A DNA stretch of 57,928 bases, filler included, from Nemertoderma westbladi (lineage: Eukaryota; Animalia; Xenacoelomorpha): NCBI GenBank assembly GCA_032718475.1. It is 3 parts of 3 records of this genome, joined end to end, with 100 filler letters (N's around TTAATTAATTAA, not from the genome) between each part and the next. Parts side by side here need not be neighbours in the genome. Positions count along the whole stretch, not along the records: positions 1 to 27,112 come from JAUCBJ010003362.1; 2 more parts are not named here. One strand, given 5' to 3'. Shown piece after piece: positions 1-57,928 of the stretch (within the stretch, counting starts at the first letter, position 1; the number at the start of each line of letters is the position of its first letter). Under the pieces are notes generated by a model. It was given only the letters and a program-made list of their open reading frames with translations. It was not told where the DNA came from and made no database searches. A program made the position numbers and the translations under genes.

Positions 1-3000
1 CTAACCCTTGTCTCCGCACTAACCCTTATCCGTCGCCCCCTTATATGGTCTCCGCACTAACCCTTATCCGTCGCCCCCTTATATGGTCTCCGCACTAACC
101 CTTATCCGTCGCCCCCTTATATGGTCTCCGCACTAACCCTTATCCGTCGCCCCCTTATATGGTCTCCGCACTAACCCTTATCCGTCGCCCGCTTATATGG
201 TCTCCGCACTAACCCTTGTCTCCGCACTAACCCTTATCCGTCGCCCGCTTATATGGTCTCCACACTAACCCTTATCCGTCGCCCGCTTATATGGTCTCCA
301 CACTAACCCTTATCCGTCGCCCGCTTATATGGTCTCCGCACTAACCCTTATCCGTCGCTCGCTTATATGGTCTCCGCACTAACCCTTATCCGTCGCCCGC
401 TTATATGGTCTCCGCACTAACCCTTATCAGTCGACCGCTTATATGGTCTCCGCACTAACCCTTATCCGTCGCCCGCTTATATGGTCTCCGCACTAACCCT
501 TATCCGTCGCCCGGTTATATGGTCTCCGCACTAACCCTTATCCGTCGCCCGCTTATATGGTCTCCGCACTAACCCTTATCCGTCGCCCGCTTATATGGTC
601 TCCGCACTAACCCTTATCCGTCGCCCGCTTATATGGTCTCCGCACTAACCCTTATCCGTCGACCGCTTATATGGTCTCCACACTAACCCTTATCCGTCGC
701 CCGCTTATGTGGTCTCCGCACTACCCCTTATCCGTCGCCCGCTTATGTGGTCTCCGCACTAACCCTTATCCGTCGTCGCCCGCTTATATGGTCTCCGCAC
801 TAACCCTTATCCGTCGCCCCCTTATATGGTCTCCGCACTAACCCTTATCCGTCGCCCCCTTATATGGTCTCCGCACTAACCCTTATCCGTCGCCCCCTTA
901 TATGGTCTCCGCACTAACCCTTATCCGTCGCCCGCTTATATGGTCTCCGCACTAACCCTTATCCGTCGTCGCCCGCTTATATGGTCTCCGCACTAACCCT
1001 TATCCGTCGCCCGCTTATATGGTCTCCGCACTAACCCTTATCCGTCGCCCGCTTATATGGTCTCCGCACTAACCCTTATCCGTCGTCGCCCGCTTATATG
1101 GTCTCCGCACTAACCCTTATCCGTCGCCCGCTTATATGGTCTCCGCACTAACCCTTATCCGTCGCCCGCTTATATGGTCTCCGCACTAACCCTTATCCGT
1201 CGCCCGCTTATATGGTCTCCGCACTAACCCTTATCCGTCGCCCCCTTATATGGTCTCCGCACTAACCCTTATCCGTCGCCCGCTTATATGGTCTCCGCAC
1301 TAACCCTTGTCTCCGCACTAACCCTTATCCGTCGCCCGCTTATATGGTCTCCGCACTAACCCTTATCCGTCGCCCGCTTATATGGTCTCCGCACTAACCC
1401 TTATCCGTCGCCCGCTTATATGGTCTCCGCACTAACCCTTATCCGTCGCCCGCTTATATGGTCTCCGCACTAACCCTTATCCGTCGCCCGCTTATATGGT
1501 CTCCGCACTAACCCTTATCCGTCGCCCGCTTATATGGTCTCCGCACTAACCCTTATCCGTCGCCCGCTTATATGGTCTCCGCACTAACCCTTATCCGTCG
1601 CCCGCTTATATGGTCTCCGCACTAACCCTTATCCGTCGCCCGCTTATATGGTCTCCGCACTAACCCTTATCCGTCGTCGCCCGCTTATATGGTCTCCGCA
1701 CTAACCCTTATCCGTCGTCGCCCGCTTATATGGTCTCCGCACTAACCCTTATCCGTCGCCCGCTTATATGGTCTCCGCACTAACCCTTATCCGTCGCCCG
1801 CTTATATGGTCTCCGCACTAACCCTTATCCGTCGTCGCCCGCTTATATGGTCTCCGCACTAACCCTTATCCGTCGCCCGCTTATATGGTCTCCGCACTAA
1901 CCCTTATCCGTCGCCCGCTTATATGGTCTCCGCACTAACCCTTATCCGTCGCCCGCTTATATGGTCTCCGCACTAACCCTTATCCGTCGTCGCCCGCTTA
2001 TATGGTCTCCGCACTAACCCTTATCCGTCGCCCGCTTATATGGTCTCCGCACTAACCCTTATCCGTCGCCCGCTTATATGGTCTCCGCACTAACCCTTAT
2101 CCGTCGCCCCCTTATATGGTCTCCGCACTAACCCTTATCCGTCGTCGCCCGCTTATATGGTCTCCGCACTAACCCTTATCCGTCGCCCGCTTATATGGTC
2201 TCCGCACTAACCCTTATCCGTCGCCCGCTTATATGGTCTCCGCACTAACCCTTATCCGTCGCCCGCTTATATGGTCTCCGCACTAACCCTTATCCGTCGC
2301 CCGCTTATATGGTCTCCGCACTAACCCTTATCCGTCGCCCGCTTATATGGTCTCCGCACTAACCCTTATCCGTCGCCCGCTTATATGGTCTCCGCACTAA
2401 CCCTTATCCGTCGCCCGCTTATATGGTCTCCGCACTAACCCTTATCCGTCGTCGCCCGCTTATATGGTCTCCGCACTAACCCTTATCCGTCGCCCCGCTT
2501 ATATGGTCTCCGCACTAACCCTTATCCGTCGCCCGCTTATATGGTCTCCGCACTAACCCTTATCCGTCGCCCGCTTATATGGTCTCCGCACTAACCCTTA
2601 TCCGTCGCCCGCTTATATGGTCTCCGCACTAACCCTTATCCGTCGCCCGCTTATATGGTCTCCGCACTAACCCTTATCCGTCGCCCGCTTATATGGTCTC
2701 CGCACTAACCCTTATCCGTCGCCCGCTTATATGGTCTCCGCACTAACCCTTATCCGTCGCCCCGCTTATATGGTCTCCGCACTAACCCTTATCCGTCGCC
2801 CGCTTATATGGTCTCCGCACTAACCCTTATCCGTCGCCCCGCTTATATGGTCTCCGCACTAACCCTTATCCGTCGCCCCCTTATATGGTCTCCGCACTAA
2901 CCCTTATCCGTCGCCCGCTTATATGGTCTCCGCACTAACCCTTATCCGTCGCCCGCTTATATGGTCTCCGCACTAACCCTTATCCGTCGCCCGCTTATAT

Positions 3001-4333
3001 GGTCTCCGCACTAACCCTTATCCGTCGCCCGCTTATATGGTCTCCGCACTAACCCTTATCCGTCGCCCGCTTATATGGTCTCCGCACTAACCCTTATCCG
3101 TCGCCCGCTTATATGGTCTCCGCACTAACCCTTATCCGTCGCCCCGCTTATATGGTCTCCGCACTAACCCTTATCCGTCGCCCGCTTATATGGTCTCCGC
3201 ACTAACCCTTATCCGTCGCCCGCTTATATGGTCTCCGCACTAACCCTTATCCGTCGCCCGCTTATATGGTCTCCGCACTAACCCTTATCCGTCGCCCCCT
3301 TATATGGTCTCCGCACTAACCCTTGTCTCCGCACTAACCCTTATCCGTCGCCCGCTTATATGGTCTCCGACACTAACCCTTATCCGTCGCCCGCTTATAT
3401 GGTCTCCGCACTAACCCTTATCCGTCGCCCGCTTATATGGTCTCCGCACTAACCCTTATCCGTCGCCCGCTTATATGGTCTCCGCACTAACCCTTATCCG
3501 TCGCCCCGCTTATATGGTCTCCGCACTAACCCTTATCCGTCGCCCGCTTATATGGTCTCCGCACTAACCCTTATCCGTCGCCCGCTTATATGGTCTCCGC
3601 ACTAACCCTTATCCGTCGCCCGCTTATATGGTCTCCGCACTAACCCTTATCCGTCGCCCCGCTTATATGGTCTCCGCACTAACCCTTATCCGTCGCCCGC
3701 TTATATGGTCTCCGCACTAACCCTTATCCGTCGCCCGCTTATATGGTCTCCGCACTACCACTAACCCTTATCCGTCGCCCGCTTATATGGTCTCCGCACT
3801 AACCCTTATCCGTCGCCCCGCTTATATGGTCTCCGCACTAACCCTTATCCGTCGCCCGCTTATATGGTCTCCGCACTAACCCTTATCCGTCGCCCGCTTA
3901 TATGGTCTCCGCACTAACCCTTATCCGTCGCCCGCTTATATGGTCTCCGCACTAACCCTTATCCGTCGCCCGCTTATATGGTCTCCGCACTAACCCTTAT
4001 CCGTCGTCGCCCGCTTATATGGTCTCCGCACTAACCCTTATCCGTCGCCCGCTTATATGGTCTCCGCACTAACCCTTATCCGTCGCCCGCTTATATGGTC
4101 TCCGCACTAACCCTTATCCGTCGTCGCCCGCTTATATGGTCTCCGCACTAACCCTTATCCGTCGCCCGCTTATATGGTCTCCGCACTAACCCTTATCCGT
4201 CGCCCGCTTATATGGTCTCCGCACTAACCCTTATCCGTCGCCCGCTTATATGGTCTCCGCACTAACCCTTATCCGTCGACCGCTTATATGGTCTCCGCAC
4301 TAACCCTTATCCGTCGCCCGCTTATATGGTCTC
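1..4333. repeat. 38-bp satellite (ctaacccttatccgtcgcccgcttatatggtctccgca), ~113 copies visible, made of exon-9 3' end plus splice donor
   Basis: Unit read directly, with minor variants (+gtc, ccc/cgc, short units). The minus-strand unit is GAGACCATATAAGCGGGCGACGGATAAGG|GTTAGTGCG, and the last copy is the coding end of the exon at 4305-4453. Confidence 0.97.
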
Positions 4334-4453
4334 TCATACGAGCTACCAATGTATCCACGTCGATGTTTGTCGTATCAATCGGTTTATATTGGCTAAGAGT
4401 TTCCGGTGGGAGTCCTGGAGACCAATCAGGCGTCAGAGTAAAAGCTCTGTAAC
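4305..4453 (-). CDS. EF-hand gene exon 9 (SYRAFTLTPDWSPG...RMRDHISGRRIR)
   Basis: Acceptor tttcctag, donor AGG|GTTAGT, phase 1 to 0; overlaps ORF 4284..4478. Confidence 0.88.
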
Positions 4454-7400
4454 CTAGGAAACAAAATATATGATGCAATCACTTGTAAGCGCCTTCTAGG
4501 GGGAAGCGCGGCGGGAATTCCCAACAATATCGCGAGTTTAAAAATTTCGCGAGTAAAAGTATCGAGTTTAAAAATATAGCGAGTAAAACATCAATGGGTA
4601 ATAATATCGCGAGCAACTAATCGATTTCTTAATAAAATTCATATTTACTTTCTGATTCCCTTTTAATGCCACCATCTTTCCATCAAAAGGCACTATATTT
4701 TAGACTATCAATACTAATATAGTATCTCTACTTAACTAATATTGAATCACAACTTAACTAAAATATTGAACAATTACTAACTTGGATCAATAGACTGTAA
4801 GAATGCAGTGTAGTTGATATTGTCAGTACCTTCGAATTCACCAAAGGCTCTACATACCAATTTAAAATCAACCAAATTAACCATAAGGCCCATAACACTG
4901 AGTACTCTACTGAACTGTAGAGGTGTTATCTTTCGTGTGTAAGCGGTGCTCTGAAAATATTAAAGCATTACATCTTATTTAAACACCCAACTAATCTATT
5001 GGTATTAATATTGTAATGTCCAGTCCATGGGGGAATCTGTATGTAGTTGGGGGGGGGGGGGGGGGGGGGGGTCTCAACAACTGGAGAATGCAAACGGCAA
5101 TGTTCCTGGCTGGCGATACGGAATAGCACGTTACATCAGTTCGGTTTTATTACAAAGAAAAGGAAAAGCTCATATTTTTAGGTAAATAAGACAAGTTAAA
5201 ATCCTCCATTTCAGGAAAATAAGTTGGAAGTTGCCTTTATTTCACTTGTACTTATCTATAATAATAATGAAATATAGTCCATCTTTATTACTGAAACGTC
5301 GAGTTTACAAATCGGTTAAAAGTTACTTTCTTTAATAAAATTCTAAATATTCTAATTACCCGATCTAAATCCTTGAATAATTGTTGCGGCATAATTCCAT
5401 GCACAATGACTTTGGTACGAAGTTCCGCCAATACCCGCTTGAGGCGCTCTATTTCGTCGGGAGATAAAGCCGGTGGCTTGGCATTCTAAAAAAAACAAGT
5501 TGTGAAAATTTATATTACAATTTAAAAATTGAAATTTGTAATGAATGAATATTTTTGAAAAAATTAAAATTTGTAAAAAATTTAAATTTGTAATAAATTT
5601 AAATTTGTAATAAATTTAAATTTGTAATAAATTTAAATTTGTAATAAATTTAAATTTGTAATAAATTTAAATTTATAATAAATTCAAATTTGTAATAAAT
5701 TAAAATTTGGAATCCTACTACTACTAGGATAGGCATGCTGCAATGCAGCTGCATTTTTAAGAATGCTGTGCCGACTTGTCGGCAAAATTGCGCCGCCACA
5801 ACTCCCTATCACCCATGACATTTGCTTGATCATCCGCATCTTCAAGGCCAGTGTTCTTTAAGATGCGTCTCAAGAAAGTCATGGGCTGTCCACCATGCTT
5901 ATTCACTCCATGAGGCTGCCAAAGTACAAGATTATGCACTGGCTGGTCCTCACGGCGAAAGAAATGTCCTGCAAAGCGGAGGCGATTTTGTTCTAGTGTC
6001 AAGCTTGGGGGAACCAATGAGACACCTCCAATGTTATATAGTGTCTGGTTCGAGATGTGTGCATTGTACTTGACACAATGAACCCGGCGTAGCATTCTTA
6101 TGAATGTGCCATCCAGAGATTTGGTGTCCTCGGCAGTTAGAGCCCAGGATGGACTTAAAAAAAGTAAAAATTTGGAATAATTTATTTTATTAGTAATTAA
6201 TTAAAATTTGTGATTATATTTAAAACTTGTGATTAATTTAAATGTATAAATTGCGTTCATTAAAATATTATTTGTAATTAATAAAATTTGATATGTAATG
6301 AATAAAAATTTAATTTATAATTTATCTAAATATTAATTCATAAAAATTTAACTTGTAATTAACAAAAATTTTAAATATGTATTTGATTAAAATTTGTGAT
6401 TAATTAAAATTTGAGATTAATTAAAATTTGAGATTAATTACAATTAGTTTTCATTAAAAATATTTTAATTCGTAACGTGGTTAATTAAAATTGTAAAATA
6501 AATTTGTCTAATAATAAATTATAGTATTATGTTCAAAACGTTCATTAATTAATTATGTTCAAAACTAATGTTAAGCAGAGGTTTTTTGTAAGGAGCCTGC
6601 GCGAACGCAAGCTCCAGCTAACACAAATTTAGCACCCGAGTTTCCTCGATTTGAGAAAATCGCAGGGGTCAACCCAAGCGGAGTGCAATGCAAGGGCCTC
6701 ACCCTGGGGGAACCGCATTCCTGATCGCGGTTAACCCCTGTGCCAGGTAAGTATGCAAGACATCCAACTTTAGACTTTAATATACCTACATTTTAAACAG
6801 ATTTTAAGTAAGGAGCGAATTTAGTATATATTAACGTATAAGTTAGAGAATAATTCTTATTTTATTTAATTTTTTTAGTTAGACAACAAATATTATATTT
6901 ATCGTAATGTAGAATTTAAACATTATTTAATTTTAAAATATCTGTACAAGTAATTATTAGCGTAATAAATCGACTCAAACGATAATAGCTACCATCAACC
7001 AACTTACTCGTGATAAAGAGCCCCTAGCAGGATTACATGGAACTGTACTTGGACGTATCTCTAACTTCGGATCCACGAATGGGTTGTCTATTTTGTTGAT
7101 TAAATCTTTGTAATGAACCCGTCCATCAGGCTGTCTGTAGAAATCCGCAATTATCTCAACATCCCCCGGCGACAAAACGGGATTCTTACCTAAAAAGTAG
7201 AGAAACTGGCATGAAATTACGTTAAACAAATCACTAATCGCTCCGATCTTTACATCCAAATGTTAAAATTACTCATTGTCTATTTTACCTTTAAACAATA
7301 TCGATTACAGAGTTACTGTGTTATTAATAAATTATTCAATTTAGGATTTAAATCACTGGGGCTGCCACTTTTACATCTGGCCTACATTATTATTTACATA

Positions 7401-10400
7401 TAGTTTAACAATTATATTAAGCTAAGATCTTTATAGCAATGTGCGCACGATGATCCAACATTAACAACCACTGTTTAACCATGGTGGTGGGAAGAACAAT
7501 CATAAATTATCAAACATTTTCTTTATATCCACATAAAAGTTCCTTATCGTTCGGGAAGGGACCACTACTGAAGAAATAGCAACGACTCGGGATCGAACCA
7601 GTGACTACCAAGCCGGATGAGTTGGGATTGCCAAAGGTTAGGTACCTTAGTATTGAGGGTATACGACCAAAAGCCGTGTATGTTTATATACATGAGTCGT
7701 TCTGAAGTCGTGGTTTTCAACCTACGACCGTAGCTAGGACCCATAGCCAATAGTAGGTCCCTGTTAAACTCTGTAACGCATCCCGAAGTAACTAACCCAT
7801 AGCCAATAGTAGGTCCCTGTTAAACTCTGTAACGCATCCAGGAGCAACTAACCCACATCCAATAGTAGGTCCCTGTTAAACTCGGTAACGCATCCCGAAG
7901 TAACTAACCCATAGCCAATAGTAGGTCCCTGTTAAACTCTGTAACGCATCCCGAAGCAACTGACCCATAGCCAATAGTAGGTCCCTGTTAAACTCGGTAA
8001 CGCATCCCGAATCAACTAACCCATAGCCAATAGTAGGTCCCTGTTAAACTCTGTAAAGCATCCCGAAGTAACTAACCCATAGCCAATAGTAGGTCCCTGT
8101 TAAACTCTGTAACGCATCCCGAAGCAACTAACCCATAGCCAATAGTAGGTCCATGTTAAACTCGGTAACGCATCCCGAAGTAACTAACCCATAGCCAATA
8201 GTAGGTCCCTGTTAAACTCGGTAACGCATCCCGAAGCAACTAATCCATAGCCAATAGTAGGTCCCTGTTAAACTCGGTAACGCATCCTGAAGTAACTAAC
8301 CCATAGCCAATAGTAGGTCCTTGTTAAACTCGGTAACGCATCCCGAAGTAACTAACCCATAGCCAATAGTAGGTCCCTGTTAAACTCGGTAACGCATCCC
8401 GAAGTAACTAACCCATAGCCAATAGTAGGTCCCTGTTAAACTCGGTAACGCATCCCGAAGTAACTAACCCATAGCCAATAGTAGGTCCCTGTTAAACTCG
8501 GTAACGCATCCCGAAGTAACTAACCCATAGCCAATAGTAGGTCCCTGTTAAACTCGGTAACGCATCCCGAAGTAACTAACCCATAGCCAATTGTAGGTCC
8601 CTGTTAAACTCTGTAACGTATCCCGAAGTAACTAACCCATAGCCAATAGTAGGTCCCTGTTAAACTCGGTAACGCATCCCGAAGCAACTAACCCATAGCC
8701 AATAGTAGGTCCCTGTTAAACTCGGTAACGCATCCCGAAGCAACTAACCCATAGCCAATAGTAGGTCCCTGTTAAACTCTGTAACGCATCCCGAAGCAAC
8801 TAACCCATAGCCAATAGTAGGTCCCTGTTAAACTCGGTAACGCATCCCGAAGCAACTAACCCATAGCCAATAGTAGGTCCCTGTTAAACTCGGTAACGCA
8901 TCCCGAAGCAACTAACCCATAGCCAATAGTAGGTCCCTGTTAAACTCGGTAACGCATCCCGAAGTAACTAACCCATAGCCAATAGTAGGTCCCTGTCACA
9001 CTCGGTAACGAATCCCGAAGCAACTAACCCATAGCCAATAGTAGGTCCCTGTTAAACTCTGTAACGCATCCAGGAGCAACTAACCCACATCCAATAGTAG
9101 GTCCCTGTTAAACTCGGTAACGCATCCCGAAGTAACTAACCCATAGCCAATAGTAGGTCCCTGTTAAACTCTGTAACGCATCCCGAAGTAACTAACCCAT
9201 AGCCAATAGTAGGTCCCTGTTAAACTCGGTAACGCATCCCGAATCAACTAACCCATAGCCAATAGTAGGTCCCTGTTAAACTCTGTAACGCATCCCGAAG
9301 TAACTAACCCATAGCCAATAGTAGGTCCCTGTTAAACTCTGTAACGCATCCCGAAGCAACTAACCCATAGCCAATAGTAGGTCCATGTTAAACTCGGTAA
9401 CGCATCCCGAAGTAACTAACCCATAGCCAATAGTAGGTCCCTGTTAAACTCGGTAACGCATCCCGAAGCAACTAATCCATAGCCAATAGTAGGTCCCTGT
9501 TAAACTCGGTAACGCATCCTGAAGTAACTAACCCATAGCCAATAGTAGGTCCCTGTTAAACTCGGTAACGCATCCCGAAGTAACTAACCCATAGCCAATA
9601 GTAGGTCCCTGTTAAACTCGGTAACGCATCCCGAAGTAACTAACCCATAGCCAATAGTAGGTCCCTGTTAAACTCGGTAACGCATCCCGAAGTAACTAAC
9701 CCATAGCCAATAGTAGGTCCCTGTTAAACTCGGTAACGCATCCCGAAGTAACTAACCCATAGCCAATAGTAGGTCCCTGTTAAACTCGGTAACGCATCCC
9801 GAAGTAACTAACCCATAGCCAATTGTAGGTCCCTGTTAAACTCTGTAACGTATCCCGAAGTAACTAACCCATAGCCAATAGTAGGTCCCTGTTAAACTCG
9901 GTAACGCATCCCGAAGCAACTAACCCATAGCCAATAGTAGGTCCCTGTTAAACTCGGTAACGCATCCCGAAGCAACTAACCCATAGCCAATAGTAGGTCC
10001 CTGTTAAACTCTGTAACGCATCCCGAAGCAACTAACCCATAGCCAATAGTAGGTCCCTGTTAAACTCGGTAACGCATCCCGAAGCAACTAACCCATAGCC
10101 AATAGTAGGTCCCTGTTAAACTCTGTAACGCATCCCGAAGCAACTAACCCATAGCCAATAGTAGGTCCATGTTATACTCTGTAACGCATCCCGAAGCAAC
10201 TAACCCATAGCCAATAGTAGGTCCCTGTTAAACTCGGTAACGCATCCCGAAGTAACTAACCCATAGCCAATAGTAGGTCCCTGTCACACTCGGTAACGAA
10301 TCCCGAAGCAACTAACCCATAGCCAATAGTAGGTCCCTGTTAAACTCTGTAACGCATCCCGAAGAAACTAACCCGTAGCCAATAGTAGGTCCCTGTTAAA

Positions 10401-13400
10401 CTTGGTAACGCATCCCGAAGTAACTAACCCATAGCTAATAGTAGGTCCCTGTTAAACTCAGAAACGCATCCCGAAGTAACTAACCCATAGCCAATAGTAG
10501 GTCCCTGTTAAACTCGGTAACGCATCCCGAAGTAACTAACCCATAGCCAATAGTAGGTCCCTGTTAAACTCGGTAACGCATCCCGAAGTAACTAACCCAT
10601 AGCCAATAGTAGGTCCCTGTTAAACTCGGTAACGCATCCGAAGCAACTAACCCATAGCCAATAGTAGGTCCCTGTTAAACTCGGTAACGCATCCCGAAGT
10701 AACTAACCCATAGCCAATAGTAGGTCCCTGTTAAACTCGGTAACGCATTCCGAAGTAACTAACCCATAGCCAATAGTATGTCCCTGTTAAACTCGGTAAC
10801 GCATCCCGAAGTAACTAACCCATAGCCAATAGTAGGTCCCAGTTAAACTCGGTAACGCATCCCGAAGTAACTAACCCATAGCCAATAGTAGGTCCCTATT
10901 AAACTCGGTAACGCATCCCGAAGTAACTAACCCATAGCCAATAGAAGGTCCCTGTTAAACTCGGTAACGCATCCCGAAGTAACTAACCCATATCCAATTG
11001 TAGGTCCCTGTTAAACTCAGTAACGCATCCCGAAGTAACTAACCCATAGCCAATAGTAGGTCCCTGTTAAATTCGGTAACGCATCCCGAAGTAACTAACC
11101 CATAGCCAATAGTAGGTCCCTGTTAAACACGGTAACGCATCCCGAAGTAACTAACACATAGCCAATAGTAGGTCCCTGTTAAACTCGGCAACGCATCCCG
11201 AAGTAACTAACCCATAGCCAATAGTAGGTCCCTGTTAAACTCGGTAACGCATCCCGAAGTAACTAACCCATAGCCAATAGTAGGTCCCTGTTAAACTCGG
11301 TAACGCATCCCGAAGTAACTAACCCATAGCCAATAGTAGGTCCCTGTTAAACTCGGTAACGCATCCGAAGCAACTAACCCATAGCCAATAGTAGGTCCCT
11401 GTTAAACTCGGTAACGCATCCCGAAGTAACTAACCCATAGCCAATAGTAGGTCCCTGTTAAACTCGGTAACGCATCCCGAAGTAACTAACCCATAGCCAA
11501 TAGTAGGTCCCTGTTAAACTCGGTAACGCATCCCGAAGTAACTAACCCATAGCCAATAGTAGGTCCCTGTTAAACTCGGTAACGCATCCCGAAGTAACTA
11601 ACCCATAGCCAATAGTAGGTCCCTGTTAAACTCGGTAACGCATCCCGAAGTAACTAACCCATAGCCAATAGTAGGTCCCTGTTAAACTCGGTAACGCATC
11701 CCGAAGTAACTAACCCATAGCCAATAGTAGGTCCCTGTTAAACTCGGTAACGCATCCCGAAGTAATTACCCCCTAGCCAATAGAAGGTCCCTGTTAAACT
11801 CGGTAACGCATCCCGAAGTAACTAACCCATAGCCAATAGTAGGTCCCTGTTAAACTCGGTAACGCATCCCGAAGTAACTAACCCATAGCCAATAGTAGGT
11901 CCCTGTTAAACTCGGTAACGCATCCCGAAGTAATTACCCCCTAGCCAATAGAAGGTCCCTGTTAAACTCTGTAACGCATCCCGAAGTAACTAACCCATAG
12001 CCAATAGAAGGTCCCTGTTAAACTCGGTAACGCATCCCGAAGTAACTAACCCATAGCCAATAGTAGGTCCCTGTTAAACTCGGTAACGCATCCCGAAGTA
12101 ACTAACCCATAGCCAATAGTAGGTCCCTGTTAAACTCGGTAACGCATCCCGAAGTAACTAACCCATAGCCAATAGAAGGTCACTGTTAAACTCGGTAACG
12201 CATCCCGTAGTAACTAACCCATAGCCAAAAGTAGGTCCCTGTTAAACTCGGTAACGCATCCCGAAGTAACTAAGCCATAGCCAATAGTAGGTCCCTGTTA
12301 AACTCGGTACCGCATCCCGAAGTAACTAACCCATAGCCAATAGTAGGTCCCTGTTAAACTCGGTAACGCATCCCGAAGTAACTATAACCCATAGCCAATA
12401 GTAGGTCCCTGTTAAACTCGGTAACGCATCCCGAAGTAACTAACCCATAGCCAATAGAAGGTCCCTGTTAAACTCGGTAACGCACCCCGAAGTAACTAAC
12501 CCATAGCCAATAGTAGGTCCGTGTTAAATTCGGTAACGCATCCCGAAGTAACTAACCCATAGCCAATAGTAGGTCCCTGTTAAACTCTGTAACGCATCCC
12601 GAAGTAACTAACACATAGCCAATAGTAGGTCCCTGTTAAACTCGGTAACGCATCCCGAAGTAACTAACCCATAGCCAATAGTAGGTCCCTGTTAAACTCG
12701 GTAACGCATCCCGAAGTAACTAACCCATAGCCAATAGAAGGTCACTGTTAAACTCGGTAACGCATCCCGTAGTAACTAACCCATAGCCAAAAGTAGGTCC
12801 CTGTTCAACTCGGTAACGCATCCCGAAGTAACTAAGCCATAGCCAATAGTAGGTCCCTGTTAAACTCGGTAACGCATCCCGAAGTAACTAACCCACAGCC
12901 AATAGAAGGTCACTGTTAAACTCGGTAACGCATCCCGTAGTAACTAACCCATAGCCAAAAGTAGGTCCCTGTTAAACTCGGTAACGCATCCCGAAGTAAC
13001 TAAGCCATAGCCAATAGTAGGTCCCTGTTAAACTCGGTAACGCATCCCGAAGTAACTATAACCCATAGCCAATAGTAGGTCCCTGTTAAACTCGGTAACG
13101 CACCCCGAAGTAACTAACCCATAGCCAATAGAAGGTCCCTGTTAAACTCGGTAACGCATCCCGAAGTAACTAACCCATAGCCAATAGTAGGTCCGTGTTA
13201 AATTCGGTAACGCATCCCGAAGTAACTAACCCATAGCCAATAGTAGGTCCCTGTTAAACTCGGTAACGCATCCCGAAGTAACTAACCCATAGCCAATAGT
13301 AGGTCCCTGTTAAACTCGCCCTCGGTGACACATCCTGTTCTCTTCTTGTCGTGATCCTTAAAATAGTCGGAACAGCGGATCCCATCAGTGTAGAACTGAT

Positions 13401-16400
13401 GCTGGAGATTGCGAATTAGTGAGTCCGCCGTTGGGGGGCGTACCGTCTGCACAGAATCGCAACGAAAACTTAGGATACCATTATTGCATCAATTCCGCAA
13501 TGGAGCAAAAAGATATAATTGTCTTACAGAAACAATTTTACAAAAATATAATATTATTTAAATTTATATATAATGTTTTTTTTAATATAGAATACAAATC
13601 TGTAAATTCACTTCTTTCTTTCACCGAAGAATATCTGTTTTTTGTACATATATATTTTTTTATTATATTTATATTATTAATATATTTTTTTTATTATTTT
13701 TATTGCCATATATATGGTATGTACATTTACATTTTTGTATATATATATATATTTATATTGGTACATATCCAAGGTTCCACCTTGGTGTAGTACTCACCCG
13801 GCTGATGATAACCAGAAGTTTGAAACCTAGGTACCGGGTTCGAGCCCCAATAGGGCCGGTTGATATTTTTCGCTATGGAGAGCATTATCATATTGTCTTA
13901 TTTACATTGAATTCACATCTCCTGTAGGTCGTGGGTTCGATCCTCACATGGGCCAGGGTAGTTTTCGTTTCGGCACGAATGCTTTAAAGGGACCAGCCAG
14001 AGCGCATCTCTGCATCCTTGCATCCTTAAGTGGTAGCTAAATGAGTACTGGAGTTGCCTCTGGGGAGTAAAGTTCTGGGGGGACCGCACTGGAAATAGTC
14101 GTCAGACTTTGTGCGTATTCCGTGGCCGAAGAAATTTTTTTATTAGTACATATTGGTATTTATTTTCAATATAATAATAACTCACCCTTTGGACCAGACA
14201 CTCACCCTTTGGACCAGACACTCACCCTTTGGACTAGACCTCCACTGACACTGATTGGACGCATTGACTGAGAGGATTCCATGTGACCAGCAGCCAACAC
14301 GTCCTCGTAGAAAGCTATGTACCGACACCTACCGGGGTGCGATGGGTTGCCATAACGACGGGCCAATAGAAACTGATCGGCTTCACCGATATCCGGGGGT
14401 CCAGGAAAACTTCTGAGAAACTGAAACAATTGCAAGTGAAATAAAGTGAAATAAAGTGAAATAACATAATTATATATAAGTATAGGTATTAGGTATTTTA
14501 GAATTGTATATTTATTTAAACTTAACTAACTATTAGGGAATAGTTCACCTGGTACAAACTAGTAAACTAATTCTTGGTTTAATGCAGAATTACAAATATT
14601 ATTCAAACATGTAAGTAACATTCACCAGAGAAGAACAAGGGGGTTAAATGAGGATTAATCTCCCTGGCTCGACCACGGATTGCACCGGCTTTTCACCAAA
14701 GAGAAAAAGGCTTTTACAGCAACTAATACTACTACTACGATCGGCATGCTGCATTGGAGCTGCATTATAAATATATTACATATATATTAAGAATGCTGTG
14801 GTCGACAACACTCCCTATCACCCATTTTATAGGAAGTTGATAAGATTGTTACTACCTATCACCCATGACATTTGCTACATCATCCGCATCTTCAAGGCCA
14901 GTGTCCTTTAAGATGCGTCTCAAGAAAGTCATGGGCTATCCACCATGCTTATTCACTCCATGAGGTCGCCAAACCACAAGATTATGCACTGGTTCGTCCT
15001 CACGGCGAAAGCAATGTCCTGCAAAGCGGAGGCGGTACCGTTCAAGTGTCAAGCTAGGGGAGACTAATAGAACACCTCCCATACTGTATAGTCTGATTGG
15101 AGACATGTGCATTGCACTTGACACAATGAACCCGGCGCAGCATTCTTGTGAATGTGCCATCCAGAGATATGGAATCCTCTGCAGTTAAACTGATATGTAC
15201 GGTACACTGATATGTAACTGAGATCACAGCTTCGTAACCATCTACGCGAGTATTCATTCACTCCGTTGTTGTATGTTGTTTATAAGAGCTACCTTTTTAT
15301 CAAACTGAGAAAAACCCATATGTTCCAGCCAAAATGTCATCACACTAAATAGTAACTTGAAAATCATCTGTTTAAAGGGAGCTAACCCATTATTAGAGTA
15401 ATTAAAGAATCTCCCCGCAGTCACTTTTGTGGACTTCAAGAAGGCATTCGACTCCATCCATAGAGGTAAAATGCTTGAAACCCTAAGAGCTTATGGAATA
15501 CCAGAAGTAATTGTTGCTGGCATTGGATTGTTATATTGTGACACAGAAGCGCAGGTACTCTCACCAGATGGTGAAACTGAGTTTTTCTCAATCCTGGCTG
15601 GCGTACTGCAAGGTGACACATTAGCACCATTACTATTTGTAATTGTGCTGGATTACGCAATGAGGACGGCCACAAAGGGTGAAGATCTGGGATTCACACT
15701 TCAAGAACGCAGAAGTAGTAGATATCCGGCAACTACAGTCACAGACACCGACTTTGCGGATGACATCGCCCTGCTCTCTAATACGCTAGCAGATGCACAG
15801 CTTCTACTAAATAAAGTGGAGAGGGCTACTAAGGAGGTTGGATTGCATATAAATGCTACAAAGACCGAATTCATGACCTTTAATGTTGATGGAAACTTGA
15901 CAACCATTGATAATAATCAACTAAGGAAGGTCGATGACTTCCAGTACCTTGGATCATGGATAGAGAGTAGCAAAAAGGACATAGAAGTTAGGAAAGCAAA
16001 GGCTTGGGTAGCTCTATCAAAAATGGATACCATCTGGAAATCAGATCTCTCCAGGCACCTGAAGACTGAGTTCTTTCGAGCCACAGTGGAAAGTGTATTT
16101 TTATACGGGGGTGAGACCTGGACACTGACTAAATCACTTGAACAACGAATTGATGGTTGCTACACAAGACTACTAAGGGCAGCCCTAAACATCAGCTGGA
16201 GACAACACATGACAAACGCCGAGCTTTATGGTACAATACCACCTGTATCAACCACCCTCCGTGAACGCAGATTAAGATTCAGTGGGCACTGCTGGCGAAG
16301 CAAAGACGAGGTCATACCAGATCTACAGTACTTCTCTGGCAACCAACTCATGGAAAGCGTAGTCGTGGACGACCTGCCATAACATATATAGATCAACTTG

Positions 16401-19400
16401 AAAGGGATACTGAACTTGGGAGAAACGAAATTGCGACAACTATGGAGAATCGGGAAGCCTGGAAGGATCTTATTTCCACTGTCCGAGTTCGCCTCACCTA
16501 GCAGTAGTAGTATCCTCTCCAGGGGAAATCGGACGCAAATAACAGGTGATTGCTCTCAAAAATAAAACTGTAACCTTTTCTGTTCTTAACATTGAGGCGG
16601 GATATTAATTCGCCAAGGCGAGTTTTGCGTCCAGTGCCCCCCCCCCCCTGTCTCTTTATCTGATATAACATTAACATACAGTATATACCGGTACATGTAA
16701 TCTTTGGTATAATTGTTTGTTTATTCATATAGATTATGGAAGAGTCTGAAGTACTGAAGTAGGCCGGAAGGCCGAAACGTTACTCAACTAACACCGAGTT
16801 TTTTCATTGTCAGCGGTTTATTTTATCAAAATGTTGAATTGTGCAGTTGGATTTATCATTAGAACAATTCCTCCGTTACCATTGCTGTCATCTGCTAGGG
16901 GAGGGCAAGTCGCCAACTACTGTACAACCAATGACCTTAATCAAAACCTCTACTTTCTGCCCAGTTGTGCCCACATAAACCTGTCTACCAGGGCTGTCAG
17001 CTCGCCTTGTTACGGACTCTGCGTTCACAGAGAGGGGTTGATACTGGTTGTATTGTACAATAAAGCTCGGCGTCTGTATGTCATGTGTTGTCTGTCTCCA
17101 GCTGATAATCAGTCTTGTGTAACAAATATATAATTTTGTCCAAATTCTATCCAATCCTGTCCTATCCAATCCTGTCCTATCCAATCCTGTCCTATCCAAT
17201 CCTGTCCTATCCAATCCTGTCCTATCCAATCCTGTCCTATCCAATGACTGGAAAGGCACGTCCATTGATTGGACTTGTTTCGTTGCTGCAGACGAACTTA
17301 TTTTAAGCCCTCAGGTAATTATTATAAATTAGGAAACATTTGAACATTTACCACGATTTCTGGTCCAGATAGAATTATTATTCCCTGATTCCAGGCAAAA
17401 TCTGTTATAGCGATAATTGAAGCGAGGCGGGATATTGCAATAGTGTGCAATCAGTACAGACAGTAAGTAGTGTTGGGATGTAATACAATTAAGTAGTTAG
17501 TGAAGGTAGACTGTTCCCCCCGACCTGGTACAATGCGAGGCCTTTAATTAGCGACCATTTAATCAACAGTCTCTCCAAATACAGTAGAACCATATTGCGA
17601 CTACGGAGCCCTGCAAAGGAATGGTGTTTGGACTCCTTATGTGGCGGATAATAAAGAGCTAACATGTTTGTAGCAGTTTCTTATTTTTTTCCTTCGAAAA
17701 ATGGTCTTATTTATGCTTCGAAAATACTTGAAATGGTTAGAATTATGGCAAGGGCTACTGACTGGACCCTTTGCTCAATTGACCGGACAAAGCCGCCTCC
17801 GCTTTGCTGGACATTACTTTCCCGTGAGGACCAGCCAGTGCATAATCTTATGCTTAGGCGGCCTTGTGGGGTGAATAAGCATGGTGGACAGCCTATGACT
17901 TTCTTGAGACGCATCTTAAAGGACACTGGCCTTGAAGATGCGGATGATCTAGCAAATGTCATGGGTGATAGGGAGTTATGGCGGCGCAATAATGTTGACA
18001 CGCCGGCATACTACTACTGCCATAAATAATCGAACCTTAGGTTCCGAGTAATTCTATGGAACTTCCAAATCCTGGACAGACGAATTAACGCTACCCATGC
18101 CCAAAGGGAAAGGGGCTTTATCAGCAAGCTAAGCTAGAGTGTTGTAATGTTAACCACGAGAATGAATAGGCGCAGTAAATAGGTTTGTCTAAAAGTAGGC
18201 CTATTTGGTAACTGCGCGTAACTGAATTTATTTAATTAATTAATTTTTATTAAAATTAAATTTATAAAAAATAAACTAACCTGTGGCAATGTAACAAGAC
18301 CTTCATTGTTTTTATCAAAATCTTTGTAGGAATCTTGGACGTTAATTCCATGGAATTTACAATATTGGTAAACTCTGTGCAATATCGACTCCACTCTCGT
18401 TGTTTCAGGTTGGTTTAGGACGGCACGATGCCACGCGTGTTCGCTAAAATTGAGAAATTACAGTAGATCGAATGAATTCGCAACCAAACGTTTAAGAAGT
18501 TTGGACGGGAAAATGATTGTGTTACCGGTACCGCGATATTCAGCACTGCGTACAGTAATTCAGCTCAAAAAGAACTGCAAAATTTTCTTTCATTTCCCAA
18601 TTGTATATCTTCAATAACATTACCGGCACTTATTATAGATAGTTTGTTGAATCAATCCATTTCGAATTCTTGCATGGAATATTTTAATTATAACTCACTA
18701 TTGTTATTGTTTTCACATTGTTATTATTTCACTCAAGTGGGATGTGGGATGATTAATAATAATAATAACACTCACATGTGGCCGGGATATTGAGTGCCAT
18801 CTAGCGTAGCTTCTAAGAATTTATAATTAAATAATCCGTTTCCTCGAGTATCATATTTTTTTAGAATCTCAGATGCATCTTGAGCGGTAAGCGATATTTT
18901 CAGATGCTGATTAATAATTCGCAGAAATTGATTACCTAAATAATATTAATAATTACAGATTTATATTTAATTAATCAAGCAATTTAAGAAAAACCTTGAC
19001 TCTAAAACTAGTAACCGTGCGTGACCCAGACATCGCATACAATATTAGTACCGGTAAATCAGTAGACTGCAGATAGCAAATCTGTAGGTTAGGAGCGAAA
19101 ACTAAAAATCATCTGTCTGCCGTCAACTGAAAGTGCACTATTAGGTACCGGTACTATATACTCAGACCACGCAGGTGGAACCACATTATTTAATACATAC
19201 ATAACATTATTGGATGGCTCGGTTATTATATTCTGGTTATTAGGTTCGTTTTTTATTCATTAGAACTTATGGCTGATACAAAACAAGTGTTCATTTAATT
19301 ATTATTTGTTATTATTTTAGATAATAAAAGTAAACATATATCTAAATAATCCTAATAATTTACAGTAAATTTATTTTAGAATATTATATTAATTATCTGT

Positions 19401-20037
19401 AATTAATATGTTCTAGATTTTTGTCTTCAGATAATTGTAGTTACATGCCGTTACATGGGTCCGTTTCATTAGAAAATACAACTATTTTACGGGTCATAGA
19501 CCTTAATCACATTTATAATTGTCAGTATTTTATATTTTAACTTTAACTTTATAATTTTATATGTTAACAGTTGTTAACATAAAAACACAAAATATAACTA
19601 AATACGCTATTATTCATAAAAAAGCGCACTTTATAGCGTTTCGGCACGAGTGATGTTGTTTTCCGAGCGACAGCGAGGTAAATTACAAAACGAGGGCCGT
19701 AATAACTATTTACATCATTGTGTGCAAAGCAGCACTTTGCATCACTTATGACCTGAGTTTATTTATGTTCCGAGCGAGCGAAGCGAGGGAGGTTTACATA
19801 AATAAACAAGGGTCTTTAACGCTGAAAAGTGACTTTTGCACGCAATGATGTATATACTTTAGTTACAATGCGGTTTACCAACTACTGTAGGGCCCCTTCA
19901 CTTGGAGTATTTTTTTTACCTGAGATGAAACCCGATTTCAATCGGTCAAAATCCTTGAAAAAATCATTTATTCGCACACGTTTAGCGCTGATGGCCACGC
20001 GTATGATGTCTTCAATGCGATTATCTAAACTAGGCAT
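4305..20037 (-). CDS. Uncharacterised multi-EF-hand protein gene, 9 exons (19920-20037, 18776-18935, 18281-18443, 14226-14420, 13287-13446, 7008-7189, 5360-5485, 4782-4950, 4305-4453), 3'-incomplete in window
   Basis: All exons are bounded by AG/GT. Intron phases 1,2,0,0,1,0,0,1,0 join without stops from MPSLDNRIEDIIR... EF-hand-like loops recur: FKDFDRLKSGFIS, YKDFDKNNEGLVT, FKDHDKKRTGCVT, FKDLDRSTAYTRKIT. Confidence 0.9.
4782..4950 (-). CDS. EF-hand gene exon 8 (STAYTRKITPLQFSRVL...INYTAFLQSIDP)
   Basis: Acceptor ttttcag, donor CAA|GTTAGT, open frame with EF-hand-like NINYTAF. Confidence 0.88.
5360..5485 (-). CDS. EF-hand gene exon 7 (NAKPPALSPDEIERLKRVL...FKDLDR)
   Basis: Acceptor ttttag, donor CGG|GTAATT, 126 nt, phase 0-0. 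Confidence 0.88.
5575..5710. repeat. 17-bp AT-rich minisatellite (tttaaatttgtaataaa) ~7 copies
   Basis: Direct tandem repeat. Confidence 0.85.
5715..6155 (-). mobile_element. 5'-truncated RTE retrotransposon copy (family A)
   Basis: Nearly identical to the 3' end of 53431..54885 (RLRFAGH...ELWRR), with a (TAG)n tail. aaaatttggaat occurs on both flanks and may be a TSD. Confidence 0.9.
6591..6754 (-). ncRNA. U1: U1 spliceosomal snRNA
   Basis: 164 nt starting ATACTTACCTGG. SL-I loop GATCAGGAAT, SL-II loop ATTGCACTCC, Sm site AATTTGTG, terminal stem GGAGCTTGCG-TTCG-CGCAGGCTCC. All stems pair. Confidence 0.96.
7008..7189 (-). CDS. EF-hand gene exon 6 (GKNPVLSPGDVEIIADFY...GSLSR)
   Basis: Acceptor ttttag, donor CGA|GTAAGT; DGRVHYKDL EF-hand-like segment; lies within ORF 6975..7259. 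Confidence 0.88.
7740..13317. repeat. 56-bp satellite (cccatagccaatagtaggtccctgttaaactcggtaacgcatcccgaagtaactaa), ~100 copies, made of exon-5 3' end plus splice donor
   Basis: Period 56 confirmed (840 bp = 15 units between 8341 and 9181). The terminal copy is the coding end of exon 5. Confidence 0.97.
13287..13446 (-). CDS. EF-hand gene exon 5 (TVRPPTADSLIRNLQHQFYTDGIRCSDYFKDHDKKRTGCVTEGEFNRDLLLAM)
   Basis: Acceptor gtgcag, donor TGG|GTTAGT, EF-hand-like loop; absent from the ORF track. Confidence 0.9.
13775..14110 (+). mobile_element. Degenerate tRNA-derived SINE fragment(s)
   Basis: Pol III B-box-like GGTTCGAGCCC (~13837) and GGTTCGATCC (~13934), followed by CATCCTT...TAAATGAGTAC...CTGGGG..TAAAG, which resembles the Nin/Deu SINE central domain. 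Confidence 0.5.
14180..14239. repeat. 20-bp x3 tandem repeat of exon-4 end plus donor (GTCTGGTCCAAAGG|GTGAGT on minus)
   Basis: ctcaccctttggac at 14181, 14201 and 14221. Confidence 0.95.
14226..14420 (-). CDS. EF-hand gene exon 4 (FLRSFPGPPDIGEADQFLLARRY...GLVQR)
   Basis: Acceptor tttcag, donor AGG|GTGAGT, 195 nt, phase 0-0. Confidence 0.88.
14727..15188 (-). mobile_element. Degenerate 5'-truncated RTE copy (family A)
   Basis: RLRFAGHCFRRED... similarity to the 53431 element; (TAG)n tail. Confidence 0.85.
15400..16511 (+). mobile_element. 5'-truncated RTE retrotransposon (family B), partial RT ORF 15429..16382 with 3' frameshift
   Basis: DFKKAFDS, GVLQGDTLAP, DFADD, FQYLGS, RLRFSGH motifs; tail tagcagtagtagta. 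Confidence 0.92.
16512..16652 (-). mobile_element. Partial copy of the MITE at 56358-56626
   Basis: Reverse-complement match, e.g. cattgaggcgggatattaattcgccaaggcg and ttgcgtccag. Confidence 0.75.
16742..16785 (+). ncRNA. Degenerate minimal type-I hammerhead ribozyme motif (Penelope-like)
   Basis: GAGT-CTGAAG(tactgaag)TA-GGCC-GGAA-GGCC-GAAACGTT-ACTC: stem I, stem II, GAAA and palindromic AACGTT. The core has an 8-bp duplication and A9->U. Confidence 0.55.
17146..17244. repeat. 15-bp minisatellite (cctatccaatcctgt) ~6.5 copies
   Basis: Direct tandem repeat. Confidence 0.93.
17790..18018 (+). mobile_element. RTE family A 3' fragment
   Basis: REDQPVHNL...GDRELWRR identity to the 53431 element. 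Confidence 0.85.
18281..18443 (-). CDS. EF-hand gene exon 3 (EHAWHRAVL...YKDFDKNNEGLVTLPQ)
   Basis: Acceptor ttttag, donor CAG|GTTAGT, EF-hand loop. Confidence 0.9.
18776..18935 (-). CDS. EF-hand gene exon 2 (NQFLRIINQHL...YDTRGNGLFNYK)
   Basis: Acceptor tttag, donor CAT|GTGAGT. Confidence 0.88.
19920..20037 (-). CDS. EF-hand gene exon 1 (MPSLDNRIEDIIRVAISAKRVRINDFFKDFDRLKSGFIS)
   Basis: aagATG start, donor CAG|GTAAAA. Confidence 0.88.
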
Positions 20038-20256
20038 CTTATAATTGGAATATTAGTTAGTTTAAATTGTTGTGTTGTTACTGTATAAACTGCCGTAGCT
20101 ACCGGTATGGAGGGGATGGCCTACTGTATTTATTAGGCCTAATGTACAAAAATTTTAGAAAATACGGTATTTATTTATCACTTTGATTTGTAATAATTAC
20201 GATTAAAGTTTATTCTAGAATTAATTGGTATTATCTACTCAGAAACAACGCATAGG

Positions 20257-21050
20257 CGTACACCATGTCCTGGAATATAGTGTCGTTGTTCAGGTACCTG
20301 CCCCCCCCTCCCCCCCCCCAATTTTTTTACAAATCGTAATGAGATTGCATGAATTTTGAAACAGAGATACTTTCCACTCCCTCCTCCTTCCTTGCTGGGT
20401 GAGCCACAATTTTTATTTTTGCTTTCATTATTTAGTGATATTTTTAGTGATATTTTTTATTATTTAGTGATCTTTCATTATTATTTAATTAAAAAGTGTC
20501 TCCAGCGATATTACACCAGTTACACCGCAGTTATTCTTCGCCCTTATATTGATTTGTTGGCACTATTAGAAAGCCGGTTGTGCAAGGATTCCAAATATGT
20601 AACATAATCTAAATTTCGGTTTGAAATAGCTGAGATATTAGCGTTTAAAACTTGTATGGTTTTGCATATGAGCGAGGCTATTTTATTCTATTAAATAAAT
20701 TACAACATTACTATTACAACATATTCTGGAACATTTTGTTTATCCCATACGTAGCTTGGCAACAATGCAATACCTCTTTAATCATAATATTTCTTAGCTA
20801 CTCATGCATTAACAAAATGTTCCAGAATATGTTGTATTGATTTAATAGAATAAAATAGCCTCGCTCTTATGCAAAACCATAAAAGTTTTAAACTTTTAGG
20901 CTCCATTAGTACTAAACGTGATACTTTCCAAATGATGATAAAATTGCGTACACGTGAATGTTGTTGTGGTTGCTTAGGCAACTCGATAATGTTATTGTTG
21001 GAGTGCCGTTTCAAATTGAAACCCTTCCACATTTAAAAAATAATGTACAC
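20257..21050. mobile_element. Non-autonomous DNA-transposon-like element with internal palindrome
   Basis: Long inverted repeat 20658-20710 / 20810-20880. Segment 20340-20640 matches the reverse complement of 29000-29190, and the end motif tacaccatgtcctggaa recurs inverted near 38930. Confidence 0.6.
20969..20982. promoter_or_regulatory. RFX X-box-like site GTTGCTTAGGCAAC (second candidate GTAGCTTGGCAAC at 20751-20763)
   Basis: Matches the palindromic RFX consensus and lies 0.7-0.9 kb upstream of the EF-hand gene ATG. Confidence 0.45.
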
Positions 21051-21330
21051 CAAAGGCAGTAAATACTACCGGTACAGTTTCATGTTTAGGCAATAACGCA
21101 CACAATTAATGTTAAGATCGGGAATGTAACATCATCAAAACAACTAATAGAGCATAATATGGAGTGCCCGAGTATTGGGTATAAATCTATTTATTCTATC
21201 TCTCAATGACCAACATCTTCTACCTGGTCATTGATGAATCATTCGTAAAATTAGGTATCTCAAAGATTGCTGAAAGGGTCTAACTGATGACGGAAAACTA
21301 AGTTCAACTGTGTTTAACTGTGATTGAACA

Positions 21331-21689
21331 GGTACTAGTAGTTTGTTTTGAGCACAACCACCACCCCCCCCCCCCCCCCCCCCCAATTTTTTATACTAGC
21401 TAGTTTTTGTTACTTTTTTTTAAATGTTCTAGACCATATTGTCTATTCATTTTTTTATTAATTTTGTTCTTGAACAAATATTTTTGTTCTAGAACATTAA
21501 AAAATGATATTAACAAAATAGCTAGTTTTTTTGTTTGTTTGATCTAGAACAAATAATAATTGCTCTAGAACAAAATTTATATATTAAATGAATAGATTAT
21601 ATGTTCTAGAACATTTTTAAAAACAAAGTAACAAAAACTAGCTCGTATAACAAAAATTGAGGAGGTTGTGCACAAAACACAATAGTACC
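21331..21689. mobile_element. Fold-back MITE (~360-bp imperfect palindrome)
   Basis: ggtactagtagtttgttttgagcacaacc ... ggttgtgcacaaaacacaatagtacc, with paired internal arms. Confidence 0.75.
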
Positions 21690-24600
21690 GATTGCACATC
21701 TAAGTCCACCCATATCAGCTGTAACGCGCCACATTGTTTAATTAGAACTACCGACAAATAGGACTTGGATAATGCAAAGATTATTGAATGTCACACAGAA
21801 CGTGAATTCAAGTTCTATACTATGAAAGCTAAAAATATAGTTTTTTCAGAATGCATTTAGTTATGTAGAGTAGAATACAAAAGAGAGAATACAAAATATT
21901 TATTAACGGAACCTTAAAGGTGCCTACTGGTGGATGGTGTAAAATACCTTAACGGAGAGTCCTCCATTAGTGTAACGGAGCTTCGAGTCGCTGGCTTCCG
22001 TTAGTTAAAGCCGCCGTTAATTTAACGGAGGCTTCGTGTCGCTCATAATTTTAGTTTACGGCGCCGTTAGCACTAACGGAGCTTCTTGTCGCCCGCCCCA
22101 AAGACATGGTGTATAATGGTCACAAACCAAGACCTTGAATTCTACTGTATAGGGTTGTAGCTACAAAAATATACCAAAAATAGCTAGCTAGTAAAATATA
22201 AAAAATTTCCAATATTTTACTTTGGAAATTTAAATGAAAATGTTTTAAGTTTTAAATTTTGTATTATTATTTTTAAGTTGTTCTATAACTAAAGTTAGAC
22301 TAACCCACTTACAAACTACTTACTTACTCTAACTCTAGTTCTAGAACGCCTTGGATTTACGATATTATGGGATGGTAGAGCTAGCTAAAATTAAGTTAGT
22401 TCATAAAATATAATACAGTAGCTACTAACAGGTGGTCAAATGAAACAAAATACAAAACTTTTTTATTTGAGCTTTATGTAGACGAGCTCGGGTGGAGGCT
22501 TCTTCATAAAAAATCGCAGTTTAATGATTTACTCGAACTAACAAGTCGCGAATATCCTATAAACGGCTACATCCTTAATGGAGGTCCCCTTAATTGTAAT
22601 ACATAAATTCTGTATTTGGCCATTAATTGGTGTCTATATATTTCATTTCTTTTGAATACGTTTGGTGGGACTTATTTCTATCGATAGCTTGCCTGTGTCT
22701 ACAGTCTACTACGGTGCCCCAAAGGTGCCACAGTACAACTTCTTTCGACAACAAACTTTATGTTCGCTTTTGATATTGCTAATAGGCCTGCTAATATTGA
22801 CTTAGACATGGCAGGATGTCAAAGTGTCATTTTCAAATAGACATTCGGACATGTCTCAATGTCATTTTAAATTGATATTTGGTCATTTTGACATGTCAGA
22901 ATGTTAAAATGTGATCTCCAAAATTATCATGCCAATTTTGATACCAATTTGGAGGGAATTCCATAACAATTAAATTTATGGTGCTTTTAACATTCAGACA
23001 TGTCTAAATGTCATATTGATTTGCTTTATCAATTACGCGGAAAAACAAAGATTAGGCTTACTCTCGAAAAAAGTACGGTGGGTGTAAATAATTAATATTT
23101 AAATATTAAATAATTATGGCCACGATTATAAATTTTAATGCGCCTTATTTAATTTTCAACTTATACACTAATACAAAATGCAAGCAACCACAACTAATAA
23201 ACGTCCAATTATAATATATAGGCCGAGTATTTGATAAACAGTATCATAACCATTAGCCAATGGCATTCAAGCGTTCAGGGTGTTAGTTATTGTTCATAAT
23301 CCGATAGGACGATTAAGGATTTAATTGATCTGCCATTGCTATAATGATATAAATTACCTGGCTACGGAATGGCGAGTTCATTCAATGCCTTAGACGGATC
23401 AAAACATCAATTATTTTTATCAGATACTCCTATACAACATACAGCAGCCTATTTGAATAATAATGAATATATTATATCTATGCCTGGGGGGGGGGGGGGG
23501 GATTGAAACTTGGCAGTTTGTGATTATGGTTTTAGTTGATCCTCAGTAGGTATATTATTATGTATAAACTTTATGAGACGTGTGAGTTTATGGATCGGAT
23601 GAGAATGCTTTTATGAAACGTGTGACACTAACAGACCACCACGAACCAGTTAAGCATATAATAAATAAAAATTGTACTAATAAAAATTTCTTAATTTTGC
23701 GATAAGTGACTTTGGTGGCTTTAAATAAAATATAATATCGACATAATAACTATAACTTTATAGTGTTACGGCACGGTCAATCGACAGCGAGGGAAATAAC
23801 AAAACTAGGGCCGTAAAAGCTTTAATGAGCTAATTATGAACAACGGCGAATCTAATTTTATATATTTGTGGCAAATTATTTTTAGTTATGCACTTAAACT
23901 TTCTAGAACAACCTAATAATGACGACGTGACATGTTGGATATACTGGAAATACATAGTAAAATGTATGGCGTAGGGACATAGTGAGAAATAATGTCGCAC
24001 TGTGATGTAAAGCTGGAAAATATGTCGCCCTGGCGATTTGGTAGTGCGAAATTAATTTCATACAAATAAATAAAATAACGTTTAAATTTTCGTATTTCCA
24101 AGTCGAAATATATAAATAACACTTTATTAGACGCTGAGATTTTAAAATTCATCGCTCTATAATCCTATAAAGTGGTTGATTATAAGACTTTAAGTAAATA
24201 GTTAGAACTATAAGTTTTGGAGGTAACCGAAACCCTATTTATTCTCATTACTCTACCGGAACCCTTTGTAAGCCGCTTGTCGGTCTATATTCTATAAAAA
24301 AGTTAGGTCCACATATCTTTAGACTGGGTATATCGGAAGTTACCCCTAAACGCGATACGCGATCAAAACACGATAATCTTGGAATGTTACGTTCTAGATC
24401 GAATCGAGATCGAGATAAAACAGCGATCCGGATCTTCCAGTATCATTTTGTATACTAGATCGGACGCACGGCCACATGGATCCATGACAACTCCCTGGGT
24501 CTGTCTGTCTGTCTGTGTAACTGGGTGTTTAGTGAAGGTTTAGGCCTCTGGTAACTAAACATGTTAACAATCCTGCTCGATCTAGTTATGGCCCATTCAA

Positions 24601-24924
24601 AATAATTCATACAAATTATTATCTACTAGCGAATTACCTACTGGTATTTATTGTGCGCCTTTGAACAATGATGCCATGACCAAAACGATGGCATGCCAAT
24701 AAAAACCGCACAATAAATATTAAATAAGTAAATACAATTTTAAACAACCAACGGCGCAACGGAGATTAATAAAATATAGTTAACAGAACCATCAGTACAT
24801 TATTGCATAGGAGTTATTATTGCAATTCCCGTAAATTTAACAAGATGAGTCTAAAATGATATATACGGTAATGTTGCCCAAGAGCTAGAAGTGGATGTTG
24901 AAGACGTTTAGTGAATGTATTCAT

Positions 24925-25701
24925 TCATGGGTCGTCAATCTTTGGGGCCAAATAGAAACGAATTGACCCCATATCTTCGATCTTATACTCGACCACCAAA
25001 GGGATATCTTTACTCATAGATATGGAGACGGATGGAGACAGCGGAGTCGCCTTGGTGAAGTTGTTGAGAAAACGGACGGCGAAGTTAAGACGAACTGGTT
25101 CCTCCATCTGTATAGTAACTTGGTCTTCCTCTTTATCTATGTTAGTGTTCTGCATTATGTTAATCTTGCCGGAACCCAGATCACCCTCGGCTGCGAACTG
25201 TACCGACTCTTTGGTGCAGGTAATGGTGACTGAATCGCCGATCTGTGCGAGATCTCGGCAAATACGAGCGAACTCTGCCGACGGCATCCTAATAGTGGCG
25301 CTGTAGTCCGTAGTTGGGATACCCAAGTGTTCCGTGTCAAGGTCCATCAACTTTATCTCATACTGACTGATCTTGTCTTGTTTTTTGGACTCGAAGGTGA
25401 AGTTAACCAAGTCGCTGTTCTCCTCGCATTGAATCAGGAGGGAGTCGTCGTTACCTCCGCATTTTAGAATCTTCGCTAAATTGGTTAAGTTGATACCGAG
25501 AGCGAGGTTCCGATCGCATCGGTAGGGATCGAAGCCCTCCGCCCGCATGCTGACTGCTACTAAGGACACGTGGCTGCTGTCCATAGACTGAAGAGAGACA
25601 CCCGCCGCCGAACAATCAAACTTTCCATCCGTAACTAAATCCTTTATGGAATCGATTACCTTTTTAAAGGTTGATGCGTTTGCTAACTGTGCCTCGAACA
25701 T
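24925..25701 (-). CDS. PCNA: Proliferating cell nuclear antigen, intronless, 258 aa
   Basis: MFEAQL..., LQSMDSSHVSLV, YRCDRN, K164-equivalent in CTKES, FYLAPKI. The ATG is at 25701; the ORF track starts two codons early at GTG. Confidence 0.98.
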   Translation of the reverse strand: MFEAQLANASTFKKVIDSIKDLVTDGKFDCSAAGVSLQSMDSSHVSLVAVSMRAEGFDPYRCDRNLALGINLTNLAKILKCGGNDDSLLIQCEENSDLVNFTFESKKQDKISQYEIKLMDLDTEHLGIPTTDYSATIRMPSAEFARICRDLAQIGDSVTITCTKESVQFAAEGDLGSGKINIMQNTNIDKEEDQVTIQMEEPVRLNFAVRFLNNFTKATPLSPSVSISMSKDIPLVVEYKIEDMGSIRFYLAPKIDDP

Positions 25702-26599
25702 TTTCACAGAAGTTCAATACAGCAATAAACAAGCTGAGATATACTGATACAGTGATATAACAGTGGGAACAAGTGAAAACGTACCCTGGTTAAACGAAAA
25801 CGTACCGCAATATTGGGTACCGGTACGTTTCCACTACTTGGTAGTTAAAACGTACCTGCTCATCTCCCTCAATTGGCATGGGTGATTGGTAAAGTGATCA
25901 TTTATTGTTTTTAGGTCAGTAGGTTTTGGTTAGAAAACACCGCCATTGTAACCTGTAACCTCCTCCTTCCCCTTAATGTTTTTAATTAAATTTAATTTAA
26001 AATATTTAATAAAAAATTTCAAAAATAATCGAATTCGACCACATCCACCGCATACGTGCGTTTTATTGGAAACTCTGGTTTGGAATCAGTAAATACGCAT
26101 CGTCGACCGCAATCCTTTCCAGTATTGACCACCCCGACTCCTCAGCTATTAACGCGGTCAATCTAACTGGTTATAGACGTCGGGTAGCCGGTCAGCTGGT
26201 AGCCAACGGTTACCATCATAAACTATGTGCCACTCGGAACTGTTGGCGGCCAATCGAGGAGTGTCGCTGTTTATTGTGTGGCCAATCAGAAATCAGCTCG
26301 GAGCACTATACAATGTGCCCGGGTATCCCCGGGCCTCCGTACAGGGATGTTTCTTGCGGGCCTTACCCTAAACCAATGACCCCCCCCCCCCACACAACCA
26401 AACAAAACTTTTTAATAGCACAATATTTTATATATTATTTTATTTATTTGTAAAACTTTTAATAACCATGTTGTTCATTTTACTCCATATGTTTGGAATT
26501 AAATACATACAATTTGCATTTGCATTTGCAATTTAATTTAATTAATTTTTAAAACCCTTTGAACACCTAGTTTATGTTTGCGGTCAATTTGTGCCATTG

Positions 26600-27112
26600 A
26601 CTCTAAAACGTACCCACGCCGCCAGACTGGAATCCATACACTTTGCGCCGGATTAATCCGGCGCGCTTTACAATAAAAGCGCGCCAATGTGGCGCGTTCG
26701 AAAATCGTAAAGCGCGCCGGCTTTGGCGCGTGGCGCTCCCAAAAATAAAAACCGGCGCCGATTTGTTGGTTTAACAATTCTCCAATTACGGAAGTGCCTT
26801 AAAAATTGCATTAGCTGTTTAAATATTTCGGCTCGCTTCGCTCGCCCTTTTTTCTGTTGTATGGTTACTGCTGTACAGGGACAGGTACATGGCAGACTGG
26901 TTACACTCCTTCAAAATTGAAATTGCATTGGCGCGGCGTTCTTCAAAGTTGTTTCAATGTGCGGCGCGCTTACAAATTTCATTGGCGCGGGGTTTGCTTC
27001 GAAATTGCATCGGCGCGCGGCGTGCATAAAAATTGGTTGGCGCGCTATCCGGCGCACTTTTTGGATGGATTCCATACCCTTCGCCCGCGTCCAATCTTCG
27101 CCCACGTAGCCA
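26600..27112. repeat. GC-rich element with many GGCGCG/CGCGCC sub-repeats, probable non-autonomous DNA transposon, cut by gap
   Basis: cgcgcc motifs on the left, ttggcgcg motifs on the right, central gctcgcttcgctcgc. Confidence 0.5.
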
Positions 27113-27212
27113 NNNNNNNNNNNNNNNNNNNNNNNNNNNNNNNNNNNNNNNNNNNNTTAATTAATTAANNNNNNNNNNNNNNNNNNNNNNNNNNNNNNNN
27201 NNNNNNNNNNNN
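27113..27212. other. Assembly gap with TTAATTAATTAA linker
   Basis: N-run with a central six-frame stop linker. Confidence 0.97.
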
Positions 27213-27514
27213 ATATTATTAATTACTGTATATTCTTATTTTAATATACGTATCTATTAATATTCATATTTTGAGATTGCGATCACCTTAATTAGGCGTA
27301 CTGTATTGAATTGTCTTAGGGTGTAATTGATGTAATTGCATTGGTAGACAATTTAGGATAGTGACAATGACAATTAATTAGAGTAGGAAATATTTTGTTG
27401 TGACTTAGGAAGACTGTGAAGTTAATATGAAATGTTCGAACTGCAGGAAAAGTGTAAGCAGAGGAGCCAGTACCACAAAATACAGTATGAGTATACAATA
27501 CAGAAGCTCAAACC

Positions 27515-27919
27515 TACGGAAGCCCATAACGGCCATGTCAAGCGCAAACTTCCATGTCAAGCGCGCAAACTTTATGCCATTTCCGTGTAGAAACATTTGC
27601 GCGCGCAACATGGAAGTTTGCACGCGCGACATGGAAGTTTGAGCGCGCGACATGGAAGTTTGCGCGCGCGACATGGAAGTTTGCGCGCGTGACATGGAAC
27701 TGTGGAAGTTTGCGCGCGCGACATGGAAGTTTGCGTGCGCGACATGGAAGTTTGCGCGCACGGCATGGAACTGTGGAAGTTTGCGCGCTCGACATGGAAG
27801 TTTGCGCGCGAGACATGGCAGTTCGCGCGCGCAAACTTCCATGTCGCGCGCGCAAATGTTTATACACGGAAATGGCATAAAGTTTGCGCGGGGTGACATG
27901 GCCGTTATGGGCTTCCGTA
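27515..27919. mobile_element. MITE with long TIRs and internal 21-bp tandem repeats
   Basis: TACGGAAGCCCATAACGGCCATGTCA ... TGACATGGCCGTTATGGGCTTCCGTA with TA at both ends; internal (acatggaagtttgcgcgcgcg)n. Confidence 0.9.
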
Positions 27920-28305
27920 CAAACCATTCCATCCATAGACGAATCATAATGAAATATCAATAGATAAGCTAAACCTGGTCGTTTAGAAGGTCTCAGCACA
28001 CCGCCGCGCCGCCTCGCCTCCTTTACAAGCCACATTGCGCTCGTCCTGCCATGTGGTATTTTTAACGGAAGAAAACTAAATGCTTTTAAAGTTACCGCAA
28101 CCATGGGATGGAAATTAATTAAAATAATTGACAATAATGTTGAGAATCCGTGTAAAGATGACAAACATGCCGCCATGTATAACAAACTGCAGTATGGTCT
28201 CATAATGATCACAACAGTTCAAAACAGACTCCCGCTAGAGGGCTAGAAGTCTGAAACATCTCACATTTTATTTTTTGAAATTTTGATCCGTTCAATCTGA
28301 GACTT

Positions 28306-28639
28306 GTCATATGCAGGTCCACTGCACCATAAGCCGCGTCTGTGTGCGGAAGCTGAGCAGGGTAGTTATTAGTCTACCAAGCAAACAGATGACCGAAGCC
28401 GGAGGCGACCCAAAAGCTCCTGTTTCGATAGCTGCCACCCAAGGGTTGGGGTTGGCACTACTCCTACAGTACTGTAGTGCACAAGTTTTGCTCCCAGTAT
28501 GCCCTAATTCAACTGGGAGCAGTTGAATACTCAATTTATCTACACCATGGGATGAAAGGATGAGTGGACCCTGGCAGGGATCGAACACTATAACCAATTA
28601 TTCGCAGGCCCAGCGATCAACCACCTGAGCTACCCCGCC
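28306..28639 (-). mobile_element. tRNA-derived SINE with Nin/Deu-like core
   Basis: GGCGGGGTAGCTCAGGTGG (A box), GTTCGATCCC (B box), then CACTCATCCTTTCATCCC...GATAAATTGAGTA. Confidence 0.7.
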
Positions 28640-29844
28640 TTCTACCACTAGATAGCGAAATATCTGAAATTGTGAAAAAACTTCCTTCCACATTTCGTTT
28701 GCTTATATATTTGGAGCTTATATTGACAGACTACGCTTTGTAAAGATTTTACACATGTAGTTGTAGTAGTTATTCAGTCTGTCACCAGCACCGCCAGAGG
28801 ACGGAGGCCTGAAAATTTGCAAAACCCTATTTTTCCCGTGTTCTAGAACGTTTTGTTTACGTATGAATAAAACATACAAGTATTATTTTATATTTTATAG
28901 GCATTGTTCGATTATGAGTTAAACAAAATGTTCTAGATAATATATAAAATAAATAACCTGTAGCGAACGCAATTACATGCGCAACTTTCGAATGCCCATA
29001 ACTCAGCTATTTCCCAACCAAATTAAAATGTTTTTACATTTAGAATCCTTGCACGGCCAGCTTCCATAACAGTACCAACAAATCACTATAGGGTTGAATA
29101 ATAAGTTAGAAAATATAAATTCTGGCTCACGCAAGAATGAGGAGGGCGGTGAAACTAGCTCTGTTTCAAATTTCATACGATCTCATTAACATGGTGTAAT
29201 CATGGCATGGTGTAATCAAGGACTTCTAGAACTATTTATTTGATAAATAGGCCACTATGTTATAGCAATTATTCTATCTATCCATATTCGACCTGCTGAA
29301 TTGCAGCTGCAGCGCATATTGAGATGCTATGCTGGTTTTAAAAAATGGTTGTGCCACCACCATGCATGCAATCTACAATTAGCTTGCTGTGATGCAGGGC
29401 AGTATTAAGATATTAGTATTAAGATTAAGCGCGGTATGACGGTCTAATTTGGCTTCCGACACACAGACAATAATTTTGAAACCTTGCATCATAGTTCTGA
29501 CAAAACATATTTATTGCAAAGTTGAATGTGATTAATTATTTTATACTTAAATTGTTACTTTTTCTCCCAAATATATCCCAAGTATTTTTCCGCAAGTACT
29601 TTTGTCCCTAGTGAAAAGAGTAACCCATTGGATCGCATTTTACTTTTCTCCCGGCGGGGGAGTGATATAAGAAAATGTGAACATATTTTTTCAAAGTACC
29701 AATTTATAAAATATCAAGAGTACCAAAATATCTTAATAGTAGTTTTAGTATGGTTGATAACTGAATATATAATACAGTAATACCGGTAGGCCTACAGCAT
29801 TGAGTTTGTCGTATCATTACATAAATGCATTGGATTTCAAATAA

Positions 29845-30261
29845 TTATGAATCCTCGTCGTTTTCTAGATTAATATTATCACCGAATTTCGCATAGAGTT
29901 GTACTTTGAGTTGAGAAAGGAGAGTTCTAATCTCGGAATTTTCATTTTCAAAAACTAGCAATTCATCTCTTAGGATCTGCTGTTTTCCTTCTAGTTGCTC
30001 TTTTGCTTTTTCGAAAGGTAATTTAAGGAAAACTTCCCCTATTTGGAACGGGCAATATCCGCTATCATCTGTAAGCTCAAGTTCTTCAATGTTTTCCCTG
30101 GCGTCTTCCATGTTCTCTAAAAGTTTCTTCCGTGCCGTAATTTCATCGGATATTTCGTTTAGACGACTATTTTTCGATGCGAATAAATTAATTTTATCTT
30201 GATCTTCCTTATTCACAGTTACTGAGTCAGAATTACCGGTAGTGGTAGCAACCTTCATCAT
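29845..30261 (-). CDS. PFDN4: Prefoldin subunit 4, intronless
   Basis: V..EDQDKINLFA, PFQIGEVF and LKVQLYAKFGDNINLE signatures. Confidence 0.96.
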   Translation of the reverse strand: MMKVATTTGNSDSVTVNKEDQDKINLFASKNSRLNEISDEITARKKLLENMEDARENIEELELTDDSGYCPFQIGEVFLKLPFEKAKEQLEGKQQILRDELLVFENENSEIRTLLSQLKVQLYAKFGDNINLENDEDS

Positions 30262-31675
30262 GACGGTAGCAACTCACCGAAAAATTTATCCGTCTGCCAG
30301 TGCAGCAGTGTGCGTGCAAAATTCAGTAGGCCTAATCCTGTAATGCAGTAATGAAATCAACCAGAAGTATGCTACGGGTAATTGAGGTACCGACCGGCGA
30401 CGGCAACCGGTACGGTGTGGTAAAATTAACTTAGATCCTAAATAATTATGCAAAAACGTAGATTCTAACTTAGCGAATTTAAATCCCACCTTATACGATT
30501 AAAAAAACTTAGATCCGAGGTTATAAAATAATGATTTAGATTACGCCACGTGCCACGTGTGAAACTCAACCACTCGGACAGAATAGTTGAATTTCGCTAA
30601 ATTGAAAATGAAGTGAAAAAAAGCGCTGTTTTCCGCTTACTTTTTTTTATCGAGAAATAAGTCCTTTATTGAAAATGCACTTTTTCTCACAAAATTTTTT
30701 AGAAAACTTTCCTCGAACTATTCCTTTCGCTCACTATATGTAGTACTTTCTATCTCTAAATTAGTGATAATTGACAGATAGTCTGTCCATCGCTAAATTA
30801 GTGACAGATAGTCTGTCTATCGCTAAATTAGTGATACTGTAGAAAGTGGGAATTTTAGCTCAGTCGGTAGAGCGTTGGAGCTTATTTTAATGGCTATTAT
30901 TTATTGGATTCTAGACCCGACCCAAAAAGTAAATTTTTAAAAGTCAATTATTAAAATTTTTTATCTCATATCATATCATCACATGTGTTTTTGTCTTCAG
31001 ACCCAATGACAAGGTTACCTGTGTGTTTGTGTTAATCGGTTAAACACAATATTTAGACATTGTGTAATTGTTTATAACATAATTTGTATACAAATCCTTA
31101 AAAATAATATAATATTGACTTGACAAAATATAATTACTGTAAATTCCTTCAATGGTAATACAGCATTGTAGACCTATGAAATTTGTAATTACGAATCAGC
31201 AGGTACTGGTATACATACAGTACTGTAGGCCTGCCTATTATTTAAATCGATAAAAAAAACCGTTGAAAATAACTCATTGTCACTAATTACAATTAATTAA
31301 AATTCAGATAGCCTGCTATATATAGTATTTAATTTTGCACTCGATGGCACTTTGGTGTAAAAACCTGACAACACTGCAAGACTCAATAAACTCAGACAGA
31401 ATAATTGAATTTTGGTCAATTAAATTAAATTAGTGACAAAAAGCTCTTCTTTCCGATACTTTTTTCTTATTGAAGAACTTTATCTCCGAAGTTTTATAAT
31501 AAAGGCCACCGCAATGCGTTTTGTTTGGTATATCAAATCACTCTACTGATAGGCCTAATAATAATAAATAATAATAATAACAATAATTTATAGAGCGCCT
31601 TTACAAAGGTACAGGAGATCAAGGCGATTACAGCGTCTTGATCAAGGCCTATCCTATACAGTATCTGTACCTATA

Positions 31676-33332
31676 CATATACAGTACTGTAATGTAAACG
31701 CGAACTGTGTAGCGTTGTGGGGGACTATACAGTACTGTAATGTAAACGCGAACTGTGTAGCGTTGTGGGGGACTATACAGTACTGTAATGTAATCGCGAA
31801 CTGTGTAGCGTTGGGGGCGAGGTGGTGCGATGGACTATACAGTACTGTAATGTAATCGCGAACTGTGTAGCGTTGTGGGGCGAGTGTGGTGCGATGAACT
31901 ATACAGTACTGTAATGTAATCGCGAACTGTGTAGCGTTGGGGGCGAGGTGGTGCGATGGACTATACAGTACTGTAATGTAATCGCGAACTGTGTAGCGTT
32001 GGGGGCGAGGTGGTGCGATGAACTATACAGTACTGTAATGTAATCGCGAACTGTGTAGCGTTGTGGGGCGAGGTGGTGCGATGAACTATACAGTACTGTA
32101 ATGTAATCGCGAACTGTGTAGCGTTGTGGGGCGAGGTGGTGCGATGACGAGGTGGTGCGATGGACTATACAGTACTGTAAGGTGGTGCGATGAACTATAC
32201 AGTACTGTAATGTAATCGCGAACTGTGTAGCGTTGGGGGCGAGGTGGTGCGATGGACTATACAGTACTGTAATGTAATCGCGAACTGTGTAGCGTTGGGG
32301 GCGAGGTGGTGCGATGAACTATACAGTACTGTAATGTAATCGCGAACTGTGTAGCGTTGGGGGCGAGGTGGTGCGATGGACTATACAGTACTGTAATGTA
32401 ATCGCGAACTGTGTAGCGTTGTGGGGCGAGGTGGTGCGATGGACTATACAGTACTGTAATGTAAACGCGAACTGTGTAGCGTTGTGGGGGACTATACAGT
32501 ACTGTAATGTAATCGCGAACTGTGTAGCGTTGTGGGGCGAGGTGGTGCGATGGACTATACAGTACTGTAATGTAATCGCGAACTGTGTAGCGTTGTGGGG
32601 CGAGGTGGTGCGATGAACTATACAGTACTGTAATGTAATCGCGAACTGTGTAGCGTTGGGGGCGAGGTGGTGCGATGGACTATACAGTACTGTAATGTAA
32701 TCGCGAACTGTGTAGCGTTGGGGGCGAGGTGGTGCGATGAACTATACAGTACTGTAATGTAATCGCGAACTGTGTAGCGTTGTGGGGCGAGGTGGTGCGA
32801 TGAACTATACAGTACTGTAATGTAATCGCGAACTGTGTAGCGTTGGGGGCGAGGTGGTGCGATGAACTATACAGTACTGTAATGTAAACGCGAACTGTGT
32901 AGCGTTGTGGGGGACTATACAGTACTGTAATGTAATCGCGAACTGTGTAGCGTTGGGGGCGAGGTGGTGCGATGGACTATACAGTACTGTAATGTAATCG
33001 CGAACTGTGTAGCGTTGTGGGGTGAGGTGGTGCGATGAACTATACAGTACTGTAATGTAATCGCGAACTGTGTAGCGTTGTGGGGCGAGGTGGTGCGATG
33101 AACTATACAGTACTGTAATGTAATCGCGAACTGTGTAGCGTTGTGGGGCGAGGTGGTGCGATGGACTATACAGTACTGTAATGTAAACGCGAACTGTGTA
33201 GCGCTGTGGGGGACTATACAGTACTGTAATGTAATCGCGAACTGTGTAGCGTTGTGGGGCGAGGTGGTGCGATGGACTATACAGTACTGTAATGTAATCG
33301 CGAACTGTGTAGCGTTGTGGGGCGAGGTGGTG
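31676..33332. repeat. 62/63-bp minisatellite with 48-bp variant units
   Basis: Unit ctatacagtactgtaatgtaatcgcgaactgtgtagcgttgtggggcgaggtggtgcgatgga. Confidence 0.95.
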
Positions 33333-34505
33333 ATGCATCCTGTAGTGGAATGGCCGATGGTGTATCAGACACACATCGGCCATGGGGGGGGGGGGGGGGG
33401 GGGGGGGGCTCTGACTGGACGACATCAAACTTCATACCAGGACTTTTGCCTTTCTTATCGGAAGATAATTAAAATAACTGCAACTTGTACACATTATTTT
33501 ACTCTTATAATAATATATAGAAAATAATTATCTCTATAATAACATTAGATTAGATAATTTGGCAATTGACAAAGGAGACGGTAATAATATTAACCATTAT
33601 GACAAGCACATCAGCAACATTTTACGGCTAGAGTTATCAAATCGTACTGAGTAGAGCGCGTTAACAATATAAAATAGAAAAAGAATATAATAATTGACAA
33701 GCACCACGTAAACAAAAAACGTTTCTCAAAAGAAAACACAATACGGAACTTACTACACTCGGCCTACCATAAGTTACTTATATAAAATTGTTACACCATT
33801 TATTGACAATAAACAGTAGAAGAGTGTTAGCTGTCTTGATGATGGCCATCAGCGGAATACGTCGGGGGGGGGGGGGGGGGGGGGGGGGGGACTTCCCGAA
33901 CAAGGAGTCTGTGAATCGTATCATACAATATACCTAGACCAGCCCAAATAGGGCATTGTCCACCAGTGCGTAAGTGATTGTCGGAAATTATCAAAAGCCA
34001 AATACATACATAAATTACAAATACAACAAAATACAACATACCAAATTTTGAGAGGATCGCAGTTACCACGTTGGAATAACAGGAAAGGGATACTGACAAG
34101 AATGGGCGTCCGAAAATAACAGATTTTTTTAAAGCGCCATTTATAAATTACAAAAACTATGTTACAGCTAATATTTTAAATAAATAGCTTCACGCAGAAA
34201 AAAAAGGACACCTTTCGAAAATTTATATATCAGTTATTCCTAAACGAAGTTCTTACTAATTCGGAATCCTAGTTAACGTCCAACGGTACAAACAAATCAA
34301 GAGGAGGTAACGAACAATAGTTCCGGAATGGATCGACCAGCTATTCGTTATATTAGATTGGCTTAAATAATAAAGATAAGCGCAGAGTAGAAAATAAAAA
34401 TCGCCCTTTTTTTAACTGCACCCCCATTAATCGCGATTTTAAACATATATATATTTTTATATTCATTTTTACACTGCAATCATGGGAGACCCTTTATTGA
34501 CACGG

Positions 34506-35005
34506 AACAATATTTTATGGTGACCCATGAGACCAACAATATTTTATGGTGACCCATGAGACCAACAATATTTTATGGTGACCCATGAGACCAACAATAT
34601 TTTATGGTGACCCATGAGACCAACAATATTTTATGGTGACCCATGAGACCAACAATATGTTATGGTGACCCATGAGACCAACAATATTTTATGGTGACCC
34701 ATGAGACCAACAATATTTTATGGTGACCCATGAGACCAACAATATTTTATGGTGACCCATGAGACCAACAATATTTTATGGTGACCCATGAGACCAACAA
34801 TATTTTATGGTGACCCATGAGACCAACAATATGTTATGGTGACCCATGAGACCAACAATATTTTATGGTGACCCATGAGACCAACAATATTTTATGGTGA
34901 CCCATGAGACCAACAATATTTTATGGTGACCCATGAGACCAACAATATTTTATGGTGACCCATGAGACCAACAATATTTTATGGTGACCCATGAGACCAA
35001 CAATA
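34506..35005. repeat. 29-bp minisatellite (aacaatattttatggtgacccatgagacc) ~17 copies
   Basis: Near-perfect direct repeats. Confidence 0.96.
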
Positions 35006-35792
35006 CTTTTGTAAATATAGTTGTAAAACTATTAGATGCTAGATAAGATATTATATGGAATAAACGAGACATTTTATATTAAGTGTTTTAAAAGTATTTT
35101 TATAAAAAATTTCCGGGGCACTAAATCCGGCTCCTATAAATTGTTAAACAAAAATGGTCAAAATCGAATTTATCCAAAATATTATAGATAATACATTAAC
35201 AATAATTGTTTGTGGCGAAAAATACGATTTATCCGTTACCATTGAAACGAGCACGGTGTCCCTCATCTTATTCCCACAATAAACCTACCATTGACAACAA
35301 CACAATCCATTGTTCTCAGAGTGGCCTCCACATTTTGTTTCGTGTCAATGTAGTCTCCCAAGTTATCCACTCACATAAAATTACGTCATAATATTCCAAA
35401 TAAAACAGCGCCAAGGAACTAACTAAGCATAATTATAATTAATCAAATTAAATTAGCAATAAAAATTTCTACAATAAAATAAAATTGCATCACAACGATT
35501 ATTAGTCTGCCTATATAATTAAATATGATTATAAATGTAAATGATTGACGTCAAGAAATTATAGTAAAGGAAGAATTTTTACCTCATAGCACTACAACTT
35601 ATGGCGGGTTAGCTAGGCGGGGGGGGGGGGGGGGGGGGGGATTTAAATTACGGGAAAAAAAATCAATAATAAAATACGAAAATAATGGCTATTACAGTAA
35701 ATTACTGTAGTAATAGAATTAATAATTATTATTTTACAACTAAATAGTAAAATCTCTCTCCAACGCCATCCAACGGTAAACGATTGCATCTA

Positions 35793-38229
35793 TTACAAAG
35801 CAACGCCCCCAGCGGAACCGGGGTGGTGTCCATTCCGACTGTGCAGTCTTGGTGAGGGTTGTCCTAACAACGAGGCGATCAACCTTGGGAGCGACGGAAT
35901 TGCTGAGGACCTACCGGTTTGGCTCTCCTTCCGACTGCACGAGAGGAGTTCGGATATCCCGGAGGAACGGCGCGGGTGTCTGCGATCGGTGGCCACGGAT
36001 GACGCTGATTCCACGCGACTCAGATCCAGCGAGCGGCCCTTCTCCTTGCGGTGTATGAGACTCCACCGACGGCGACGGGCCCGACGGCCGCCCACCGCGC
36101 CCGGACACTCGACCACGTGCTCCGGCGACTGCGGGAGACTCCGACACGCCGGGATCCACGGCTGGCGACCGCTCCGGGGCGAGCCGGACGACTCGCTGGC
36201 CGGGATCCACGGCTGCCGACCGCTCCGGGGCGAGCCGGACGACTCACTGTCGCCGAGTCGCGCCAGAAGATCGCACGAGACGTAGTGCGGGGCCTCGTCG
36301 GGTGACGTCGTCGACACAGAGGGGCGGCATGACGTCACAACTACGTCGTAAGTTCGAGAGCTACTTGATTGCTTAGCAACAGGTTGATCGGCGTCTTTAG
36401 TTGAGGTAGCAACGGAATATTGACCAATCTGATTGGATTCCTGAGAAACTCGGCGAAGAGACTCCACATCGCAATCACCGCCGAATGAGTTGGGCGGGAT
36501 GGAGTGCGTGGGAGTTTTCGCCTTGAGCTGCATGTGTATTACGATCTCGAATCGTTTCCGGGAGTTTGGGCTGACCTTCTCGATGCCGTCGGGTTGCACC
36601 TCCCCAGGATCGGTTCCCTCGAGCAGCCGAGGCCGGACGGCCGATAATCGTGCCTCCCGTGTTCTACTGGGCGACGGATCGCAGCTGCTAGCCGCGAGGT
36701 TGTACGAGGTTCTCACGCTGAACTCTAGTGAGGTCTCATCGCATGCGATACTGTGCCGCGCGGATGAATGTTTGGCGGCGCCGGTTGTGGGACCCTTCCT
36801 GCGTCGACGAGGCGGAGGGATGGGCTGGTCCATCATCGGGTTGAATTCCTCCATTATCGGAGGGATTGAATCCACTTCCACCGGCGGTGGTCTATCTGGA
36901 GAACCGTTGGTGTCAGGTACGTGGGGACCCAAGGAATCTGTTTCCTTATCAGAGTTAGATAGTTTCAGCGGAACTTCTGACTGTAATAGTGATCCTTGAT
37001 ATTTACATTTATCACCTGTAACAGCTGGATCACATTCGTTATTATCATATTTTTTAGAAACTCGTTCAATGCAATCTAATGCCCCAACTCGACCATCGCT
37101 ACCCAACTCATTTGGGATAGAGTCATCTAAAATACATTTATCATCACAACCTACAACACCGCCCCCCACATTAACGCTGTCCACGACAACGCCACCATCA
37201 TTACCCGGCACTACGAATTGGTCACTTAGTTGCGCGTTTTCGTCAACTTTCGGGCAGTTATTCCGCACCCATAATTGAATATCGGTAAGAAAGTTATCAA
37301 TTGTATTCATATCCTCGTCGACTTGTAGTCCATCATCACCCGGTGGTTCCACGGTCAGGTCGAGATCGTCCGTATTGGTTACCACGGTCAGGTCGAGATC
37401 GTCCGTATTGGTTACTTTACCAACTTTCTCAATGGTTTCTCTATCAACGTCGTCTTCGTCACCGCTAAACGCGTCGACTTCACTGACTACCAGAGGGACC
37501 CTGACGTTTATAACCTCATCATGGAGTCCCTCGTCAAAGTCCCCGATGAAATCGTCGCACTTGGCGTCGAGTTTCCGTAGTTCAGGAGCGGTGTCGCCTC
37601 GCTTCATATCGCCGCCTCCGAAGTGGAAGTTCGGGCTCATATCGGCGCCGTCCGGGGAGGTACGACGGAGTTTAGCGATGCCCTGAGCCCACTCCTCGTC
37701 GTTCAATGAGTCATCGGATTCGGCGGAGCGTAGAGCCGGCATGCTCGAGGTGATATCGGGAGCGGCGGAGGCGCTCGGCAGCTTCAGAATGTTGTCGCAG
37801 CTGAGGATCATCTCGGAAACGCCGGTGGAACCGGTGGAGATGATGGAGAAACCGCGTGACTGTTTGGGGAGATTGTTACATGGGACGCGGTGGGAAGGAT
37901 GGAGGACGGGTGGGTGGGGGCCCGTGGGTTGGTGGACCGTGGGGTGTGGGGCTGTAGGGTAGGGGACCGTGGGGTAGACCGGAACAGTTCGTAGACCTAA
38001 GGGTCGCTCAACCTGCGACCTCAGGGAGTCTGTCTGTCGGCCAGGCGGTGACCCGCCCAGGATTGTTGCCACCGGGGATAGACGCATGCCACTGTGTTCG
38101 GTTGTCGAATAGTCTATGGAGTGGCTCTTTGTGATCCTGGGACGCACTGTTTCTAACGGCGCCGGGTATCTGTCGAAACGAACGCATTCCTGGAATATTG
38201 TATGTTTGAGACAGACAACAGTAGAACAT
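35793..38229 (-). CDS. Terminal exon of CDKL-family kinase: end of kinase domain plus ~790-aa low-complexity tail
   Basis: Acceptor ttgcag at 38230-31. The phase-2 join to exon 47584-47848 gives LDPEDR|CSTVVCLKHTIF (subdomain XI), in frame with ORF 35793..38147. Confidence 0.85.
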
Positions 38230-38407
38230 CTGCAACAAATGAATAGGAAAGGTTAAATAATGGGCAATTGTAGGCAAACTCGTGAATAAGATAAACTAGA
38301 TAATATGTTTAATTTTGGTACATATCATTAATAATCTCTCATTTTGGGAGGATCAAAGCTATACTGAATGTCTTGTCTACTGGTGCAATATCGATGGTGA
38401 CACGTCT

Positions 38408-38742
38408 TCCTACTACGATCGGCATGTTGGATTGCAGCTGCAATGCAGCTGCTATCTCGTATAGGTTTGTCAATTATATATACAGTATATTACATAAATA
38501 TTAAGAATGCAGTGCCGGCTTGTCGACAAAATTGCGCCACCACAACTTCCTATCACCCATGACATTTGCTAGATTATCCGCATCTTCAAGGCCAGTGTCC
38601 TTTAAGATTTTTCTCAAGAAAGTCATGGGCTGTCCACCATGCTTATTCACTCCATGAGGCTGCAAAAGTACAAGATTATGCACTGGCTGGTCCTCACGGC
38701 AAATCAATGACCTGCAAAGCGGAGGCGGTTCCGTTCAAGTGT
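38408..38742 (-). mobile_element. RTE family A 3' fragment
   Basis: REDQPVHNLVL...NFVDKP; 3'UTR GCAGCTGC hairpin and short TAG tail. Confidence 0.85.
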
Positions 38743-39795
38743 AAAACTTCTTCCAAACAAATTAGGAGAAAGTTTGAAAGCGAGAAACTTGGAAGTACCC
38801 ACTAACTAAAGAGTTCAAACAGAAACCATCGCTTTTTCAAATTTTATCTCATTAAGATTTGTATTAAAATGAAGGCGATGATGGTGTGGAGGCGGGGGGG
38901 GGGGGTTAGATTAAGACACAAATTTCAAGTTCCAGGACGTGGTGTACAGTGTACATAATATAGTGAATTAAAAATTAAAATAATTAATAGAGTAACAAAA
39001 TCGCAACAAAAAAGCTATCGGCTTCCCAACGGACATTAGCCATCAAGTTAATGAACTAAAGGAAAAACCCTTAAGCACTCAAATTATCACTTTTTATGAT
39101 GACACTACACTAGTACTCGACTGTTGGCTCATTCAAAACGCTATCATCGATGTTGTCGCCGTCGGGATAATCCGTTGATTAATTCTACAGATTCTACAAA
39201 ATACTGTACGGGTGGGGGGTTGTCTCAATTTAACCCATGGGATATAACTAAACGACTACTACAACTACAATATCGAACGAGGTAGGATATGATTGTGAAT
39301 AATCTCTTATAGGTTTGTCCAGTTAGGTCACGTTTGCTTCTCCACACGATGACATTTATGTGTAATACGATCGATCCGTGTAGGTTTGTTCATTTGGGTC
39401 ACGTTTGGTTTGCCAGACGCTGATTCGTTCTATGTCATTGACCCCAACTCTCACCAGCTCATATGTGTAATAGGTTCGAAACGTAACTGTTTAGCCAACC
39501 AGATCCCGATTTGCATAATGTCTGGCTATAAAAGGCGATGTTTCGTCACTTTCCTCCCCTCTTGCATCTTTACCATCTGCCTGCGGAAGCCCCTGACCTT
39601 TACAACAACAGTAAAACATTTTCTATTTTTAGCGGCATTTTTATCTGTAATAATGCACCCTAAAAATATTATTAATATTTTTAGCTACCGGTACTGTATA
39701 TATTAACGTATATACTCTTAAACACTGACTGCTGGACTGCTACTGTCAGACAGTAGGCAGGTAGGCCTACTGGTCCGTAGCTACTGTCAGACTGT

Positions 39796-40713
39796 ATGTA
39801 TAACCGGTATTCAAGCCTCAGTATGAGTGAAACTGGAGTTAGTGGAGATTGTCCGGATAGACAATCAAATCAAATCAGTCAAATGGAGACAGATAGTCTT
39901 AATATACGAATAATGAGACAAATGTCACGAGAACAGCTACTCAGGAAATACAACAAAGATAAACTTGCGGAAGCAATCGTGCGAAGCGGTAGCTTCGCCG
40001 GAACTCAGGAAGATTCTGGAATCAGTTTAGAAACACTAACGTCCGTACTACAGGATAACAATGAAGTCCTTGTTAAGAAAATTAAGGAAGATCTATATGC
40101 TGAATTAAATGATAAGATCGACGAGAAAATAGACGCAGCTACTACAGCGATTAGATCGGAAATGGACGAGAAGTTCGAAGAGTTTAACGAAAAGCTTAAG
40201 TCATCCAACGCGGGGAGTGGTGCCGAAGCAGTGGCGGTAGTTGTTGCCAATCGTGTCAAGCTACGAAATCAATCTAGTGTACTCGAAATAGCTCAAGAGA
40301 TCATTAGTACAATAAAGTCGGGTATAAAGGTACTGTCGGCTGAGCGTATTGGCTTTGGTTACCGCACGGGAGAAGGCAATCAATCATCAGACCAAACTGT
40401 TTCTCTACGAGTCGTCCTGGAAACTGAGCAAGATCGTTTAGGGATATTGAAAGCTAAAAGTGCGCTCCGTGGCACTAAATTTAAGTCAGTGTTTGTGACA
40501 CATGAGAAAACTAAGGCCGAGCTCACTGCGGAACGCAACGTGAGGAAGATTCTGCATTCCCAACCCTTCAAAGGAGGTTCTTTGGTAATAAATGCTGATG
40601 GAATCGTCGTTGATCGGAGAGTTCCGGTTGTATCTCAAACTGGTGCGAATGGAATTTCCCGGGGAGGGGTCGGTAGCGCTAGTATGGGTGCGGAAACGAA
40701 TAGTACCGATTAG
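39796..40713 (+). CDS. LINE ORF1 protein
   Basis: 305 aa with a heptad/charged region then ERIG...LRVVL...KSVFVTHEKT, directly upstream of ORF2. Confidence 0.8.
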   Translation: MYNRYSSLSMSETGVSGDCPDRQSNQISQMETDSLNIRIMRQMSREQLLRKYNKDKLAEAIVRSGSFAGTQEDSGISLETLTSVLQDNNEVLVKKIKEDLYAELNDKIDEKIDAATTAIRSEMDEKFEEFNEKLKSSNAGSGAEAVAVVVANRVKLRNQSSVLEIAQEIISTIKSGIKVLSAERIGFGYRTGEGNQSSDQTVSLRVVLETEQDRLGILKAKSALRGTKFKSVFVTHEKTKAELTAERNVRKILHSQPFKGGSLVINADGIVVDRRVPVVSQTGANGISRGGVGSASMGAETNSTD

Positions 40714-43700
40714 GACTCATGCCCCTTGCCAAACTGTTTGACATTTGCCACATATAATGTAAATGGGTGGACTTTAAACAATAAGGCATTGAGACAAGAA
40801 ATACTCGTTCGAGAGAATATTGATGTAGCTATTATTACTGAAACTCATAATTTACCAGAAGAAGATATTAGTTTTAAACTTGGTGAAAGTTATTATAAAT
40901 GGATAGGTCATCCAAGGACAATCGTACATAAGCGTGCATCACACGCATTTGGTGGTGTGGGAATCTTTTTATCGCAACAAACTCTTGAGAGATATACTTA
41001 TACAATTGTTGACAAATCGTACGATGGCATACTCGGGATTAAACTCACCAGTCGATATAACGATGAAACCTTTCTTGTATTTGCGTGCTATCTACCGCCC
41101 GAAAACTCAACCTATGGACGGGATTCCGTTGAATTTTACAGTTCGCTGCTATCCTCTGTTTATTTATATGGCGAAGCCGTTGATCACATTTTAGCTGCAG
41201 GGGACATTAACGGTAGAGTTGGTAATTTGGCAGATGTCATTCTGGGTCTTGATGACGATAACATACCTCACCGCCTTCCCATTGATCCAGAGATTAACTC
41301 GCACGGTCAGTATGCCAGTCTTATAGACTTTTGCAAAGAGAGCTGTATGTGCATCGCTAATGGAAGAATTACTCCTCAATACGATAATTTTACATCAATT
41401 CATACCAATGGAAGCTCAGTAGTTGACTACTTTCTACTAACTCATCACTCGCTCAAACAGTGTGATAAGCTGGAGGTTAAATCCGGCTCCGACCTAGTGA
41501 CTAAACATAATTTAGCGCATCTTCTGTTTGGAAATAGCAAATTACCTGATCACTCTTTGGTAAAGTTAACATTTAATACTGACAATTTAGTGCAGAGTAA
41601 CCTTGTCGACGATAAACAAACTGATAGTCAAACTACTAACCATGGAGAAAGTAAGAAATGGCGAGTAAACGATATTCCCCCTGGGTTCATGCATTCTGAA
41701 ACATGGTTTTGTACTATAAGTTTACTTTGCCAACGTATTTTAGAGTTTAGGGAACATCAACTACATATTGACACAGTATACAATGATATCTGTGATGATA
41801 TTTACGAAGAAATGAAGTGTTACTTGCAACCCTCATCAGTGCAGAAATCTACGCGGAAACGTCTTAAAACAAATAAACCGTTCTGGGACGCTGATCTAAC
41901 TGAACTGTGGAAAACTTATCATAAAAGTGAAAAACTACTACTTCAGGAAAAGAAGAACAAGGCTAGTAAAGCGCGGTTAGAATATCTACAAGACAATTTC
42001 AAAAAGTCCCGACGAATATTCGATCGAACCCTGCGGAGGAAAGAACGTCAATATCAATGGCGCTCAAGGAATATAGTTGAAGAATTAAACACCAACGACC
42101 CGAAGCAATTCTGGAATTATCTGAAATCGCTTGGTCCGCGGAAAGATTCACGTATACCTTTCGAGGTAGAGAAAGATGGTGCAGTATCTAATGATCCCGC
42201 TGATGTTCTTAATCACTGGAGAGAAGGCTTTAGTAATCTACTTAACGCCGACATAAACCCGCCCTCGCGACTACCTCCTGGTGTCTTTTCTAGTAACGGC
42301 GAAAATTGTGAAAATGTAAGTAACTCGAATGAGTTCGCTTCAACTGTTTCACGCGAACGTGAGCAATTGGAATGGGTTCTCGATTCCCCGGCCTACGATC
42401 CCGATTCACCAGAAAACTGCAGTATAACTAGCGAGGATGTCGCACGTGCTGCAAAGAAGCTCAAATTTAACAAGTCGGTCGGCCCTGATAGTATTCCAAA
42501 TGAAATCCTGAAACGAGAATCTTTAAACGATTTATTAGCAACTTTATTTGATTCCATTTTCAAGGAGGGTGTCGTCCCTAGTATCTGGCTGAAGGCAGTG
42601 ATTAAGCCCATACCTAAAAGCACAATGACAGATTTTACATCACCATCAAGTTATCGTGGTATAAGCTTACTTTCCTGTATGAGCAAACTTTATACAAGTA
42701 TTTTAAATTCTAGAGTTTCAGAATTCTGCGATAAGAATAATACATTGGCGGAAGAGCAAAACGGGTTCAGAGCGGGTCGCTCGTGCGAAGATCATATTTA
42801 CCTTTTACATTCTATTATAAGCAACCGAATAAATTCCAGCAAGTCTACTTTTGTAGCCTTCGTAGATTTTTCGAAAGCTTTTGATTGCGTAGATAGGGAT
42901 TTGTTACTCTTTAGTTTACTTTCAGTTGGAATTGGCGGTAACTTGTATCGTAGTATAAAAGCCTTATACTCAGAAACTGTAGCCTCTGTTTTAGTTAATA
43001 ATTATCAGACCTCCTGGTTTCGTACTTTAAAGGGTGTAAGGCAAGGTGATAATTTATCTCTGGCACTTTTTAATATTTTCATTAATAGTCTAATAGAGGA
43101 TATAAAAGAGTGTAAATTAGGTGTTCAATTTGGTGATCTAATTTTCTCTATATTAGTTTATGCTGATGATGTGGTGCTTTTGGCTGAAACAGAATCTGAT
43201 CTACAGTTACTTTTAAATTGTTTGCACCGCTGGACCCAGCGATGGAAAATGACTGTTAATATATCTAAATCAGAAATAATCCATTTTCGCGGAGTGCGTC
43301 GACCATTAACTGAGTTTAAATTTTATATTGGTGAATCAGCTGTAAAAATTGTACATGATTATAGGTATCTTGGTGTATTTTTTGACGAATTTCTAAAATT
43401 CGACAAAGCGATTAAAACCTTAACAGACTCTGCTAAACGTGCATTTGGTGCAATAATTTCACGTTCTAAACTTGTTGGTGGTTTTTTCTATAATACATAC
43501 ACCTCTTTATATAATTCATGCGTTTGTCCCATCCTGGATTATGCGTCTGGTGTTTGGGGGTATCTAGCTGCACCAGATATTGATACTGTACACCGAAAGG
43601 TGATGCGATCATTCTTAGGTGTCCATAAGTTCACACCAAACTTGGCAGTTGAAGGTGAAATGGGCTGGATTTATCCTCAACACAGACGTTATCTTAGCTT

Positions 43701-44319
43701 GGCTAGGCGCTGGAACCGATTGGTGGAAATGACAGATGACCGTCTGCCTAAATAGATTTTTAATGTTGATCATGGTGACACCTCAGGGTGGTGCAATGAA
43801 ATGCTAAGTATTTTCAAGGTGCTTAATTTTACAGACTCTTACCATAGGAAACTTAAGGTTAATTTAAATAATTTTAGCAAATCATGCGATAAATATTTTG
43901 AAGATAAGTGGAGTTCTGAATTAAAATCGAAACCTAAACTACGTACCTATATTAAATTTAAAAGTATTTTCGGTGCAGAGCAATATGTTGTTAATAAGTG
44001 TGTTACACGTAGCCAGCGCAGTCTAATGGCTCAATTCCGGTGTGGAGTTCTTCCTCTAGCGATCGAGGTGGGTCGGTTCCAGGGCAGGTGATTAGAAGAC
44101 CGCATTTGCACTGTGTGCCGATCTGGCGAGATCGAGGATGAGGTCCACTTTCTGAGTGACTGTAGTGCTTTAGACCGCTCTTCTATACCACTAGATATAC
44201 GTAAATTAAATAATCAACAAAAACTTAAATATTTCATGTGCGATAATCAAGTTGGTGCGGTTAAATATTTATCTTCATTGTTTGATGAACGGAAAAATAT
44301 ATTGTACAATCATTTGTAA
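40714..44319 (+). CDS. LINE ORF2 endonuclease-reverse transcriptase, with in-frame stops at 43753 and 44089
   Basis: ORFs 40726..43755, 43801..44091 and 44113..44319 share one frame. Confidence 0.88.
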
Positions 44320-45312
44320 TTGATTACTGATTTGTAAATTCGAATATTTTCTCTATCATATATTTCAGCTATATTCAGTTTTGTCTATAATTATAGTTAT
44401 TCATCTCTCTTTTTAAATATATTTTTGTGTTATAGTGCTGTGCATTATTATAATCTGGTGTCTGGTAAGCCGCTAGCGGCTGGGGGCATGAGCCCATGAC
44501 ATTAAAATTCAATTCAATTCATTCAATTCAATTCAATAAATTAGTATTTCTGCAATTTCTCTAATATCTACACTCTGTATACTTAATAATTTACTTATAA
44601 CTGATACTAATGAAATAATATAATAGTTGGCAGTTCACATCAGATTCTCAATGTTTTCACTCAACTTCCTAAATACAGTCCACTTCAAACTCTTAAACGG
44701 GAGGCGTCGCATAGCCCTGCCACTTTAGAAACCAACGGATCGCGTGCAATCAACCTCTCAACTGCGCCGTTCCTCACATGATGATATAAGATCGAACGGG
44801 GTCGGACATGGTGATATAAGCATTTCTATTTATAGCATATATGAGGAGGGAGTTTAAAACAACATAAAGTGATTATTCATTGCACAAAAATATGATGTTG
44901 GCACAATCATTGGTTGCACCGGTATGGGGTTGCACAGCATCGCAGCTTCGCAGGACCAGTCTGTGCACAATTTTGTGCTTTGGCAGCCTCATGGAGAAAA
45001 CAATCATTATTGTGGACAGCCCATCAGATTTTTTGACAATTCAATTGGAGCCTCAGAGGTAAATGATTGATTACCCCACGGCATGCTGGCATGATGGGTT
45101 GTTTTGTTACCTCTCTGACTAGATTGTCAAACCAATATGAGTACAGTTTAGTATGATAGTATATTGTATGGTAGCTGGGTAGTGCCACAGTAAGGTAGCG
45201 GTAGTTCTGTAATTATACAGCTGTACCAGATCGGTCATCAGTAGTATATTACTGCAGTAGTACTGTTGTAGTACAGTAGACCGGCCACGGATGTTATACA
45301 GTTATATCTATA

Positions 45313-46494
45313 ATGTCAGTGTCGCTGTTCCAGGGATACCAGATCAGTGTCGGAGACAATAAAGCCGCTGTCATCCTCGACATTGGCGAGGCCTACACCA
45401 AAGCTGGACTGGCGGGAGCTCCGGGACCGCAATGCATAATCCCATCGGAAGTCCGCTGTCGGGAATCCGGCAAGATCGTGAAACTCCGTGACTGTTTCGG
45501 GGACACCAACCAACTCTACGACATTCTGGTAGAACACCTCCACGCGTTATACTTCCGATACCTTCTAGTAAACCCAAAGGAATGTCGGGTGGTTGTCACC
45601 GAGTCTTTATTTTCTGCCACCAACGTCCGCGAGACGATCGCCAAGGTCCTTTTCAAACACTACGAGGTTCCTTCCGTGCTGTTCGCCCCTGGGCATCTGA
45701 TGGCCCTGTTTACCCTGGGCATCGAGACCGCGTTGGTACTGGACGTTGGCTACCGCGAGTGTCTGGCGGTCCCGGTGGTTCACGGAGTCCCGTTGGTCCC
45801 GCAGACTCGCTGCCTGCCCACCGGGGGCAAGGCGTTGCACGCCGAGTTGCGACTCCTACTGAGCGAGGCGGTGGTCCGCTGTGCGGACGGAGTGGACCGC
45901 CCGTTGCTATCGTTACCGGGGGACACCCTTACCGAGGATGCCATAGAGGATATAAAGGTTCGGGGGTGTTTCGTAGCTAATCGAGATCGCTCTGAGCAAC
46001 CCCCTCCTCCAGTCTCCTACCCTCTCGGAGGCGACAGAGTTCTCCTCGTAGAAGGACGAGTTCGCGAATCTCTCATGGAGAATTTCTTCCTCCCAGACGA
46101 CGAGGGCCGTTCCCTCGCTTCCATCCTACACGACGCGGTGCTCGCAGCCCCGATAGACGCGCGTCGCGGGTTGCTAGGCAACGTGGTAGTGACGGGGGGC
46201 GGTGCCATGGTCCCGGGGTTCCAACACCGACTCATGGCGGAACTCCGGGAGTTGGTGGCCTCGTCCAACCGACTATCACCGGACGCGGTGAAGTTCCACG
46301 AACCCCCCGCCAAGGAGAACTGCGTCGCCTGGCTGGGAGCCGCAATACTCGGTTCCTTGGAGGTCCTTGAACTCCGGTCTATACAACGTAGTCAGTACCT
46401 TAAGCTGGGGAGGGTACCAGACTGGTGCACATTGACTCAACCAGACCTGGTTCCTTTCCTAACCAGTCAAACATCATCTAGGAGGTTGCTATAA
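45313..46494 (+). CDS. ACTR10: Actin-related protein 10 (dynactin Arp11), intronless, nested antisense in kinase intron
   Basis: VILDIGEAYTKAG, LYFRYLLVNPK, KVLFKHYEVPSV, EDIKVR.CFV, PPAKENCVAWLG, VPDW motifs; AATAAA at ~46720. Confidence 0.95.
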   Translation: MSVSLFQGYQISVGDNKAAVILDIGEAYTKAGLAGAPGPQCIIPSEVRCRESGKIVKLRDCFGDTNQLYDILVEHLHALYFRYLLVNPKECRVVVTESLFSATNVRETIAKVLFKHYEVPSVLFAPGHLMALFTLGIETALVLDVGYRECLAVPVVHGVPLVPQTRCLPTGGKALHAELRLLLSEAVVRCADGVDRPLLSLPGDTLTEDAIEDIKVRGCFVANRDRSEQPPPPVSYPLGGDRVLLVEGRVRESLMENFFLPDDEGRSLASILHDAVLAAPIDARRGLLGNVVVTGGGAMVPGFQHRLMAELRELVASSNRLSPDAVKFHEPPAKENCVAWLGAAILGSLEVLELRSIQRSQYLKLGRVPDWCTLTQPDLVPFLTSQTSSRRLL

Positions 46495-47583
46495 ACTTAA
46501 CTTAATTATTTACTACCAAGAATGGGATTACCTAAAACAATTTATTCCTCATTATAATCATATTTATTTAGAATGTTTGCTGTGCACAGCGCAGCAGTGC
46601 AAAGGATATGTGTTGTACAGCAACAAAACGATTTCATATTTATTTATCCCCTTCCCTTCATATTCATTTTAACACATTTATAAATATAGTCTTCCACTCA
46701 AGCGCAATCATAGTCGTTAAATAAAGTAAATTAAGTATGCTCTATCACACTGCAGGCGCCACTTTTTATAAGGAAAACATGCCTAGCATTATCTTGCTTG
46801 GCTGTCTTGGGTTACTCAATGACTAGTTTTTGGTATGTTTTGTAGGTCAGTAGGTACTGACTGGGATATTGGTTTTTTTTTTTTTTTGGTTAGGGTAAGT
46901 TGGTCAGGCACAAACCATAATTAAAGCAGTAATTGAACCCCAACCCTAATGATGTCTAATCTAAGACATTTTGTGGAATTGATGACTATTTGCTATTGGC
47001 CCGAAGGGACAATAGACAATAGTAATGTCCGAAATTACATAAAATTTACTAGATTAGAGCCTCATGACTTAAGGTTAGGGTTAAATTACTGCTTTACTTA
47101 GGGTTTCGGACGCCACTATTGTAACCTGCGCTGCCCCCGAGAACCGTGGCATCTAGTGTGTTATCCCACACTTGTAAATTTATTGATAATAAGTCCAATT
47201 TTATTTACAGGTTGCGGCTGTCAATGACAAATGTTTTCTTGGGTTTCTGTTATTTAATATTATTGTATCTCTTATGGTGCTGTTTATTTATATTAATTAT
47301 TTTCAGTTTGAAATTATTAATTTCATGTTGTATATCAATATCAATAACAACTGGCAGTAATATATCAGTTTGGTATTATAAAATAAGTGTTTTCTTTAAA
47401 TTGTTGGTAGGCGGGTCTAGGTGGTTAATGGGTACAGATACCCAACCCAACTAGTAATCACTAACACAGCTGGATTGCAAAATTATAACTGGCTGGTGTT
47501 TTGAAGTATATCGATATTTAGTAGTTATGTGACCCAATGCGTTCGCAGTCCCTACCCTGCACTAAAATAATGCCTTTGCTTAC

Positions 47584-47848
47584 CTGTCTTCCGGGTCCAA
47601 GCACAAACACATTGAGATGAATTCTTGCAACTCCGGTTTCACTTTGTCCCCGAGGCGGTCCGATAAGGTTCCGTGAGCTTTTCTCATCTTCGGAAACTTC
47701 AATTTGGAGAACTTTGAGTATTTATAGAAAGCGCTGACATGTGAAGATATAAAAGGACCCAGAAACATCTGAATCTTGACGATTTGGTCGAGTTCAGTCT
47801 TCCCGGGAAATAAAGGTCTTCCTGTTGCTAATTCTGATATCAGACAAC
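47584..47848 (-). CDS. Internal exon of CDKL-family (CDKL5-like) kinase, subdomains IX-XI
   Basis: GCLISELATGRPLFPGKTELDQIVKIQMFLGP...FY...F..LKFP...LCLDPEDR; acceptor ttccatag, donor AG|GTAAGC. Upstream exons were not found (a gap follows). Confidence 0.85.
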
Positions 47849-47963
47849 CTATGGAAAATAAATTCATATTATAAGATAAAAGGCGTTCATTGTCCTGCCC
47901 ACAAATCAGTTATTTATCAATCGTTCAATGCATTTTTATATCTCACAAATAGCACCATTCATA

Positions 47964-48062
47964 NNNNNNNNNNNNNNNNNNNNNNNNNNNNNNNNNNNNN
48001 NNNNNNNTTAATTAATTAANNNNNNNNNNNNNNNNNNNNNNNNNNNNNNNNNNNNNNNNNNN
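47964..48062. other. Assembly gap with TTAATTAATTAA linker
   Basis: N-run with a central linker. Confidence 0.97.
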
Positions 48063-48550
48063 NAGACCCTACATGAGTCAGCCTGTGTTCCTTTTATATG
48101 TGACTAAAATCAGTGAAGATTGGCAGATTAGTGTGCAGTATTGTGCAGCATTGTGTATGAGTGAGTCTGTTAAAGAAGCAATTCCTAAAGAATGCGCCAT
48201 ATATGTGAATTATAATTAAGCCATATCGTTGTGAGTAGTTTAAGTCATAACTCTGTTTATATAGATAAAGCGCCACGTCCTAAAGGAACTGTTAATATTA
48301 CCGAAGGTGAATAATATTGTCAGAGATTATATAGTACTGTCAGTCGAATAATACATTAGGCTTACATAGCAATAAAATTAAACCGTCGAACCCAATCTCC
48401 CGGGAATATCCAGCGGGTGAATGGTCGCGCACGGATTGGTTTCGACTAGTGTAGTGAATCAAATACTTGTCAAAGACTAAAAACTGATTTAATATCTAGA
48501 AGACATCTTAATTTGGTGGGTTAAACTGCCAAAGGTCTGAAAGCGCGAAC

Positions 48551-48727
48551 AACAGCCCATGACTTTCTTGAGACGCATCTTGAAGGACATTGGCTTTGAA
48601 GATGCGGATGATCTAGCAAATGAAATGGGTTATAGGGAGTTGCGGCGGCGAAATTTTGTCGACATGCCGGCAAAGCTTTCTTAAAAATGCAGCTCCAATG
48701 CAGCATACCGATCCTAGGAGTAGTAGT
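48551..48727 (+). mobile_element. RTE family A short 3' fragment
   Basis: cagcccatgactttcttgagacgc... through 3'UTR and tagtag tail. Confidence 0.85.
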
Positions 48728-48956
48728 TCGGTACCAGAACAAAGAGAAGGTGTATTCAATTGTCATACCAGATACTAATGATAGTGGGGAAGATGAATCT
48801 GATACTATTTTACCAAATATTTTTGCTACCATTAATGCTCATTGTTGTTCCTGAACAACATTCATTAAAAATATTCAAATAATAAAAAAAAAAATTTTTT
48901 GGAATTAATGTGTTCTTTTAGACTGTTTTCAGTTTATCTAACCTAAAAAAAATTTT

Positions 48957-51900
48957 CTAAACCATTAAAAATAATTCGAGCAGCAAAGGGTTAAGACTAC
49001 TTAAGTGTAATGATAGCGGTTTAGATGCGAGGATTAGGAGCTTAGTAGGAAAAGGATCATTAGAGGCGGATTTAGGATCTAGGTGTAATAGGCGGTATTC
49101 TACTTCAACTGGAGTGGTCTCGGTAAGATCAAAACTATTGTTATTAGAATGTGAAAGATGACGTAGATAAGAACGGTTAGATTTAGGTATTTTATCTGCT
49201 AATTTCGGTCTTATTGTAGAGAAGTGATTATTTAAGGTATTAGCGATTTCGGATGGATCAGTAATTGTCCTAATAGAATCACCAGAGCCGGTAATTAATT
49301 TTTTTGGGATCGAGGAATTTTTAGATCTATTAAGTGCACTGTTAATTATTATCCAAGTTTTTTTAATGTTTCCAGAATTTTTTTCAAATTGTGCCGAATA
49401 GTATTCCTTTTCAGCCTTATGCAATAAATTAAGTAGTTTATTTCTAAAACGTTTAAAAGATTCAAGATTTATGTCATTTGGATGTTTAATATATGTACGA
49501 TATAAATTATTTTTAATTATAGTCAATTTAATTAATTTGGGATTAAGCCACGGTTTTCTTGGATGTTCGCGAGATGAGATTGTTTTTTAGGAACATGAGA
49601 GTTTGTAATTTTCGAAAAATCATTGTAGAATGTATCAAATTTATTTTTATCTCGAATCGGTGAAGACTTATAAGACCAATTACTGTCCGACTCGATATCA
49701 CGTTTAAATGAATCTACATTAAAATTTGAAAAGTCATATACTGTATTATTTTTAGCTTGATTAAAGTGACAAGAATATTTTTCAAATATTACGTAAGTAG
49801 GTTGATGATCAGAAGTGCCTATTTTAGAGGAAAACACACCGGAATTTGTAAAGGAAGTCGCTATATTAGTGATAGTATGGTCTATTAAAGACTGGTAAGT
49901 AGGAATAATACGAGTAGCTTGTTTAATTAGTTGGACAAAACCATTAGAGTTTAACCCTATTAAACCCGGGGGGGGGGGGTCAATATGACACCCCCCCCCC
50001 CGGGGTTTTTTTATTATAATTCTGAAACAAACGCAGTTGGGAATCTGAAATTTTATGACTTTTCCTAAAAATCTATTGTCTTCCTAGTAGTGAAAACCGT
50101 TTTCAAAAATATTGGGTACTTTTCGAGTTATAGCACCATTTTTTAACCCTACTTTTGGCACTTTTTTTGAGACGTTTTTTGAAAATTACATTTCATTAAA
50201 TATGAATTGTAACATCTCTATTTTTGATTTACACCGGTTTTTTGGTGTTAGAAATTTGATGGAATTCATATAAATTGATTTAGAAATTTCAAACTTGTTT
50301 TTTTTTCGGTGGGTACCAAATTTTGGTGCCAGCACCAAATTTTGAAATAAGTCAATTTTGTAAATTGATCGTTTGAAACTTGTTTTTTACGTAATTGGGG
50401 TTTTTTGGGTTTCTGGATTCGATTAAATATATACGAGTTGCACCAAGTGTATCAAACTTGTATTTTTCGGTGCTGTATGCAAATTTTGGTGCTAGCACGA
50501 AATTTTGAAAATCCATTCAATAGATAAAATTGCTTGTGAGAATTTATTTCTTGCGTTTTAGAGGTTTATGGCTGTTCTGAATTCAATGGAAAATATAATT
50601 ATCGAACTAGACATCTCAAACTTGTATTTATCGGATGTGGGTGCAAAATGTGGTGCTAGCACCAAATTTTGAAAACCATCAAATATATCAATTGATTGTG
50701 TCACCTTGTTTCTTGCGTTATACGGGTTTGTGATGGTTCTGAATTCAATGGAATCAGTAAAAATTTCATAAGAGTTCTCAAACGTGTATTTTTTGCCGGT
50801 GGGTGAAAATTGTTGTGCCAGCACCAAATTTTGGAAAATATGCAAATTGATAAGTAGATAGTATCACCTTATTTCTTCCGTTATACGGGTTTATGAGGGT
50901 CCTGAATCCGATGGAATCAATAAAAACAGCACTGGACATCGCAAACTTGTACTTTTTGGTGATGGGTACGAAATTTGGTGCTAGCACCAAAATTTGTCAA
51001 ATTACGTCGAAAAATACAAGTAGCAATGATCTAGCATATTAGAAATGTATTCCATTAGAATCAGCGCCCTCGAAAACCTGAAAATATGAATTTATAGCAT
51101 CGTATAAGTGAATTAAAAATTTTGTGTTCTAACTGAAAAGTGCTGGTTACTTGTTTTTTTCATTTTTTTCCTACGCAGAGAGGACTAAACAGCCATTTAT
51201 AGTAATCATAACATTTTTTAATATTTTCCAATGTATTTTGCACCCCAGAAAACCTGTATTGAAAAATAATTAGCCGAAAATGTAACTTTCAAATTTGGTG
51301 AAAATTGTGCACTACTTGTAATTTTGGTGCTGCAATATAACCACCCCAGTACATTTTTTCGAAAATTTTTTTTTCGGTCGGATCCAGACAAGTGATACCT
51401 AACAATGTCAAATTTAAAATTAATAATGGAAAGAAAATCTGTTAGCGATGAAAAATTTTTAGATAAACTACGGCAATTTAAGTTAAGAATTGAGAGTGAA
51501 GCGGATGATTTAGAGTTTGAAATTTTTTTATTAAATTCTAATTCCGAGATGCTACCGGTATTTATGTTTAGATCGATTAAGTTATTATCCGGATCAATTT
51601 GGTTAAAAGTTTGGTTTAATACATCATTGATATTGTCACTACATGGATCAGTTTCTTGCTCGTGAAAGTCAAAAATATCTATATGGTCGTTATTTATGGT
51701 TTGAAAAGGGAATATTTCAATAGTGCAAAAGTTGCAAAAAACGTCACTGGCAGAAGTGCAACCTCCGGAGCCAGGTGCCGATAGATGGGTGCCGCACGGA
51801 AAATGAAATTTATTCTTACAGTACAAACATGAGAAGAAAGTGTCAAAAGGTGTAAAGGGTGCGTAACAAAAGTAGCAAGATTCAAGCATGGGGCGATTGG

Positions 51901-53068
51901 GGAGGGGGGTTAGGGGTAAAACACAAAAGTATGGCAGCTACCGAATTAAGAAAAGGAAAGCTAGTGGGCTACTACTCATAGTGCTAAATGCATGCCCTAA
52001 CTGCTGTACAAATTGACAAATGTACAAAATGCATATAAACTGTAATAGTAGGCCTACCGTATAGGAGGAGGTCCTAGTCTATACTTCTATAATATTAATA
52101 GGAACAGGAAAAGAGTATCAACTTCAACCTATCTGAATACAGCTATATTATTATAACTTTTAGAGTTATCCCATCACCAATGGAAGGTTTAAACCATTTA
52201 TAAAGAAAACTAAGCAGAAGAGAGATTTACAATACCTCAGTGGTTAGTTGATTACAGTTTCCGTGTCTGAAGCGAGAGCATCAAAGGTATTTCTTGTAGC
52301 AGATTTTGAGCGACTAGCAGTGCGTCTTAGTGAAGCGATTCTCTCACCATCACGGTTCTTGTTACGAAAATTGACAGTCGAGCGAAGTGATTCCTCGAGA
52401 GTGTGGATATCTTCCTCATTTGCTGGATGCGGCAACATGCGCATAAATCGACCCTGAGTGAGAATACGCAGCATAGATCGTTAGAAGTTATTGTACTTGA
52501 GAGTGCGAGTCTTGCATAGAAGCGCTGATCGTCGAGGGGTAAGATGATCAGAAGCGTACACACCATTGGGAAGTTTACCTTTGTTCGCGAAGACTTTAGC
52601 TCATTGAGAGTGGCCAATGAAGCGTATTATAATAGGCCTAGTTGGTTTTTTTAGGTCGTCGGGATTAGCTTGTTTTGGTTTACCAAGGCGGTGAATTATA
52701 TCAACGAAATTCTTGGAAATTCCGAGGGATTCAATAATCTTTACCGCTTCAGCAATATCGTCGGATTGGTTTGAACTCTCTTGTATGCCGTGGATTAAGA
52801 CATTCGAATTCGAATTCGTAAATTCGAAATCGAATTCGTTTCGCAATGAAGCGTTTTCACCTTTTAAGTTATTGACCTCATGATGTAGGGTGTCGTTATC
52901 GATACGTAGTTCGTTAATTACTTCTGAGATATTCGATAAAGGGGCTAGTTGCTTTTTGATATCGTTTAGTTCTGTTTGGATTCCGCCGACTGTGGCGTTC
53001 AAGGTGTTAAGCATTGAAACTACGTTATCGAGCTTGTTGTTTGCCACAGATTGAGACGGTGGAGACAT
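48957..53068 (-). mobile_element. Disrupted CR1-group LINE (ORF1, PHD-like finger plus APE endonuclease; RT missing)
   Basis: ORF1 coiled coil plus IHRLGK..RPIIIRF (53068-52244, frameshifted). ORF2 has a Cys/His finger, LNLNCRSL, LIDH, SDHQP and AEKEYY...KKTW linker, and ends before the RT domain. Confidence 0.85.
49951..51398. mobile_element. DNA-transposon-like insertion into the CR1 endonuclease, TTAA-CCCT left end, ~163-bp internal repeats
   Basis: Interrupts ORF2. The left end TTAACCCTATTAAACCCGGG is piggyBac-like; no right TIR was seen. Confidence 0.65.
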
Positions 53069-53387
53069 GATTGCAGTGCTTATTGTTTGCTTAGAATATA
53101 TGCTAAGATATTTTTAGTTAAATTGTCGCTTGATTAGTTCATGGAAAACAGCAGTCAGGCACACATTACAACACTACTGGTACATGATAGCAGCTTACCC
53201 TACCGGTCTAATCAATTATTTTATTCAGTAATAAAGTCCTTGATAGACTTCAGCTTCAGGTCAAGAAGTTCGCTGAATTGTGCTATCGTTGCCGGCCACT
53301 GCTGAATTCCACCACTGAGAGCCATGCCAGGACTCGTTTTGCGCGTATGCATGAACCTGTAGGCCGATGCCTACCATAGGTCTTTAA

Positions 53388-54885
53388 AATACCTGAGTGT
53401 TTAAAGCTCATCTATCCCATCATAGTAGACATGTACCGTACAACAAGAGTCCCACAAGAAATGAAAACAAATAAGTTGGTGCCAGTCCCCAAGAAGGGCA
53501 ACCTAGCACTCTATGGTTCTTTTCGGGGAATCTCATTGATCTCGATTGCTGCAAAACTATACAATAGAATTCTATTAAATCGCATCAGGGATCCCATTGA
53601 GAGACTGCTACGTGGAAATCAGAATGGGTTCCGTAAAGGTCGTGGGACCATGGAGCCCATTTTGGCACTTAGAAGGATAATTGAAGAGTTATCAAAAAAG
53701 AAAGACAGGCATCTGGCTGTTATCTTTGTTGACTTCTTCAAGGCCTTTGATTCAGTCTCTCGCTCACGTATGTTCAGCATACTTTCATTATATGGGATTC
53801 CTGATGAAATTATTGCAGCAATCAGATCAGTATACGATGGTTCGACAACATTTGTGTCTACTGTTGACGGTGACACAGAACCATTTGAAGTGTTATGGGG
53901 CGTACTCCAAGGAGACACACTTGCACCATTCTTGTTCATTATTGTGGTTGACTATGTTCTACGCATGTCCTTAGATCATCATAATGATGATGGGGTGATG
54001 ATAACTCCACCTACTGGCTCCAGAAGTCGAGGAAATCCTGCCAAGTACCTAACTGATCTAGACTTTGCTGATGACTTAGGAGTACTCTCAGAATCATTAG
54101 AGGGAGCCCAGCGGCTCCTCAGCTCATTAGAACATGCTGCTTCTAGTGTTGGTCTTTTTATTAACTCCAGAAAGACCAAAATTCTGACAGTTAACTTTGA
54201 AAGTCCTCAGCTAGTCTCTGATCGGATGAGCATAAGCTCAAAGGATGGTATGCTTGAGCATGTGGACGACTTCTGTTACCTGGGATCATGGATCCGGAAG
54301 TCAGGTGAGGACCTTCGAATACGTAAGGGAAAGGCATGGGCAGCCTTGAATAGGCTTTCCAGGATTTGGAAGTCACCTAGAATTAATCGGAAACTTAAGG
54401 TGCGATTATTTAGAGCAGCAGTAGTTCCAGTACTCCTCTACGGGAGTCCATGCTGGGCTCTAACTGCTGAGGACACCAAATCTCTGGATGGCACATTCAC
54501 AAGAATGCTACGCCGGGTACATTGTGTCAAGTACAATGCACACATCTCCAACCAGACACTATATAACATTGGAGGTGTCTCATTGGTTCCCCCAAGCTTG
54601 ACACTAGAACAAAATCGCCTCCGCTTTGCAGGACATTGCTTTCGCCGTGAGGACCAGCCAGTGCATAATCTTGTACTTTGGCAGCCTCATGGAGTGAATA
54701 AGCATGGTGGACAGCCCATGACTTTCTTGAGACGCATCTTAAAGGACACTGGCCTTAAAGATGCGGATGATCTAGCAAATGTCATGGGTGATAGGGAGTT
54801 GTGGCGGTGCAATTTTGTTGACAAGCCGGCACAGCATTCTTAAAAATGCAGCTGCAATGCAGCATGCCGATCCTAGTAGTAGTAG
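53388..54885 (+). mobile_element. RTE retrotransposon family A, longest copy, open RT ORF 53431..54843, 5'-truncated
   Basis: PKKG, FRGISL, QNGFR, VDFFKAFDS, GVLQGDTLAP, DFADD, YLGS, RLRFAGH motifs; (TAG)4 tail; gcctacc on both flanks is a possible TSD. Confidence 0.93.
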
Positions 54886-55499
54886 CCTACCTTATCTTCT
54901 GAAGGTTGAGATAATATAACTGTACAGTCTGATTCTTGTTGTCCAGTTAACTGCGTTGATAGCTGGCTGGCCCTGAATAGTGAACAGCAGATTGGACAAT
55001 TGGTGGAAACCACTTGTATAAATAGATAGGACTACTGATAGATTATTGACATACCAATAGAGTAGGCCTACTGGTGTATTACCTACACTGGACGTCATCC
55101 ATGAAGTAACTATCCCCAGACTGCGATTTAACTGAACTAACACCCTAAACTGCACCCTTGCTGTTCAGCAGGCAACTTCCTCTGAATATCTCTTGAGTTA
55201 TTATATCTACAAAGAACTGCGCCAAAGGCCACTTTTAACACCTCTACCATAAAGGGGTTGTCAGCAGTGTATGAATCACAACCGAGCTAGACTTCAAGGT
55301 GATCAAGTTACCCTTCTATCATACATGGATGTAACGGATGCTATCATGCCTGAAGAGGAAGTAGAAAAATTGGATCATGTTAAACATATGCATCCAATAT
55401 TCTGGAAGCATTGCGAACTAAGAAAGTGTGCCTCATCATCTGCCATTCTCAATTATAGCTCCAACCAGGAACAATAAAGTAGACTTAACAAATCTGAGC

Positions 55500-56165
55500 C
55501 ATCTGACAGTCTTTAAACACCTTTAAATTGCCCATTTCTTTGATTGCGATTGTTGCAAAGCTATACAATATAATTATATTAAATCGCATCAGGGATCCCA
55601 TTGAATTGAGAGACTACTATATGGAAATCATAATAGATTCCATCAAGGTTTTGGGACCAAGGAGCCCATTCTGGTGCTTAGAAGGATAATTGTAGTCAAA
55701 AAAAGAAAGACATCTTACTGTTATCTTACTCTTACTGTTGACTTCTTTAAGGCCTTTGACTTCCAGTCTCCCGATAACTTATGTTCAGCATACTTACATT
55801 ATATGGGATTCCTGAGGAAATTATTGTAGCAATACAACCATGGTTTGACAACATTTATGTTTAATGTTAATGGTGACACAGATCTATTCGAAGTGTGATG
55901 GGGAGTCATCCAGGATGACGCACTTACACTTGCACCATTCTTAGCAGCATTACAAACCCAACAGCTCCTCAGCTTATTAGAACAGGTTGTTTGCAGAGGT
56001 AGTATATTTGTTAACTCTAATAGACAAAAATGTTTACAGTTAAGTTCGACAGTACTCAGGAAATGTCTGAATATATGAGCATTCTAAGGATGGTGTTCTT
56101 GAGCATGTGGTTGACTTCCGCTGCCTGGAATAATGGATCCGGAAAACAAGTGAAGACCTGGGCAT
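55500..56165 (+). pseudogene. Older decayed RTE family A RT copy
   Basis: Collinear similarity to 53540-54320 (ttaaatcgcatcagggatcccattga etc.) with indels. Confidence 0.85.
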
Positions 56166-56357
56166 GGGCATATGTAATGGTCAACAAGCTGGCATAGTAT
56201 TCTTATGCACACTGCATCACAGCAAGCCAGTTGTGGATTGACTGCTGACTAATTCATGCACATTGGTTTTCTAGGATACAAGATACAATCACAATCAAAA
56301 AACATTATATATCAAGTTAATGTTGTCAACAAAAACAGTCCGAGTGACAACACTCAT

Positions 56358-56626
56358 CAGGGTGGAGACAGGGGGGGGGGGGGGGGGGGGGAACTGGACG
56401 CAAATCCCGCCTTGGCGAATTAATATCCCGCCTCAATGTTAAATTCTCAATTTAGGGAAAGGAGCAGGTTACAGCGGCACATTATTTTAACCAAAACAAT
56501 AAACTAAACACAATAGAACAGGTTACAGTTTCATTTTTGAGAATAATCAGCTGTTATTTGCGTCGAATTTCCCCTGGAGAGATGAATTTTTATTGCGTCC
56601 AGTTCTCCCCCCCCTAACTGTCAGGG
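56358..56626. mobile_element. MITE with inverted ends gggggaactggacgcaa / ttgcgtccagttctcccc
   Basis: Inverted sub-termini; second partial copy at 16512-16652. Confidence 0.7.
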
Positions 56627-57928
56627 TGTGAGATCAACTTCTCACTTATTCGTTGGATGGTTCTGTACTACCGCCCCCCCCCCCCCCCCCCCCCCCCCCC
56701 ACACCCTCCCCCACCATCCTTCCGCCTTCCAAATGTTTAATGGAAAATATGATAAGCAGTCAAAAACCGTTGTCCACCAAATAGGGCGTTGCAGTTGGCT
56801 TTTAGCTGCTATCATGTACAACAACTTTTATCCAATAGGGTAAATGGAAAAATCTTTGAGCTCAAACAGTTTCAATGAAACTTAACCATAAGATATGGGA
56901 TTTAAGTAACTGTAATCTCTAAAAATGTCTCTGAAATTTAACATTAAGTTGAGGGCATAATTGATTGTGATGTATACTAATTGAAGCTTATTATTAGGCT
57001 TAGTAAGGACTTTAGGTAATGATTTATTTAACCTATTGTATATCAAAGGAAAAATTCCATGAACCAACAATATACTGACATAATGGTATCAGGACGATAA
57101 TCTATTTGATTGATCATTAATAACTTTATCATTATAATTTTGGTTAGTAGTGTCCTTGTATGTAGTAAAGCACTTATAATGAATTTTCGGTGATAAAATG
57201 ATTTTATGGCAAAATATTTTTCTTAAACATTATTTCTTGCTACTGGTTAAAACTTCGTCTTACATCCGTATAATATTATTTCAATCATTTTGTGTAGCAT
57301 ATATAATGTAGGCAGTAATTTGTGCAACATTATTCTTTATATTATAATTTTAATTGCATTGGGTATGGGCATGGTGTATATTTTTGTTTCCGGTAATACA
57401 AACTACTTATGTACTATAGATATAGATCATATAACTCCCATAGCATTATGATCCACTGCGACCACGTGTGCAAATGCAATAGCTCCACAGTTTCTGATCA
57501 GCAATATAAATCCCTAATTCGTGTGCATTTTTAAGACTAGTGACTTTTTAGCAGATGTTCCAGGAATGCCAATGGTTAACCACAACATTAACCAGTTCGC
57601 TGCATGTAATAGAACAAGATCATGGACAAGCTAAACAGTTCTATGAACATTAGTTGCCTGTCCTGTTGCCTCATCCATCATGCTGAGGTTTAGCAATTCT
57701 TAATTCTAATGCCCCGTTTGTTATGCCACTGCAACTTTATGGAACTTTGTATCAACTTGTTATAGGAAACTATAATGTTGATCAATCTCTTGTAGAGACC
57801 AAATCTTAAAAGTCACGGTCATAAATATGTATGGACATGGAGATGCAATAGTAGTAAGATCAATATTCTTGAAATTGATATTTCGATAGTAAATGCTATC
57901 CAAATGGCAAGTACTAATTGTGTAAAGT

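Follow-up and report, generated by a model that had tools for sequence, protein, structure and literature searches.

Minisatellites that take in the end of an exon together with its splice signal have been reported from human genes and from amphioxus, and these are the closest described systems. PMC1557585 describes donor-spanning repeats in the human genes F7, CBS, LMNB2, PDGF and 6-16, in which the most upstream donor wins; the PDGF repeat sits in intron 4, and CBS (intron 13) and 6-16 also use two pseudo-sites. For the 37-bp VNTR of F7 intron 7, the same paper gives a first unit that spans the exon/donor junction, identical pseudo-donors behind it, use of the upstream donor, a unit of 4 exon and 33 intron nt, and 5–9 copies. 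In amphioxus, "mirages" are reported in PMC3087553 and PMC3902484 from Adh3, the globins BflGb6 and BflGb9, troponin C and PGBD5, at both exon boundaries and with splicing unaffected; somatic instability is reported for those of Adh3, and the mutational origin of mirages is called unclear in PMC3087553.

A gene on the minus strand of a 57,928-nt stretch of Nemertoderma westbladi DNA (the window, along which all positions count) carries three such arrays, which likely belong to this already known exon-boundary minisatellite type as a dense but tolerated example. The first-pass annotation had not known the arrangement as a described system, but the three papers cited above already contain it. 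As in mirages, the tandem units span the exon–intron boundary including the splice signal, splicing is normal, and the units turn over in concert, the end unit being diverged; their lengths (20, 56 and 38 nt) fall inside the 10–72 bp given for Adh3. In contrast to mirages, which hit acceptors too, the arrays occur at donors only (three of nine donors, none of eight acceptors), and two of them reach about 100 copies and 4–6 kb, whereas BflGb6 has 3–6 copies. Compared with F7, two of the arrays have far more copies, three lie in one gene, and the units are mostly exonic (14/20, 45/56 and 29/38 nt); minor use of pseudo-sites, as in CBS and 6-16, would be invisible in the contigs of the present gene.

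The host gene is, by sequence similarity, CFAP115-like. In a search of PDB sequences, its exons e1 (E 1.5e-24) and e5 (E 1.7e-17) match CFAP115, both values being summed over repeats; e4 and e9 queried singly gave no significant match there, a homologue search for e4 found none, and in Pfam the nine exons gave nothing at the curated cut-off, with two weak EF-hand hints. CFAP115/FAP115 is an EF-hand ciliary protein (PDB 8g2z, 8g3d, 9e78) of 918–979 aa with eight repeats about 120 aa apart; 474 aa of the host gene lie in the window, and the known CFAP115 length of 918–979 aa is compatible with the gene's 3133-nt contig in run X4. The nine exons form a 474-aa frame with no stops, ending, from the repeat spacing, within the fifth CFAP115 repeat. 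The nine donor 9-mers were all found on the minus strand in the order first proposed (last exon bases 19920 to 4305), and the exon boundaries held against spliced RNA: all eight joints are present, in frame, in the one X4 contig, and X5 also carries three of them (e6–e9). The RNA source was assembled contigs recognised as spliced, from which rare isoforms drop out. The X4 contig has 266 nt ahead of the e1 match and 1378 nt beyond e9, so the gene is incomplete in the window and three of nine is a partial count of its donors. Two runs that come from other organisms, at 85% (X7) and 90% (X6) likeness, yielded repeat-derived pieces only and no exon pieces. A search with PCNA placed the source no more narrowly than as a divergent animal, at a best identity of 64% among the 120 matches listed of 337. 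The exons are as follows.

19920..20037, minus strand: coding part of e1, donor CAG|GTAAAA, without array; ATG at 20037, transcript match to 20102
18776..18935, minus strand: e2, donor CAT|GTGAGT, without array
18281..18443, minus strand: e3, donor CAG|GTTAGT, without array
14226..14420, minus strand: e4, donor AGG|GTGAGT, the first of 3 copies, used; X4 joints 14420/18281 and 13446/14226
13287..13446, minus strand: e5, donor TGG|GTTAGT, first copy used
7008..7189, minus strand: e6, donor CGA|GTAAGT, without array
5360..5485, minus strand: e7, donor CGG|GTAATT, without array
4782..4950, minus strand: e8, donor CAA|GTTAGT, without array
4305..4453, minus strand: e9, donor AGG|GTTAGT, first copy used

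Arrays had been claimed at e4, e5 and e9 only, with 3, about 100 and at least 113 copies, and TRF and a copy scan agree. The common architecture, an exon end plus donor running into the intron, holds for all three, with boundaries backed by the spliced contig, while the proposed intron tail (the donor hexamer plus 0–7 nt) is indeed short and can be refined to 6, 11 and 9 intron nt in total. Periods, extents and copy numbers come from TRF on the window, copy numbers being those of the assembly.

14180..14239, minus strand: 20-nt array of 3.0 copies at e4; unit of 14 exon and 6 intron nt; 2 spare donors
7739..13318, minus strand: 56-nt array of 99.6 copies at e5; unit of 45 exon-derived and 11 intron nt; 85 exact spare donors
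1..4333, minus strand: 38-nt array of about 113 copies at e9, cut by the window start; unit of 29 exon and 9 intron nt; 112 exact spare donors

Exact donor 9-mers, real donors included, number 3 (e4), 86 (e5) and 113 (e9), leaving 199 spares; with variants that keep the GT, and since the e9 array extends beyond the window, the earlier estimate of over 200 decoy donors is fair. In a 20-nt best-match scan, copies of these three donors reached 19–20 of 20 positions, above all 200 shuffles, and no copies were found for the other six donors or for any of the eight acceptors. Among later units, the donor is kept in 2/2 of the 20-mers, is exact in 85/98 of the 56-mers (GT kept in 91/98), and is kept in 107/111 of the 38-mers by unit splitting, or 112 by direct count. 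The exon-derived part of the 56-mer takes in a diverged copy of exon sequence lying further upstream, which departs from the exon by substitutions and a 6-nt deletion; within its array a block of some 22 units is itself repeated, and variant units of 18, 39 and 41 nt occur in the 38-nt array. No breakpoint microhomology was evident by eye at the e4 junction. The window also holds two more large arrays (63/48 nt and 29 nt), to neither of which an exon could be linked.

At all three arrays, the X4 contig uses the most upstream donor (14226, 13287 and 4305), judged at e5 and e9 against the next one or two donors only. At e5, the X4 piece 13285–13446 occupies record positions 968–1129 and the e6 piece starts at 1130, so there is no space for extra units; at e9, the second donor region was available to 4268, but the match ends at 4303 and the contig continues for its further 1378 nt. 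For each of the three arrays, splicing at the second or third donor leads to a premature stop. The main mRNA of the array-bearing gene is normally spliced in this one contig, a form of evidence to which rare isoforms are invisible.

An excess of arrays at donors over local chance had been implied, and it holds: the probability of at least three of nine is 1.0e-3 at the gene's repeat density and 3.7e-4 at the window's, uncorrected, the window having been selected for the pattern after the fact. The proposed motif GG|GT(T/G)AGT is shared by e4, e5 and e9, but its specificity is weak and post hoc, since 3/84 donor triples are equally tight and 33/84 are separable by some pattern; the rule likely stands in for G- and GC-rich exon ends. 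From −45 to −4, with the donor itself left out, the three exons have 11, 13 and 14 G (4–9 elsewhere) and 21, 22 and 21 G+C (12–20 elsewhere), each ranking first of 84 triples; from −30 to −4, the ranks are 4/84 for G and 17/84 for GC, several window sizes having been tried on the nine exons. A telomeric idea was discarded, as GGGTTAG occurs in two units but is absent from the e4 unit and appears 5 times elsewhere in the window, and the transcript continues beyond e9. With regard to a possible G-quadruplex, the G-triplets in the units are, by inspection, 10–22 nt apart.

The three arrays are probably independent minisatellites of an exon end and splice donor, of the mirage or F7 type, in which the first donor is used and the others are tolerated by-products rather than a device. 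Short tandem duplications would be frequent in this genome (35 repeat loci of period at least 10 lie in the 58-kb window), and those of high fidelity would tend to arise where the sequence is rich in G/C, in this gene at the exon ends beside AT-rich introns (44% versus 36% GC). A duplication within coding sequence would be purged unless in frame; the three internal repeats of an 819-aa ORF at 35793–38252 (56% GC) are all in frame, with periods of 51, 33 and 15/30, and none of the three donor-unit lengths is a multiple of 3. Where a duplication straddles a donor, choice of the most upstream donor would leave every extra copy in the intron, and a slip to a later donor would meet a premature stop. 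Released from selection, the unit may then expand and turn over by unequal exchange, possibly including the coding copy; exon alleles with the intron-unit letter (X2 and X4 at 14235, X4 at 13330) fit exchange with, or descent from, that copy. Under G/C-rich seeding, the GG|GT motif would be a by-product of G-richness and not a targeting signal, and because survival alone predicts only the background rate at donors, the excess must come from the seeding step. Against this, the step rests on nine exons and several window sizes, unit ends 6–11 nt past the donor are equally predicted by a donor-coupled process, and the array donors also rank with the poorest U1 matches (7, 6 and 6 Watson–Crick matches to the consensus versus 7–9 in the others; 2/84 triples, post hoc) and alone among the nine lack C at −3.

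Such a donor-coupled process, the idea of the first-pass annotation, in which co-transcriptional pausing, nascent RNA bound by U1 or an R-loop formed on the G-rich non-template strand leads to duplications ending immediately beyond the donor, is an unlikely alternative source of the arrays, although three of nine donors are affected where about 2% is expected for each, no acceptor is, the intron parts are short (P 0.008–0.03), and the sense strand is G-skewed at all three seeds (0.33–0.44). The contrast of 3/9 donors with 0/8 acceptors is not significant (Fisher P 0.21), mostly exonic units are equally predicted by G/C seeding, and the gene is a single one picked post hoc. The acceptor-side mirage of BflGb6 (PMC3087553) and the mainly intronic F7 unit (PMC1557585) indicate that neither the side nor the breakpoint is fixed in general, and amplified acceptors are not predicted by a U1- or 5′-splice-site-specific process. 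It is doubtful that, in this lineage, G-rich donors that pair weakly with U1 are the preferred birthplace of tandem duplications, with a downstream breakpoint 6–11 nt into the intron, roughly the reach of U1, and a donor-targeted process is unsupported, the evidence being one gene.

Pure coincidence, that is, random repeat seeding without compositional or splice bias noticed through a very large scan, would be improbable as a full account. For a gene with nine donors, a probability of about 4e-4 to 1e-3 would give many such genes among some 250,000 scanned windows, and the motif fit is 3/84; against it, of the four large high-identity arrays in the window two begin at donors, the composition ranks first of 84, and the same architecture recurs across lineages in the literature.

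Weak donors can be helped by U1 binding downstream of them and by G-runs. Selection might therefore retain or favour the arrays, with extra downstream donors and G-triplets aiding U1 recruitment at the weak donors of e4, e5 and e9, and in the e9 array the 18-nt units left by deletion retain the donor. This reading is highly improbable, since donor positions within the units are not conserved (8/45 substitution types in the 56-mer and 1/8 in the 38-mer, the expected share; P 0.69 each), donor-killing GT to CT or AT variants have been copied inside the 56-mer array, an enhancer would not need a hundred copies, and the U1 ranking is post hoc.

An origin of the arrays, or of their size, as artefacts of assembly can practically be dismissed: the evidence for them comes from contigs, one X2 contig stops at 7744 where 7767 was predicted, and X2 depth across the sampled part of the 38-mer is just about threefold that of the flank, but unitigs end exactly where the repeats predict (4304 in X2, 13289 and 14205 in X1, 14209 in X2), summed 56-mer depth is 312 and 289 versus 22–27 alongside in two DNA runs from two studies, one of which may be the source sample, and variant units recur as ordered blocks. 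The existence of the arrays is secure, with copy number taken from the assembly alone. For the 20-nt array, an X2 unitig whose exon carries the intron letter starts at 14185, versus 14205 in X1 and the window, which suggests a different unit order or a fourth copy in X2.

In this conserved ciliary gene, splicing is correct alongside three donor arrays of independent origin with some 200 spare donors between them, providing a natural test of the "first donor wins" rule at about ten times the F7 copy number and outside mammals. The literature search, whose scope left out most subscription papers, found no genome-wide test of whether such arrays are enriched at donors. Should short intron tails and a bias towards G-rich or weak donors prove general across the genome, splicing would shape the birth sites of minisatellites; and if donor-coupled birth were true, co-transcriptional donor recognition would be a direct source of minisatellites and a mechanism for mirages.

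The gene that carries the arrays comprises nine minus-strand coding exons in the first 20 kb of the window, each ending at its own donor and together giving a stop-free frame of 474 aa.

Coding exons of the CFAP115-like gene (474-aa frame)
e1: 20037-19920, minus strand
e2: 18935-18776, minus strand
e3: 18443-18281, minus strand
e4: 14420-14226, minus strand
e5: 13446-13287, minus strand
e6: 7189-7008, minus strand
e7: 5485-5360, minus strand
e8: 4950-4782, minus strand
e9: 4453-4305, minus strand

Among solved structures, CFAP115 (an EF-hand-repeat ciliary protein of 918-979 aa) was matched by e1 and e5, and searches with e4 and e9 singly gave no CFAP115 match. The exon boundaries of the first-pass annotation were borne out by X4, a run with spliced contigs, in which a single 3133-nt contig joins all nine exons, with joints at 18931/19916 (cut +4), 18443/18776, 14420/18281 and 13446/14226 in the e1-e5 part and at 5485/7008, 4950/5360 and 4449/4778 (cut +4) in the e6-e9 part, every one of them CT..AC on the plus strand; the latter three are also present in X5, a second such run. 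In this contig e5 runs to record position 1129 and e6 follows directly at 1130, so that no additional array units could fit between them. At e9 the match ends at 4303, two bases beyond the first donor, although the sequence compared included the array to 4268, and the contig continues for 1378 nt past it. The joints and the stop at 4303 thus show that the first donor is the one used at all three arrays, the contigs being blind to rare isoforms. Another 266 nt precede the e1 match; therefore, the gene has donors beyond those examined, and the count of three in nine covers the e1-e9 donors only.

TRF returned a 20-nt unit in 3 copies at e4, a 56-nt unit in 99.6 copies at e5, and a 38-nt array at e9 reaching the window start. 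The units had been described as exon end, donor and a short intron stretch, and this is correct (14+6, 45+11 and 29+9 exon and intron bases, respectively); exact donor 9-mers number 3, 86 and 113, which leaves 199 spare donors. Part of the exon sequence in the 56-mer unit has diverged and lost 6 nt; the 56-mer array repeats a block of about 22 units and has a degenerate last donor, and the 38-mer array includes variant units of 18, 39 and 41 nt. A scan with shuffled controls found donor copies for e4, e5 and e9 and none for the other six donors or the eight acceptors, confirming that only three of nine donors are amplified.

All tests of chance, motif, composition, U1 match and breakpoint are post hoc, on nine exons. 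Taking the 84 possible triples of donors as the benchmark, a motif pattern as tight as that of e4/e5/e9 occurs in 3; 5 triples are separable by fixed positions and 33 by some pattern, and the e4/e5/e9 donors are among the weakest U1 matches (2/84 triples). At exon positions -45 to -4, donor excluded, the three come top among the 84 triples in both G and GC (ranks G 4 and GC 17 at -30 to -4; G 3 and GC 5 at -20 to -4), so that exon-end composition picks them out at least as well as the donor motif. At each of the three arrays, use of donor 2 or 3 leads to a premature stop. The neighbouring 819-aa ORF (35793-38252, minus strand; low complexity) holds three internal tandem repeats of 17, 11 and 5 aa, all with in-frame periods, whereas the donor units have out-of-frame periods. 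The account we consider probable is that G/C-rich exon ends, set against AT-rich introns, would be the main seeds of duplication, that only in-frame or boundary-straddling duplications would survive, and that intronic copies may subsequently expand through unequal exchange, sometimes including the coding copy.

The donor sits near the end of every unit (P 0.008 exact, 0.03 Fisher), and arrays occur at 3/9 donors versus 0/8 acceptors (P 0.21). That a mutational process coupled to the donor generates the arrays, the donor-targeting hypothesis of the first-pass annotation, is doubtful. Coincidence appears less probable still: the chance that a donor falls in a seed unit is 1.7-2.4%, based on the gene's 14 repeat loci or the window's 35, and the probability of at least three of nine is 1.0e-3 (gene density), 3.7e-4 (window density) or 1e-4 (loci of at least 35% GC only), uncorrected for the window's selection from a very large scan. 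The donor-motif signal is weaker than this excess over chance. Selection of the arrays as a splicing aid is quite improbable; donor positions are neither spared nor depleted among array variants (P 0.69 in both arrays tested).

An artefact is scarcely credible, and the DNA runs support the existence of the arrays. Unitig ends at 4304, 13289, 14205 and 14209 are the exact points where 31-mers become repeated, with one end off prediction (7744 versus 7767). Beside e5, depths add up to 312 and 289 versus 22-27, depth not being a copy-number measure and one of the runs possibly being the source sample; in DNA run X2, the stretch of 38-mer array that was compared has only about threefold raised depth. 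The coding copy has the intron units' letter at 14235 in X2 and X4, and at 13330 in X4. The X2 contig pattern at e4 may indicate another unit order or a fourth copy.

Other features of the window
14434-14464: 10-nt repeat, three copies, in the pyrimidine tract that precedes the e4 acceptor, 14 nt short of it and without the AG
24928-25701, minus strand: intronless PCNA (best identity 64% among the best 120 of 337 matches)
27503-27920: MITE-like in appearance, its inverted ends long and a 21-nt array inside
29845-30273, minus strand: short ORF, presumably prefoldin-like
31648-33332: 1.7-kb array of mixed 48/63-nt units, no linked exon found
34506-35010: 29-nt array of 17.4 copies, no linked exon found
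39781-44091, plus strand: near-complete two-ORF LINE (310 and 1013 aa), by appearance endonuclease and reverse transcriptase, short-repeat tail at 44506
45313-46497, plus strand: intronless ORF, taken to be actin-related
About 5715-6155, 14720-16510, 17790-18020, 38420-38750, 48550-48720, 53400-54890: LINE-like fragments with a TAG-repeat tail
5049, 16637, 20310, 21364, 23486, 26380, 33384, 33864, 35619, 38894, 49968, 49991, 56371, 56674: pure G or C runs, 10-27 nt

A CDK-like kinase probably has the 819-aa ORF as its last exon and an upstream exon at about 47581-47850 (minus strand), and the two-ORF LINE looks to sit in an intron of a kinase gene. The LINE-like fragments, which we take to be RTE-like, lie in CFAP115 introns and elsewhere, and the element is very abundant (its contig depth in the DNA runs sums to 1e5-1e6). 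The intronless PCNA and actin-related ORF share the genome with normal multi-exon genes; by its PCNA the organism is a divergent animal. The fourteen G or C runs per 58 kb reflect either a sequencing artefact or a genome rich in G tracts; X2 contigs are broken at 5036-5081. The N-gaps (27113-27212 and 47964-48063) each have a central 12-nt spacer with stops in all frames, and since the window is three joined pieces, sequences flanking them may not adjoin in the genome.

The suggestion that the pattern is not a described system was not upheld. According to PMC1557585, the first minisatellite unit spans the donor in human F7, CBS, LMNB2, PDGF and 6-16, and the most upstream donor wins. PMC3087553 and PMC3902484 describe amphioxus "mirages", exon-boundary minisatellites with units of 10-160 bp that occur at 5' and 3' boundaries alike, leave splicing unaffected and are of origin called unclear; acceptors are not spared in general (PMC3087553). 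The excerpt of PMC10078293 holds nothing further on donor-spanning minisatellite architecture. The CFAP115-like arrays show the testable defining features of both the F7 type and mirages. They are real, were correctly described in the first-pass annotation and belong to an already described type, exceptional in degree, with three arrays in one gene, two of them of about 100 copies, and units that are mostly exonic.
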